Below are positions 1 to 64,000 of a DNA stretch of 64,000 bases, piece by piece. A program made the translations under genes and the position numbers. Under the pieces are notes generated by a model that made no database searches, had not been told where the DNA came from, and worked only from the letters and a program-made list of their open reading frames with translations. How positions within the stretch are numbered: position 1 is the stretch's first letter; every line of letters starts with the position of its first letter. The DNA is from Leucoraja ocellata (taxonomy: Eukaryota), in NCBI GenBank assembly GCA_036785375.1, contig JAWMAR010000033.1, positions 7,254,001 through 7,318,000 of the forward strand. Reading direction: 5' to 3'.

Positions 1-80
1 ATAATCAGCCATGATCATATTGAATGGCGGTGTTGGCTCGAAGGGCCGAATGGCCTACTGCATCTATTATCTATGTTTCT
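1..80 (+). repeat. CR1/HER1-type LINE 3' tail
   Basis: ATCAGCCATGATCATATTGAATGGCGG...GAAGGGCCGAATGGCCTAC...CTATGTTTCT; the same tail recurs at about 808-875(+), 20350-20430(-), 27864-27950(-), 46680-46745(+), 53640-53720(+) and 57400-57485(+). Confidence 0.75.
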
Positions 81-1251
81 GGCCGTGGTACCTTTGAGAT
101 AAGGGGAGGATAGCCATCCAGGGTTGTATTGTCATATTGATCTCTGCTGGAAAGTCCCATGCATGAATACCACATTACGACTGTGGAATGTGCCTTCGAT
201 ATCCTTCAAGGATTGATGCTTGATGACATTTAGTATCTTGGCAAAGAATGAACAAATTTCAATGGTAGAAAAGAGCAGTTCCAACAAATCTCAGCACAAA
301 CTCAATGAAAATTGTCAACAGGAAATTCCAGCTTTTCAATCATGGTAACAAAAAAATGTCTACCTCTATGCCACAATTCTCTACTGAAATCTTTTAATCA
401 ATTCAAATTAAATTTTCCAATATTGGAATAGATTTAAATTTTGTCAGCATTTAAATGCTACATAAAGTAAACAAGTACTTGTAGATTAGTTGATATCTGA
501 TTGCCTGCTACCAAAATCCGACAAAGACCTGACGCTTTAAGTGTTTCAAAAAGTGCACAAGCAATCAAGTAATGAATGCTGAAGGAATTTTTGATGCCTA
601 CAAATTTTACTTAACCAGAAGAGGTATTTTAGTAGACTTTCTCCTTCCTGTTCTATTTGACTCAGGAAACCATTCTCAGCAAGGAACATTGGGCAAAGAA
701 TTTGTTCATGAGTTGTGTGATATTTTTGCACACCACACTTTCTTGATTAGTACAGGTGTCAGGGGTTATAGGGAGAGGGTAGGAGAGTGGGGTTAGGAGG
801 GAGTGATAGATCAGCCATGATTGAATGGCGAGCAGATGGGCTGAATGGCCTAATTCTGCTCCTATCACTTATGAACTTATGCACTCAAGTGGCAACTCAG
901 ATTCTCGATGAAACCCAGTTCTGCAGAGGAAGTATTGTCACACCGAATATACAACTGGTCTGTATCCATGAGAAAGTTTATTGCCATGTATTCAGTTTAC
1001 CAGACTACTTAGTTTATTAGACTGCATTCAGATGGCTTTTGAGATGGTGCTGGAACAAAGTGACTCATTGCATGCTGACCCAAGAAGATTCACTCTCAGT
1101 GCTAAAGGCGTATTCTTCTCTGTGGTGGTAACTAAAATACAAACCGTACAACCAGTTTATAGAGTGCTTTCACTCACTGGTACACAAAAATGACGAGCAT
1201 CCAGAGACCCATAAAATGATTTATCCATCTCGCAATCTGACCTCTGTATGT

Positions 1252-1305
1252 GGGGTGGGAGATTGCAACCTGCACGTGGTCCATCCTGCTGTGACGAATG
1301 CAATC
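1252..1305 (+). ncRNA. Putative minimal HDV-like self-cleaving ribozyme
   Basis: P1 GGGGTGG/CCATCCT (G1.U wobble), P2 GATTGCA/TGCAATC, P3 ACC/GGT, 7-nt L3 TGCACGT, J4/2 CGAA, all in the canonical nested-pseudoknot order. Confidence 0.65.
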
Positions 1306-1377
1306 AACATGGCGTGCACAATCAAATAGAACAAGTTGTCCGACAACTTTAGGCTGTGCAAGCCATACGCAAGAAGA
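1252..1377 (+). mobile_element. Short non-autonomous retroelement with 5' HDV-like ribozyme fold and (AAG)n tail, copy 1
   Basis: Flanked by direct repeat GACCTCTGTATGTG (1239-1252 / 1376-1389); homologous to 56151-56290; ends AAGAAGA. Confidence 0.8.
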
Positions 1378-4300
1378 CCTCTGTATGTGATCTCCAACAG
1401 AAGCACAAATGTAAATTTGAGGAAAGGCACCTCATCTCCATTATCCAGCTTCCACGTCACACCATGAACAACTTCTAAATGTTCTACCACCATTCCGACA
1501 ACCATTTTCCCAAAGTATTCCTACTTTAAAAGGTGCAGATAGTTTTATGGTAACTCATGACTGATCTCATGTAGAAGAGCATGTGACAAATCAACATCTG
1601 GTTGCATGCTTCAATTATGGCAAACAAGTTTAAAGTTGAGATGCTCTCCGTTTTCTGCCCAATGGATGTAAGCGAGTCATACATCTTTCATAACTGTATT
1701 GGTTTACAGGGGCTATAGAAAAGGGAGCAGGCAGAAGCACTGCTGAGGAATGAGCATTTGCTTTTTCCAAAGAGCTCGTTTGATCTTTGGACCAGGAAAA
1801 ATTGGGAATCTTATTGTCAAGCAAGTTCCCCAAGTGACTCACATTTGCATTAGCCAGAAGAATGTTCCAGTTTCAAGTGATGAGGTTGGGTGGAGAACCA
1901 TATTAACCTGAAACAATCCTTTTATTATAGCATCTGGATATGGTGAGCATATTTCAAAAGTTTGCCAATACTTTTGTGTGGTCTTCTAATAGATCTTTTT
2001 GAGAGGGAGAATGAGCAGGAAACCTACTGCCAATGATTTCCATTCTCATGTCATAACGAGGTCACAAGAATGTGGTTCAATTTTCCAACTTGAAACTCAG
2101 CTGCACCATTTTGTAGCTCTAGTCCGTTAATTAAAGCACGAACACGGGTATAAAAGTGAAAACAATATATCCAATACACTTACCTGAATCTTCAGTTTTT
2201 ATGAGTTGGAATCTATTTTGATAAGCAATAAGGCTGGGAGTGACACCACCAATGAACTGTCAAGTAAAACTATCTACAAAATGATTAAACTAGAATGGCA
2301 GACAACACCACATTGTGATTAATTTGTTTTAATATTACATTTGAAATAAGCTTGAAATTCACCTAGCCTGACCCAAATCTAATGGTGCCACCACATTACC
2401 AAATACTGCAAAATCCCGCCCCCGCCCCCCACACAAAGATTGATGCTGGAAATCGGAAATAACAGAAAATAGTATTTCAAACAGCTTCTGTGGAGAGATC
2501 AAAAGTTTCCAAACTTTACTACACCTTTTGCACATTAAAGGCAAAACTTGGCTGATGGGGCTGACCATTTTCACTGCAAAGCTTGAGCTGGATCAAGAAC
2601 ATATTGGATGGTAGTGTACTTAATATCAATGCAGATGTCCAGGTGTAAACTCTAAACTCACACAATATGGTCGGTCCTGGTGGTGAAACTTTTACTTGAT
2701 CCCAAATCCATCATAGTATTAAGGAGATCCAAGTATACTCTGCTACCCTGCCTGACCTTGCCCTATACGGACAGAATTTCTCATGGACACGATGTAAAAT
2801 CTCTCTAGAGAACCTCGGCTCATATTTCGAGCTGCCTCAGAAGTAACCTCAGTGCCATTGCACTTTTAACACAAAATAAACTCTTGTACATACTGCCCTA
2901 ACACACTGGGCATTTCTACCTCTGCATTGGTGTTCTGCTCTGTCATCCAGTAGAGTTTGTCTATTCAAAGCTGAAGTGGGGTAGGTACATTTGGACAGGT
3001 GGGTGGGACTAGTGTAGATGGGGGCATGTCGGTCAGCAACACTGTTTCCACACTGTACAATTCTGAATTTCTCTGCACCTTAATGACATTGAGGTGAAAT
3101 TCAAATTTTTATAAAACTAGATTTTTTGAGATTCACCGTCAGGTAGAATTCATGCTGCTTCTATGTGCATTCAATGCTGTTTTTCGATTCATTAATTGCA
3201 GAGGGGATTGGTAAGTTAATGGAGTCTGATGGAAGGCTATTGACCTATAACATCAGTTGTTTTTTCTCTCCACAATTGCCACCAGTCCTGTTAAGTATCT
3301 TCAGCATTTTGTGTTTTTTTTTTTATTATAATTTTGTTGAATCCACTAAAAATAATTTTATTGGCACAAAATTTGCCATGGCAAAATACTGCCTGTTTGC
3401 CTCAGTAACTACAATCTGTGCTTCCAAGTTTTTTACTAGAGGGACATTAAGCATGCTTCTGACCGTGGGCTTAAAAGGTGACAGCTGCATCTGTGCGGTA
3501 ATAAAATAAGCAATCGAAAATTTCAATACAAGATTATAGTTACCCATGCTCGAGATGAGTAGTGGAGTGCTGGGTTTATCTTAAAGCTTTCTCCAGGAAA
3601 AAAGAAATAAAACTGACACTACTTTGACACCTAAGCAGAATCAGGATTAGAACGTCACACCCTGTACACATCTACATTTCACTGCCAAATATCCAACAAA
3701 GTTCTTTTGTTTTGGAGTTTGTAAAAAATAGCAAATATTTAATGAATGATCTGGTATAATGTTGCCATCTTGTGGCAGCAGTTAAAAGTACAAATGCAGT
3801 TTGGATCATGAAATAAAATTGTATTCTACATTAAAATGCAAACTTTTGGACCGAGTTTGAAGAAGGGTCCCAACTCAAAATGTTGTCTGTCCATTTTCCT
3901 CCACAGATACTGCCCCACTGCTGAATTCCTCTAGCAGTCTGTTTTTCACAAGATTCCGGCATCTATAATCTCAGTGTCTGTTAATTTTGGATGATGCTTG
4001 CTGAGAGAAGAAAGTCAATCAAGTCATAAAATATTTTATATGCTTCTTTGACAACTATTTTTTTTAAATCGCTTTTACATTATTCAGTTAAACAGGGATT
4101 ATTTGAAGGAAAACATGATGCTCAAATTTTAGGGTGGTGAAATCTTTTGCCTCAAGATGAGTTTTACCAACCAAGACAATCTATTTATTTTAACCATCGT
4201 CTTAATCCTGTCCTTCTACCACCAATCATGGAATGGAATCTTATGAAATACTCAAGTTCAAATGATGTGCAGTAGACTAGAGACTTTGTTCATTGGCATA

Positions 4301-5812
4301 ACTGACGGAGCTGCCCAGAATAACTGGAGTTACAAATTTGGACTAACTAAAGAGCTGACCTAAAATCATCCAGGCACCATTGTACTATACAACAGGTTTG
4401 GCAAGTAGGCAAAAAACCTAAGCTGCACCATACATCAGTTAGATTTCTAACAGAAACCTTCAGCGTTATTTTAGTCATAGAATATCAAAATAGGCAAAGT
4501 TAACATTTATGCATATTTATTTGAATTACCCCAATAACTGATTTTTCTTTAAATGACAAGAGCAGACAAAAGTGGTTCGCACAAAAACGAGCAAAAATTA
4601 TATCACATTCTGCAACTGAAAATGCTTCATAAAACTGTTGTATGTCAATATCTTTAGAATTCAATTATATAGTTATGGATCTGCCAGCATTGAAACTTAG
4701 CACCTGTTACATATTTCACCAGCAAAGAATATGTAAAAAGCTCTTCTAAATAACCAAACTGGCTATCACTTCCAGTTTTCCTATTTTGAGACATCTTCTT
4801 TTAATTGTTGTCAAGATAGTCTTGTTATTACACATAATTCTCTCATATTTTTCAATTCCTTAAAGAGAGCCAAATAATTGTATTTGATTCAAAAATAAAT
4901 TGGACAATAACATTAGATGGTTCATTCAAAGTAACAGCTCCCCGATGGCCATGTGCCCAAAGTCAAGGCTTTATATAACACTCAGCTATATAGATCGTAA
5001 CATATCTGATTCAATTCCTATTATTTGTCATCAGTTGATCTTAAATGATCTGGAAATATAGCGATTAAAGATGACAATTATAGCAAGGGGCAATAAGGGG
5101 GAAAAAGTCAACCAAGACTCATGTTCCTAACATATGTCCAAAATTAAAAATTTCACTTCACGGTTGAATGAGGAACAAATTTGGATAGCATTTTCCTTCT
5201 CTAATTAACCTGCTATCACACAAGTTGGTCACGCACATTAGGAATAGTTAGTAAGATAATATTGGGTGCCCACCAGAGGTCACGAGTGAGTAGCTTCAGG
5301 GAAGATGGAAAAATATACAACTGCCCCAACCAGCAATGAATGGACAAAAAAACCAAACCAAAACATGATTCTGCCATGCCTGAAGAACGCAACTTCCATT
5401 TATTACACTGTCACTGTGGCACTGCTCATGTGGAATAGAATTTTTTTTCTTCCATATTATTTAATTTCTCAGCACAAACGTTGAAATTGTCACATTCCAG
5501 TTGGTTATTGATTGTCACAAAGGATGTGGTCAAATGAAACTGCATTCAGATGTGGAAGTAGTTTAAGGTAATCTGTATCATTCAAAATTCACCCCCTTGA
5601 ATTGATTCAACAAATATTTTGCACACGGCCGTCGGTATTTTGTATTAACAGGCACACTGGCATCAGACACGAGAGATTTATAACTACACTGCTGGGTGTT
5701 TATCAAGTGAATGCGAGCACAATAAAAAACACATTTCACACATTTAAAATAATGGCCGAGTAAAATGACTATTTTTCCGTTTTAGGCATCTGTGTTGCTC
5801 TTGAAAATAATT

Positions 5813-7212
5813 CTAGTCCAATACAATACTTTTCCGGAGAGGTTCTTCCAACTCAAAAGCCCTCTCTCTGTTACATGATAGTGACCTTCGACGGAGTTTT
5901 CTCATTCTTGCCTGGAATGCAATTTTTCCATCAATATCTTCTGGATTTGATATGTTGCACTCCGATTCAATTAACCCAAATGATCTTCTGCGCATTGTAG
6001 TACTCTTGTTTCTTTTCTCCAAATGTTGAGGGCTGGTTACCTCTATCCATCTTAGTCCTTCCCTATTCATGCAACCAGACAGCCTGGAACTACGTCTCAC
6101 CTTCTTTTTAGATTTTGTATTTTGAAGAGCACAATCTGAATGTTTAATACAGGTTTCCGGTTGATTAACTGCCTCCAACATACTAGTGTTTATCTGCTCC
6201 AGAAAACAATGATCAGCAAAATTGAAAAGTAGAGATTCACTGTTGGCTGTATCCACCTCATCATCAATTTGATAGGGAACAGTTGGTTCAGCAATCCCCT
6301 TCCATGAAAGTCTCTTCCTTCTTTTCTTTCTTCCTGAGAGGTTCTCGTCTTTCTCTTCATTTTCATCTCCTGCATTGACCACATAACATCCATTAAACTT
6401 CAGGACCTGTTCTGATTGAGTCACATATGGCAAGTCTATTGCATGGAATAACTTGCTTTGTCTGCGGCTGGATCTGCTTCGAAATTCTTCCCGAGCTTCT
6501 GGTGGTGAAATAATATTTTCGTTAAAAACAGTAATATCACCTGTCACCGATTCACTTCTCGTTTCTTGAGACTTTTCAGATGCAGAGGCACCGATAGGAA
6601 TCAATTTCTCCATTTCATTTGGCTCAGTTTCCTCTCGTCTTTCATTGACAACTTCAAGAACATTTGATTCAGATTCCAAAAGAGAACCTGCACCACCGTT
6701 ATCATCAGTATTAATTATTTCAAAATATTCTTCATGCCCCGTCTCCATTTCACACTGCCCTTCAGATGGACTTTGCGTATCTGTTATTCCTTGTTGACTG
6801 CTTTTCATCAGAACAGGCAGTTTAGAAAAAGGTTTGCTTTTAATCTTTATTAAAGATTTTCCCTTTCTGACATCTTTGGCGACATTATCAGTCCATTTTA
6901 CTTCAAATGCCATGTCTTTCTTATTTTCACATAGAGAGGGTAACTGACTATTATCACATTTAAGATTGTAATCAAATTGGTTTAATCTCCTGGGCATAAG
7001 CCGATGATCTCCAGTATTCCCTTTCTGAGTTTCACTTTCAATATCTGATTGAATTTTCTGTTCCTTCTCAAAGCAGTGCACCGCTCCCTTCCGTGGTCTT
7101 CTTCGTCCTTGTGGTTTTTGCACAGCCGACTTCCTAAGGCTGCAACCAGGAGTCCATCCATTAGCTAACGACTCAGACTTGGACATTGAATGCCTTCTTC
7201 CTCTATCAATAC
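5813..7212 (-). CDS. CDCA2: CDCA2 terminal coding exon
   Basis: Acceptor TTCTACCAAACAG; long open frame to TAG at 5813; contains RRRSF, like the Repo-Man C-terminal histone-binding region. Confidence 0.85.
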
Positions 7213-10200
7213 CTGTTTGGTAGAAAACATAACAGTTGGGAAATGTTTTTAGAATTGCAATGTGGTGGCAGTAAAATATAAAGTTCAATAATTTAGCTCA
7301 CTTCCAGGTTTTTGATGTCGGACCAAATTAAGCAGAAAAGTAGGTAATGTAATGTAATGTTGTTAGTTTTTATATCTATACCAACAAACACCACCCTCCT
7401 GTACTTGGGGACATCCCATAACATTCAATCTGGCAAAGTATTTTCTTGCAATATTAATAACAAGTATTTTGTGTAATAAGTCTCCTGAACAATTCAAAAC
7501 TGTTTACTGAAAACAGAAAATTAACTTACAACACTGATTTGCTACTTCCAGAATAAATACACAACTTCAAGTTGTCCAAAATAGCAAATACAAAAGCATA
7601 AGGAGCGCTTGCAATTAACAAATGCATTTTAGCTCATGCAATTGTAATTTAATAACATTCAAGTAGCCAAATTATGAAGGAATTTTTCTGGCACGATGAC
7701 AATAATAAATTTCCTGATTTTTTCTCTAGCCATACAAAAGTGGGCAAATAACTTGAAGCAAAGACTTTCAACCCAGTGTATTCAAGATTTAAAATGCATC
7801 CATTAAAAACCCAATAGGATTACACAAAATATAATGCGGTTTGGATACCGTTGTGGTGTTGCATGTATAAATCTCTCACCAAGTTTAAAGGCAACACATA
7901 ATTTAGCTCAAAAGTTTTCCTTTTCTTTCCATTAGCTAACCCACCTGACAAACACTGTTTTTCCACAATTAAAAATGTCAATTAAGCATACTCAAAAATA
8001 AATCCAATTGAAAAAAAGGGTCACCACACCAAAGAGGATTTATAGGAATTTTGTATGAGAATAATATTCCAACATCAAATGAAATTACTTCACTATAAAA
8101 TGGCTCCGACCATTATACCTTTGATCAATTCACTTGCTTTATAGATTAGGTTGTTTCCCTTCCTGAAACGAAGGGACAAACCTTCATAACATGTATTCCT
8201 TTATGAACATAAAATGTTACTTACCCTCAAGATGAATCAGACTGGTTCTCTTTGGGGTTTCACATTCCAACATTCCTTCACTATTGGAGAAATCTGTTGA
8301 TTCAGACCAGATATCCAACACCTCTGCAATTGGGCTCAGTAATGGCTTCTTTGAAGCATATTCACGTTTTCCATAAAGGCTCTTCTTGAACTTTTGTTTA
8401 CACTTTCCTTTAGTTGCCTGCAAAACATTTTTGCCATTATAATTTCTATTCTCCTTTAATTTACTGTTAAATATGGAGATACGCAGTGATGCATAGCTGA
8501 TCCATGTAGTACCAGGACCCAAGTCGTCATTAATGTCACTAGATTTATTTACAATACATTGACAATGATGCAAGACTATAATGTTCAACGTTAGGCATGA
8601 CTCTGCGAGTAGCAGCCCATGGTCCAAAGAATCAAGAATTTAAGGACCACTTGACAGCACAACCATATCTCTTTCAGGCCGACATAAATAATAGCACTGA
8701 AGGATCATAGGATTATTAGATAGATGTCCAGAGCATCAAATGTTTAACTCGAGTCACCCTCGGCCCAGGTATAAGATTATATAGCTCCAATCAGAGAAGG
8801 TGGCAGCTCTTGTAGCACCCAGCCCAAGATCCATCCCTGAATACATAGCAGTTTCTTGCAGGATTTCACAATGAAAACTACCAACTACGATAAATTTAAG
8901 AATACATGGCTACAGTTTAAATGTATTATATATTTCATTATGCACTTTTAGATATTCTGAGAATATACAATGCACCATATATTAGTGGTATGTTATTTTG
9001 TTTCAACTTTAAGTGTTCACCTTTGTGCTTAGCTCAAACGCCACTTAACACAAACGCTCTTCTCTTTAAACGTTGCCAGCTTTGCAAACCTCAGAGAATT
9101 CCATGCTCCTCCAGTTTTAGACTCCCCCCCCCCCCCCCATTTTGCCCCCTCCAATGGTGGCCATGCCATTAACTGCAATGCTCTGGAAAGGACTTCCAGT
9201 AGTTGAAGCTGTGGCCATCATCTGATGATAAGTTTCAGTTAACTGGCCTGGAATATTCATTCATACTAAAAAAAAGGCCTTCAATTCAGTGGGTGAAATA
9301 TTATAGATTTTTTAAGAAATATCCTTACAGAATTTACACCAAATACAGAGGACACTGGTATATAGCACATTAATAAAATCCCAGTTTTATTGTATTCCTT
9401 CCCCTGAACCAAATCATTTACTAACAATGAAAACTTATTTAAAAGACAAAGTAACTGATAAATTAAAAATAATCCAAATGCAAGTGCTTACTGTAGAGTT
9501 CTTTGAAATATTCTTCACATTGCTCTTGATCCTACTAGACCTGCGGGGTTCTTCTTTCGTGGACTCATGGTCCCCTTTTCTAGTTTTCTGTGATTTTGTG
9601 GTTGGGTTCAAAATTACATCTGCATGAAGAGCTTTGTAGCATACATTTTTGTCTTCTATTTCATCTCTCTGTTCAGACAGATTCTCAATGTTGGGGCAAG
9701 GGTGTCCATTAAAATTAGTTTGCACCCCACCATTGCTGGAGTAATCAGGTTTTTTTTGACTGAGGTATACATCATCTGTTTTTGACATTTCAGTTGAGGG
9801 CAGGTGGTTCATATCAGATTCAACCATTGATTCTGCTTCTAATACAGTAGATTCCAACATAATAATTGCAGGAATACTTTTGTCAATGTCTGGTTGTATT
9901 TCTAACGGCTTCTTAGAATCTGGTTTCTTTTTGGTCAGACTTCTGCGAACTGTAGCAGTGCACTTCTTAGCATTTTTCCTCTTCCTCGGATGCCCAGAGG
10001 AACTGATTGGAAATGGAAGAGTTTCAGTCAGTTCTTCAATTTTCACTTCCAAAACCTTACACGGATAGTCATCATTTTTATTATGACACTTCCGATTATC
10101 TGGTCCAAATTTACATTCTGACAACGGAGATTCAATTTCAAAGTTGATAGATATTGGGTAACATCTGTCTTCTTCAACATTCTGTGTTCCAGCAGGACTA

Positions 10201-13200
10201 ATTCCCAGGTCATCTATTTCAAAAATTAAAGAAAAATTTTTAATCGACATATTTATGTCCAATATATTCCCTTTCCTTCAATGTTTTTTGGCATGCACCA
10301 AAGTCTCTTTGGAAGTTCTTGAAACAAAGTTCCATGGCAATTAGAAGCATTTCCTGAAGGATTCAAGCAAAATTGTTAACTTACGAACATAGCTAAGTGC
10401 CAGTATTTTCTAAGTCAGGACACATCATAGACCAGCCATACAATATTCTCTCATGCGGCACTTTATAGCTGAGGTCACCATAATAAAGAACAAACCCAAA
10501 TTTCTTCTCCTGCTAATCAAGGACTTTGAAACTAAGTGGAACAACTCAATTACTGCACTGGCTGAGATCAACTTACTACAAACCTGCAAAAATCAGGTTC
10601 AATCATGCACACATCAAGTGGTCACTGGAGAAGCTCATACTAATTACTTAAATGTTAAAATAATTACTGCTGAGTCATACTGTAACAAAATGTCAGTTCC
10701 CAACGTAATAGAAAAATGCTGGGAAACCAAAATTTCAATAAGTGAGTTCGGTATTCTGATAAATGCAAGGAATCATGGGATTTGTCAAAGGTCACTTGCT
10801 ATAAAGAAAAAGCAAATGAAGCGCTGGCTGAACAAACTGTGTATAAATTTGTATCTTTATTCATGATATATGTGTAAAATATAATTAATCTGAGGAACGG
10901 GGTTGTTGGGTAGCAGGAGAGTGAGGTGTAACAGCGAGAGAGAAGGGGCAGATGAGAGTGGGAGGGAGACTGGACCGGCAGGAGACATTCTCGGCTGCTG
11001 CGTGCACACAGACCCACACCTCATCTGTAGCCAGGATCGAACCCTGGTCCCCGGCGCTACAAGCATTGCCGAACCGTCACTCTACAATTTACCTGTACTC
11101 ACAATATTAAAAATTATCAGTGTTCAATTGTTTGCAACATTATCTTAGAAATTATTTTTCCAAAAGACAGAGGCATGCATAACACTAATTGGATATAACA
11201 CAACTAATGAATTAAGAAACACTATTTGTAATACGTGGGCTGAATTGGTCAGAATGCAATTTTGATCGACAACTAGAAAACCACCTAAAATACTTTGGAA
11301 AATGACAAGCAGGAAAAAAAAAGCCATCTTGGGAAAAAAGTAGTCTAGGGAGCTGCCATATAATTTCCCCACAGCAATCAGACACCATTAACTCTTAAGA
11401 ACATAGGCTGCTAGTTTTACCACAGGTTACAATGGTCATGGAACACTACAGCCACAAGAACAGGCCCTTCAGCCCCCAATGTCTGTGATAAACACTTTGC
11501 CTGCCCTCACAATATTTAACATTTTTAGCATTCAATTGTTTGCATTATGTTAGAAATTATTTTTCCTAGAGATAACACTAATTGGATATACCAAAACTAA
11601 CAAATTAAGAAACACTAATTGTATTATGTGGGCTGAATTGGTCATAATCTTAATAACGAACATGGAACAGTACAGCCACAAGAACAGGCCCTTCAGCCCC
11701 CAATATCTGTGCCAAACATGATGCCAAGACTATCACATCTTCCTGCATATACCCCATATCCCTGTATATCCGTATACCTATGTAAGTCTTTTAAATGCCG
11801 CTAACATATCTGCTTCAACCACCATTCGCAGCAGACACTCATCATCCTCTGTGTCAACAACTTGCCTCTCACATCTCCTTTAAACTTTGCCCCTCTCACA
11901 GAACTGCAGACTGAATACTGTCCTTCCACAATCCTGTCTTCTAGGAGTAAGCCATTTCCGAATCTATATGAACAAGTCACGATTAATCCAATTAAATCTT
12001 AATCTTCTGGATCAGCCTACCATGGGGGACTTGATCAAAAGCTTTACTAAAACCCATTTAAACATCCGCCACCCTATCATCATCGATCACCTTCACCTCC
12101 TCAAAAAAACATGATTGTCAGAGACACGTTCTAGCATGTACAAAGCCATGCTGATTGTCCCTAATTAATCCATTCTTTTCCAAATGGGAGTAAATTCTAT
12201 ACAGAAGAATCAGAATGTTTGGCACAGACAATGGGGGCTGAAGGGCCCGTTCTTGTGGCTGTAGTGTTCCAAGTTTGTTATTAATTCCTTAGGTTGCTTA
12301 AGCATCTTTAGGTAATCTGTTCCTCTATCTCCCGCTTGCTGGTGGGGGTGCTATAATACAATCCCGGTAGAGTGCTTCACTCCTTTATTTCGAAGCTCTA
12401 CATAAACCGTCTCCTATACCTCTTTTGCCTCCTTCTCGATCGCACCTAAACCATCGAAAGCCCACAAATTTGAGCTGCCCAGCGTTTCCCTCCCGCAACC
12501 ACTTCTCCCACATGGCCAGATCATGGATTTCGACATAGAAATGCTTCCATTGTCACTTGTGCAATGATACTCTATTAAACAATATCACATGGTGATATTG
12601 TTTTCCATACATTGCTTGTACATTCCATACATGCCATGCTTCCATTTTAACTTACTTAGCTATTAAAAACTTTTTCTTTAAAATCCTGCAATGAATCCTG
12701 CTATTGCGCATCTGAAAAACTCTAGCCCCTAAACCCCTTTCTCATTGACAACTGCTTTTAATAACGTGATTTTCTGCTATGCTTGATTTAAGCAGATTTT
12801 ACACACCTTCCAATATTGTTTGCAGTTTACTTGATGTCCTGTCACTGTGGTCCAGCACAGGGCTGCTTCCATTGCAAGTGACATCATCGGAAGGGCTCTG
12901 TTGTGGAAAGATTACATTGACTTGTCTATTCACTGATTCAGTAAAAGTGCGAAAGTCTTTGGAACACACAAAAGTACAATCATTTTGAAATAATTCAAAG
13001 CGGTAAGCCTGAATCCACTGCACTGATAAACAAGATATATTGTAAAAAGAATATTAAACCACAATCTTATATATTTTTTACAATGCGTCACTTCTGTTGT
13101 CGACAGGGACAGAAGTTTCACTTATCTGTTACTTTATACCTCCATTCCACGCAGACCTGAATGTGACCTTCTGCGCTATTCCAACGAGCCCCAGTATAAG

Positions 13201-16200
13201 GAGGAACATGTCCTTGTCTACCTTCCAAATAATATCAAATTCACCACGTACAGGTAACTCAATTTTTCCTGTTGTATTAGAACTAGCGTAGTTCAGGTGT
13301 ATGCAGAAATATTACGTTTTTCGCTTTCAGACACTGCCTGATCTACTGATTATTTCTAGCATTCTCCTTTTGACTTTAGATCTCACCCATAGCTCTGACC
13401 TATATTTTGCAGCTTTTACATATCCCCAATTGATTGTTCTCCCTTTAACTGCCCACATTAGTCAACCAGATAATTTCATAAAAAGTGAAAATCACTTCTG
13501 TGATTCCAACCTCATCCCATCATATTATTTTTGTCCTACCTAGCTCTCCCCACCCTCTGTAATGAAAAGATTATCTTGACTCTGATGGTTAACTTTTTTT
13601 TACTGCAGCTGCTATCCGACCTGCTGATGGTTTCCATCATTTTCCCACTTTTATTTCAGATATCCAGTTTGTTTATAATTGGCATCTTAAAGAATCAATC
13701 CGAATAAATTAAAAACAAAAAAAATAATACTTTAATACTTAATCCATTGACCAAAGACAAACACAGCTGGAAAAAAACCTTGCAAAGTGGGAACTTGGAT
13801 AACTAAAATTTTCCATAGAACACTGCCGTATTGCTATTTTATTTGCAGGCAGATGATGCGAGCCATTCATTTATGATGGTGGTAAAATATTTCTATTATT
13901 TGTCATTCGGAATTTTTAGTTTGAATGTTCCAAAATGTTAGATATGATTTTGTCTGCACAGTGATGTTTTTTTCAAAAAGACATGCAAAGATTGACCCAG
14001 TTACACTGATATAGAGAGTTCTGTCATGTATGTGAATAATGATAATGGTTATACATAAATAGCTTTGGGGACAGCTATAAAATGATCTTACTTCTCTGGA
14101 ATGCAGGATGACTAACAAGAATAAGAATAACTTCATAAACAGGTGGAAAAGTTTTAATTGATTATATCCCTTAAAAGCATCCATTAGAACTGTAAAATTA
14201 GATGGAGAAAAATGATCTATTTGAAAAATATGCTCTTGCCAACCGCACTTATACCCGAGTTAGCAGCTCTGAAATGTTCAAATAAAAATGAATCTATTAC
14301 AATATTGCATGAATAATATGAAATAACTAATATGGTTTGAATAACAACCACAATACGGTTAAGCAGCAACTGGACAGTCGTAGAATGAGAAGCAGTAATA
14401 CAAACAAAAAAAGTCAGATATGCAGGGAGATGTTAAGACGTTCTTGCATACTACAGTTCCAAATATTGTAATGTAAAAAAAAAAAAACAGAAACAGCAAA
14501 TGCAAGAAATTGAAAAAAAAAATGCTGGAAACACTCAGCAGTTCTGATACACTGCTGCTCGGGAATTTTGTCCTTCAAGACGATGGTTGAAATTCAGGAT
14601 GAATTCTTCATTACATTTTTTTTTTTTTGGCTATTCTTTTTTAGGTTTAGAAAATAATGGGCAGCATTTGTCAAAGTGTCTTATGTGCTCTCCCAGCAGA
14701 CACGAGATCTAATGATGTTCTCTTGCATTAAAGGGAAGGAGTATGTTGTAACCAAGACTACTTGCAACTGGTTTCCAGTTATATTCACAGACTGGTGATA
14801 TGTAGGCCAAGATTAAAGAGACATGGGCTTGCCTTCACAAAGGCGACTCATCATCATATGCACTTGATCCTAGAGGTTTCTTAGAAAGAAGCACTCAAGT
14901 GAAGATATTTCCTGTTTTTAAACACAGATACCAGGTATGCAATTATTGAAAAGGCAAAATGGATGCCAAATCACACAGATCCAAGAACAAGCCTTTTCTA
15001 TTTTCTCAAGTGCTTAATGTTGGTCTAATCACCTCTGCAATGGAATCTCAAAAACATAGCCCAAAATCTTTTAGTCTACTCAGGTTTTGCTGATATGAAA
15101 ATGAACCCTCAGCATTTTTCAAACAAAGCATTTTGCTGCTTATGACGATCCACTTTGTGAGTAAAACTATTTCCATTAGAGAGTAAGCAAATCAAACAAA
15201 CTCTAGTTGTCATAAGTGGGTAAACATGAGCAACAAGTCGGTAACAAGACAGATTGATGAGTGGTCGGAAGTGCACATTTTCATGGCTGTGGTACATCAG
15301 CACCAGCTCTTCCTCCACTCCACCCTGCCTTCCTACCTAACAAGGAAAAGGAGCAGGGTACAGATGTGAGGAGCCAATGGTGAGCATCACTCTTATGCAA
15401 CCTAGCAGCAGGTCAGAGCTCACTACACAACAGCAATGTGTTTCATTCAATGATGAGGAATATATGTAGGATTAATTTTAATAATATTGTTTTTCTTGCC
15501 CATAACATATGCAATTACATGCTAAGATGTAATATATTAATTTAAATTCCAGCAGATCCATCAATAGCTTCAGGTAGAATTTTACTGTAATCGGTCACAT
15601 GCAATGTTAAAGTTGAACTTTAAAGTAGCCATCTTAGCACCTTGGAGCTGCTGCGGGGTTACAAAAAAAAAATTTGATGATCTTTCTAACCAACAGTGTG
15701 ATTCCAAATACCTTTCAGCTTCATTTTTTTTTTAATTCTGGGATCCCACTTGTTTGATCAATCTGAACTCCCAATATGAATATGAATTACCGGAAAGAAA
15801 AGAAAAAGCAGGCATGTTTACCTTTTTCTCTTCCAGACACGTTTTGGTTTTTGCCCTTTGTTTTAGAGCAGAGGGAGGACTATCACTGAAAGTGATCTGC
15901 GGATGTACTGGCATTTCCCCTCTGCGTAGAGGTGTATTGGATGGTAACCTCTTATCAAACAGCTCGGGCGTCAGCTCTCCGCCAAAAGTCACCTTTTTCT
16001 TTTGTGTCAGTTTCCTGCAGCTTGTAGACAGAATGCAGTCTTGCTCCTCTGTAGGAGTAGAATCTAAAATACAAGAATTACAATAATATGTTCTTGCCTT
16101 AGCAAATCAACCAATTCCTAACCAAAGATTTTGTTTTGTAAAAGAAAGTCAGTGCCAGTGTCCAATTAAAGGCAACTGACAATATCACAGCAGGAACACA

Positions 16201-19200
16201 AAGATAGGTCAGAAGATTGCATGGCTGAAGGGATGGGCACTTAGGAGATTGGTTCAAAAGATTATGGCCCTTGCAATCCAGAGTAAGTTAGCACACAGAA
16301 CCCAAAACAGGCTTGGAAACAGAATGTTTTTTAAAAATGTGTTTGCAAATGGATGTCTATGATTAGTGGCATCCTACTAAGTAAAGAGGTCATTCTCTAT
16401 CGTTATAAAACCTTGATCAGACCTTAGCTGGAATACTTCCTGTATGCAGTTTTGGCCACAAGGCTTTAGGAAGGATGTGATAGCATCTTGGAATACACAT
16501 ACTTTCATTTGTATACTAACAACATCCATTAACAAATAGGTGTACCCAAGCACCATATCATGCATCCTCTACCTACCTATTTGCCATATACCAGAGAGGT
16601 GTGGCAGTTCTGGAGCAGAATTATTATTGTCATCCTGAAATGTGCCCATGAATGCTGCCATCTTACTTTTCATCATTGAAACTCTCTGAGATTCCTAATT
16701 TAAAAAAAAAAAAATCACACAATTATTTAATTAGTATAATTTAAAAAAAATTATTGGAGCATTGAGCAATAGTTATTATATACATATTATAATACAGATG
16801 AGTTTGTTGCTGTTCTTTTTCTACATTGTTTTCCAGACAACATAAACTGCAGAAGGAAATGGAGTAATTGAATTTCTAGCGATTATTCAAATGTACCTGC
16901 ATCTTCTGTTTGGCAATATAGCAAATAAGACTATTGGTCTCTGGGGATCCTCTGGCTCCAACAGAAGACACTCTCCGTGAGCATATTTTTCTCCCTTCAG
17001 AGAGTATTCCTGCAACACAAGTTTGGGAAAATATCAAGTAGATCTTGGGCAGCAAAATGAAGCAGCAGTCTTAACTTGATGTGTTATTTCAGAGACAAAA
17101 GGCCCAAACACAAACTTTCAAATTTGTCCAGAAAAGACATTGAAGGAGTAAGTACCCTTCCAATCAGTGATAATCAGTAATATGGTCACAAGGAAAGAAG
17201 ACGCACCTAAACAAAACATTGCAGATGGTTAAAAAAAAGTTATGTTTAAATTTTTAATTATTCAGCAAATTGTATAATTAGTGGTCCCTGTTGTGTTACC
17301 TTTGACAGATGAAGATCAAATAATCAAACAGAGTCATTAATATTCCCAGTATATAAACGTCTTTGAGTTTATAATCCTTAAATTTAAGAATGGAAATCTG
17401 GAGGACCATAAAACCAACAGTCTAGTCTGGCTTAGTTTTTTCTAAAGGACACTGCAGTGGAACGCTTCCTTTGTAAAATAAAATCTACCTGCTGTCTTAC
17501 TGGATGAGCAAGCACAATATTTGCAGTTTATTTTCTCTTTAAATAATTATTCGAGCGACGACTTCATAATCTACAAGTCAATAACATTATTATTGAGCTG
17601 ATTGTACTACAGTTCGTTTTAACCAAATAATTCCTTTCAAGGAAACATCTTAGAAATGTTCCAAAGCACTCATAGGTTTATTGGAAGGGTGATCAATTGG
17701 TGAAACAAAATGCTCACGGCACCATTAAAAACAGTTAAACAAATACCATTAATGAACTTCTCAACTAATTTTACACTATTATTGAATAGTAATTGCAGGA
17801 TTACAAGCCTTGTAATGTTGCAGTGTACAATGTTCAATGTCCTACATGGAAACAAAACTTTAAAATATTTATTACCAATAATAATGAACGCCTTTCTCAC
17901 CAGGGACTAACTGTACAGAACGTTTTTCCTTCTATTATTTATTACGTAAAATAATATGTGTGATTGTGTTTAGAATTTGTTTGGTTGTTTTGTTGTTCCG
18001 TGAGCATTGCCACTTTCATTTCACTGCACATCTCGTATGTGCATGTGACAAATAAACTTGACTTGACTTGACTTGATTGAATATCCAAGCCCAGGTAACA
18101 TTCAGAACAAGGAAACCTTGCAGTGCAAATGACCTTACTCTCATCCCAAATAACACAATCCAAGGACAAGATCTGTATTTTTTTTCTTACTTCAGATCAG
18201 TATTTTACTACCTGCTGAATTCAGGCTAAACGGTTCTGCTGTCATTTTCCACTGATTTGCAGCATTCATTGAAATATCCAGTGAAGGGGGTGGTGTTTTT
18301 GTAGCACAGGATTTGGATTGCTCCTTGTCCACATTCACTAAGCAGTCATGATGTCGATATGCAGTATTTTCAGAATCAATCTCGCTGATAGTATCATAGT
18401 CACCAGGTGTTGCTGGAAAGGAAGTCCAGGTCTCACCATCTCCACCAATTGCTTGAACTGTGGGTTCGACAGAAGAAAAAAGACAACCAATCTTTACCAA
18501 CCACTACAGATGGTGTGAACAAATTTAAAAAGACCGTTACCAGGTAAAAACAACTTCAATAAATTAAAATGTTTACATAATAGAAGTTGTGGAATTGTGT
18601 TCAAAGTTCGGCCATAGCCTTTATTAAACTGCAAATGAGCATAATGAAAATTGGCCACTATACCACTCGGATAGGGAGGAAGAGGTGGGAAAAAGAGATA
18701 ATGCTGCTATACATTAGTGTAACTTCTACAAATACATGTTTGGTAAAGATAGGTTAGAATCAACAGGAGCTCTCTGTAGCAAAATAACATTCAAATGCAC
18801 TGCATAGTATTTTAACTGAGGATACTTAGGGAAAGTTTTTGAGACGACTGATGCCCAAGTAAGAGCATCCCGATAAGATTCAGCAAGCTCCAGATGTTAG
18901 GAAAGATGTATAGGTAATCGGGTTTCATCCAATTCGTTGATACCCATTTATTTTCAGAATTTTCACCACCCCTATTTTACAGACCAGCTCCCCCCATTAT
19001 CCCACCAACCTACCCGGCTGTTCCTTTAATGAGGGCATTTCATCTTTCAGCTATGTTCTTGGTGTTCATCGTATTGTAAGCGTGCATGCAAAACTCTACT
19101 CTTATTGAAAATGCAATTAGATCGATACAGTTTACCTTCAGTTTCCCAAGTAGCAGATTTACAAGGAAAATTAGGTGGTGTTCTGTCTTCAGAAGGTGTT

Positions 19201-22200
19201 CGGTCTTCAGAAGGCAAGTCCAATTCTGTGGGTGTTATAACTGGCACATCCACATTGGCTGTTTCACAGGTTTCTTCTTGATAGGCAGACAATTGTACTC
19301 CAAGCTGAGAGTTCACTAGTTTGGTGAATTTCAACATTTTCCTTTCATTTAAAGTTTGCACAGGACTGTGCCTATTATTTGTAACTGATGGATGTTTAGG
19401 AGAGAGCTGGTCTGTTGTTTGATCTAGGTTTTCAACTGATGATAATTTTATTTCACGTAAAGTACCAGCTCGTGATTTCCTTTTACCTGTTAATAAGGAA
19501 AGTTATTTCTTTACATTACTAACAGCAATTGCAATAAATTAATTGAATAGTTATTCCAACATCTTTGATCACTTGACTGCCAGTAATTTACTGCACTTTA
19601 AAACATGAAGGCTTTGCACAAATGCACGTTTTTTATACAGTATTAACAATATTGAAGAGTTGGATTTTCTTTGCATAAATGAAGTGTTGCTAAAATAGTA
19701 CATGCTTTTAGCTAGATAACATTTGGACAACAATCTGCAGCCTTGGACTCTTAACCAGAAGTGGAAACACTGGTACCCTACAGCGCAGCTTAGCTTAGAG
19801 AAAACCCATTAAGGAAACATGCAGAGGCTGCCTGTGAGTGATAGTGCTGTCAGTGCAGTTGTTCAGCATTGAGATGCAGGGCTGAAGACGAACCCCTGCC
19901 AACGCGCGCATTTACTGGAGAGCAGCAGCAGATGCTTCAGATGTTGCTAAATCGCCCAAATCCAACGGTCTCTTTCATCATGTCCTGTTGGGTATGGTAG
20001 AAGCAACGGTTGCTTCCTCTGTTTGGCTGCACATCTCTCCCCAGCCTGGAGATTTTCCACGGTAACAAACATAATGGTGGTTGATGGCCATTGAGGTTGT
20101 CAGAGATAGATTCCGTGGGCTGGGGAGAGATGGAGTGCCATACAAATAGATGAGAGGTGGCTGCGGGAGGTAAAAGCCAGCAGGGGCTGCAGGTCATGGT
20201 GTTGGAACATGGGATAGTAATGAACTAAATACTACCTTTGATTACTTTCAAAAGGAGCTGATGAGAGAGATTGTAGGATTTAGACAGTCAATCATAATGG
20301 AGCAGGTACTACTGCCCAAGCCCATCAAATACCAGCCCTCTCATTGCTTCTATAGAAACGTAGAAAATAGGTGCAGGAGTAGGCCATTCGGCCCTTCGAG
20401 CCTGCACCGCCATTCAATATGATCATGGCACCACTCCTACTATGACTCATTCCACACCAGGCCGTAGAAGTGGTAACCTCACAAATCAGCTCATTGAGGC
20501 AGGAGCACCAGCAGAGGGCCAAGCCTTCGATCAGTTGCCGGCAGTGTTGTGCACCATCAGGGAGGTAGGTGTCCACACCAGGCTCCCAACACATCATTGC
20601 AGTCAGTGGCTGATTTCAACGATCACTTAGTGCTGATTCCACTGACTCTCTAGTTCCCAAGAATGAGTGGGTAGTCTAAGGAGTTGGGACCAATGAGAAA
20701 TGTATTTATGCAGAGACTGTAAATCTTTGCAATTCTATTCCTAAGGGGGCACTGGATGCTCAATTGTCGTATATATTCAATTAAGGGGGAAAGCATATTT
20801 CTCTACATTGATATAAGAGGATATGGGAACATTGTGGACTTCAGATACATAAGCCACGATATTGAATTCAGATCAAACTGCTGCCTGGCCTATTCTTACT
20901 TGGATTCTTATGAGCTTACCAGGTACATTCCTCCTTGCTCTTCTTTCCTTGGGGTGAGGCACTTGCAATATAAAATCCTTCAAATGTAAAAATAATACAT
21001 TAAAATGTACTCCAAACAAATACCACTATGTGTTTAACAACTACCTCATGTTCTCACTTGTTTGCAACTGTAAAAGGTACAAGGGCGCAGGAAACAACTC
21101 AATGTGAAGACACTGAATGCTCCATTCATTATTACAATGCAGGAGGCCATTCAGCCCATACTAACAGAAACAAGGCAATTAATAAATGTTAGTATTTGCT
21201 CTCATATACATGATTAAATATGTCAATGTTTGATATATAAAATATTATACACAAACAGCCCTTGGATAGGATTTGTACAATTATCTGCCCATACCTGTAA
21301 TAATTTGGGCACAACAATTGCAATGAAACTGTTACCTGTCTTCACGCTTCATTCCGATTGAATACCTTCAATATGATATTCATTCTTGGAGCGTTCTAAT
21401 GCCAGTTCCCTGAAAACCATATTTTGGTGATATCAGCAGGTTGGAAAATAGTAGGCAAGCCCAAGCTTGTTCTGGTTTAAACCATCAAATTCCCTATCTC
21501 TGTACCAATCAACAATGTGATTAAGAATACAGAAATAGGTAGTGAAAAAGGCCAATTTATTTTCCTATCACTAGCCCGGATACCCTGAAAATCATTATGA
21601 CCAGATAGAGAACATTAGGCTCAGCATATACCAGGGATGATGAACCATGGAAAACCTCAAATCCTATGGTGTGCATTGCTCAGTACCATCATAGTAATGA
21701 AGCTACTCACAGGCTCAATCTTTTAATAAAGACTCAACCTTTAAAATCACTCATTTAAAAAAAAAAAAAAGACATACCTGTTCTGCTACATATTTGGCAG
21801 ATCCTAAAGTCAAGTTTTCAAAATTCTGGTCCTCAAACCTGCACAACCAATTAAACAAAAATAAGTACTTTTTAAATTAAAAATCAAAGTAACCTAAATT
21901 CTAAAACAAAACTTCAAATCTTTCTGCTGCATCTGTCACTTTATCAGGTAAACCAAACATGTTGGACCTCCTTAATCCTCAACTATCCATGCAATTTCCA
22001 AGATGATTAGCAGCATCATTGAAAACAAAATGGCAATGACTTTGGATGAAGAAATAACAGATTTGTAGATAAACTGCTTAATCTACAGTTCTTTTTTTGT
22101 GTATGATCAAGATAAAACAAAAATGTTTTTGGCTATTTGTTCAACTTCAAAGCAAATCCTGACTATTTGATATCCACAAACAATATATAAAGTTTTTGTG

Positions 22201-25200
22201 CAAGCCTTCAGGTTTCTACACCCAAGGAATCAAGCACATTGCCTACTTTATGGCAGCAACCAACTTCAGTTATTTGATGAGGCCAAGAACAAACTCAAGA
22301 ATTGCTCAATTTGGATCAGAATTGCCATCTCAAATCGGTAATTACATCATTTAGACAAGTCTCTACCTGTTATTTGCATCACTAAACACGAGAACCTATG
22401 TTAATTATGAAAAGATGTGTAGTTATTACCTGTCAGATTCACTTAAAGTTGTAATAAATGTTTTCATCAGGTTAACATCACATACATTTCCATTCAAAGG
22501 TGCAGCATTATTTAGATTTTTTGAATTCACCTGGAGAAAGGTAAATATAATTTATTAAAAGGTAAATCTGATATCACTTTCATCACTATTTAACAAAGTA
22601 TTCATTTCTCGCATATTGTTATTTAGCCAGAATACCCAATATCTTAAAGTTAATAGAAACCAACGCAATTGCACCAATTTTCCTTCTAATCATTGTTCAA
22701 AATTATTGCTAAAAGAATCTCATAATATTGCATTACAAGCGAGTTTCTTTTTTTAGATTAGTCCATTGTTACAGAATGTATGCAAAATAACAACAAAATG
22801 GGTTTCTTATCAACACATCAAAATCAAACACCATCTTTAAAACATAGAATACATTTCATTCTAGCCTTTATCCACCCATTCAAGGTTTGGTGACTACAAG
22901 TGAGTAAAATACAAAGACAAACATTTATAAAAGTTTGAAATATTATGCTTAATTACAATCCTACTTCAACTGCTCTTTTGAAGTAGACCAAGTCAGATAT
23001 AGTCATTTTGAATTAGCATTGAAATAGTTGCGAGCAGTAGGCTTTCAATGATAAGATAAATTTGAAAGACTTTTTGAAAATTTGAAACCCATGTTATAAC
23101 ACATGGGTTGAAGCATTCACTGCTCCCTATAATAAACATATAGTTATTTTTGCATAACTACACTGTACATAGCTACCACCTTCCTTATACGTTAATGTCA
23201 ATGTGAACAATACCCATGTCTAACCTTCCATCTTGCAATATCTGGAAAACAAATGCAACTACAAATATTTCAAATCTGTTTTACACAATAAATAATACCT
23301 AACAATCATTTTTCACTCATTATATTTTACTGTTTATCATTCATGTAAACAGAATCAATCTATCTAAAAATCAGCACCAGGATCATACAAGTATTCTTCC
23401 ATTCAATATCACCTCTTGCTCTACAAATATACGTTAGTATAAGCATTTAGTCACAGTGGCAGCAATACTTACTTCATTGTTCTCATACATTTCTAATTGG
23501 TAATGTTCTCCTGCCAAATCAATGTCCTTGGTGATCTCATCAAATTTTGACCCCCTTTAAAAAAAAAGGCAGGTGGGAAATGATATTCACAATAGTATGC
23601 AATACATCAGATATGCCAAACTTTATCTAGAATCAATATCCTCACCGGCTTACATTGTTAACTGCAATGTTCAGTGCTGAAACTATCTGCACATAGGAGG
23701 AGGAAAATAAGTCAAACTGACAAAATGTCAAAAGTGGTTGGTAGACAATGATTATCTGCTGGATCTGACATCATTGGCACTCAATAAAAAAACCTCAATG
23801 GGGATAAACACAGTAGGTGCCATTAACATTCTTCGCTTCCAAATTTAGTCTCCACATGGCAACATTCGTCTGATATTTCAAACCAGGACGATATTGGAAC
23901 ACAAATGAATATTAAAATGTTCTATTCAACGGCAAAAGCTGCTGACGCTGGAAAGATAAAGGAAAAAAGTGCTTTCAAAAACTGAGTTTAAAGCTTTGCA
24001 AATTTTATGGCCAATATTTCTCTGTCAGTCAGCAGCGAAACAAAATTGGCCATAAAACTGCAGAAGCAGTAATTTTGTGCAAAATAAATAGGAGAAACTT
24101 GTGCCTAACATGCAAATAATTAATTAATCATTAATGATGCACTGTGTGATACATATAAGATTTACCTAAATAATTTTAACTGAGAACTTATTTTGGGTGC
24201 CGATGAGTAGTACAACGTGGAAAAATTGAATCACTCTTTCAGTACAAATTGCTGTAATTAACAAAGATCATATACGAGGTTTAAAAGTTTTGATTTCAAA
24301 TTATGTAACCTGCATAACATTTTTATTTATCCCACAATATAATTTTCACACGTGCACACATGTCAAATGTTGAAAACAAGATTAACATAACTTAATCCTT
24401 CCAGTCAAGATGATGTTGGGAAGGGATATTTCAGGATTTAGGTGCAATGATGAGTGAGGAACACCAATACATTTCCAAGCCAGGATGACGTGTGCCTTGG
24501 ATGCAACCAAGAGATAGTTGAGATTCCTCCTACATGCTGCCCTCATCCGACAAAGAAATCTGACCTGAAATGTTGCCTGTCCATTTTCATAAGGTGTGAA
24601 AACGATCAAAGCAGACAATGATCATGGAGGAAAAGACACAAAATGCTGGGGTAACTCAGCATCTCTGGAGAGAAGGAATGGATGACATTTTGGGTCGCGA
24701 CCCTTCTTCAGACTGAGTCATGGAGGGGAGACTAGGGACATGATAGGGTTAGGTGTGAAAACAGATAAAAGCAGATGATGATAGAAGAGGCCCTAACTCG
24801 TATCTCCTCGGAACACCGCAGCTCCGCTCTTGCTCCCCTTCCCCCCAGTCGCAAAGGAGATAGTCCCCCTAAGTCCTCACGTTTGACCCCATCGGTTGTC
24901 GCATACAGCACATTTTCACCGCCTCCAACAGGACCCTACCGCTAGCCACATCTTTGCAGCTCGACCCCTTTCCAGAGACAGTTTCCTCTGCAACTCCCTG
25001 GTTAACTCATCCCTTCCCACCCAAACCACCCCACCCCTACACATGCACTTTCCCCTGTAATCACAGAAGATGCGACAACTGTCCCTCCTCCCTCGACACC
25101 GTCCAAGGACCCCGACAGTCCTTTCAGGTGAGGCCGAGGTTCACTTTCACTGCCTCCAACCTTATCTACTGTATCCACTGTTCCAGGTGAGGGCTACTAT

Positions 25201-26991
25201 ATATCGGCGAGACCGAGCGCAGGCTCGGCGATCGTTTCGCTGAACAACTCCGCTCAGTCTGCCTAGGCCTACCCGATCTCCCGGTTGCCAAACACTTTAA
25301 TTCCCCCTCCCATTCCCACACTGACCTTTCTATCTGCGCCTCCTCCATTGGCAGAGTAAGGCAAATTGGATGAACAGCATATTTCACTTTGGCAGCTTAC
25401 AAAGACCTGAGTTAGTTACAACCCAGCAGTATGAATATCGATTTCTCTAACTTCAAGTGACCCTTGCTTTTCCTCTCTCTGCCCTTCCCCCATCCTAGTT
25501 CTCCAACTAGTTTCACTGTCCTCCTGATTAATTTTGCTGATTGTATGCCTCCTTGTCAGTCAGCTCAGGTAACAATGTTTCATTGTCACATTGAATGGGT
25601 AGTGTTCGAGTTGAGACCCTTCTTCATACTGCTGTGTAATAATCTGCAGAGATGCTGCCTGACCCGCTGAATTACTCCAGTATTTTATGTCTATCTTCGG
25701 TGAAACCAGTGTCTGCAAGGACGGTTCCACACAACATCTTTGATCGTCATCTCTCATGGTGTCTCGTTTTCACATCTTACCCTTCCCCAGTGTCTCCCTC
25801 TCCCCTGACTCTCAATCTGAAGAAGGGTTTTGACCCAAAACATCACTTATTCCTTCTCTCCAGAGATGCTGCCTGTCCCGCTGAGTTACTCCAGCATTTT
25901 GTGTCTGTCGGTGGATAGGTGATGTTTCGGGTCTGGTCAGAAAAAGGGATCGGACCCAAAACTTATCCACGTTCTCCAGAGATGTTGTCTGACTCGCTGA
26001 GTAACTCGAGCACTTTGTGTCCCTTTGAACCGAGTGTTATCCAAGCCTCAGCCCAGGGCTCCAAGCAGCCATTTGACACTGTGGGTAGGAAGGAACTGCA
26101 GATGCTGGTTTAAACTGAGGATAGACACAAAAAGCTGGAGTAACTCAGCGGGTCAGGCAGCATCTGTGGATAAAAATAGGTGAAGTTTTGGGCCGGAACC
26201 CTTCTTTAGATTTGAGAGTCAGGGGAAAGGGAAACTAGAGATATAGATGGGTAAGGTGTGAAAAGGACAGATCAAAGCAAACGTTGATCCAGGCAATGTA
26301 GAATGGTTCATTGTTGGCTGAGGGGAAGTTGACAACGAGGTTTCTTGGTTCTCCAAAAGGAATTTAAACTGGAGGCATACAGAAAGTAAAATTAATCAGG
26401 ATGACAGTGGAACTAGTCAGAAAACTAGGGTGTAAAGGGGCAAAGAGAGGGAAAGCAAGGGTTACTTGAAGTTAGAGAAATCAATGTTCATACCGAAGAT
26501 AGACACAAAATGCTGGAGTAACTCAGCGGGACAGGCAGCATCTCTGGGGAGAAGGAATGGGAGACGTTTTGGGTCGAGACCCTTCTTCAGACCGTTGGGT
26601 TGTAAGCTGCAGAGATGCTGTCTGACCCGCTGAGTAATTCCAGCATGTTTTGTTTGTGTCCCTTTGAACCAAGTGTTATCCGAGCCTCAGCCCGGGGCCA
26701 TTTGTCGTTGTGTGTGGGAAGAAACTGCAGATGTTGGTTTAACTTTAAACCGAGTTATATCGACATAAAAAGCCGGAATAACTCAGCCGGTCCGGCGGCA
26801 TCTGTGGAGGAGGAGTGGGTGATGTTTCGGGGGTAGAAACGCCTTCAGACTCCCAGTCTGAAGAAGGGACTTCCTTCTCTCCACAGATGCCGCCTGTCCC
26901 GCCGAGTTACTGCAGTTTATTTTTTAGTTTCCATCCTCATCCATTTGCCGTTGCTCGCTCACCTGCGAGCACCCACCGTCCGCTCATCCAT
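5813..26991 (-). CDS. CDCA2: Cell division cycle-associated protein 2 (Repo-Man), multi-exon gene, about 1308 aa
   Basis: Phase-consistent GT-AG model: 26991-26963, 23554-23473, 22530-22430, 21838-21778, 20977-20920, 19486-19136, 18457-18212, 17009-16897, 16694-16577, 16063-15822, 13017-12807, 10213-9492, 8417-8225, 7212-5813 (3927 nt, in frame). Motifs: VGARGSPETNSLI, KKKVTFGGELTPELFDKRLPSNTPLRRG, KSLYGKREYASKKPLLSPIAE, RRRSF. The 5' exons and 13017-12807 are less certain. Confidence 0.88.
8225..8417 (-). CDS. CDCA2: CDCA2 exon with PP2A-B56 docking motif
   Basis: ATKGKCKQKFKKSLYGKREYASKKPLLSPIAE; acceptor TTTGCAG, donor G|GTAAGT. Confidence 0.9.
9492..10213 (-). CDS. CDCA2: CDCA2 large internal exon
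   Basis: Lies inside the 275-aa ORF; acceptor TTTTTGAAATAG, donor ACA|GTAAGC; phase 1 to 0 fits neighbours. Confidence 0.8.
10995..11085 (-). repeat. tRNA-derived SINE 5' fragment
   Basis: Reverse strand B-box GGTTCGATCC followed by V-SINE-like sequence. Confidence 0.55.
11650..12200 (-). mobile_element. Decayed CR1-clade LINE fragments (3' tail and RT piece)
   Basis: Reverse strand reads FFEEVKVIDDDRVADV..FSKAFDQVPHGRLIQKI, typical CR1 RT 'DFSKAFD.VPH'; tail motif duplicated locally at about 11439-11490 and inverted at about 12215-12280. Confidence 0.7.
12807..13017 (-). CDS. CDCA2: CDCA2 internal exon (boundaries tentative)
   Basis: Open frame WIQAYRF...QTILE; phase 0 to 1 bridges the flanking exons; no recognisable motif. 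Confidence 0.55.
15822..16063 (-). CDS. CDCA2: CDCA2 exon encoding the PP1-binding domain (RVxF, KiR-SLiM)
   Basis: KKKVTFGGELTPELFDKRLPSNTPLRRGEMP; acceptor TATTTTAG, donor AAG|GTAAAC. Confidence 0.93.
16577..16694 (-). CDS. CDCA2: CDCA2 exon
   Basis: ESQRVSMMKSKMAAFMGTFQ resembles the Repo-Man 'ISAFQSAF' helix; phase 0 to 1. Confidence 0.8.
16897..17009 (-). CDS. CDCA2: CDCA2 exon
   Basis: RRVSSVGARGSPETNSLICYIAKQ matches the conserved CDCA2 N-terminal motif; canonical splice sites. Confidence 0.92.
17944..18077 (+). repeat. LINE 3' end with (CTTGA)n tail
   Basis: ...GCATGTGACAAATAAA CTTGACTTGACTTGACTTGA; related CATG(TG)ACAATAAA ends at about 27575, 39410, 43355(-), 49535 and 57660. Confidence 0.65.
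18212..18457 (-). CDS. CDCA2: CDCA2 exon
   Basis: Open frame, pyrimidine-rich acceptor ending CCCACAG, donor CAG|GTAGTA, phase 1 to 1. Confidence 0.7.
19136..19486 (-). CDS. CDCA2: CDCA2 exon
   Basis: 351-nt open frame; acceptor TTATTAACAG, donor AAG|GTAAAC; phase 1 to 1. Confidence 0.75.
20920..20977 (-). CDS. CDCA2: CDCA2 small exon (tentative)
   Basis: DFILQVPHPKERRARRNVP; strong donor CTG|GTAAGC, weak AAG acceptor; phase 0 to 1. Confidence 0.5.
21778..21838 (-). CDS. CDCA2: CDCA2 small exon
   Basis: (R)FEDQNFENLTLGSAKYVAEQ; GTGCAG acceptor, CAG|GTATGT donor; phase 2 to 0. Confidence 0.65.
22430..22530 (-). CDS. CDCA2: CDCA2 exon, degenerate FHA-like C-terminal half
   Basis: VNSKNLNNAAPLNGNVCDVNLMKTFITTLSESD(R); TTTCTCCAG acceptor, CAG|GTAATA donor. 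Confidence 0.65.
23473..23554 (-). CDS. CDCA2: CDCA2 exon, degenerate FHA-like core
   Basis: (R)GSKFDEITKDIDLAGEHYQLEMYENNE; poly-T acceptor, GAA|GTAAGT donor; phase 2 to 0. Confidence 0.65.
24633..25910 (+). mobile_element. Penelope-like retroelement 3' remnant (GIY-YIG endonuclease, pseudo-LTR, upstream inverted pseudo-LTR)
   Basis: 25049-25350 reads FPCNHRRCDNCP...TASNLIYCIHCSR*GLLYIGETERRLGDRFAEQLRSV..LPVAKHFNSPSHS (Cys-rich linker and GIY-YIG, with a stop); followed by the terminal repeat and preceded by an inverted copy at 24633-24785. Confidence 0.9.
25910..26915. repeat. Cluster of Penelope-type pseudo-LTR repeats in both orientations
   Basis: Multiple copies of ACACAAAATGCTGGAGTAACTCAGCGGG.CAGGCAGCATCT...GGGTCGAGACCCTTCTTCAGAC and its complement. 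Confidence 0.8.
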
Positions 26992-27345
26992 CCTTCACAG
27001 CGGGCCGTCCGTCCGCGCATCGGGCTCCCTCGGATGTAAACACGTTAAAACAGCCCACCAAAGTCCTCCGGAGAGCCGGCGGCGAGGCGACGGTCCTGTG
27101 GCAACTGGGCCCGGCGCTCATGTGCCGTCAATCGCGGTGGGGGAGGGGGCGGCAGTTGGTGGCCGCGTCACGTGGGTTCGGTTTGAATGCGGCGACGCGC
27201 GCCCTGACTGGCGCCTCCCCGTGCGCGCGCACGCCCGCCCGCTCCAACTGGCGCCTCCCCTTTGCGTGCGCGCGCCCGCCCTGACTTGCGTTTCCCCGTG
27301 CGCGCGCCCGCGCCCCTCCCCTTCCTCACCAGCCCGCATTGACAA
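26950..27345 (-). promoter_or_regulatory. CDCA2 CpG-island promoter with CHR-like element, E-box and GC/E2F-like repeats
   Basis: CpG-dense; TTTGAA at 27182-27187; CACGTG at 27169-27174; three related ~40-bp GC units at 27202-27322. Confidence 0.7.
26963..26991 (-). CDS. CDCA2: CDCA2 putative first coding exon (MDERTVGAR)
   Basis: In CpG island; Kozak AGGATGG; donor CAG|GTGAGC; phase 2 joins in frame to 23554. Confidence 0.5.
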
Positions 27346-27350
27346 ATGCA

Positions 27351-27790
27351 GTCACGGTGGCGCAGCGGTAGAATTGCTGCCTGACAGCGACGAAGACCCT
27401 GTCCCTATTACTAACCCATTATTTGTTATTTGCACTTTATCAGTTTATTTATTCATGTGTGTATATATTTATATCAATGGTATATGGACACACTTATCTG
27501 TTTTGTAGTAAATGCCTACTATGTTCTGTGGGCTGAAGCAAAGCAAGAATTTCATTGTCCTATACAGGGACACATGACAATAAACTCACTTGAACTTGAA
27601 AAGACCCGGGTTCGATCCCGGCTGTGGGTGCTGTCCATATGGAGTTTGTACGTTCTCCACCGTGTTTTGCACGGATTTTCTCTAATATCGTCGGTTTCCT
27701 CCCACACACTCCAAAACAGACAGGTTTGTAGGTTAATTGGCTTGGTAAATATTAAAAAAAATTCTCCCTAGTAGGTGTAAGATAGTGTTT
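27351..27790 (+). mobile_element. tRNA-derived V-SINE (HE1-like) interrupted by a LINE 3' fragment
   Basis: A box TGGCGCAGCGG, B box GGTTCGATCCC, V-domain GGAGTTTGTACGTTCTCC; insert 27400-27600 bounded by AAGACCC duplication. Confidence 0.8.
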
Positions 27791-27863
27791 AAATTGCGAC
27801 TTTGCATATGTCCCTCCTAAACGTATGCGACAACTAGTGATGGTGATTATACGTCAAGATACA

Positions 27864-28200
27864 GATAGATACATAGAAAATAGGTACAGGAGTAGGCCAT
27901 TCGGCCCTTCCAGCCAGCACTGCCATTCAATATGATCATGGTTGATCATCCAAAACCTGCACTCCCGTTCCTGCTTTCCCCCCCATATTCCTTTGATTCC
28001 TTTATCCCTAAGATCTAAATCTAACTCTCTTGAAAACATCCAGTGAATTGGCCTCCACTGCCTTCTGTGGCAGAGAATGCCAGAGATTCACAACTCTCTT
28101 GGTGAAAAAGTTAGTCCAAAATTGCCTACCCCTTATTCTTAAACTGTGACCCCTGGTTCTGGACTCCCCCAACATGGAGAACATTTTTCCTGCATCTACT
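27864..28200 (-). mobile_element. CR1/HER1-type LINE 3' fragment
   Basis: Reverse-strand ORF2 C-terminus-like sequence (..GESRTRGHSLRIRG.., VV.LWHSLPQKAVEA) plus the characteristic tail. Confidence 0.8.
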
Positions 28201-28204
28201 CTGT

Positions 28205-28690
28205 GGTAGAGAAAGAATGGGTGACGTTTTGAGTTAAGACCCTTCTTCTGACCGGTTAAACTGATCCCTAATCAGTCTGAAGAAGGGTCTCAACCCAAAA
28301 TGTCACCCATTCCTTCTCCACAGAGATGCTGGCTGTCCCACTGAGTTACTCCAGCTTTTTGTGCCCATCTTCGGTTTAAACCAGCATCTGCAGTTAACTT
28401 CTGACGCAGTGACTACCTACCTGATCCCCCAGTTGCTAAACACTTTATGTGTAAGGAGGAACTGTAAATACTGGTTTAAACCGAAGGTAGACACAAAAAG
28501 CTGGAGTAACTCAGCGGGACAGGCAGCATCTCTGGAGAGAAGTAATGGGTGACGTTTCGGGTCGAGACCCTTCTTCAGACTTTCAGGTCGTGAATTCTCT
28601 TTCCCATTCCCACACTGACTTTTCTATCCTAGGTCTCCTACATTGTCAAGAGTGAAGCCAAATGCAAATTGGAGGAACAGCATCTCATAT
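28205..28690. repeat. Penelope-type pseudo-LTR copies and GIY-YIG C-terminal fragment
   Basis: Inverted terminal-repeat pairs; 28600-28690 reads SHSHTDFSILGLLHCQ..KCKLEEQHLI. Confidence 0.75.
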
Positions 28691-29171
28691 GGGGCAAGGA
28701 GGGAAAGATAGATCGGCCATAATTGAATGACATTACACTGACTGTGCCCCCAACTGCTCTTTTATAACACTTTAAACCTATACCCTCTAGTTATAGACTA
28801 TTTATATCCGAACAGCAAAAGGCCATTCTGCTCCTTGAAGCTCTCCCGTATCAATTACTTTATGCACGTGATCTTTTTGTGTTATTCTAGAAAGGCATGG
28901 TCAAACTCCTGCCTTTGTTACATTGGAGTGGTCTGGACATAAAATAAACTCTGTAAGCTAAGGATAGTTACAAAAAACAATTTCCAAGGATAGATTTATT
29001 TAATAATATAGTATCGTCATTAAAGTTTATCTTATTAACATGTTATTTTGCACTTCTTTATTTTGCATTACTCATCCAATGCTAAATGTATTCACTTTAC
29101 TGGAGGCAAGGTCTATTTGATATGAGGGTGGGAAACCCTGAGATTTGATGGTATATCCCTGTAAGAAACTT

Positions 29172-29228
29172 TGTGTGTGTGAGTGAGTGAGTGAGTGAGT
29201 GAGTGAGTGCGCGCGCGTGTGTGTGTGA
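29172..29228. repeat. Compound microsatellite (GT)n(GAGT)n(GC)n in DDX56 3' UTR
   Basis: Directly visible. Confidence 0.9.
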
Positions 29229-29804
29229 GGGCAAGCACGCATATGCATGTGAGAAAGATGATGGGTCTTCCATCAATGTAGACTGTGGAGACCACCACTA
29301 CATATTGATATTGTGATGGAGAGGTTCCATTCCATGAGTAGCTTGTGGCCTGGTTGGAAATCTCTTCTCCCTCTGCCCTGGAAGCAATTCAGTCCACATA
29401 TTTCTCATGGATTCAACCTTTCTTGCCTCTAAGTTACCATATTTCTGAATCTTTGGTCACAGTGTAACTAAACCAGCCGGATTGAGTGTGAAAATCCGCA
29501 TCAAGGGAATGAAGTGAATGGGACACAGCATTGCTGCATGAATAGCAAGCATTTCTTGAAAGAGCAAATTGAGACCAAATAATATGAAAATTCCATTCAT
29601 CTTAAAAGTGTCCTCTCCCAAGTAAACGGAGAATATTTTCAGCCAGTGCCTTTGTCCTCGGTGATGCCATACACCAAAATACAGCACAGCTATTTTGGAC
29701 TACTCCAAGTAAACCAGGAGCTCAGGCTGATTTTAGGTAATGTATATAAAACAGGCCGATGCTATATCGTCAAATCCTCTCTTTCAGTTTTTGTAACCTC
29801 TTCA

Positions 29805-29876
29805 TTACTTGGCACTTTTTGTCTTTCTTTTCTTTGTGTGTGAAAAATGCTTCAACGGATTCTGTTTCTTGTAAGT
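29805..29876 (-). CDS. DDX56: DDX56 exon 14 (stop)
   Basis: [23 protein letters not shown]. Confidence 0.85.
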   Translation of the reverse strand, partial: TYKKQNPLKHFSHTKKRKTKSAK

Positions 29877-32800
29877 CTAAAAAGAAAAACACAAACTTTA
29901 TACATCCCCCCAGAACACCAATTTACATTTATAGCTACAGTAGCATAAGATCACATTTAACAACAGCCTGTAACATTCATCAACATTTGCATTTACATCA
30001 TTTGCAGATTACATGGAAGGAAGCAGAGGTGATGGTGGAAGATTGTTTTTCCATATTGGAGGCCTGTGACGAGTGGTGTGACTCAGGGTTCGGTGCTAGA
30101 CCCATTGCTATTTGTCATCTCTATCAATGATTTGATTAAGAATGTATAAGACATGATTAGTAAGTTTGCCATAAGGAACCGCAGATGCTGGAAAATCGAA
30201 GGTAGACAAAAATGCTGGGGAAATTCAGCAGTCTGAAGAAGGGTTTCGACCCGAAACGTTGCCCATTTCCTTCACTCCATAGATGCTGCCTCACCCACTG
30301 AGTTTCTCCAGCATTTTTGTCTACCTCAGGATGTTCACCAGTTGGGCGGTGGACTGAGGAATGGTTGATGGAGTTTTAGTAGAGGAGTGCAAGGGGTTTG
30401 GGGAGTGTTGTAGAGCAGATGGATCTACGAGTGCAGGTACATTATAAATAACATCACAGTTAGATATGGTGATAAGGCTTTCCATAACTCGGCCTTCATC
30501 AGTCAGTTGGAGTCCTGGTTGGCCTTTATACAAGCAAGTGGGTGCAATCCCATACCCCCTGACTCGTGCCTTTTAGACTTTTAGAAGTCAGGCAGCCATT
30601 CACAATACAAGATGCCAGCCTCTAAACTGCCATTAGATTACTTGGTAGACATAAAATGCTGGAGTAACTCAGCGGGTCAGGCAACATCTCTGGAGAGAAG
30701 GAATGGGTGATGTTTCGGGTCGAGACCCTTCTTCAGTCCCGAAACGTCACCCATTCTTTCTCTCCAGAAATTCTCTCCAGAGAAACTCACCTTGTTTCTG
30801 TTCTGTGTGCTGCTTTGCAAGTCCTTTCGTCTCCATCTCTTCTTCATGCTGATGAGGGGATTTGCGATTCTTCTCAGAGTTTGCGGGACTAGCAGTATTA
30901 AAACAAATTAATCAATAACTGGTTCAACTACTAAAATCAGAATCAGTTTTAATATTTTCTAGTTCATCATACCATGATACCAACAGAAGCAGTTCCAAAT
31001 AATGATAGTGGTTACAAGCTAGAAATTTCAAGACTCAGTGACTTCCAGTGATTTGCCCATGCAATTCAAGCAGCATTAATTAGACGAGGGAGTGCTGTAT
31101 TATGACAGCCTTTCAAATAAGACCTTAAACCAAAGCACTGAATGCTCTCTCAGGTGGACATGAGAGTGATGTCCTCAGACAGCAGGGCATGCTGGTGTCC
31201 AGGCTGACTTTTAGCCCATTCACAGTCGGAACAAGTCTCATAAACCCCCTTCACCATTTAATTTAATGGCTAACATAACTGTAACCTCAACTATACACCC
31301 CCCTTTACCCAAGGCAGCATTTCATGCAACAAAAAAACTTTTAGCTGTACCCCAGTATACGTGACATTGCCTGAACAGTCTGTGACTCATAGCGCTGTGG
31401 CCAGTAGCGCTTTGTTTACGTTCCCACGCGCTTTTTGCCTTTCAGTTACAATTTATGCTTTTGACTTCTCCATGAGAATGAATAAAATGGTCCCTTTAAA
31501 GAATTGGACTATTGACTCACTCAGGTAATCTGGTACATTTTTCATATGTGGCTTCACAATTGCAGGGTGCAGAGGTTTATCGTGTCTCAACAATTGAAAG
31601 TCTCTAGGATTATCCTCAAAGTATGTCTGTAAAAGAATACAAGGTCAGAGAAAAAAATACCATATTTTATACCATACTTTAATTCTCCACAAAAATATTT
31701 TCCTCAAGTTTATTTTTCCCGTGTCCATCTTAGAAATCTGATGCTAGTTGACTAACAATGCAACAGAGGATCTCACTGGCTGACTAACACTAACAGAGGA
31801 TCAAGATTCCACTGACTACTGGTTTCCTAACATTGTAGCAGACGATGGAGAACCCACAGTTTCTCACCTTCAATTTCTCAGAGTTGAGTAGCTCCTGTTT
31901 GATTTCTTTGAGCCGAGCTTCCTTAATCGCCTGCTTTGTAACTGAACGCATGGCATCCTAGAAAGAGATGAAAATCTTTAAACAAGACCACCCCGACCCG
32001 AGGGCATCTAAAGCATTTCCAACCCTGGGACATCTAATGCACTTCCAGACAAGGCAATATTTGTGAAATTAACTAATCATCGTAGCGTAGAATAAACACA
32101 GATTAGCTCAACAATTAGCAATATAAAAATGTCATTTTTTTTGTTGGAAAGAGAAGCTGGCTGACATCAAAAATAACTCCTGGTGTTCTTCGCAACAATG
32201 TCACAGGATCTCGCATGCCTGAGGGGAGATGAAGCCTCAATTTAATGTTGCAGACAAAAATTTAATTTTCTAAATCTCACTGTTCCCTCAGTCACATATA
32301 GTAATGTCAGCCTAGATTTTAGTGCTCAAGACTCTAGAGTGGGATTTCAAACTTCTGACTAGGAGAGGAGTGTGCTTGCTGCTGATCCCCACCCCTCAAC
32401 CACACCTCAGGACCTTTGTTGAACAAATCTGAACAAATTAAATGGAAGTACAGGTTTCACCAATATGGTAATTTCTTAATAGTATTAATACCATAATTTC
32501 TTATCATATGGATCTTCAATTAACAACTGTGCGACAAGGATAGACATCGGATGCACCACAACGGCCATCACATTTTATTCATAAGGGGACAGCTCTGACT
32601 TCACATTTGTAGAATACATTTACACTCAACAAGGAGATCTTATAAAGACAGGCCAGTAAAAAAAAATATACAACAGAAATCAGTAGGTGATCGTCATACC
32701 TTACATCTGTAGCGGAAACCCTCAATCTCTTCAATGTGGAACCGGTAGGGTTTCAAAGCACAGTCCATGTTCTCTGTTGATAAGAAATAATAAGTATTGA

Positions 32801-35800
32801 ATCTACGAGTCAACTTTGCTTAATGATCAGATGCATTCTGCTTCTGAGGTTTTTTCCTTAATGGAAGACCAGAGATTGTTCGGGGGCAGCAACAATAGTG
32901 ACATTGAGGTGTAATTCTTTGCATCATGATGCTTTGGGTTTTTGATGCTACCAAGGCAGAAGTGTAGAAAACCGTCTAATCTACTGACAAATAGCAGGAA
33001 AATCTTGCCACAATCCCTTCAATTAACTAGATACATTTCATAACACATAAAACACAGGAAACAAATACAGCTTAAGCAGCTTTTCTTCTTTAGATCTTTA
33101 CTTTGTATTTGCTTACAAATCTACTTTTTAAATGTTGATAATAACTAATTAGATTTGGTACACAAAAATGCTGGGGAAACTCAGCGGGTGCAGCAGCATC
33201 TATGGAGCGAAGGAAGTAGGAAACGTTGCCTATTTCCTTCGCTCCATAGATGCTGCTGCACCCGCTGAGTTCCTCCAGCATTTTTGTGTACCTTCGATTT
33301 TCCAGCATCTGCAGTTCCTTCTTAAATAATTAGATTTGGTTACTGGCTACCATTCAGTGTAAATTGTGGAAAAGGGGAAAAGCAGATTCTGTTGTGAATT
33401 TGGGCATGTACTTTTAATTCATAATTATTTATCTTAACAAATAAAACTGTATCACAATTACGATACAAACGGGTACTAGTTTTGAGATACTGGTTGTATG
33501 AACACAGTGTATCTCATGAGGGAATGAATTTCTGATCATCCCTTTCATCTGTATGTCAATGGGATGAGCCACAAAGTTCTGCGTGGGAAATTCTAGCCAT
33601 GTGTATACACAATGTTGCTCTGCTCCAACTAAGCCACACCCCAACCCAACAAAGTATTTTAGGCAATAACTTAGACCAGGCAGGCTAAATGTTATTTGTA
33701 TGAACCTCCAGTTAGTGCTTCTTCCACTTGATGCAGCAGTGGCAGTTCCGTGAGTGACACAAACGTCAGTGCCGTACCCTGGTTATCCACACGAGCAGTC
33801 CTGTGGGAGTAAATGGAATTTGAATTCATTACCAACCTCAGCATTCATTTTACAAAATATACTATTTTAATGGTCAAAAGCACCCAAGTATCCCATTTCA
33901 GTGACCAACGCATTGCATCTGAGCAAGCAAACAAACAAACACTGGCAGACAGTCACAAGGTTACAGATGGGAAGCGATCAGACACCAGGAGGGGGGAAAA
34001 TAGGAAGAGACTCGACGATTATAATGACATACCTTCCAACGCGATGTATGTACGAGTCCACCGTGAGTGGGAAGTCAAAATTAATTACAGTTGACACGTT
34101 CTGAAAGTCTATGCCACGAGAGACGCCATATTCGTAATCCTTCACTCTAAATGGGAGAAAAGATTAAGATTACCTGGTAATTATGAGCATGAGAGAATGT
34201 CCTATCTAAAGAGGTGCATTAAACCAAGCACTGCCTCTAGTCAGACCAAACTGATTTTCATAAATAACAACTGTGGGCCATTCAATCAAATCTCAATTGC
34301 TTACTTCAAGTTCTACACACTCCTTGGCATTGTTCTAGGTAAGGGAAAAATGAGGCAGATAATACATGGGAAACATTAATCGAAGTTCCAGGAACTAACA
34401 GCAATTACAAGATCTAGTTCTAAGAATTATGTGCTAAAGATGTTCAACCTAATGTAGCTCCAAGTGCACACCAACCTTGAGTATTGATGGAGAAAAATCT
34501 AGTGTCAAACACAATGAAATTTGGAGTCACAAAATAAATCTAGCGTTTATCAAAAACAATTTCAGGCAATCTATTCATAATGTCTTGGAAATAAATGGCG
34601 CACATGGTGGTTGTACATCCTGTTGTGTCCATTCCGAATAGAAAAAGTGGAGACAAGAACCTGCAGATGCTGGAATCTTGAACAAAACACAAACTGCAGA
34701 TGGAATTCAGCGGGTCAGGCAGCACCTGGGGAGGGAATGAGCAGACAAGGTTTCGGGTCTAATGAAAGGTTTAGATTTGAAACTTCATCTATCCATTTCA
34801 CTGCACAGATACCTCCAGCATTCCACTCCCTTACACTTAATCTGATGAAGGGTCTCGACCCGAAACGTCACCTGCTGCTTTTCTCTAGAGATGCTGTCTG
34901 ACCTGCTGAGTTACTCCAGCATTTTGTGTCTATCTCCCTCCACGGATGCTGTCTGACCTGCCGAGTTCCTCCAGCACTTTGTGTTTTGCTGAAGGGAAAT
35001 GTGCTGCTTTAACCAATCCCATTTCCCACCCATGGCACAGCAGGTCAGCACAGATTAAGTGCTCATTCAGTGCAACCAGGATCTCTGCCTCCACCATCCA
35101 GAACTGGGTAACTAAGGTTGTCCTTGCCAAACATGGAGATAAAGGAAAATAGTTTTAATCTTAGTAGTTGCCATTATCAGGGTCAATGGTAAGAGGTACA
35201 TTCAGTCAAGATACCACCACATAGGGCTACCTGAGGAGAATAGCAGACTCACCCTTGAAGAAAAGTCAAACATTAAAAAAAACTGGAATAACTATATTAA
35301 ACAAAATGTTACAAGAATGTTTGGTATACAGTTCAAAGCAAGTAACTGGGATTATGTTCTGTGGTCCATAACCTCAAGCATAATATGATTCCTCAGCATC
35401 TCACACCCTCCCTCTGCTGAGCAGACCTGCACACAGCACTCATCCTGCGACCTAATATATGTCCAGCATGACCTCCCTAATATTAACATCAGCCAATTAT
35501 GCCAAATATCTTGGATACTTCATAACCTGATTATTCATCTGTCACCCTCCTGAAAAAGTCAGAATATGCATCCCACAATCTCCCTCTACTTCTTAATCCC
35601 CCCCAACATTTACAGTACATTCTTTGGTCTTCACTCTCCTCGTCAAATTTCACGCGATTGAATGATGCACTTTTCTGCCCACCTGGCCTGTGGACTACTT
35701 TGATCAGATGCAACCCTTTGTTTCAGATCTTTAACTATTATATAAGACAGGTTTAGTGTTGTACGAGTGTAAACAAACACATGATGGTCAGTGTGGACTC

Positions 35801-38800
35801 AATGGACCAGTTTTTGAACTGTGAGACTATTAATAATGCTTACTTTGCTCCTTTGCCGTGTTTTTTCTCCTTCTTTACCATATCTGTGCTGGCAGCATTT
35901 GTCAGATCGTGTTCATCTGTTGCAATGATGTAGTTGTAAATACCACGATTGAATTGACCGATGATATGACACCTGATGAAGTACATTGATAAGTAAGGCT
36001 CCTTTACAACGCAGCTTCTCCCACCACCCTCCCAACCCACACCACAGACTGTCATCTGTTCCACACAGCAGTCTCTTAACAAAAGAGCTGACTGCAATCT
36101 CTCAGTCCTGGGCTAGGCTGGGAACAGCAAAAGGTAAAAGATTGAAAAGAAGTTTGAACCCAGGGGTCACTGTCTCAAAATGAGGGTTGGGCCATCTAGA
36201 ACCGAAACAAGAAGCTGTTCATTCTCTCAAGATTCGGTGAATCTTTGGAACTCTGCATGGCTATGGAGGCTCGGTCACTGGTTGTGTTCAAAATAGATCA
36301 ATAGATCACTGGATATTAGAGAAATCAAATGACATAGGAATAAGGGTAAATGGTGGTGATGTAGATCAGCCATGGTCCTGTTGAATACCCAGACCAACTG
36401 GAGAAAACATATGGCCATGAGTCTTATTCTTTACAAGCTTCCCGCCTCTTCTCTAGCCAGAACTACAGCTGGCACAGTGCTGGGCTCTCTGACAAAGGAA
36501 TAAAAGCCAAATTGCTGAAGATTCCCAGTTGGTCATGTAGCATTTATGAAGAAACAGAAATTCTTCAGATTGATGATCAGTTATGTAGCAATTGTGTTGT
36601 AATTTTGCAAATTCAACATCTGTGGTACAGTACTTTATTTTTCATGCCCTTGTTGCGGAAAGGTTATGGGGGGTAGGGGGCGCCGCCGAGCTCTGTGGTG
36701 GACGGAGGACTGTCGGGTTAGGTGTTGAGGCACTGCATTCAAGTTCCGGATAGTGGAACAATCAGTGAACATGGTGATTGCACAAGAAAGCAAGTTGAGG
36801 TAAATGATCGTCATAATCATATTGAATGGCAAGGCAGTCTTAGGGAGATGGATAACTGCTATTTCTATTTTATCCGGTCCAATCTCCCCCACAACACACA
36901 ATATGGCACTCTGCATCTTCCAGTCACACAACTCAGAACTTGGGTTCTAGTCTGATGGAACAATGCAAGTATTGGTGCATTCAAAGCTAATTTCATTTAA
37001 TTCTTCACATATGCATTGGTATTACTCTGTGCATACACAAGACTTTTTTCCCTGTGGAACTTAAGGTAGGAATAAGGAAAGGTAGGTCAAAGGAGAAAGA
37101 AAGAAACATAATTGGAAAAAAAACAAGAAGACAGCAGTGAATGTATCCAAGATAAGCCATACCTGGAGTGGACTGGTAGCTCTGAGTTTAGAACGCAGGA
37201 GAAGATGCTGAATTGTTCCAGGAATAACTTCAGCCGGTAACATCTGCCGATGGAATTCACAAAAACAATGGTCTTGCCGCGGACAAGGGAAAGCTTGAAT
37301 AACGTGTAGATCAGCAAGAACTTCTCCTCCTCCTCACAGTTTATGTGGTACTGAGTCAACTGGGAGCTGTCCGGAAGTCGAGACTCTTGCAGCTTCAGAA
37401 TCACCTAAAGGATACGAGATTACAGTACAGCATCATGTCCCAGCCACGCAGTACTATGCAAGACAAATACAGGCACACTAGAGAACTGATATTCTCTTAG
37501 TATATTCATAATTGGCAAGGAGTTACGACTGTCAGAAAATAACATTTGCTTCCCCATTTATAAATTCACAAATCCATATCATATTCACCAGATGGATATT
37601 TCTAAAGCTCTTGTGCAATATATCCACCAGAAGGATATATCTAGGGATATTTCAAAACCTCAGGAAGCCTAAGTATCTCAAAGATATACAAATCAATCTA
37701 CATTCATAAGGCCCCACAAACAAGTAGAGCTGGAAGTCCAACTGAGTCCACATCAACACAAGTGGCGAAGAAACTCAGAGGTTCGGTCAGCATTTGCGGA
37801 GGGAATCGTCAGACAGCTTTTTGGGTTGTGACCATTCTTCACAAGAAACATCGTCTGTCCATTCCCTCCACAGATGCCGCCTGACTCAGAGTTCCTCCAG
37901 CGCTTGTGTTTTGTTCAAGATTCCAGCATCTGCATTTGGTTCAGCATCAAATTGGCTTAAGGCCAGGTGAAACAGTCCATTACAACACCCTGCCCCTATT
38001 CATAAAACACCAATCAAATCTTTATTGTTCATTTGAAATGATGAGAGTGCCTTATTCTTGAACTTAGAAAGAATGCCCAGATCCAAGCGTAGTAGTAAAC
38101 CTCGGTTCAGTTCAGTTTAGTTTATTGTCACATGTACCAAGGTTGCATGATATCCAAAGATAGACACATTAAGCTGGAGTAACTTAGTGGGACAGACAAA
38201 TTCTCTGGAGAGAAGGAATGGATGATGTATTGGGTCAAGTCCAAAACGTCACCCATTCCTTCTCGCCAGAGATGCTGCCTGTCCCACTGAGTTACTCCAG
38301 CATGTTGTGTCTATCTTGGGTTTAAACCAGCATCTGCAGTTCCTTTCTACAGATTTGCATGCTATCCATTCAGCAGAAAGAAAATAGATTACAATCGAGC
38401 CATTTACAGTGTATAGAACATGATAAAGGAATAACATTTGCATTTAAGATCCTGGTTCATCAGTATTACCACCAGTAAAAAAAAGGCCAACGACAAAATG
38501 TCAAGTTGTTTTAGAAGAATTCTTACCGGGTTATGAAGCACTAGCTCTTTCAGTGCCTGAACATCTTCATTAAATGTGGCTGACATCAAGAATGCCTGAT
38601 AAATCTTTGGGAGATGTCTGCAGTGGATTAGAATAAACCTGATAAGTACATATATCATACTCTGCGACATTGCTCTCAGGGTGCAAATGTTAGATCTTCT
38701 GTGACAATAAAGAGTTAGTTGATACAAAGCAAATAAAAGGTTCCGTATCCAGCATTCAGTTATCAGACCACAGTACGAATTGTGATGCCAATGTAAACAT

Positions 38801-41800
38801 GTAAAGAACGTTACAGATTGTCTTGGGAAAATGACATCAGCATTCCTACACAGATCCTTAAGGTGGATGATTGGCAAAAGCAAGAACACTTTCAGGAATG
38901 ACCTTGTTGTATAATGTTTATTGGTGCTTGTAGACCATGTGAGAAAAAGCATATATTAACCGGGGCTCAACGGAGGATATTTTTGTCTCCTAATTAAAAG
39001 GTTGATAGTTCACACACCAGAAAACTGAGCATAAAAATCTAGATTTACACAGCGGGAGTGCAATACTATTGAAGCCCTGTTCAGTTAGCAAGATGGACAT
39101 AAAGATTTCATGACAATTTTTAAGAATGCCAGTAGAGGGAACCTGGCGCCCAGGCAATCTTTTTTATTCTATACTCAACATTATTCCAATACAAATTATC
39201 TTGTCATGATCACTGCTGTTAATGCGTTTGTTGAGTGCAAACTCATCGCTATATTCCAAACAATTAATCACACAAAAACCTCAGCAGTTGTAAAATAATT
39301 AAAGGCCTTTTATATTAATTTGTTAGATTTGTTTTGCTTATTATTTATTACCCATGTGTATTTACAGGTTTGTTATAGGTAAGAATTTAATTGTAGTTAT
39401 TGGTACACATGACAATTAAACACTCCTGACTATATAAATACATAGCAGGCATTTCTCCCCACTCAAAATTTACAATGTCATTTATTATTTCTTGGGAACT
39501 GCTCTTAAATTAGTACCTCTAATTGTTCCATCTGCATCAGACCTATAACTAGTTGTTGCGATATCTTATATAGTCTATTTATGGGACCAGTCATTCAGCA
39601 GATAAAGGCCTTTTGGCCGACAAGGTTCATGCTGAGCATCAAACACCAATTTGAACAAAACTATAGGGGAGGCACAATGATGCAATGGTGGAGTTGCTGC
39701 CTTACAGCACCAGGGACTCTGATTTAATCCCGACTACGAGTGTTTGTATGGAGTTTGTACGTTCTCCCTGTGATCACCACATTCTAAAGGCGTATAGGTT
39801 TGTAGGTTGACACAAAACGCTGGAGTAACTCAGTGGGTGAGGCAGCATCTCTGGAGAGAAGGAATGGGAGATGTTACAGGTCGAGACCCTTGTTCAGACT
39901 GAAGAAGGGTCTCGACCCGAAATGTCACCCATTCCTTCTCTCCAGATGCTGCCTCACCCGCTGAGTTACTCCAGCATTTTGTGTCTACCTTCGATTTAAA
40001 CCAGCATCTGCAGTTCTTTCTTACACAAGTTTGTAAGTTAAATGGCTTCCGTAAATTGCCCCTGGTGTGTAGGATGTGAAAATGCCATAACATAGAACAT
40101 TGTACGAACGATTGTTGGTCGGCACAGATTCGGTGAACTGAGGGGCCCGTTTCCACGCTGTATCTCCAAACAAAATTAATCCAATTTCAATTAAATTGAA
40201 AGTCATAATATTGATACTGAATAATCAATGGAAGAATCTCGTAAAGTAGTTCACACAATAGATGTGGCCAAACTGAAAGACAAAATACCGCAAGCAGATG
40301 GAAATTCAGTCAAACCAAATCACAAATTTTGTTTTTTACCCCAAAAGGTTCTTCAAGTCATTTTCAAATCCAAATGAGAAGACCAGATCTGCCTCGTCAA
40401 TCACAAGCATTTCCAGTGATGTACAGAGACTCAGGGTATGTTGCTCCAAGTGCAGCAGAACGCGGGAAGGTGTGCCTATTACAATGTCGGGCTTCTCCAT
40501 CAATATGGGCCTGAAGGAGAGAATCAGTACTGAGAAGGTCCGTGCCAACGGTACAAAAAGAGAAGCTTCACAGATAAACATTAGTTATTTTTCTACCTCT
40601 GTGCTGATATATCCGCCTGTCCCGAGATATCAGCAACTCGAACATCCCACGTACAGTAGGATGTGAGTTGTCGGATCATCTGCTGTACTTGCTGACCCAG
40701 CTCCTTTGTGGGAACCAACACAAGGGCTCGCACCGCCTGCTCACAGGTGGACTGAGGAGAGACACAGGGGTTATAGAAATTCCAGCTCCACTACAGGCAT
40801 CTCTGACACTCTGCTCAACTACAAACTTGGTTCCTGCACAGACTTCACATTGAGTTATAAGTAGACTTCCTTGTGGCAGCAAAAACATTAAGCATTGCTA
40901 AAATTGCATACTACTTAGAGAATTCATGCTGCATTTGTATTTAGGTGGCACAGTTGCTGCCTTACAGTGGCAGAGACCAGGGTTCGATGCTGACCACGTG
41001 TGCTGTCTGTACAGAGTTTGTACATTCTCCCTGTGACCGTATGGGTTTTCCCTGGCGCTGCGGTTTCCTCCTACATTGCAAAGACGTACAGGTTTGTAGA
41101 TTAATTGGATTTGATCAAAATCGTAAATTGTCCCTAGTGTGTAGGACAATGCTTGTGTACAGGTATCGCTGGTCAGAGTGGGTCTCAGTGAGGCAAAGGG
41201 CCTGTTTCTGTAGTTTATCTCCAAACTCTAAACTCTGAGGTAGAGCAATCAAGTGTAAAGTCCAAGGTTGTAGTAGTATTCTGGTAAACAGCGCAACCAC
41301 TAAGGGGAGACACAGCAACTGCTGGGATGGGAAAGTGCAATTCATAATAAAGTAACTTTGGGCAGCTGCAATTCCCTCGTTTCCAAAATCCCACTCATTG
41401 CCCGTGTACATGTTTGGAATTTAACCCTGTGCATTGAAGGACCAAGTGTAGGAAACACACATACAAGTCTGCATGAACTCTCAAAATCAGACCATGAAAA
41501 CTTAAACGGATGGCGACGACTTAATGAGCAAATAGGGCGGATGCAGGAAATTACCTTTTTTGTGTTGAGAAGATGCTCGATGATGGGAATGGCATACGCT
41601 GCAGTTTTCCCAGACCCAGTTCGTGCCCTGGCAAGAAGATCTTTTCCCTCCAATGCCAGAGGAATGGCTTTTTCCTGGATTAGAGTTGGCTGGGCCCAGT
41701 TCAGTTTAGAAATTGCCTGATTATTTGTATTTTAGTGGGTGGAGAAAACACACATGGTTACACAACATTTGGCCATACTGTTCTAAGTTTTCTACTTTTC

Positions 41801-42802
41801 ATCTTAATGCAGCTCTACACATCTCTCCCTTCAGCATCTCCCTCGATCCTACTTCCCAACCCACCACCGGCATCCTATTACTCCTTTCCAACATCACTAT
41901 CTCTGGGAAACAGGCTCATATCTTCCAACATTACTTCTCCAACATCACCCTCACCCTTTTTAATTCCCATCTTTCGGCACCACCATCCTCTATTCAGCAA
42001 ATGTCCACCACCTCTCCCCATTTGTTTTCCATCTCCCAACCTTAATGCACTGTAATGAACTGCTCGCACTCTCTGCCTTTCTCCAAGTAGCCACACCTCC
42101 TTCCCGCTAGCCCTTCCCCACAAACCTGACCTCAGATCTAACCCCCCCCTCCCCCCTCCCTCTAGAAATGTTTATTTTCCCAGCACACACGTGACAGTGG
42201 CGACAAAGATCCTGTAGCTCGCTGGTGGCAAGAAACAGTTCTGAGAAACAAAAAGTCACAGGGGATAAGAAATGCAACACTACAAGGACAAAATTCACCC
42301 TCAGGTATGCTCCAACCCCCCCCCCCCCTCCTCCTCTAACCCCCCCTCCTCCTCTAACCCCCCCCTTCCTTTCCCTCTCCTTCCTTCTCTCTCCTCCACT
42401 CTCCCACCCAACCCAGTCACCCCTATATTCTCCCCTTTTCTTCCCTCCTCTTCCCTCCGTCGTTCACTCTCCCTCCCTCTCCCCACTCCCCCTGCCACCC
42501 TCTCCTCCTTCCCATCACCCCATCCCCCAACCTCCCTCCCTCCCCCACTCCTCTCCTCCCTCCACCCCTTCCTTCCCTCTCCCACCCTCCACTCCAACCT
42601 TCACTCGCACAACTCTCTCCTTCCCTCCCTCTTATCTCCATCTCCCCTTCCTCTCTTCTACCTTCTCCTTGTCCACCCTCCCCCTGTCCCCCGTCTCTCT
42701 CTGCCCCCTTCCCTTCTCCTCCCCAGGGCCCCAACAGCGCGGTACCTGCAGCAGCCGCTCCTCCAGTCCCATCTCGTGGAAGCCTAGTCCCTCCGCCGCC
42801 AT
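29805..42802 (-). CDS. DDX56: ATP-dependent RNA helicase DDX56 (DEAD box, Dbp9 orthologue), 14 exons, 551 aa
   Basis: Exons 42802-42746, 41716-41555, 40751-40597, 40510-40340, 38617-38527, 37404-37163, 35972-35844, 34146-34033, 33800-33706, 32773-32700, 31957-31868, 31626-31521, 30888-30791, 29876-29805 (1656 nt, in frame, all GT-AG). Motifs: Q motif, [34 protein letters not shown]; C-terminal [13 protein letters not shown]. Confidence 0.97.
30015..30540 (+). mobile_element. Decayed CR1 RT fragment interrupted by a Penelope-type fold-back repeat
   Basis: [26 protein letters not shown] (CR1 RT motifs); terminal-repeat pair at about 30173-30325. Confidence 0.65.
30791..30888 (-). CDS. DDX56: DDX56 exon 13
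   Basis: (I)[21 protein letters not shown]..; donor AAG|GTGAGT. Confidence 0.85.
31521..31626 (-). CDS. DDX56: DDX56 exon 12
   Basis: [35 protein letters not shown]. Confidence 0.95.
31868..31957 (-). CDS. DDX56: DDX56 exon 11
   Basis: [30 protein letters not shown]. Confidence 0.95.
32700..32773 (-). CDS. DDX56: DDX56 exon 10
   Basis: [24 protein letters not shown]. Confidence 0.95.
33160..33326. mobile_element. Fold-back Penelope-type terminal-repeat insertion with 14-bp duplication
   Basis: About 65-bp inverted arms; TAATTAGATTTGGT at 33146-33159 and 33327-33340. Confidence 0.8.
33706..33800 (-). CDS. DDX56: DDX56 exon 9
   Basis: [31 protein letters not shown]. Confidence 0.93.
34033..34146 (-). 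CDS. DDX56: DDX56 exon 8
   Basis: [37 protein letters not shown]. Confidence 0.96.
34842..34869 (+). ncRNA. Minimal hammerhead ribozyme core within a Penelope-type repeat
   Basis: CTGATGA-A-GGGTC TC GACCC-GAAAC-GTC: conserved core boxes, helix II hairpin, palindromic ACGT helix III; helix I poorly paired. Confidence 0.55.
35844..35972 (-). CDS. DDX56: DDX56 exon 7
   Basis: [20 protein letters not shown]...KHGKGAK. Confidence 0.94.
37163..37404 (-). CDS. DDX56: DDX56 exon 6
   Basis: [19 protein letters not shown]...[21 protein letters not shown]. Confidence 0.96.
38527..38617 (-). CDS. DDX56: DDX56 exon 5
   Basis: [30 protein letters not shown]. Confidence 0.96.
39670..40175 (+). mobile_element. 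V-SINE split by a fold-back Penelope-type insertion (39810-40025)
   Basis: SINE head and V-domain at 39670-39809 resume at about 40029; imperfect duplication GTTTGTAGGTT/GTTTGTAAGTT. Confidence 0.7.
40340..40510 (-). CDS. DDX56: DDX56 exon 4
   Basis: [16 protein letters not shown]...[15 protein letters not shown]. Confidence 0.96.
40597..40751 (-). CDS. DDX56: DDX56 exon 3
   Basis: [33 protein letters not shown].. Confidence 0.95.
40945..41235 (+). mobile_element. tRNA-derived V-SINE (HE1-like), near full length
   Basis: B box GGTTCGATGC, V-domain GAGTTTGTACATTCTCCCTGTG..CGGTTTCCTCC..AAAGACGTACAGGTT, tail AAACTCTAAACTCT. Confidence 0.8.
41555..41716 (-). CDS. DDX56: DDX56 exon 2
   Basis: [41 protein letters not shown]. 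Confidence 0.97.
42310..42725. repeat. Polypyrimidine/polypurine low-complexity tract in DDX56 intron 1
   Basis: About 415 nt almost exclusively C/T on the plus strand. Confidence 0.9.
42746..42802 (-). CDS. DDX56: DDX56 exon 1 (start)
   Basis: [19 protein letters not shown]; Kozak AAGATGG; donor CAG|GTACCG. Confidence 0.93.
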
Positions 42803-42924
42803 CTTTGCTCTGGATGACGACACGGACCCCGTTCCACAGCGCCCCACAGAGGCGGGGAGGTGTCCCTGCAACTCATTGTCTGAAGAGAACATGTAATTGT
42901 CTGAAGAGGGACAACAAGAGAGAC

Positions 42925-43335
42925 AGGTACACAAAAAAGCTGGAGAAACTCAGCGGGTGCAGCAGCATCGATGGAGCGAAAAAATATAGGCAGTTGTGAA
43001 ACTGTCTCTGGAGAGAGGAGGAGAACTTCTTCAAAGTAGGCATATCTTGAGGAGATATCGCAGTGGAGTAGACAAAGTGTTCAAGAAGGAACTGCAGATG
43101 CTGGAAAATCGAAGGTACACAAAAAAGCTGGAGAAACTCAGCGGGTGCAGCAGCATCTATGGAGCAAAGGAAATAGGCAACGTTTCGGGCAGAAACCCTT
43201 CTTCAGAGACATTTGTGTTTAAGAGGGAACTGCAGATGATGGAAATTCGAAGGTAGACAAAAGTGCTGGAGAAACTCAGCGGATGAGGCAGCATCTATGG
43301 AGCGAAGGAAATAGGCAACCCTTCTTCAGACTCAC
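42925..43335 (-). repeat. Three tandem Penelope-type pseudo-LTR copies
   Basis: Repeated GCTGGAGAAACTCAGCGGRTG.AGCAGCATC.ATGGAGC. Confidence 0.8.
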
Positions 43336-43344
43336 TCTTCGAAC

Positions 43345-43970
43345 AAGAGACATTTATTGTCACATGTACCAATTGGAACAGTGAGATTTGTGGTCACTAT
43401 ACAGCCATACGAATAAAAAAGAGCACAGAACACGATAGTCTTTAATGTAGACATCCCCACACAGCGGAATCAAAGTTTCCCACTGAGGGAAGGCACCAAA
43501 GTTCAGTCATCATCCTCTGTTGTTCTCCCGTGGTCGGAGGGCTCCCAAACCCCTCGCTGTCGCCGCTACGGATGGCCCAATGTTCAGGCCCGCTCGAAGG
43601 ATGATGGAACTCCGACGTCGGAATAGGAGAACATTCTCAGCGGTTTGGACTTCCAAATTGGCCACTTCCTACCGGAGACCGCGGTTCCCAAAGTCCACAG
43701 GCCGAGCTGGGCGGAGATTCACACAGGCGGCCCTCGGTAAAGGGATCCCAGGACTCCGCGATATTGAAGTCACCACCACCCGCGCTGGAAGCTCCTGCAA
43801 ACCACAGCTCCGCGTTGTTGAAGCAGCAAGCCCAACACTCCGGAGCTTCAAATGGCGATCCAGGTAAGGCATTGCCCGCTCCGCGGTGAATCCAGTGCTG
43901 CACCGCTGCTGAATCTTTGGTCCTGTCCCCGGCAGTAAAGGCCGCGCCACACAATCTTCTCCACCGTCTG
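43345..43970 (-). mobile_element. CpG-rich non-autonomous retroelement with CATGTGACAATAAA 3' end
   Basis: Reverse strand ends GGTACATGTGACAATAAATGTCTCTTG, like other LINE tails in the window; no coding homology recognised. Confidence 0.5.
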
Positions 43971-46918
43971 CAGAAGGAATAGACACAAAATGTTACCCAT
44001 CCCTTCCATCCAGAGTTGCTGCCTGTCCCGCTGAGTTACTCCAGCATTTTGTGTCCATCTTCGGTTTAAACCAGCATCTGCAGTTCCTTCCTGCACACTC
44101 ATTGTTTAACCACCACAGGGTCTGCTTATTTTCGCACAAACAATCCCATATTTAAATTAAATATTTAAAATACATCCTCAGCACCCGGAAAATAAAATTA
44201 GATTCAGCTGATTTTTATAGTAGAAACAAAGAACTGCCGATGTTGGTGAGGAAGGACCTGCAGATGCTGGTTTACACCAAAGATTGACACAAAATGCTTG
44301 ATGCTCAACAGGACACAAAGTGCTGGAGTTACTCAGCAGGTCAGGCAGAATCTCTAGAGAACCAGAGAGGCTGCCTGACCTGCTGAGTTATTCCAGTACT
44401 TTGTATCCTTTTATAGCACTACATTCTATCAAAGATTAGTCCTTCTATCGACCAATTTAAAATTAGGAACTTAAGAGTCAAGACTACTTAATTGATTTAA
44501 TCATACTTTATTGTCACGTGTATCGAAGTACAATGAAATTCTTTTGTTTTGCGTACAGTTCAGTGACTATCCTACTATATATTAGGCAAAATCACACTAA
44601 GTATAGTGTAAGAATGTAGACCACATTAGCTCACAATTAAATGCTGATAACAAAGAAAGAGACAACATACTCAGATGGAACAAAAGGACAAAACAGCTAT
44701 TTTCAGTAATTGTTTAAAGGGTCTTTGTTGGGCTCAGTGAGGGAGCGTTTCAGCGCTCCCCACCACTGCAGTGGGGCTTGTCCCCAATCACCGGAATTTA
44801 TACAGCAGACCTCACCCACGCAGCATACAACCGTTGTAACGTTTTGGTCCTGACAGTTACAAAGGTTCATCTGACATCCTATTTAATGCTTGCCGTCTTA
44901 CGTGGCAGCTGGGTCCCCTTTGTTCTCGGCGGACTCCTTGCTCTCCAACAGCGATCCTTCTCCCATAATTTCCCCACTCTCCGGCGTTTGCTTGAGGGTC
45001 CCTCCTCGCTCACGTGGTGCGGATCCCATCAACGCAACCTTGGCAGTCGCTGACAAAGTCATAATAGTTCACCAAACAGCCCTACTTACTGCTATCTCAT
45101 GCGACAGCAGCCAACATCCCGCCCCTCCGCGCTAAGTCCGCCTTCATTTTCAGCAGCCTCCTCGCTCTTCCCTGGGTCAACGACAGCCCTCCTCACTCTC
45201 CCTCGTCTCTCTGACAGTCCTTCTTGTTCGCTAATAAGCGAGTTCGGTATTCTGAAAAACACAAAGTATCGTGGATTTGTCAAAGGTCATTCGTGATAAA
45301 GAAAAAGTGAACGAAGCGCTAGCTGCATAAACTGTGTATAAATTGTTAAGTATTCTACCAATGAATTAATCTAGAATTCTGGCCAACTCAACAACGGACA
45401 GGGGTCGTTTTTTTATGAACATTAATTCGATCTTATATCTATCTTACTTCATAAACCAACCCTCTGGAATTCTGCAGAACCTCTCTCGGCAGCATTGTAG
45501 GACATTCTCTTTCTCTCTCCGAGGGGGTTAACGGACAGCTTCTGAACAAGGCGAGAGGTGCAGCTGACGGTCCCTGGCCCATCGGGGAACAGGTTCCTCT
45601 GGAGTTGGAGCAGAGTTGAGCTGGAGTTAGTGCTTCTTCCCTGCGCTGGCTGTAAGCCTGGGGCCGCCACTGTTCCGGGCCAGTGGCCCGTCACCTAGGA
45701 TATCTACGGCCGACCCCGGACAGGGATGGGACACAGGAGGGGACGGCAGTGAGATCACTTGTTCTACATTATTTAACTCCAGTAGCAATCCAACAGTGTT
45801 TGCAGCACGTTTCGATCCTGAATGGATGAAACGCAAGTCTGTAAATACGCAACAGCTCAGCTGCCGAGAATGTTTATCTCGAGTGACCTATGACCTGGGC
45901 ATGCGCAGTTGAAATACCAAACTATCGCTCGCCAGGAATACAGCAGACACCACGCTTTAGCGCCGATAATAGTTCACCGAAGTCCTATCTACTGCTTGCC
46001 GTCTCACATGACAGCACCACTACATTCTTGGCGGCAATCCTTGCTCCAAGAACTTTCCTCACTCTCCCACGGTCCCCTCGCTATCCCTCGGGCCTCCACA
46101 TGCTCTGACGGTTTTCCTCACTCTTCGACGGTCCATCTTGCTCTCACACGGCCTTCCTCTCTCTCCGACGGTCCCATCGCTCACTGATGGCCTTTATTGT
46201 TGTCCGACGGCCATCCTCGCTCTCGGCGGATGCTCGCAGGTCCCTGACCCTCCACGCTCTAGCAGCACGGTTCCCATCAACCTCTGGAGTGGGTGAACCG
46301 GGCCACATTTTGGCGCCTGACAAAGATACAAAAGTCCTATCTACCGCTTGCCGTCTCACATGGCACCAGGTCCCACTTCATTCTCGGCAGCCTCCTCTCT
46401 CACCGACGGCCCTCATCGCTCTCGGCAGTTACTCATCCATAATTGTGAATAAAGTAAAAGGATATGGCGCCATATACCTCTAAATCTATCCTATTCATGT
46501 ACCTGCCTAAATGTTTCTTAAACGTGACATTATACCTTTAGAGTGGAGATGAGGTGGAGTTTATTTAGCCAGAGTGAACCTGTGGAATTCATTTCACAGC
46601 GGTGGAGACCAAGACATTAGGTATCTTTAAAGTTAGCAGAGATTGAGAGATTCTTGATTAGGAAAGGTTCCAAAGGTTAGGATCACATTGAATGGCGGTG
46701 CTGGCTCGAAGGGCCGAATGGCCTACTCCTGCACCTATTGTCTATAATGCCGATGGACTGAATACCCAAATTCTGCTCCTACGTTTTATTGTCTTATAGA
46801 GGACATGGAGAAGATTGTGTAGGAAGAAATTACACATGCTTGTTTACACCAAAGATAGACACAAAATGCTGGAGTAACTCAGCAGGTCAGGCAACATCTC
46901 TGGAGCAAAGGAATAAGT

Positions 46919-47260
46919 CAGGGGTGGGGAACCTTTTCATGTTGGAATGCCGCATTAAGTTAGCTGTAATCTAATAAGGCCGCATCCAAGAAACTTCAAT
47001 AAGATATACTTCAAAATGTACATTATTTTGTTAAAATAGCCCTCATGACTTACTAATGTTTTAATTGTGGCCGTCAGTCGGGGAGGATTATTCTGTTGAA
47101 TCTTCTTTTACTCTTTGGTATTTTAAATAGGTTCATTTTAAGATTAAAATAAAAATAATAAGACGAACAAAAATATATTAATAAAAATAAAAGGATTTGT
47201 TCTACAAAATTTGGATTCAGTCAAAAGGCTGCACTTAATGGCCTGGAAGGCCGCAGGTTC
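46919..47260. mobile_element. Non-autonomous hAT (Charlie-like) DNA transposon, right end truncated
   Basis: Starts CAGGGGTGGGGAACCT; subterminal GCCGCA motifs; AT-rich core; ends GGCCGCAGGTTC (partial inverted terminus); sits inside a Penelope-type repeat. Confidence 0.65.
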
Positions 47261-47372
47261 TTCAGGTCGAGACCCTTTTCACCAGATATGCTGCCTGACC
47301 CACTGAGTTACTCCAGCATTTAGTATTTATCCTTGGAGAAGATTGTCAGGGATTACCGTGCGGATACTTGCC

Positions 47373-47506
47373 ATTGGGTGCTTTGACTTTGCAGAGGTTT
47401 CACCAACCAGAGAGCAGAGGCACAAATTATGTCACCAGCATCCAATCGTAAAGGTAACATTCGTCTATCCCGCATTAGCATGAGCCGGCAGACGCTGTCT
47501 ATATAA
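47373..47506 (+). promoter_or_regulatory. Histone H2B promoter (CCAAT, octamer variant, TATA)
   Basis: ATTGG 47373, CCAAT 47442, ATTAGCAT 47474-47481, TATATAA 47500-47506; order typical of vertebrate H2B promoters. Confidence 0.8.
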
Positions 47507-47556
47507 GTCGGGAACGGCGACGTATTGCGTTTTGTGCCTGACCGTCACGTATTACA

Positions 47557-47931
47557 ATGCCTGAAGAAAAGAAAGTGGTTTCGAAGAAAGGCGCTAAGAA
47601 AACGTTAAATAAGGCTCCGGCCAAAGGCACCAAGAAGCGGAGGAAGGTGAGGAAGGAGAGTTACTCCATCTACATCTATAAGGTGATGAAGCAGGTTCAC
47701 CCCGACACCGGCATCTCCTCCAAGGCCATGAGCATCATGAACTCGTTTGTGAACGATATTTTCGAACGCATCGCCGGCGAGGCTTCGCGCCTAGCCCATT
47801 ATAACAAGAGGCTGACCATTAGTTCCCGGGAGATCCAGACCGCCGTGCGTCTACTTCTGCCCGGGGAGCTGGCCAAACACGCCGTGTCTGAAGGAACAAA
47901 GGCCGTGACCAAGTACACCAGCTCCAAGTAA
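47557..47931 (+). CDS. H2B: Histone H2B, intronless, 124 aa
   Basis: [88 protein letters not shown]. Confidence 0.99.
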
Positions 47932-47982
47932 AGGTCCGCCATAACGTATCGAGATGGGGGGGACAAACCCTCTCAAAACAAA

Positions 47983-47998
47983 GGCTCTTCTAAGAGCC
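47983..47998 (+). terminator. Histone 3' UTR stem-loop
   Basis: AAAACAAA GGCTCT TCTA AGAGCC TCCCA: 6-bp stem with UYUN loop, about 50 nt after the stop. Confidence 0.92.
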
Positions 47999-50900
47999 TC
48001 CCACATCTTCGTGGTAGCTAAGCCTGCATCGCTGTACTGTATGTATACCTTTTTGTAACAAATGAAGGACCTTGCTGAATCGTTCAGCTCACAGTTCATT
48101 CCCCGTTTCGCCCTCTCAAGTGGACACTTTTTGTAAAAGGCGGCTTTATTGATCTGTGGTGTGTCGTGTTCTTGTTCGTGCCCAATAAAGCGAAATGTTA
48201 TTTCCAATACGTTCTCCTAGTAGCAATTAATTATTGCGTAAATGCAGTTTTTCGTCGAGCAGCAGAGATACGGGAGCATTAAACTGACTGTCAAACACAC
48301 CTACACATTGCCTTTCCATCTGTTTAATCGCCTCTTTCCACCCACCTATGTTTAGGGACCATTTACAGTAGGCAGCCAGCACATAGGTAAGCTCTGGTTA
48401 TTATGGACCACTTTATAACCGACTTTGGTTGTAGCGGATGGACCTTACGGCCTCCATCAGGGCAGTTTGTCCATGGCCAATTCTAACCCACATCGCCTCC
48501 CAGGTGGCTGACCTACTGACCTGTACTACCAGGCCAACCCAGCCTGCACCTCCTGCCTGACCCACTTCCAGGTCAGACCTACCGCCCTTCACTGCCAGGC
48601 TGGGCTGCCAATGCCAGCCCGCACCTCTCCATCTACTTCCAGGCTGGACACTGCCACCATCTCCGCCCCACTCAGCTTCCTCGGACACTTCCTGGTCACA
48701 TATACCATCGCCACTACTGACCTTTACCTGAGGACCGCGACCATTGACTCTGCCGATCGTCGCCTCTCCCCCGGCCACCAGAAGGCCAGGGCCATCAATT
48801 TAGCTGGATTCCAGGCCCAGTTCCAGACCGAGAGCCTGAAGAAGGGTCTTGACCCGAAACGTCACCTACCCATGTTCTCCAGAGATGCTGCCTGACCTGC
48901 TGGGTTACTCCAGCACTTTGTGTCCTCTTGTGTATTAACCAGCATCTGCAGTTCTTTGTTTCTACTACTTGTGCAATGATACTCTATTACTCAGTAATCC
49001 TTTACTCGGTTACAACAGACAAGCAGTAATAACAGACATTATTCTCTCCTCTTCCCCCGTCTATGGTCCATCATAATGAGGGTTCTGCATGTGAGAGGGA
49101 GCCGTCAATCAAAGGGAGAAGATGCAAACTCCATACAAGATGTTCTGTAACATAGTTCATGGGATATGGGTACCTCAATAGTTTACTGGCCATCTTAACT
49201 GCCCCCAACCTCCCTCAGTACCAACAGGTCCCATCCACATCACCTTGCCTTGCTGGGAGCCCAGAATAACAAATGTGCTTTCTTTCTGTCAATGGTTGAG
49301 TTTGAATGTCCCATCAGATAATATAACAGTTGTTACATTTGGCAAGTTATACACACTTGATGTTCACTTTGCCTTGCCTACACTGGGGGTATTCATCAAT
49401 ATCAATTCCTTTGCCTATTGTTGCACGGTGCTTTTCTAAACACAGAGATCTGCCTCCATTACCACACATCATTCGCACCAGTGTCTTCCAGAAAAGACAC
49501 CCGTGTTCATTTCACTGTACTTCATTGTGTATGTGACAAATAAATCTGAATATTGACTATTGAGACTCTATATAAAAATATTCATGGAGTTAGATCATAG
49601 TCACGCAACAAAGAGACAGGCCCTGTGGCCCACCATGCCTTTGTTCCCATACCAATACACATTAATCTAATTTACCTGTAATTGGTTCATGCCCTTCTTT
49701 GCCTTGGTGATCACTTGCTCCAGAAATTTTTCTCAAGACCCCTCAAAATTGATCCAAGTTAAAAAGGAACATGTAGTGTAAAACAGCAAGATGTAGGAAG
49801 GAACTACAGATTCTGGTTTACACCGTAGATAGAGTAACTCAGTGGGACAGGCAGCATCTCTGGAGAGAAGGAATGGATGCCGTTTCGGGTCTGCTTTCCG
49901 TCCTCTCAGACTGCTTTCGGTCCTCTCTCCAGAGATGCTGCCAATCCCAGTTACTCCAGCATTTTGTATCTATATCGACAGGCTGATTTTAGTCACGACA
50001 CAGATGCAGATGAATTATCACAAATATCACCCAATAATCGGCAAATCAATTATCACCACTAGTCTCAATCCTGGAGACTGAAAGAATAACACTTTAAATG
50101 CAGTCACTGTCAGCGATCCCCCCCAGCCCTGAAATTGATCTCATTCACAGGTCTTATTATTTAATTGAATTCTTGGTCGACCGACACATCTAATCCTTTG
50201 TGCATTGTTGGCATTGCCGCAATGATAGAATAATAATAACAAAGGATAATCCCCAAATAAATTAAATATCACTCCAAAAATCAAATGCCCAGATTCAAGT
50301 ACATAGTTGCAATCTTCCAAATATAGACTGAAATGAAAGTTTTAATATACAATTGAATAATACAGTATCAATCCCAACAGTAAGCTGACACAGTACATAA
50401 TCACAATATTTCCTACATGAATGGAAGATACAGTATCAATGCCTATTGTGTACAAAGATATAAAATTTGTGTGCCTTTATCAGCTGAATGATACAATATA
50501 ACAATCTCCATTATATACATTGTGCTACCACTCAAATATTGACATAACTTGCACACTTTGATATGCAAGTATATCCCATGGACTGTACAATGTGCACTAA
50601 AATCAATTAAACATTAATTCAAATCTTACATTACACAGCTTAAAATATATGGTATACACTGCAATAATGATTATCGAAAGACAAAATTGACACAATTCAG
50701 TGTAATAGTAATGCATCTTATGTTCCCAATGATGGAAGATAATTACAATTTTACAGGGCACGCACATCATATGGCATCATATTGTCCTATGGCAGTTTCA
50801 TGTTCTACAACCTCCTCATATCATGTAGTAGTAACAAGGAACTACAGATGCAGGAGGATACAAAGTGCTGGATAATTCAACAGGTCAGGCAGCATTTCTG

Positions 50901-51649
50901 GAAAACATGGATGGATAGATGACGTTTTGTATTGAGACCCTGACCTGCTGTTACTCCAGCACTGTGTGTTCTCACATCATACTACCTAAAACCCATTCTA
51001 AAACATGCATACGATATTAGTAAAAAGTTACAATCTAACTTGACAGCATTGTGCCTTAAGGTATTTTTCAATCCCAAGAAGCAAACAGAAGGAGACATTC
51101 ATATCGCTGGGGACATCCGAGGTTGGTGTGAATCTGCTTCACCACTCTGGAGGAGATATTTCAGGTCATTGTCCATTCTAACAAGCAATAAACCAAGGAT
51201 ATGGATACAAGGAACTGCATATGCTGGTTTACGAAACAAAGACATAAGGTGCTGAAATAACTCAGCAGTTCGGGTACCATCTCTGGAGAACAAGGATAGG
51301 TAATGTTTCAGGTCTGGACCCTTCTTCAGACTGATGTGGGGGGAGGGCTGGAAAGAAAGCTGGAAGAGAGGAGGGTCACAAAGCCTGGCAGGTATTATGT
51401 TGATACAGGTGAGGGTTGGGGGCCATGGGGGTAGCAAAGATAGTCAGATGGCGGACAAAGGTTAGAGATGATTAGACTATGTGGGAGACAAAGGGATCAA
51501 CCAATAAATAAACCAAGGAGATCCAGAGCTCCAAACACCCAATGGAATCATGGAATCTGCCCAACATACCATTGTAAGGGGGAAAGGCAGTAAATAAATA
51601 CAATGGCCTTGGGTAAAATTCCACAATGTTTGTGCAAAACACTTAAAAA

Positions 51650-51836
51650 GACACAAAAAAGCTGGAGAAACTCAGTGGGTGCAGCAGTATCTATGGAGCA
51701 AAAAAAAAGGCAATGTTTCGGGTCGAAGCCCGAAACGTTGCCTTTTCCCTTCGCTCCATAGATGCTGCTGCACCCGCTGAGTTTCTCCAGCTTTTTTTGT
51801 GTACCTTCGATTTTCCAGCATCTGCAGTTCCTTCTT
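51650..51836. mobile_element. Fold-back Penelope-type insertion with 13-bp duplication
   Basis: Inverted arms; AAACACTTAAAAA at 51637-51649 and 51837-51849. Confidence 0.75.
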
Positions 51837-52326
51837 AAACACTTAAAAATACACAATGTTTTTGTTTTCAAATACAGACTCACCAACTACCACTCTGAAT
51901 AAAGCTACACACTCATTTCTCTAGAATGTTTCACTGCTTTAATGTATGAGAGGGCCAATCTTCACAAATTCATGTTCAATGCTCAAACTGAAACAATGTT
52001 CATCAGTCGGCTTTTGGAAGTTGAAACATACAGAATTTTTTTTTCCAAATAAATCCTTTGAAAAAAGTTGCAATAAAAAAATAAATAAATAAAAATAAAA
52101 AATGAAAGTTGCAATAATTTGACAAGACAGGAATTAGTGTGATTCGATAGTTTCAAAATTTTGCTGATAATTCCCTGTCCTTTAATAATGCCAATAATTT
52201 GTGCTCACGTATTGCTCAAGCTACTGAATCCAACACAGACAGGAACAAGCAGATAGAAGGAACTGCGGGTGATGTTGCAACGAAAAGTCACTAAGTGCTG
52301 AAATGGACAAAACAATAATGTCCTAG

Positions 52327-52639
52327 TGTAGCGGCACCTAATGGTTCGGCCACTCCTCCTATGCGAATCCTCGGCAATCCTGGGAAGGTGTCACGAGATA
52401 TATACTAGGGCACACCCCCAATATAAGTCCTGACCTTCCCTCTCTCGCTCTCTTGCTCTTCTGCTTCCTCTCACTTCATGAGTGTGTCCTGCCACCGCAG
52501 CAGGAGCACAACCGAGCCCACTAGGCAACAGCCACTCAACAACTACGACTATTATGTTAAAATGTTAAACGTCCATGTATTTGAAACCTACAATGCCCGA
52601 ATAAAGAATCCATTTATTCACAACGTTTGCGCCTCTACA
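52327..52639 (+). mobile_element. Solo LTR (313 bp)
   Basis: TGTAG...CTACA termini, CTAG 4-bp TSD on both sides, internal TATA (ATATAAG about 52421) and AATAAA (52600). Confidence 0.88.
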
Positions 52640-53239
52640 CTAGCCTCTTTATAGGAATGCTACCCAGAAACATCAATAGACAATATACAATGTACCATAT
52701 ACAACACCAATAGACAATGCTGTCTTAGGGATGAATCAGTGTGTAGCCTTTGACAGGGTTATTACTACTCAAGTCTTCAAAGGCTTCACAACTCTTAACT
52801 GAGTGCAGTTGTTAAGAAAGTGGAATTGATGTGGTCATTCCATTCTGGATGAAAGAGGGGGAGCTGGGTAAGTGGCAGTTCAACTACAGAACAACACAGC
52901 AGTGGGATAGAGTCCATACCTTGTTGACAAGGTTTGTAAATACAGAGCTAATTATGTTCAGGTTACTATGAAGTTTGTTTGTCAGTGCTGTCTCTGAACC
53001 TGTCGGAGCTCTGTAATATCCTGCAGTGATCCCACAACACACTAGATCACTTAACCAATAATTGCTTCCACCTTATGAGGATAACGTCACCCTAATTTTA
53101 TGTATTGTCTAATCTTTCCTTCGCTCCGTAGATGCTGCCTCACCCGCTGAGTTTCTCCAGCTTTTTTGTGTACCTTCCATTTTCCCCAGATAGGGTGGTC
53201 TGAAACCACTGGCCACTCAGACATGGGGCAAGCTTTTTA

Positions 53240-53560
53240 GGACTGAAAACAGACACAAAATGCTTGAGTAATTCAGCAGGAAAGGCAGCATCTCTGGAGA
53301 GAAGGAATGTGTGACATTTCTAGCTGAGACCATTCTTCAGACTGAGTCAGGGGAGAGAGAAACTAGAGATATGGAAGGTTAAGGTGTGAAATGACAGATC
53401 AAAGATGATAGTGATCAAGGAAATGTACAATGGTTCATTGTTGGCTGAGGAGAAGGTGACAACGAGGCATACAAAGTAAAATTAATCAGGACAGCGGAAA
53501 AAGAGAGAGAGAGTGGGAGGGGAAGAGGGGAAGAGAGTGTTAGTTAAGGTTAGAGAAATC
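53240..53560 (-). repeat. Penelope-type long terminal region
   Basis: Similar to 26120-26480 and complementary to 25445-25910. Confidence 0.75.
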
Positions 53561-54295
53561 TAGACTGAGAGAAATCTGAACATTTGGACTGATATGAGGA
53601 TGGATTTCTTGACAACAGGGTGACAACAGGCTGAGTTGGATGATCAGCCATGATCATATTGAATGTCGGTGCAGGCTTGAAGGGCCGAATGGCCTACTCC
53701 TGCACCTATTTTCTATGTTTCACTAACACTGTAGGCAATGGAAGCTAAGTCATTGAACATGTAAGGTGGTGATAAGCAGATATCTCGACACAAAGCACCA
53801 CTAGGTTTGGGGCTATAACAAGAATATGGTAACGATCATGTTGAATGGTGGAATGGCTTCAAAGGGCAGAATGGCCTTCTCCTATGTAACCACTGATAAA
53901 ATAGTTGTCTGAATGTCAATCAGATTAGTAGACAAACTACTGTGTGTTATGTGCTTCCTGGCCTTTTATACCTGAATTATGGACTAGTAAACTCCTGCCC
54001 ATTAATAGTCCTGAAAAACATGTTCAATGGTCATTCAACATTCCAATAATACTTCCATCTAATAATACTTTCATTCACTGATGTCCGATACTCAAGATTG
54101 TAGTACCATAGTTAAAAGCAGCCACCCAAAAACATTAGACTTGAAAATAATGTAATACTTTATTGCTTATGCAACTATCAGTAGACCTACTAATTTTACC
54201 TTATCAAGTCCTCTAGCTGTTCCAACACGAGACTCCCTTGTGGCTTTGCTCAAGGGCTGGCAGTTACTGTAGCTCGGTCATGGGGTGGAAAATGC

Positions 54296-55143
54296 TCAAG
54301 GGCGCCGGTCCCATTGAGCTCGAGGGGGTCTGATCGCCGACTGCAGATTCAATGTTGCTGCTGCAGGAGCAGCTGGGGCTGGAGGAGATGGCGGGTGAGC
54401 AGACGTGCTGTTATCCAGAGAGGGACCAGCAAGAGCCACTCCAGCTGGCTCACTCAGATGAGGCGTCGACTCATTGACCATGCTGCCATTGACCTGCGGC
54501 ACAGCAGACTGGAGGAGGTCAGAGACGTTACTGAAGCCCCTATCAATGCGCCCGCCCAGCCTTTCTAAACTAGTGGATATGGTGCAAGCCAGGGCCTGAA
54601 TAGCACCGGTTTGAGCCTCAATCAATGACGCCAGTGTGGGTGTCACAGGCTCCTGGACAGAGGGCTTCATTGCTGCGTCCACAGAGTTGGCAACACGCTC
54701 CATGGTAGACTGGAGAGTAGTGATGCCCTGCGCCACAACTCCACAAAATATAGAAGCAGACTCTTCTACACTCTCAGACAGGGTGAGACAACTCTTGGGT
54801 AGACTGTCCAAAGCTTTGAGCAACTGATGATGTTCATGGAAAAGTTTTCTTTTAAAGGCAGGGCCGGTTAAATCTGCATCTTCATCCTTTTCGACATAGC
54901 TGGGACCAGAGGTTGCCCTTGAGTCATCTGTCTCCTCTACAGTCCTTTCCTCTATAGCCAGCTCCTGTTCGTTACTGCCGAATAATTCATAGTGAGCCGA
55001 TCCATTCAGCTGAGCATCCATGCCACCGGAGATGTTCATGTCAGTGGTGATGTACTGGAATGACGGGGCTGGCGACTGTGCATCTTCTGTAAAATGTCCC
55101 CCCTCCATCTCCTGCCTCATAAAGCCTAGGTAATGTGTCAGAT
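54296..55143 (-). CDS. Myb/SANT-like gene exon 3 (helical/coiled and Pro-rich C-terminus)
   Basis: Within the 289-aa ORF; acceptor CTCTTTACAG; stop TGA at 54296. Confidence 0.85.
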
Positions 55144-58100
55144 CTGTAAAGAGGGAGAGGGACAAGAATTAGCGAGCCCTGGGATGGTCAGGTAGTAACA
55201 GCACACGAACAGCTCAAGGATGATAATGCTGCCTGTGTGATAGGTTAAAACAGCAGATAAGAGAAATAGGAAGGTACCCTGTGGTACTTGGCCTCCAGTC
55301 TTGCCATTCTCGAGGTTTCTTCTGCTGTTTGGCCCAATGATGTCCAGGGCTTCCTGCTCCATCTGGGTGAGATTTAGAATGGAGGCTGGCCGTTCCTCGC
55401 AGCTGGTTCTTTTCCTTCTTTTGTGTGCCAACTTCTCCTGCAGAAATAGTGGGAGTGAGTTAGTGTTTCATTGTTGCAACACATTACCCAGATGAGCGAA
55501 CCAGCTGCATGCAGAAGGAATGACGCCAGTTAACTGAGGATACACAAAAGATTATAGAGTGGAGATCCGCTCTATAATCTTTGGTGTACATTGCTGTATC
55601 ATGTGCATGAAAAAAAAGCTTCCCTTTATTTACTATCGTTTGACTCATCTTTGCAGCTTAACAGATTCTGTGATGCAAGAAGCAGATGTCCAATATGTGT
55701 GCAGCATACTCTATAATGACAATGTGATAGTGACTAGACACAAGGAACTGCAGATGCTGCTTTACAAAAAAGTAAAAAATTGTTGGAGTAATTCAGTAGA
55801 TCAGACAGCATCTCTGGAGAACATGGATAGATGATGTTTCGGGTCAGACTCCTACTTAAGATAATTACTAGATCGCTTTTCTTCAAAGTGCTGTTAATCA
55901 TAGCGGAAAAGGGAAAAGCTTCCAGTCATAACTCACATCGGTTCCAAAGCTTAGGTAGATGAAAATGCTGGAGAATCTCAGCGGGCGAGGCAGCTGAGTT
56001 TCTCCAGCATTTTAAATTACCTTCGATTTTTCCAGCATCTGTAGTTCCTTCTAAAACATTGTTTCCAAAGCTTTGTCATCTTTAAGCTTGACTATAGAAA
56101 CAGATACCAGGCTGATTGCCCATTAAAAAAAAACCATTTAATGTATTTGAGGGGTGGAAGATTGCAACCTTCAGGTGGTCCGCCCGGTTTCAACTAATGC
56201 AATCAACTCGACGTGCACAAACGGAAGATCAAATAGAACAAGTTGTCCAACAACTTTAGGCTGTGCACGCCACACGAAAGAAGAAGAAGAATGTATTTGA
56301 AATCATCAAAACCTCTTTGTTTTGTCTCATTCCCAGTTCTGATGAAGGGTCTTTGTCCAGAATCATTAACTGTTATTCATTCCACAGATGCTACCTGATT
56401 TGCTCCACCTTCCACCGCCCCCACTTTACCACCTTCATCGCTCCATCTGGCTTTACATTTCACTCCCCCTCTACTTAGATAAGACACCCTTTAGTTTTCC
56501 TTTTGATCTCTCGCCTTTGTCCACCCATCTCTCATTTACCGGCTATAACTTGCCAATCTTTGTTCGCCCCCTCCTCTTTCCAGCTTTCTCCCCACTTCTT
56601 TCATCAGTCTGTAGAAAGGTTCATACCCAAAAGGTCATCTGTCCATTCCATCCACAGATGGTGCCTGACCCATCAAGGTAGTCCCGCAATTTATGTTTCA
56701 ATCAAAATTGTTCCTTTTGCCATCTTCACTATCAACACTGAAATCATTTGTCTCAGACTTTCTGCTGGCTCTCAGTGCAATCCCATTCCCCCACATATCC
56801 TTGCAACCTTCCTCTCTCACATGGCCATCAACTCCACCCAATTCCTCTACCATCTCCCTACACTTGCGGAAATTTAGTGACCAATATTGCTGCCAACTTT
56901 TGGAGATTGCGTGAAAACCAGATCACCCAAGAGAAACTGATCATAGGGAGAGCATGAATGTTCTTCACAAATAGCACCAGAGATCGGGATTGAACCTGTT
57001 TTGTTGCAGATATCAGACAACGGCATTATCTGTATATTACTGTCGCTCCCTGCAGTCCTTATCCCACGATACATCAAATCCAATTCACACATTGTGCTTG
57101 ACAATTCAAATGAATGCTGGTTCAGTAAAATTTGACTTTAAAATTTCTCATCCTTATTTTCACACCCTTCATTGGTGTTACTTCTTCACCTGTTCTACAA
57201 CCGCTAAAAGATCTAATCTACTATTCTTACACTCTTGTACTCGAGCATGATTGCACTTATGCATGTCTTTTTACATACAGTTCAGTAAAATAATTCTATG
57301 CACAAGTCAGTGAATATTTCTTAAGGCAGAGATGGATAGATTTTTGATTAGTACAGATGTCAGAGGTTATGGGGGAAGGCAGAAGAACGAGGTTTGGAGG
57401 GAGAGATAGACCATGATTGAATGGCAGAGTACACATGATGGGACGATTGGCCTAATTCTATTCCTATCACTTATGACCTTATGACCTGAAGAAGGAATTA
57501 GATAAATATATGGTGAAGACAAATGTACAAGGCTACTGAGGAGATGGTGTAGGATAAGATGGCACTGTAATAATATTGATTTTTTAAATGTTATCTTTGT
57601 GAATTCCATTTACAGGCCTATTATGCTGTAAGAATTTCATTATTCTGTTTTCAGAACATATGACAATTAAAAAGCTTTACTCTTGGTAGAAAACTAGTTC
57701 AGAAATTACCAGCTAGTTCATCTGCTGGGTTCCTGTAACTGTTCTACAATTATATAAAGGAAGGTTACTATAAGCATTTCAAAAGGCATTTAAGGTGAAG
57801 TTTCAAAATAAACTTATTAGGAAACTGGAGCCAACATGACAAAAACAGCGAAAGCAAGCAAAAGTGCTGATTAATGCGAACTGTTGCCTTTCAGAATGGA
57901 GTGGGAAGTGCATTTCCCTCCAGGGGGGAAACTGTAGTTAGAAATAGGTTTTGTCGGTTAAGAGCAGGCTGGAATAATGGGTCAGTTCAAACAGTTCTGT
58001 AGGGCATGTGGACCCACGGAAATTGTATAATTTATTAGTTTGATTTATTATTGTCACATATACCGAAATATAGTGATTTTTTGTTTGCATACTATCCAGT

Positions 58101-59123
58101 CAAATCGTACTATACAGTTACATTCAAGCCATACACAAGTACAACAGGTAGTGTAAAGAGAAAAATACCAGAGTGCAGAATACATTGCTACAACATTATA
58201 GCTAAAACAAAAGTGTAGGTAGAAAAAGTGCAAAGGCCATAAGGGGGTAGGTTGGGAGATCAGGACTACGTCCTTAGTTTATGAAAGGGCTGACAAAAAT
58301 GCTGGAGAAAAGAAGGGCTTTTCAGGACTCAACAGCAGAGAAGAAACTGTTCCCAAATCAGGTGGTAAATGCTTTCAAGATTTTGTATCTTCAACCCGAC
58401 AGGCGAGTGGGAAAGAAAGGGTGACCAGGTGCAAATGATAGAGACAATGAACCATTGATGATGGTTTACAAAAATAGACATAAAGTGCTGGAGTGACTCA
58501 GCAGGTCAGGCAGCGTATCTGGAGGCCATTGATAGGCACGTTTCAGGTCGGGATAAATAGGCCTTGATTATGTTGGCTGCTTTCCCAAGACATCGTGAAG
58601 TGTAGATGGAGTCAATGGGGGGTGGAGCTGGTTTATGTTATGGACATCATCCACAATCATGCAGGGCATGCATCTCACACCCTTGGGATACAGGGGACAG
58701 TTCTGAAGAAGGATCTCGTCCTGAAACGTCACCCATTCCTTCTCTGCACATATGCTACCTGTCCCGCTGAGTGACACCAGCATTTTTGTGTCTACCTGCA
58801 CCTGCAGTTCTGAAATCTGTCGACACCTAACAGGTTGCAAGTGTCAGACTGTGGTCCAGTGGGGTTGACCACCTGGCGTCACCCAGGCTTACCTTAGCAG
58901 TCCAGGTCAGGCCATTGAACTTCTTGCGGCATTGCAGCCAAGTCTTGGGCACCTCACTCTTGGCGTTGACGCTGTGTGCCACCTCGATCCAGGCCTGGTG
59001 CACCATCTCCCTGGGCACACTCCGGCCCTGGGAGGGGAAAAAGACCTCCCTGCGAGCCCTCACCTGCTCCAGCAGAACCTGCACTGCTCTGTCACTGAAG
59101 CGCGGAGTCCGGGGCTCGGACAT
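54296..59123 (-). CDS. Myb/SANT-like DNA-binding domain protein (NAIF1/MYPOP/MSANTD-type, Harbinger-related), 3 exons, 412 aa
   Basis: Exons 59123-58893, 55437-55278, 55143-54296 (1239 nt, in frame, GT-AG). N-terminus RTPRFSDRAVQVLLEQV...QAWIEVAHSVNA..KTWLQCRKKFNGL is a trihelix Myb/SANT-like signature. Kozak GCAGCCATG; AATAAA at 54164-54159. Confidence 0.85.
55278..55437 (-). CDS. Myb/SANT-like gene exon 2
   Basis: EKLAHKRRKRTSCEERPASILNLTQMEQEALDIIG; acceptor TTTCTGCAG. Confidence 0.82.
56151..56204 (+). ncRNA. Putative minimal HDV-like ribozyme (copy 2)
   Basis: P1 GGGGTGG/CCGCCC(G), P2 GATTGCA/TGCAATC, P3 ACC/GGT, L3 TTCAGGT, J4/2 CTAA. Confidence 0.6.
56151..56290 (+). mobile_element. 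Short non-autonomous retroelement with 5' HDV-like ribozyme fold and (AAG)n tail, copy 2
   Basis: TSD AATGTATTTGA (56140-56150 / 56290-56300); same 5' start as copy 1; tail AAGAAGAAGAAGA. Confidence 0.82.
58893..59123 (-). CDS. Myb/SANT-like gene exon 1 (DNA-binding domain)
   Basis: 77 codons; donor AAG|GTAAGC. Confidence 0.88.
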
Positions 59124-59530
59124 GGCTGCGGCCGGCGAGGGGAGACAAGGCGGGAGGGAGGAGGGATGGACGACGGTTGGGGCTGATGGGCGGGGCCAAC
59201 ACCCATCGGATGTCCCGCCCCCACCCAGACGTCCCATCACGTGGTACACTGGCCAATGGCGGGCCCGCCCGCCCCGTCAGTCAGGGCAGCGGCGGCCAAT
59301 GGGGCGCGCGGCGCCGATCCAGGCCCCGCCCACGCCGGCCCGATGTGCGCCCGCAGGAAAATTGGCTTCTCAAGATGGCGGCGGCCGGCCAGGCCTGGTC
59401 GCGGCCGCTAGACGTGGCCTGGACCCCCTCGTGTGGACCCCACTGGGCTGGAGAGGGTGGTTACAGCTTTTATTCTCAGGTTAGATGCCCGCAGGGGAGG
59501 GAAAATCTGCCTGGCCAGAGGCCGCCAATG
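59095..59530. promoter_or_regulatory. CpG-island promoter with CCAAT boxes, GC boxes, E-box and YY1 motif
   Basis: CCAAT 59253 and 59296, ATTGG 59361, CACGTG 59238, CAAGATGGCGGC 59371, several CCGCCC. Confidence 0.8.
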
Positions 59531-59539
59531 AAGGAAATA

Positions 59540-60050
59540 CATAGAGAGGAGTGAGGGGGTGGAGATGGAGATTTGGCAGTGGTTGTGGTAATGGAGAGAA
59601 AAGAAAGGGGGAGGGGAGGGAAATGGGAGGAGGAGGAGGAGGGGAGGGAATGGAAGGGGGAGATGAGGGGAAAAGAGGAGGAGGGGAAGATAGAGGAGCA
59701 GGGAAGATAAAGAGGGGAGGGAAATGAAAGGAGGAGGGGGAAGAGGAGATGGGGAAGGAGGGAAAGGGGGAGGGGAGAATGGGAGGGGGGAGTGAAGGAG
59801 GGGGATAGGAGGCGGGGTTGCAGGAGGAGGAAGGAGAATGGAGGGGATAGAAGAAGAGGGGAGGAGGAGGAATACAAAGGGGATGGAAGAATAGGAAGTG
59901 GGAAGGGGAATGGGTGGATGGAGGGGATAGGAGGGGGAATAAGAGTGGAGGGGTTAGAAGAGAGGGAGGGGCATAGGAGGAGAGAGAGCAGAAGATAAGG
60001 TGGGAAGAATGCGATAATTAGGAGAGGAGAGTAAAGGAAAGGAGAATTGG
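59540..60050. repeat. Polypurine low-complexity tract
   Basis: About 500 nt almost exclusively G/A on the plus strand. Confidence 0.9.
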
Positions 60051-61244
60051 GTAGAATAACCTGGTAAATAAATGTCCAATCATACAAATTGCTGAATAAA
60101 TATTGGAACATACAATAATTAACTATTTAAAACAATTATCTGACCAGAAGAGGAATCATTCCGTGAAATCAGAAGTTATAGATTGGCCCTGGATTTAAAA
60201 TTGTATCATGAAGAATACAACCTGAAAACACAAAGTGCTAGAGGAACTCAGTGGGTCAGGCGTCATCTGGGAAGGGAATGGACAGGCGATGTTTTGTATC
60301 AGGACCCTCTTCATACTTTCCTTCCACTGATGCTGCCTGACCCACTGAGTTTCTCCAGAACTTTGTGTTTTGCTCAAGATTCCATTATCTGTAGTTCCTT
60401 GTGGCTCCAACTTAAAACACTTGCTCAGTGGCGTGTCAACTGATAAGTTTGTTTTCAGATTTCTAGAGTGGAATGTAACATCTCTGCCTTATGACTCAGT
60501 AGCAAGAGTGTTAGCTACTCAGCCAGCATTCACATACTGATCATCTGTGGCTGTCTCTGGTTCAATACATGGCCCACTCTCAGACCTTTTGTTGACCTGC
60601 TCTTCAGTTAAATGCATACTCGATTTCCTGTAAATATAAACAACTAGTTATCATTAGCTCTTCTAACACAGCATGGCTGTACTTGGAGTAAGTTGTGTTA
60701 TTTTTGAAGTTGTACAAAGTGTTCCATTCTTGGACATTGATAGATGGTTTGGAGTGTAACATTAGTTTCATTATACAATGCATAAATTCATACATTTTTC
60801 TATTGAAAAAATATATTTTCCATCAATGAAAACTTACAATCTTCCAATAGTGAATATTATTGGAATTCAGGCAATATATTTACATTATGTCAAATGACAT
60901 TTTTCAGCCCCAAATATTCTACTATGGAAATACTTGAGAGGTGACTGTGTGGAGGGTTGAGCACCTTAATAACCACAGCTGGAATAATCTTATACTGTGT
61001 CCTTTCCCCTCAAAATATATGTGGCAGCTATAACTAAGTTCAGTGTGTCCCTCAACATATTTATTTAACAATCTAGGCCATTCCAGACATCGACTTTATA
61101 CCAACTCACAAGGCAATCCAATTCCAGCACAATGACTTTTGCCCTATGACCTATTCGCTCCACATTCCATTCAATTTCTCCCAGATTCTACCAGTCGCCT
61201 ACATACTAGAAGGAATTCACAGTGGCCAATTAACCTGTAGCATA

Positions 61245-62450
61245 TAAATGAATACAGATGATTGAGTAAAATGCATCATGAGTTTTATTACATAGTGTGT
61301 AAATGAAGACAGATGTTCTGTGGGTGTTAAGTATGAATTATTTGATTAAAATGTAAGTGCAGGCAGATGTTCTCTGGTTGTAAAGTCAGCACCGTTTAGC
61401 AGCAGTAACTGCAGTAGGATGTTTTGGCTTACAGTGAGTTCCTTCATGTAGTGCTTGAATGCAGACAGATGTTCTGGATTGTAAAGTGTAAGCTGTATTA
61501 TGCAATATATAAGGGCATATGGAAATTATAGTGTGCGCACAGATCTGTTATACAGCAAAAGAAAACAAACTGATGGAGGAACTCTGGGTCAGGCAGCATC
61601 TGTGGGGGGGAAATCGACCAACGACATTTTGGGTTGAGACCCATCTTCAAGACTGCGGAAGAAAGATAGATGGTAAAAAGAGGCAATGAGATGGCCTGAG
61701 ACAGCTGGCAAATGAGAGGTGGGGACACAAGAGATGCAGATGCTGGAATATTGAGCAGAAGGAAACAAAATGCTGGAATAACTCAGCTGGTAAGGCAGTT
61801 TCTGAGGGAAATGGGCAGCCAATGTATCTGGTCAGGATCCTTCTTCAGGGTCTGCAGAAGGCACATGGTCCAAAATGTCGTCTCTCTATTCCATAGATGC
61901 TCAGTGACAAGCTGAGTTCCTGCAATACTTAGTCTCCCCCCCCCCCCCCCCCCCCCCACAACATCGGGAACATGTTCCCTGTAGCGTGTCCAAGCCCTTA
62001 AAAATCATATATGTTTCAATGAGATACCCTCTCATCCTTCTAAACTCCAGAGTGTACAAGCCCAGCTGCTCCATTCTCTCGGCACATGAGCATTTGCTCA
62101 GCATTTTCCAGCATCTGCAATCTCTTGTGTCTCTATTATGCAGCATGCAGAGAGATGTTCTGGGCTGGTAAAATGTGAGTTCTATCAAGTAGTATCTAAG
62201 TACAGACAAGTGTTCTGGGTTCATAGCCAATGAGTACCATCAGGCCACAATGTTCTGGGGTCATAAACATCAGTTTTATTATATAGTGAGTAAGTGCAGG
62301 CGAATGTTCTAAGGTCATAATGTGAGTATGTTAATAGACAGATTTTCCTGTCTTTCATGCAGTGCGCTCCAGATAACGATATTCATATGTTCTGGTCGGC
62401 TACGAGTGAGTTCAGTTATCAGTGTGTGAGTAACACCAATGTTCTTGGGT
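61245..62450. repeat. Old diverged ~50-55 bp tandem repeat (core CAGATGTTCTGG), interrupted by younger repeats at about 61550-62135
   Basis: TGTTCT core at about 61314, 61368, 61470, 62156, 62211, 62251, 62304, 62388 and 62440. Confidence 0.6.
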
Positions 62451-63073
62451 AATTATGTCTCACATGTGCATGCAAGTGTGCTGGGTCTTTACGACCCAGC
62501 AAATTCCATTACACCTTCTATAACTGAAGACAAGGCAGCTTTTGGTCCGTTTCCTCCCCGCTGACTCTGCAGCAGTTTGCGCAGAACATCGAACGATAAC
62601 AGTGCAGGAACAAAGGTTTTGGAAAAATAGTTTGGCATTCCTTAATTCTGAAATGATCAATAGCTTGCAATGTTAACTATTATGCTTGAAATATTTGCAA
62701 TTATGCTTGTGATGTTTTATTTAATGCCCTCTCAAGTCTTTGTCTTGCCCATGTAAAGCAAATGCTAAAAATGTTTACAAATTTATTAAAGCAAATATTT
62801 TTATTTTATGCCCTCGTCTGTCTTTCCCATGTGTTGAAGCCAAACTGCTAAAACAACTGCAAAAACAATTTGTTTTGCTTAATACTCTGATTGTGAAGAG
62901 GGAAGTAGTAGCTCAAGTGATGTAACCACAACTGTCACCATTCTTTGCATTTCGATATAACCATATTGTGATAAAAAATATCTTGATTATTTCAATGTCA
63001 TGAGTTGGTTAGAAGTGCTAGTCAGAAAGTACCAAAAAAACCCCATCTTTTATTCCATCATTTCCCTGTCACT

Positions 63074-63675
63074 TTAATTCAAAAATGGCACAACAGAAGA
63101 AAATGACAACCTCTCTAACAACTGAATTTTTAAATCGTCATCATCCACTTTATGCCAAGCATATTTCAGGTTGTTAACATCTGGAGGGAACTGGTTGTAC
63201 ACAGTTTCCATCTGGGCCACGGTGACTAGCACATTGAAACAAACACCATCTGTCTTCCCAGGAATTCCACCGGTGTGCTGTAATCCCAAGATTCCATGAG
63301 TTTTCACCTTCACTTGCGAGTCCCTCAAGCATTCCTTGATCAGTCTGTGGATGGCCACTTCTACGCTGCAAGATAGATCAGCCGAGGATGTGCCACAAAC
63401 CGTCACGGGGAAATGAGGATAGCCCTGATTGTTGGTCAACAGCCATAGTTCGTTACTTTTGTTGAGAAAGGCAGATACCACCCGGTGACACACAACTGAG
63501 CATGGCAACTCAACAGGCATGGTCACTGGATGAGAAGCTCTCTCTTTATGTTTGACAGCAAATGAGATTAAGTTTAAGATGTCTCTGGCTCTCAGTGGAA
63601 GGGGCGACACTCTGTCCCACCATCTTGCCTGCAAGGATTCTGCATCGCTCTCTGATGTAGTTTTCATGTTCCCTC
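63074..63675 (-). CDS. NUDT18: 8-oxo-dGDP phosphatase NUDT18, terminal exon (upstream exons lie beyond the window)
   Basis: GGNMKTTSESDAESLQARW...PLRARDIL..HPVTMPVELPCSVVCHR...GILGLQHTG..DGVCFNVLVTV..SSVVP matches the NUDT18 C-terminal region; acceptor TTTCTAG; AATAAA at 63054-63049. Confidence 0.93.
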
Positions 63676-64000
63676 CTAGAAATAAACAACACCACTTAAT
63701 GTCAGCATTAGCCACATCAACTAATAACCGATGCTGACCCAATTTTTGTTGAGGTGACTAGAAGCGTATATTGGAAACGCACGATCAGTTGCCTATGAAA
63801 ACTATATAAATAATAAAATTGAAGCCTAATGTTGATCCTTTTTTAGGTCCCTACATTGACTTACAAATATGGTGCAGAAATGATCATGGGCTATAGGTAT
63901 CAATAACAAAAGTCGTTAACTCAATTAGTTATGTCATTGAACTAACTTATGAAAATTCATAGATCAAAGATCATCAAGGCCAAATTCATAATTAGGAATA

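Follow-up and report, generated by a model that had tools for sequence, protein, structure and literature searches.

A short, abundant retroelement of the skate Leucoraja ocellata carries both ends of an apparently Vingi-type LINE and a predicted P4-less HDV-like ribozyme at its head

Known ribozyme-headed derivatives of LINEs

Internally deleted LINEs with a ribozyme at the head are already a known kind of retroelement. The internally deleted architecture is described for NARTc, RIME and the R2 SIDEs (PMC5786205, PMC3185411, PMC3414825), and HDV-like ribozymes head L1Tc/NARTc and the R2 SIDEs, where they cut at position +1 (PMC3185411, PMC3414825). The NARTc, RIME and SIDER elements of trypanosomatids are non-coding derivatives with about the first 77 nt of an I-group LINE (PMC3185411, PMC4035085, PMC3383444), and in L1Tc/NARTc this 77-nt head is both internal promoter and ribozyme (PMC3185411, PMC3383444). 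The R2 SIDEs of Drosophila are minimal non-autonomous elements made of a ribozyme and a LINE 3' end, and they are rare and confined to rDNA sites (PMC3414825). Among Vingi elements, which are without RNase H, unlike Ingi (PMC13708176), the Vingi-1_EE derivatives, SINE2-1_ACar and SINE2-1_AMi consist of Vingi 5' and 3' ends joined by internal deletion (PMC5786205). For the ribozyme itself, two other comparisons are near: the mammalian CPEB3 ribozyme, a single intronic copy (RF00622; PMC8233481), and the minimal HDV-like and theta ribozymes. The latter have no P4, about 50-55 nt and the catalytic C first in J4/2, are active, and come almost only from gut phages, often beside tRNAs (PMC10879173).

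We analysed a window of 64,000 nucleotides of the skate genome (contig JAWMAR010000033.1), in which positions 1252-1377 are a decayed copy of a repeat family of 126-140 bp. Like NARTc, RIME and SIDER, this family is non-coding, begins with about the first 77 nt of a LINE that fits the I group, and is dispersed with target-site duplications; its head shares with Pr77/L1TcRz the HDV-like fold, a one-pair P1.1 and a predicted cut site at +1. It differs from them in its vertebrate host, in a Vingi-type parent without RNase H, in a fold of 54 nt without P4, in its small size and in its presence at tens of thousands of places. Like the R2 SIDEs it combines a ribozyme-like head with a LINE 3' end; unlike them it is dispersed and abundant and would depend on an APE-type LINE. 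The joining of two ends by internal deletion is shared with the Vingi derivatives above. With the CPEB3 ribozyme, the head shares the register of nt 1-38 and the same L3, and majority copies also have the same G37-U38 and CGAA, whereas its stem sequences are other ones and P4 is missing. With the minimal and theta ribozymes it shares size, absence of P4 and position of the candidate catalytic C, yet it heads a retroelement. In the searched literature we did not find the Vingi parent, the vertebrate host, the P4-less 54-nt fold, the abundance or the CPEB3 link described, and to that extent they are new; Repbase, Dfam and patents lay outside this search and may hold them.

The short element and its parent LINE

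Table 1. Features of the short element and position of its second copy, numbered within the window
Feature	Position	Strand	Remark
Left target-site duplication	1239..1252	+	14 nt; final base doubles as element G1
P4-less HDV-like ribozyme fold, 54 nt	1252..1305	+	Equals first 54 nt of parent LINE
P1 / P1'	1252-1258 / 1281-1287	+	7/7 pairs form
P2 / P2'	1261-1267 / 1299-1305	+	7/7 pairs form
P3 / P3'	1268-1270 / 1278-1280	+	3/3 pairs form
L3	1271-1277	+	
P1.1, one pair	C1273-G1288	+	
J4/2 with candidate catalytic C1295	1295-1298	+	
Remainder of LINE-derived 5' part	1306..1329	+	LINE nt ~55-77; 1311-1320 predicted to pair with 1355-1364
Short junction	1330..1340	+	Absent as a single piece from the LINE
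LINE-derived 3' end	1341..1377	+	Last ORF codons, short 3' UTR, (AAG)n tail
Stop codon of LINE ORF, within 3' end	1350-1352	+	
Right target-site duplication	1376..1389	+	14 nt; first two bases common to tail
Second copy of the family	56151..56289	+	LINE-like subfamily, J4/2 CUAA

Both boundaries of the first copy are ambiguous because of microhomology, the duplication overlapping the element at either end (Table 1). This copy has private changes at nt 21, 33, 38, 40 and 41, and private changes destroyed in it the small UUCG cap that is present in most copies. Its seemingly compensatory pair G21-C38 was put down to chance: it is private and occurs in 1 of 20 copies with G21. The window copy is a decayed passenger, not a master copy. 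The second copy is flanked by an 11-nt duplication (56140-56150 and 56290-56300) and its G1 pair is broken. No match longer than 9 nt to the junction piece was found in five long LINE copies, and the hairpin at 1333-1349, formed by the junction with 1343-1349, is specific to the short element and is not in the LINE.

A CDCA2 gene runs on the minus strand, and the element sits on the opposite strand some 4.4 kb past its last coding exon. The exon of this gene at 5816-7216 shares 99% identity with a protein assigned to Leucoraja erinacea. No empty-site contig for the locus at 1239-1389 was found in four sequencing runs. Since contigs of X1 and X6 span the 5' junction, the coded organisms A and C both carry the insertion.

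Counted as exact patterns in the 3.44 Gb assembly, a 20-mer of the tail occurred 4,110 times (control 0), a 32-mer of the core 5,953 times (control 0) and a 16-mer of the head 11,074 times (control 1). Of 90 loci picked by the tail, 44 had the head 16-mer, and of 30 picked by the core, 4 had the tail 20-mer; this overlap suggests that the family occupies some 20,000-30,000 places. Nine unselected 10-kb stretches contained no copy. For the survey of 5' ends, loci were chosen by the 3' tail alone (90 of the 100 tail matches listed), and the 30 loci selected for full-length likeness were left out of the counts. The assembly lists some loci twice, and merging 8 of the 90 left 82 independent ones. 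Among them, 55 begin at nt 1 and 70 within nt 1-4, with further truncation in 12. A target-site duplication, mostly of 10-12 nt, was found in 60 of the 82, and in 46 it ends within one base of G1. There were 27 clean heads with an exact duplication, 21 of which adjoin G1 without an extra letter. Many copies, individual duplications and a short-repeat tail mark the family as retrotransposed in its own right.

The parent was found in the same genome. Reads on the locus showed another, recurring sequence joined to the tail, and this trail led to a LINE of about 3.1 kb with a single ORF. The short element equals the first ~77 nt and the last ~41 nt of this LINE with the interior missing, and the LINE ORF ends inside the shared last ~41 nt. 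Three loci (L221, L222 and L224) have both LINE ends inside one duplication. A 22-mer from the end of the ORF had 505 matches (control 0), and the copies are 5'-truncated. The LINE copies seen are all broken: no intact ORF was seen, and the longest open piece among loci L141-L240 was 314 aa. Their 5' ends are ragged, starting at nt 1, 2-3, 3, 4, 7, 8, 9, 10, 13, 43 and 64; they are often inverted, and this raggedness contrasts with the short element. No LINE copy was seen to extend upstream of G1, inverted 5' pieces included.

Pfam domains of the LINE protein are an N-terminal APE endonuclease and an RT, followed by a C-terminal Cys/His motif, all in the single ORF, a layout that fits Vingi (PMC13708176). 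A tblastn search that picked up RNase H in 10 Nimb loci from this genome, its positive control, found none in the LINE, nor did Pfam in the closest homologue (P0001). The homologues are single ORFs of about 1000 aa on contigs of 3-4 kb, and in a quick tree, whose rows include no named Vingi, Ingi or RTE proteins, they form one clade with 100% SH-aLRT support, apart from the Nimb and CR1-like rows. A full-length relative, L277, falls in the same RT clade, and its head matches by eye the 5' end of Vingi-2_Gav as printed. So the parent fits a Vingi-type LINE of the I group, the name resting on this likeness of heads. A solved Vingi structure was not found. Nimb/I-type LINEs, recovered with a PF14529 search, were rejected as parents: they also end in (AAG)n, yet have no blastn similarity to the element. 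The R2 clade was rejected as well, since the LINE has no restriction-like endonuclease and no rDNA specificity and has instead an N-terminal APE and dispersed sites.

These results bear on several points of the original prediction, which described a retroposed family without a tRNA head, flanked by direct repeats, and borrowing an RT through its 3' end. The family is large, the window has no tRNA and no Rfam family, and the repeats lie where they were placed (Table 1). A LINE sharing both ends, which it proposed to look for, is present in the genome, and the ~41 nt common to both 3' ends agree with a borrowed RT. The lead to R2 or RTE elements, whose ribozyme heads it cited, fared less well; the APE and the dispersed sites speak against R2, and nothing observed points to RTE, of which the tree has no named rows. 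The term SINE held for retroposition and the missing tRNA head and failed in the strict sense: the head is wholly the 5' end of a LINE and not tRNA, 7SL or 5S, both ends come from one LINE and the interior is deleted. By its sequence, the element belongs with NARTc and the R2 SIDEs among LINEs that have lost their interior, and not with Pol III SINEs.

The ribozyme-like fold and the CPEB3 ribozyme

The first 54 nt fit a P4-less HDV-like fold in the CPEB3 register, a nested double pseudoknot of P1, P2, P3 and P1.1. In J4/2 the candidate catalytic C comes first, followed by N-A-A; it is kept in 75 of 83 copies, and the other cases are mostly CpG decay. A wobble pair at G1 marks the predicted cut site and thus the predicted 5' end of the RNA, for which the insertion boundary serves as proxy. 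P4 has shrunk to a link of 5 nt, replaced in most copies by U-UUCG-A, which the window copy is without, while sister families keep 15-25 nt there. The common variants of the head, at nt 8 (J1/2), 32 (U-G or U-A pair) and 45 (CGAA or CUAA), preserve the fold, and changes within the family are mostly CpG decay. Non-CpG divergence is 3.4% in nt 5-54 versus 6.5% in nt 55-108, a contrast possibly inflated by the indel-rich alignment at nt 68-90 and by subfamilies.

A topology descriptor was written for this fold, with the catalytic letter exchangeable as control. With C it had a single match in the window, at 1252/1295, and none when the 79-nt region was shuffled 5000 times with its dinucleotides preserved. 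Exchanging C for A, G or T produced 7 matches over six 64-kb strand scans, and the descriptor is therefore not decisive alone. It was passed by 39 of 90 family copies; an 'A' match occurred in 31 of the 90, which we take for the same fold read one base out of register. Nested folding of whole copies was not unusual (z 0.02, -1.63 and 0.15) with a program that cannot form pseudoknots. The 3' part of a majority-type copy folds well (z -3.99) by way of a predicted 10-bp stem between nt 60-69 and 114-123, one strand from each LINE end; in the LINE itself it has one mismatch.

Rfam at the gathering cut-off gave no family on the window, and no ribozyme match on the window copy. A better copy, L010, scored 19.5 bits against RF00094 (cut-off 50, E 0.85) and had a further weak Rfam HDV match of 14.7 bits (cut-off 44). 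Both copies stay below the HDV and CPEB3 cut-offs of Rfam, whose models include P4.

Stronger support for the fold comes from the coincidence of G1 with the insertion boundary and from covariation across families. Within the family covariation is uninformative because the family is young. We therefore aligned six heads from four families, taken from metagenome sequences and from loci of this genome. They are a small set of related rows, three of them from a single family, and they also served for reading the structure. The alignment is gapless over nt 1-38. In these six rows, 97.2% of cells pair and double changes occur at 10 of 18 pairs. The covariation score is 0.678 versus 0.234 in shuffled alignments (0 of 500 reach it) and at most 0.122 in slid ones. 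G1, C22-G37, C44, A46 and A47 are invariant in all six. In nine other metagenome relatives Rfam gave no ribozyme match, and folds there were read by eye.

The minimal HDV-like fold was thus foreseen correctly in its pairing: every segment (P1, P2, P3, L3, G1288, J4/2, P2') was found at its predicted coordinates, all pairs of the three stems form, and they covary between families. The predicted cut site was also expected to be the 5' boundary of the element, and it is, the 5' ends of genome copies being sharp rather than random. Of the further checks proposed, covariation of pairing succeeded between families and not within the young family, and matches to HDV-like models did not materialise, the window copy having none and L010 only sub-threshold ones.

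Sister Vingi-type heads are far closer to the CPEB3 ribozyme than the short-element family is. L277 scored 55.6 bits against RF00622 (cut-off 35, E 7.9e-15), and by eye a duplication adjoins its head. The RF00622 cut-off was passed by 56 of 59 scored candidates in the same genome; the best 20 loci belong to at least three families, one of which heads a Vingi-type ORF. Vingi-2_Gav nt 2-74, the portion printed in the supplement of PMC5786205, was compared by eye with the CPEB3 consensus of Rfam: 38 of 40 positions agree as far as the base of P4, and 14 of 14 at the 3' end. Because this fold leaves its stem letters free to change, an identity so close speaks for descent and not for convergence. 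Sister Vingi-type heads are near-copies of the mammalian CPEB3 ribozyme and likely reveal its origin. We consider it rather probable that HDV-like ribozymes are standard at Vingi 5' ends, that the 54-nt P4-less version of the skate is a working enzyme, and that the CPEB3 ribozyme, for which no relative outside mammals has been known, is a domesticated head of Vingi-2 type that landed in a CPEB3 intron.

Proposed mobilisation and its alternatives

The short element consists of the joined ends of a Vingi-type LINE. Its head, modelled as a minimal ribozyme of HDV/CPEB3 type, would probably free the RNA by self-cutting, and the LINE would mobilise the element. A copy would be transcribed in sense inside a longer host RNA by read-through. 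The first 54 nt would then fold into the pseudoknot and cut just before G1, and the uncapped RNA would be bound at its 3' end by the Vingi LINE protein and copied in trans into a new site by target-primed reverse transcription. The predicted 10-bp stem would hold the two LINE-derived ends together. Because the cut would lie before G1 and the RNA would be copied by target-primed reverse transcription, each full copy would regenerate the ribozyme. Cleavage, read-through as RNA source and mobilisation in trans are proposed here by analogy with L1Tc/NARTc and the R2 SIDEs. Four runs guessed to be RNA contain the family as contigs, which give neither start sites nor levels. In these runs contigs continue upstream of G1, with 26 loose ends in run X20, 6 in X19 and 6 in X23, as expected from uncut read-through RNA or from DNA.

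The sharp start of the element fits an internal promoter too, and the family may not be promoterless as originally predicted. The shared 5' piece of ~77 nt exceeds the 54-nt fold, as in L1Tc/NARTc, and it may act, like Pr77, as an internal promoter for Pol II from which most transcripts come, with the ribozyme trimming, protecting or aiding translation. An ATG in J4/2-P2' (nt 47-49) would suit this role: in L221 it shares the frame of the endonuclease, as it does, with stops or shifts, in four other copies. Capped RNA often leaves an added G at L1 insertions. Here no single added G was found at any of the 27 exact 5' junctions, which speaks mildly against such a source, and we regard it as possible but clearly the less likely way for the RNA to arise.

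Even less of the evidence suits a fold inherited from Vingi heads that lost catalysis together with P4 and persists because it binds the LINE protein or forms a stable 5' cap; the sharp end would then have some other cause. The Rfam scores below the cut-offs and the reduction of P4 to 5 nt would be expected then. However, the LINE and the short element alike retain C44, A46, A47, C22-G37 and the wobble at G1, J4/2 reads either CUAA or CGAA, the two variants that the Rfam consensus lines for HDV and CPEB3 show, and P4-less ribozymes do cleave (PMC10879173), so we think this improbable. It is hardly credible that an ordinary short repeat shows this fold by chance: loose descriptors do match random DNA, about one time in every 50-60 kb of strand, but the shuffles gave no match, G1 is the insertion boundary, and four families within a single LINE clade have compensatory stems, which contradicts chance.

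If self-cutting is the role of the head, as we prefer, the skate genome would hold a natural eukaryotic P4-less HDV-like ribozyme at tens of thousands of vertebrate loci, and each locus would be a possible cut site when transcribed in sense. The short family would be among the smallest retroelements known and would define in 130 bases what RNA the Vingi protein needs, which would be of use since Vingi-1 is under engineering for gene insertion (PMC13708176).

Ribozyme-like heads on other families

At least three further families in the skate genome carry heads resembling the mammalian CPEB3 ribozyme that score over the Rfam cut-off of 35 bits (loci L433-L452), and one of these families heads a Vingi-type ORF. 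At L452 the likeness to CPEB3 extends into P4. Among metagenome contigs, L277 holds a full-length Vingi-type LINE with an (ATC)n tail, whose CPEB3-like head scores 55.6 bits and whose duplication adjoins G1. More Vingi-type heads (L242, L267, L270, L271, L313) are HDV-like by eye, one with a long L3 insertion and one with an apparent 6-bp P1; Rfam gave no ribozyme match for them.

Two Nimb/I-type LINE families, with (AAG)n tails and an open ORF2 of 1246-1268 aa, are also present in the skate assembly (L091, L092, L093) and are apparently young. In the window, a dense family of short repeats bearing inverted repeats occupies positions 24600-62000.

Features and loci
Feature	Location	Source or strand
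LINE copies with inverted 5' piece	L116, L129/L147, L138/L139, L148, L151, L177, L204, L210, L218	
Tandem units with element copies (L431, L432)	G000:C1:19261000-19280000; G000:C1:19408000-19432000	skate assembly (G000)
CPEB3-like heads, examples	L437:1512-1585; L449:1512-1575; L452	skate assembly (G000)
Vingi-type LINE with CPEB3-like head	L277:3117-3189; also L278, L279	metagenome contigs
Vingi-type heads, HDV-like by eye	L242:~420-530; L267:~3370-3440; L270, L271, L313	
CDCA2 exons	window 5816-21876	minus
Exon, presumably DEAD-box helicase-like	window 38407-38955	minus
ORF that we take to be Myb/SANT-like	window 58830-59276	minus

Structure and possible origin of the parent LINE

Many copies of the parent LINE have an inverted 5' piece, and its inner junction falls at head nt 1-16, the position expected if twin priming ran as far as the end of the RNA. 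Because an ATG at head nt 47-49, in frame with the endonuclease, lies inside J4/2-P2' (L221 and, with interrupting stops or frameshifts, L223, L235, L236, L239), the LINE ORF may begin within the ribozyme fold.

A decayed NCBI protein from the eel Synaphobranchus kaupii (P0050) matched the commonest residue of the skate LINE (loci L141-L240) at 424 of 494 positions (86%), whereas a CDCA2 exon, from a fast-evolving gene, is only 30-42% identical between skate and shark orthologues. The difference suggests either horizontal transfer between a teleost and skates or contamination.

Short variant and tandem copies of the element

L403 and L405, which have the same flanks, hold a variant of about 78 nt in which hardly anything separates the head from the final ~20 nt, all within one duplication. 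Copies of the short element with an intact head also sit inside a tandemly repeated unit of about 1.95 kb, by appearance a duplicated piece of the genome that contains many other repeats. Since intact heads recur in this unit, read-through RNA of the array would be cut by them into monomers.

Follow-up and report, generated by a model that had tools for sequence, protein, structure and literature searches.

The two mitotic PP1 subunits Ki-67 and Repo-Man (CDCA2) are described, in the sections of the literature available, as having the PP1 motif as their sole common region. Repo-Man brings PP1 to chromatin in anaphase. Ki-67 also contains an FHA domain (PDB entries 1R21 and 2AFF; Pfam PF00498), a domain that binds phosphorylated NIFK, and invertebrate Ki-67 likewise combines an FHA domain with the PP1 motif. 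The literature searched, which lies mostly outside subscription journals, holds no statement of an FHA domain in Repo-Man. A chimaera CDCA2 orthologue (Callorhinchus milii A0A4W3HTZ3, LOC103190865) is already tagged in databases as FHA-containing, under the automatic UniProt label "FHA domain-containing protein", without any link to the evolution of Repo-Man. In the skate Leucoraja ocellata, a new ATG exon of CDCA2 is spliced to two exons of a Ki-67-type FHA domain, and the piece that these two encode is likely a relic without binding activity, left from the FHA domain that the common ancestor of Ki-67 and Repo-Man carried (probability roughly 0.7).

The window, a stretch of 64,000 nucleotides, contains a true CDCA2 gene, which carries the Repo-Man motifs and adjoins an EBF gene. 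Its GSPETN, LSPIxE and carboxy-terminal GLxW motifs are absent from MKI67 and were not found at the skate MKI67 locus, and they are present in all three chondrichthyan proteins checked and in P0074, a primate-type CDCA2. The LSPIxE motif is presumably a PP2A-B56 site. The exons that identify the gene are:

16897..17009, minus strand: exon with the CDCA2-specific GSPETN motif (motif search)
15822..16063, minus strand: PP1-binding exon with the RVxF motif and KiR-SLiM (Pfam PF15276, E 6.5e-17)
8225..8417, minus strand: exon with the CDCA2 LSPIxE motif (motif search)
5813..7212, minus strand: last coding exon, with the CDCA2 carboxy-terminal RRSxR..GLxW motif (motif search)

A separate MKI67 gene is located in the same genome on a contig of its own (G000:C82). 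Ki-67 repeats (PF08065) give weak matches only on C82, C978 and in one unrelated place; there are none on the window contig (C33) nor in protein P0122, which sets the gene apart from an MKI67 orthologue. An EBF gene lies about 0.18 Mb from CDCA2 on C33 and another about 1.4 Mb from MKI67 on C82; we take these neighbours to be EBF2 and EBF3. With human Repo-Man (PDB entries 5IOH and 5INB), the skate gene shares all four motif regions listed above and the EBF neighbour. It differs in its FHA-derived amino-terminus, which was found in none of 103 CDCA2 sequences that are either non-chondrichthyan or unnamed.

Upstream of these exons, the amino-terminal part of the protein is encoded by a CpG-island exon and a series of small open exons:

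26963..26991, minus strand: E0, first (CpG-island) exon, coding part; ATG and nine codons, ending in phase 2, standing in for FHA exon 1
24166..24251, minus strand: candidate dead FHA exon 1, unproven and not seen in RNA
23473..23554, minus strand: E2, 82 nt, phase 2 to 0; homologous to FHA exon 2 of Ki-67, with Ala and Gly for Ser45 and Lys46 and with His48 kept
22430..22530, minus strand: E3, 101 nt, phase 0 to 2; homologous to FHA exon 3 of Ki-67 (116 nt there), five codons shorter, with Ala for Asn67 and the NG pair kept
21778..21838, minus strand: E4, 61 nt, phase 2 to 0; encodes the end of the FHA part, followed by linker (85 nt in MKI67)
20920..20977, minus strand: E5, 58 nt, phase 0 to 1; encodes linker (82 nt in MKI67)
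19136..19486, minus strand: E6, 351 nt, phase 1 to 1; encodes linker

The four exons E2 to E5 are all bounded by AG and GT and, counting the intron before the first of them, have phases 2, 0, 2, 0 and 1, exactly as the sequence-only reading had proposed. Its proposal that the ATG at 26991 splices in frame is also borne out: in contig 1 (4,992 nt) of run X1, from a close relative of the skate, exons 2 and 3 directly follow the ATG exon, end to end and with no mismatches, the RNA nature of this run being a program's guess and none of the listed runs being on record as RNA. Transcription of E0 extends from at least position 27043. The Logan proteins P0122 and P0130 (1,261 aa) start with the same E0-E2-E3 reading, and the E3-E4 and later joints rest on them. 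The RNA evidence as a whole consists of contigs from close relatives and thin raw-read depth, with run X21 barely covering the gene. Starts of 8 to 10 residues resembling E0 are present in CDCA2 of sawfish, Mobula and Hemitrygon.

On comparison with the skate's own MKI67, E2 and E3 prove to be FHA-derived, their homologues being the second and third FHA exons of that gene. The first five coding exons of skate MKI67 measure 92, 82, 116, 85 and 82 nt (the end of the fifth was picked to agree with stingray MKI67) and show the identical phase series; the phases of the two genes agree beyond the FHA domain too, in exons 4 and 5, the large exon and the PP1 exon. Exon 2 is equal in length in both genes and identical at 9 of 27 residues without gaps, which only 2 of 100,000 shuffles equalled; for exon 3, 122 of 20,000 shuffles scored as well. 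A profile HMM built from eight shark and chimaera amino-termini recovers the window protein with an E-value of 4e-11 and the skate's own MKI67 with 1.5e-22 (among 156 proteins). Pfam FHA (PF00498) finds no match in P0122 or in exons 2 and 3 taken singly. Of the FHA signature G-R-S-H-N-N, as quoted in one section of a preprint, the skate protein keeps R, H and the second N (Asn72, followed by Gly, in Ki-67 numbering) and has lost G, S and the first N. The substitution of Ser by Ala together with surviving His and NG residues, noticed from the letters of the window, is correct for the skate.

The FHA part of skate CDCA2 is confined to exons 2 and 3 plus the opening residues of exon 4. In comparison with Ki-67, it is without exon 1 (about 30 residues, including Gly30) and five codons of exon 3, and the protein is without Ki-67 repeats. 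With some 30 residues missing from the start of the domain, the remnant is unlikely to adopt an FHA fold. AlphaFold2 modelling of the skate amino-terminus with an 18-row alignment, performed without a matched positive control, gave a pLDDT of 45 and only a hairpin at residues 28–42; modelling of the chimaera domain from the single sequence without alignment likewise failed (pLDDT 37), and neither model is taken as evidence on the fold. In the ESM Atlas, the skate amino-terminus retrieves only CDCA2 clusters below 0.9, and the chimaera domain retrieves FHA clusters at 0.90–0.91.

A frame-broken relic of FHA exon 1 had also been proposed, at 24251-24166. This stretch has AG and GT ends and the length of MKI67 from codon 3 to the donor, contains an in-frame stop and has no ATG in the LF-R frame. 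Its resemblance to MKI67 exon 1 reaches p 0.043 only, and among 41 donors it ranks first by a thin margin in local score and twelfth in global score. It shows no similarity to any of six shark and chimaera exon-1 peptides (p 0.46–0.80), and its read depth is zero in all four runs, three of which cover the true exons; the proposal is not upheld.

When CDCA2 is compared across cartilaginous fishes, a graded series appears. The chimaera protein, P0012, contains a whole FHA domain, exceeding the Pfam cut-off (E 2.4e-8) and matching the Ki-67 FHA structures 2AFF and 1R21 over residues 7–101 (E 5e-15), and the chimaera has a separate MKI67 of its own. The domain spans 100 residues without gaps and is identical to skate MKI67 at 48 of 97 positions. 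Seven sharks have degenerate three-exon versions and four batoids retain exons 2 and 3 only. Carpet sharks have less left than the batoids, and in whale and zebra sharks exons 2 and 3 are dropped together (phase 2 to 2), the losses in carpet sharks and in Narcine being those of automatic gene models. Among the five batoids with models covering the start, four have exons 2 and 3 open and included, which could reflect some constraint and is a counterpoint to reading the piece as a vestige. A word-based search with the chimaera FHA domain returned only itself and the sevengill shark protein (2 of 129 candidates). Among the best 150 of 1,720 HMMER matches, 148 of them newly screened, there was no FHA protein with CDCA2 motifs beyond those of chimaera and white shark, nor any strong GSPETN or LSPIxE match among the 148; degenerate remnants would rank below these best 150. 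P0260, considered as a CDCA2-type FHA protein, was rejected as an annelid FHA-kelch protein.

The series places the loss of the binding residues early. The signature Ser is found in none of 12 chondrichthyan CDCA2s and in all 89 Ki-67-like sequences that could be parsed (of 95 selected); at the Asn67 position, read off the alignment, none of the 12 has Asn, and Lys46 is missing from all 12 as well. Chimaera CDCA2 has Ala at the signature Ser and at the first Asn, with the same AGEH as the skate, there in a full-length domain. The change from Ser to Ala did not arise recently in the skate line, nor is the surviving His a batoid trait, for it is Tyr in all three other batoids and replaced in 8 of the 12 proteins. 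As Ser and Asn are missing in all 12, chimaera included, phosphothreonine reading was probably lost early. FHA folds of the MxiG-N type are not known to read phosphothreonine. MxiG-N (PMC3162421) has an FHA-like fold without the signature residues, as in the CDCA2 domain; it is an unrelated bacterial protein and serves as an analogy only.

Exons 2 and 3 are 58% identical between the skate and three batoids and 63% identical in shark pairs, with 53–75% and 49–67%, respectively, for the linker exons; the CDCA2 motif exons reach 68–86%. Between chimaera and sharks, exons 2 and 3 are 49% identical and the linkers 16–41%. Because the FHA region of elasmobranchs is no more conserved than its flanking linkers, what the skate retains of it is likely vestigial. 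Counted from the chimaera split, the tree length is 1.48 for the skate CDCA2 FHA region against 0.21 for MKI67, and 0.24 against 0.085 in the chimaera.

An alternative to a vestige is a working, phospho-independent module, for example with a partner strand added to the edge strand encoded by exon 2, the batoid piece playing the same role as a short motif. The intact chimaera domain described above, with its HCKLEV unchanged, favours such a pseudo-FHA, as do the end of exon 2 being the best-kept part in the skate and the binding of NIFK to Ki-67 FHA, which according to the section of a preprint available also involves an added strand. The lack of excess conservation among elasmobranchs, the differing sets of missing exons and the replacement of His speak against it, and we consider it improbable for the series as a whole. 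Survival of the invariant Arg probably says little here, its codon being split as AG|G, where AG is the donor-site consensus. Somewhat less doubtful, though still tentative, is the narrower idea that cartilaginous fishes keep the ancestral FHA-plus-PP1 Repo-Man and that the domain of the chimaera, perhaps also of some shark, is a folded, phospho-blind pseudo-FHA selected for a different partner. If true, Repo-Man swapped phosphothreonine reading for a new interaction, followed by several independent domain losses through different in-frame exons.

Loss of the domain from CDCA2 early in all vertebrates, with regain in the chondrichthyan stem from MKI67, through gene conversion or the copying of exons, is considerably less probable again. 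KLEVNENNE is common to chimaera CDCA2 and the MKI67 of cartilaginous fishes, the usual form in bony vertebrates being K[IV]E..ENKE, and the absence of the domain from the 103 other CDCA2s agrees with a regain. The FHA tree rejects neither history: in AU tests, joining CDCA2 FHA to chondrichthyan MKI67 gives p 0.49, and placing it outside all gnathostome MKI67, as retention would have it, gives p 0.26. Regain nevertheless requires a loss as well, and it is opposed by the long CDCA2 stem (0.99), by the FHA domain plus PP1 motif of invertebrate Ki-67 and by the phases matching beyond the FHA exons, as whole-gene duplication predicts; retention since the Ki-67/Repo-Man duplication is the parsimonious reading. 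The idea of a second MKI67 gene, or of a chance resemblance, is refuted by the CDCA2 motifs, the confinement of Ki-67 repeats to C82 and C978, the shuffle tests and the bridging homologues, despite the NCBI label "Ki-67-like" on the sevengill shark orthologue and a weak direct phmmer match of skate to MKI67 (E 0.004 among 155 sequences).

Under retention followed by decay, duplication early in vertebrate history would have taken in a whole FHA-plus-PP1 gene together with the adjoining EBF gene, as synteny and matching exon phases suggest. The CDCA2 copy would have lost Ser45, Lys46 and Asn67, changes visible in the sequences, before chimaeras and elasmobranchs split, and probably stopped reading phosphothreonine, a role that MKI67 would have kept. 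Judging from the rates, some constraint on the fold may have persisted in the chimaera line and been lifted in elasmobranchs. Lineages would then have dropped different whole exons in frame, as transcripts and gene models indicate: exon 1 in batoids, with the upstream phase-2 ATG exon spliced to exon 2, and exons 2 and 3 together in whale and zebra sharks. What remains in the skate probably persists as an in-frame amino-terminal spacer on an otherwise ordinary PP1/PP2A-targeting Repo-Man. The earlier picture of a snapshot of FHA loss after duplication stands in that FHA-derived exons are spliced into CDCA2 and relatives show the predicted series; its broken exon 1 does not, and the Ser-to-Ala step is not a late one. 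The chondrichthyan series likely records stepwise FHA loss after the Ki-67/Repo-Man split.

The shared FHA domain, exon phases and paired EBF neighbours provide direct evidence for duplication of the whole gene, and the series gives the order of change, binding residues first and domain later. This is an evolutionary result rather than a new mechanism, and it offers natural intermediates for probing the role of the Ki-67 FHA domain and the division of labour between the two PP1 subunits. Two annotations can be corrected: the truncated little-skate gene model and the shark CDCA2 named Ki-67-like.

The PP1 motif, which had been called Ki-67-like, is so only in part. RGE is absent from chimaera CDCA2. 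Scored against the human proteins, the skate motif reaches 41.5 bits with Repo-Man and a slightly lower 38.7 bits with Ki-67, and its VTF and NTP are of CDCA2 type. It shares GG and ELFDKRLP, which are probably ancestral, with Ki-67 from outside the mammals.

The minus-strand gene at ~5.8-27.0 kb of the window is skate CDCA2 (Repo-Man). Its PP1-binding exon shows 100% identity with the RefSeq protein of Leucoraja erinacea and matches Pfam PF15276 (E 6.5e-17), and the gene carries the motifs GSPETN, LSPIxE and C-terminal GLxW, a set that occurs in CDCA2 from teleosts through primates; a search for these three patterns at the MKI67 locus found none. The PP1 motif, described as Ki-67-like in the sequence-only reading, scores higher against human Repo-Man than against human Ki-67 (41.5 versus 38.7 bits) and gives no evidence of such an identity; the portions that match non-mammalian Ki-67 are probably ancestral. 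The skate's own genome holds three PF15276 matches, in the window CDCA2 and on contigs C82 and C978, where a separate MKI67 with FHA exons is found. These contigs appear to carry one MKI67 in duplicate (FHA exons plus weak Ki-67 repeat matches) and are probably haplotigs; the copies, at G000:C82:5401026-5432396 and C978:396658-420970, score equally. Each of the two genes has an EBF gene on its contig, ~0.18 Mb leftward of CDCA2 (C33) and ~1.4 Mb from MKI67 (C82), which fits the expectation for a duplicated block; we take the EBF genes to be EBF2 and EBF3, with the human loci in like arrangement.

The four small exons claimed upstream are present and bounded by canonical splice ends, as in the counterpart of MKI67 FHA exon 2:

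23554-23473, minus strand: 82-nt exon E2, canonical ends

The intron phases follow the series 2,0,2,0,1, as claimed, in both the window CDCA2 and the skate's MKI67 (coding exons of 92, 82, 116, 85 and 82 nt); in both genes the next exon runs from phase 1 to 1 and the PP1 exon from 1 to 0. Exon 2 of this MKI67 matches the human Ki-67 FHA structures and aligns ungapped with window exon 2, with 9 of 27 positions identical (2 of 100,000 shuffles as good); the similarity between the third exons is weaker (122 of 20,000). Direct phmmer comparison of the window protein with MKI67 is weak (E 0.004), and profile similarity to the Ki-67 FHA comes from an HMM of 8 shark and chimaera N-termini, which bridges the two, detecting the window protein at 4e-11 and the skate's MKI67 at 1.5e-22.

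A frame-broken FHA exon 1 had been proposed at 24251-24166. This segment may be an exon 1 remnant. Its splice ends are good and its 86 nt equal the stretch between codon 3 and the donor in MKI67; it has an in-frame stop and no ATG. Its similarity to MKI67 has a nominal p of 0.043 for a candidate picked by eye beforehand. Support is lacking from peptides (similarity to none of 6 shark and chimaera exon-1 peptides), from its ambiguous rank among 41 donors, and from RNA depth, which is 0 in the bins covering it in all four runs (X21 being nearly empty throughout).

Transcripts were compared over window 21776-27300 in four runs. These, like the Logan proteins below, stem from close relatives and not provably from the species of the window. 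Contig 1 of run X1 joins 27043-26962, 23553-23471 and 22528-22428 directly with 0 mismatches, allowing for a shift of 1-2 bases in the segment ends from junction ambiguity; the ATG of the CpG-island exon E0 thus splices in frame to exon 2, as had been suggested. Two Logan proteins (P0122 and P0130; 1,261 aa, from 5.2-kb contigs) likewise run from the E0 ATG through to the PP1 domain. In X7, from another species, exons 2 and 3 are joined directly, X24 raw reads cover E0, E2, E3 and E4 at few-read depth, and X21 has almost no coverage. The RefSeq little-skate CDCA2 (P0001, 909 aa) begins ~350 residues downstream of the start of the Logan proteins (window 16579-26991). Exon 6 contains a tandem duplication of 18 nt, or 6 residues (~19175-19212, minus strand), that is missing from P0122 and P0130. 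The first intron (24550-26950) is crowded with short interspersed repeats, its very deep RNA coverage being drawn from copies elsewhere.

A 2026 preprint (10.64898/2026.06.18.733134, section 6) lists G-R-S-H-N-N as the FHA residues contacting phosphothreonine and its neighbours. Among the 89 Ki-67-like sequences parsed (of 95 selected, 6 unparsed; human numbering from P0251), all have Ser45 and 86 have Lys46. The Ser-to-Ala change seen in the window is shared by 11 of the 12 chondrichthyan CDCA2s with exon 2, the other having Asp at position 45; Lys46 and Asn67 are kept in none of the 12, and His48 in four. Arg31 is kept in all 12, its codon being split AG|G, as favoured by the donor consensus. 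From the loss of Ser45, Lys46 and Asn67 across these proteins, phosphothreonine binding was likely gone before the chimaera-elasmobranch split.

The series spans 17 chondrichthyan species, with automatic gene models throughout except for the skate contigs. Chimaera CDCA2 (P0012) has a full FHA (Pfam E 2.4e-8; E 5e-15 against 2AFF/1R21) alongside a separate MKI67. Seven sharks keep all three FHA exons, sevengill and white shark passing the Pfam cut-off and five failing it. In whale and zebra shark, the models either pass from exon 1 directly to exon 4 or begin further downstream, with exons 2-3 in 0 of 8 and 0 of 4 isoforms listed; the models of two bamboo sharks begin inside exon 4. E0 followed by exons 2-3 is found in four batoids, a short E0-like peptide preceding exon 2 in the sawfish, Mobula and Hemitrygon models; the Narcine models have none of these exons. 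Horn shark and sawshark isoforms (P0147, P0141) carry a short in-frame extension ahead of exon 1 that is similar to the E0 peptide of batoids; the upstream ATG may thus be older than the exon 1 loss. Against 103 other CDCA2 sequences (mammals, birds, crocodilians, amphibians, teleosts and a few unnamed, among the matches listed of 176; bichir, gar, sturgeon, coelacanth, lungfish and cyclostomes are not in the set), the best E value of the FHA HMM was 0.26. The Heptranchias perlo orthologue (P0005) is annotated 'proliferation marker protein Ki-67-like'.

Identity over exons 2 and 3 is 58% in batoids and 63% in sharks, versus 53-75% and 49-67% for the linkers, and 68-86% for the three motif exons. 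Between chimaera and sharks it is 49%, above the linkers (16-41%), a contrast inflated by linker misalignment. In an FHA tree of 37 rows, the 9 CDCA2 rows form a single clade (100/100; stem 0.99). The AU test rejects neither its attachment to chondrichthyan MKI67 (p 0.49) nor a position outside all gnathostome MKI67 (p 0.26). The path since the chimaera split is 1.48 for skate CDCA2 versus 0.21 for its MKI67, and 0.24 versus 0.085 in the chimaera.

The skate protein is most likely an ordinary Repo-Man scaffold with a leftover N-terminus. The main rival, a putative phospho-independent role of the FHA-derived region, is most plausible in the chimaera. For the leftover N-terminus, the proposed snapshot of FHA loss is supported by homology, splicing, absent binding residues, absent exon 1 and a linker-like rate, and not by the proposed dead exon 1. 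A whole FHA-bearing gene would have been duplicated, the CDCA2 copy losing phosphothreonine binding early; selection would then have relaxed in elasmobranchs, and lineages would have dropped exons independently and in frame. Matching phases would make such dropping easy: phase 2 closes E0 as well as exon 1, and exons 2 and 3 together run from 2 to 2.

The FHA-derived N-terminus of Repo-Man is real, and apparently new to the literature searched. In the accessible portions of the sources, including a 2021 review (PMC8354752), an FHA past or present in Repo-Man is not stated: 'FHA' occurs 0 times in Booth 2014 (PMC4032110), Kumar 2016 (PMC5005033) gives the PP1 site as the sole homologous region, and the 2026 preprint mentions CDCA2 once, as a separate branch. 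In UniProt the chimaera CDCA2 protein already carries the label 'FHA domain-containing'.

In Owenia fusiformis, P0260 has a Ki-67-like FHA fused to a kelch repeat protein, either a real fusion or a merged model; its contig is as long as the one carrying P0163, a Ki-67 fragment of this worm. The Ki-67-like P0155 has two FHA domains (residues 1-100 and ~1020-1117), perhaps from merged tandem genes. The first exons of the EBF neighbour of CDCA2 are present twice, ~53 kb apart (G000:C33:6899348-6980283), through either a tandem duplication or an artefact of assembly. A multi-exon DEAD-box helicase gene (~31456-40790, minus strand; Pfam DEAD), presumably DDX56, lies upstream of CDCA2 and shares its strand. 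The window further contains an intronless histone H2B-type gene (47545-47928, plus strand), with no second histone ORF noticed close by, and, at 58830-59276 (minus strand), a GC-rich ORF whose Myb/SANT-like domain (PF13873) is of a type associated with Harbinger transposons.

Follow-up and report, generated by a model that had tools for sequence, protein, structure and literature searches.

A short insertion starting at position 56151 of the 64,000-nucleotide stretch of DNA analysed here (the window) begins with what looks like an HDV-like ribozyme, and a related copy (copy 1) lies in the same window. An earlier note had taken the 56151 copy as a second, independent support for the fold. The questions raised by this locus are what kind of element the insertion is, whether its head is a ribozyme, and what gives different copies the same 5' end. 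Our reading, to which we assign a probability of about three in four, is that the element joins the first ~72 bases of a Vingi-like LINE of 3 kb to its last ~40, and that its head is likely a P4-less HDV-like ribozyme which is predicted to be crippled in the 56151 copy.

The insertion in the window

The coordinates of all parts are collected in Table 1. The 11-mer in front of the insertion recurs directly behind it and is distinct from the duplication of copy 1, as the earlier note had stated. The duplication length is to be read as 9-11 bp, since the first two A's are perhaps part of the (GAA)n tail (microhomology).

Table 1. Parts of the insertion at 56151, the intron carrying it, and copy 1 (window positions).
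Feature	Position	Strand	Remarks
Whole insertion	56151-56289	+	139 nt, G1 = 56151, between 11-bp repeats
Left target-site duplication, 11 bp	56140..56150	+	sequence reading
Right target-site duplication	56290..56300	+	repeats the left 11-mer
Minimal HDV-like head, 54 nt	56151..56204	+	published descriptor (PMC6326823) and comparison
P1	56151-57/56180-86	+	G1 opposite G in the 56151 copy
J1/2	56158-59	+	
P2	56160-66/56198-204	+	
P3	56167-69/56177-79	+	
L3	56170-76	+	G at 56174, family C
P1.1	56172/56187	+	
5-nt loop replacing P4	56189-93	+	
J4/2	56194-97	+	putative catalytic C at 56194 (= C44)
Remaining Vingi-A 5' UTR	56205..56222	+	single-ORF ATG ~6 nt further on in the LINE
Junction segment, no LINE match	56223..56249	+	gives the 5' arm of the hairpin
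7-bp hairpin	56240-46/56250-56	+	
Vingi-A 3' end: last ORF codons, stop, short 3' UTR	56250..56289	+	young-subfamily tail variant
(GAA)n tail	56276-89	+	
Intron 1 of Myb/SANT-like host gene	55438..58892	-	carries the insertion in antisense
Copy 1	1252..1377	+	older subfamily, 13-bp duplication, 8-nt internal deletion, U21G and U38C

The two copies share 80.6% identity, and in both of them the duplication directly adjoins the same G. P2 and P3 are retained as claimed, with 7/7 and 3/3 pairs identical in both copies, and J4/2 is CTAA in the 56151 copy and CGAA in copy 1, with an invariant C. The G opposite G1 (56186, nt 36) and the changed L3 base (G at 56174, nt 24, where the family has C) are both present in the 56151 copy. 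The P1 strands differ in the way described and keep their pairing, but each change affects one side of the helix only (A/G at nt 32 distinguishes subfamilies, and nt 33 C>T leaves a G-U pair) and gives no proof of the fold. Thus the HDV-like fold was correctly recognised, whereas the argument from a second copy does not hold: both are members of a single family that has more than 6,000 copies. Retention of P2 and P3 in two copies is expected by descent, as P2 and P3 are identical to those of the 56151 copy in 32/50 copies and C44 is kept in 45/50 (ungapped heads picked by the 3' end).

At window positions 1272 and 1289 of copy 1, U21G and U38C turn the second pair of P1.1 from U-U into G-C. 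At the six pairs tested in 141 heads, no other change on both sides occurs. A G:C at the second pair of P1.1 reportedly supports CPEB3 activity (PMC9901934).

That the 56151 copy lies within the first intron of a Myb/SANT gene, in antisense, is borne out by exon 1 (58893-59123, minus strand) with its GT donor, by an AG acceptor before 55437 and by a Myb_DNA-bind_5 domain (E 2.8e-12). Being antisense to the host gene, the copy cannot cut the host pre-mRNA, and the genomic copy is most likely a neutral passenger, itself inert. Other genes of the window are presumably a CDCA2/Ki-67-like gene (exons 5816-19502, minus strand), a DEAD-box helicase (37090-42949, minus strand) and an intronless histone H2B ORF (47542-47928, plus strand).

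Copies made of the two ends of a LINE

Exact pattern matching in the assembly (3.44 Gb, duplicated haplotypes included) gave 6,080 matches for a 28-nt pattern of the 3' end and 6,237 for a 29-nt pattern of the head, with 0 matches for the reversed control patterns. Twenty random 10-kb regions contained three full copies and one LINE tail; tens of thousands of copies in the genome are plausible, a number which is loosely bounded. A young copy at L407 and L414 (G000 C1, 19.26 and 19.41 Mb) has multiplied within a ~2-kb tandem array with identical flanks, and this slightly inflates the pattern counts.

The distribution of 5' ends was determined on 85 loci picked by the 3' pattern alone, with the C1 tandem arrays excluded, which were merged to 71 insertions. 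Of these, 57 start at nt 1-4, 7 at nt 5-54 and 7 later; the value 57/71 is approximate, as the merging joined at least L358 with two probably distinct loci and retained a deleted haplotype (L049). The duplication ends between -1 and +3 of G1 in 41 of the 57, further upstream in 3, and in 13 none was detected. Positions -12 to -2 before these full-length copies hold mixed bases, so that no upstream sequence common to the copies extends beyond G1, in agreement with what the earlier note had expected. Its use of the identical 5' ends against random truncation was right as to a defined end, although an internal promoter would also give one. The base at -1 is T in 24, G in 19, C in 10 and A in 4 of the 57 full-length copies, and T in 65/99 copies of a set requiring four G; this T-rich and A-poor position perhaps reflects second-strand priming.

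Read as protein, the tail of the element gives the C-terminal codons of an ORF, and a pattern search built on this found 1,424 places. Some of these are LINE 3' fragments that terminate in a Cys/His motif. The near-full LINE copies (L221/L222, L223, L235; 2.8-3.7 kb) carry the same head and the same tail inside duplications, and their 5' ends (L221-L223, L235) align with nt 1-72 of the element. The parent is ~3.1 kb long and has a single ORF with the ATG just after the head; Pfam domains APE and RVT_1 were found, and on the pieces scanned there was no RNase H match. By its architecture the parent (Vingi-A) fits the description of Vingi elements as compact, with a single ORF, APE and RT, and without RNase H (PMC13708176), and we refer to it as Vingi-like. 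Among the family A frames found none is an intact Vingi-A ORF; all are broken.

Several different deletion junctions occur among the short copies. Furthermore, in some LINE copies a 3' fragment is joined to a head that lies inverted (5' inversions; L123/L160, L149, L153), which means that LINE RNA carried the head. Many of the fetched Vingi-A LINE copies start at nt 3-13, not at G1, and none of 28 LINE loci picked by the 3' end (L133-L160) has more than ~930 continuous bases in common with another insertion. The two-ended structure, the parent, the duplications and the common 5' end are seen directly in the copies: the 5' and 3' ends of the LINE are joined, duplications are present, and the head is not that of a small RNA.

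Searching for a partner with PF14529 led to a two-ORF LINE unrelated to the head, and an RTE partner, which the (GAA)n tail had first suggested, was abandoned after the Vingi-like parent had been found. L081-L110 contain a young LINE with two ORFs (open frames of up to 1,268 aa), which we take to be Nimb/I-like.

The fold of the head and its sister families

The fold tested was a nested double pseudoknot of 7+7+3 pairs plus C22-G37 (137/141 heads), and it is present in the family; P1 of the 56151 copy has 6/7 pairs. G1-Y and the C of L3 are fixed in the published descriptor (PMC6326823). The G1-pyrimidine pair is found in the family, where nt 36 is T in 5,973/6,237 pattern matches, and is absent from the 56151 copy (G36). 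Likewise, the conserved U20, C24 and G25 of L3 are found in the family, with A or G at nt 24 in just 109/6,237 pattern matches, and the 56151 copy deviates (C24G). The catalytic C and then two A in J4/2 are present in the 56151 copy. J4/2 is CUAA in the young subfamily and in the parent, compared with CRRA of the descriptor, and its second position varies among families. P4 is absent in family A, with 7 nt between P1 and C44 versus 27, 45 and 27 in families B, C and D described below. Within nt 1-54, the majorities of four sequence groups (subfamilies) disagree at just three positions, nt 8, 32 and 45, at each of which a change is tolerated. The copies decay neutrally, and all ribozyme features are kept in 19/50 (ungapped heads picked by the 3' end).

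A run of the descriptor over 1.155 Mb of fetched loci gave 55 matches (52 in family A, 2 at sister LINE 5' ends and 1 stray), against 0 in shuffled DNA (5 x 200 kb). Rfam gave no ribozyme match, RF00622 included, on the window and four loci with family copies, and plain folding, a model that does not extend to pseudoknots, was not unusual (z 0.15 and -0.12). Judged by sequence comparison, the family A head is likely a P4-less HDV-like ribozyme with putative cleavage.

A protein search led to sister Vingi-like families at 36-45% identity. Full-length copies of families B, C and D begin exactly at HDV-like folds with a real P4 (27-45 nt), and their P1, P2 and P3 pairs differ from those of family A, changed on both sides. 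Because of these two-sided changes, the support for the fold comes from the parent LINE together with the three sister families. Family B has one P1 mismatch, and family C starts with A and has P2 in an offset register. With the CPEB3 model RF00622 (cut-off 35 bits), 3/3 family D loci passed at 56, 53.5 and 50.4 bits, family B scored 24.7 bits, and family C gave no match in the same scan. The family D loci with passing 5' ends are L423, L290 and L432. The same HDV-like fold, as read from sequence, heads four Vingi-like families. A fifth Vingi-like family (L276, L284, L289) has no full-length 5' end among the fetched copies.

An ordinary Pol III SINE with a head merely resembling a ribozyme would likewise be short, of high copy number, with a defined 5' end and without a run of four T; presumably nt 5-16 and 37-46 can be counted as weakly like A and B boxes. 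However, ARAGORN found 0 tRNA, the head comes from a LINE 5' UTR, and the sister LINEs keep the fold and not the sequence, which makes such an origin very improbable.

The divergence from the majority is 3-5% for Vingi-A, 1.1-1.4% for families B-D and 2.7-3.6% for the main short subfamily. The tail of the young subfamily (window 56273-56277) has two changes, both matching the family D tail (3' ends of L290/L423). It is possible, given small samples, that the young subfamily switched its partner LINE to family D.

The CPEB3 ribozyme resembles the older subfamily of family A in that the L3 of the Rfam consensus, the GU after P1 and CGAA match. It differs in being single-copy, sense in an intron and conserved, and the family A head has no match to the model. 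In the literature searched, with Repbase, Dfam and patents outside the search, we found no Vingi ribozyme and no link between CPEB3 and Vingi; the family may be catalogued.

The double variant, the 5' end and known systems

The 56151 copy belongs to the young subfamily, which has a non-CpG divergence of 0.9% (median) and 1.9% (mean, n=12), and differs from the majority of this subfamily at nt 24, 36 and 42. U36G would remove the cleavage-site pair. By C24G, ACC would pair with nt 24-26 and displace the native P3; the predicted probabilities are 0.65-0.70 for the alternative versus 0.02-0.05 for the native P3 in the 56151 copy, and 0-0.04 versus 0.17-0.51 in three typical copies. With the G1-pyrimidine pair gone, a fixed L3 base changed and P3 predicted to be shifted, the 56151 head is predicted to be crippled, a probable impairment that the earlier note had suspected. 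That note did not have the Vingi-like parent, the lack of P4 or the occurrence of both damaging changes in three other insertions.

Among the 6,237 pattern matches the single changes are at background, with ~55 for G36 and ~37 for G24 (extrapolated from the first 100 listed). G36 as the mark of a large subfamily was rejected: the first 100 of 264 non-T matches are 21 G, 26 A and 53 C. The double variant C24G+U36G is found at four places, all in the young subfamily, with different flanks and different duplications and all starting at G1; two of the four also have A55G (nested). By chance 0.33 would be expected, and the probability of at least three others is 0.005, in a post hoc test with small numbers. 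The simplest reading is that the double variant marks a small source lineage that would have stayed mobile.

In two related organisms, contigs entering from the left flank cover the first 29 nt of the head and agree with the 56151 copy at 56174; contigs of the same organisms also run from the tail into the right flank. This suggests that the 56151 insertion is shared and older than the species, and since no other letter stands at 56174 in the two relatives, C24G dates from their split or earlier. Among the joints listed there was no empty insertion site in the relatives, whose contigs reach at most 29 nt into the element, below the 31-nt threshold of the comparison. The age of C24G speaks against the alternative that gene conversion or recurrent mutation after insertion produced the double variant, which would then be uninformative on the source element. 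That each change occurs singly at background rate, that two of the four insertions are on contig C33 and that the comparison was chosen after the 56151 copy had been seen are in its favour, whereas four different flanks and duplications, the restriction to the young subfamily and the nested A55G are not, and we consider it unlikely. If a mobile lineage is accepted instead, it implies either residual cleavage or a 5' end independent of cleavage, e.g. from an internal promoter, and cleavage may not be the sole source of the 5' end.

In the proposed mechanism, a sense copy within a longer transcript would be released at G1 by self-cleavage. A Vingi protein would bind the 3' tail and insert the RNA by target-primed reverse transcription, and hence each new copy would start at G1. 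The source of the double variant would have kept some activity, or would owe its 5' end to another route, for which an internal promoter like L1Tc Pr77 is the likely candidate.

In the polyA RNA run X22 from a related organism, 6% of which was read, 766 reads fell on the window, nearly all from other copies. Read starts showed no pile-up at G1, and 203 reads pass through G1 into flanks. At 56174, 247 first mates were on the plus strand versus 136 on the minus strand; this skew, which is not ribozyme-specific and may be dominated by few loci, would point to an excess of antisense RNA in case the library is stranded. None of the RNA datasets listed had the 56151 locus.

The lack of a pile-up would also fit an internal promoter in the head as the determinant of the 5' end, the P4-less fold then being a relic or a protective or protein-binding structure. 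So would the four C24G+U36G insertions, two of them with a further common change (two generations), that start at G1 with abutting duplications, and in L1Tc/NARTc promoter and ribozyme are described within the same 77 nt (PMC3383444). Yet none of the four subfamily majorities and none of the three distant sister families has lost the catalytic positions, G36 and G24 each stay at background, so that impaired heads expanded little, and the double-variant test is post hoc. A promoter of this kind in place of a ribozyme is distinctly unlikely, and release by self-cleavage remains our preferred reading.

A wider picture, which we regard as possible rather than probable, would join these parts. Thousands of natural P4-less self-cleaving ribozymes would have been spread by a mini-Vingi whose head is both ribozyme and internal promoter, the crippled C24G+U36G form would have continued to jump with precise ends, the youngest subfamily would have moved to family D after its own parent died, and the mammalian CPEB3 ribozyme would be a domesticated Vingi 5' end. 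If true, the range of 5' HDV-like ribozymes would come to include Vingi-type LINEs, P4-less minimal ribozymes would be known beyond phages, at high copy number in an animal genome, and the CPEB3 ribozyme would gain a concrete candidate source. The copies of the family also form a natural mutational library, in which the double-variant sub-lineage could show whether a precise 5' end requires cleavage. Gene-writing platforms make use of Vingi UTRs (PMC13708176), and there a 54-nt self-trimming head would, if true, matter.

Among known systems, NARTc/L1Tc and RIME/ingi of trypanosomatids are alike in being non-autonomous elements that join both ends of an Ingi-group LINE, in an HDV-like fold from +1 and in dispersed insertion (PMC4035085, PMC3383444). 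The present family differs from NARTc/L1Tc by its animal genome, its thousands of copies and its 54-nt head without P4, a helix that L1TcRz is described to have; moreover, the family A parent has no RNase H match, and ribozyme activity is putative here. The R2 SIDEs of Drosophila also combine a ribozyme head with a LINE 3' end and are freed from a host co-transcript, but they are described as rDNA-specific, rare and longer (R2Dwi_SIDE, 529 bp) (PMC3414825). Bipartite non-autonomous Vingi elements (derivatives of Vingi-1_EE) are likewise internal-deletion derivatives of a compact single-ORF APE LINE (PMC5786205). Minimal HDV-like and theta ribozymes share the lack of P4, the short J1/2 and a length of about 50-55 nt; as reported they occur almost only in gut phages, beside tRNAs (PMC10879173), whereas the family A fold heads an animal retroposon with full-P4 sisters in the same genome. 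The well-supported family described here thus resembles NARTc/RIME and R2 SIDEs, and what appears to be new is the Vingi-type parent, the P4-less head and the animal host.
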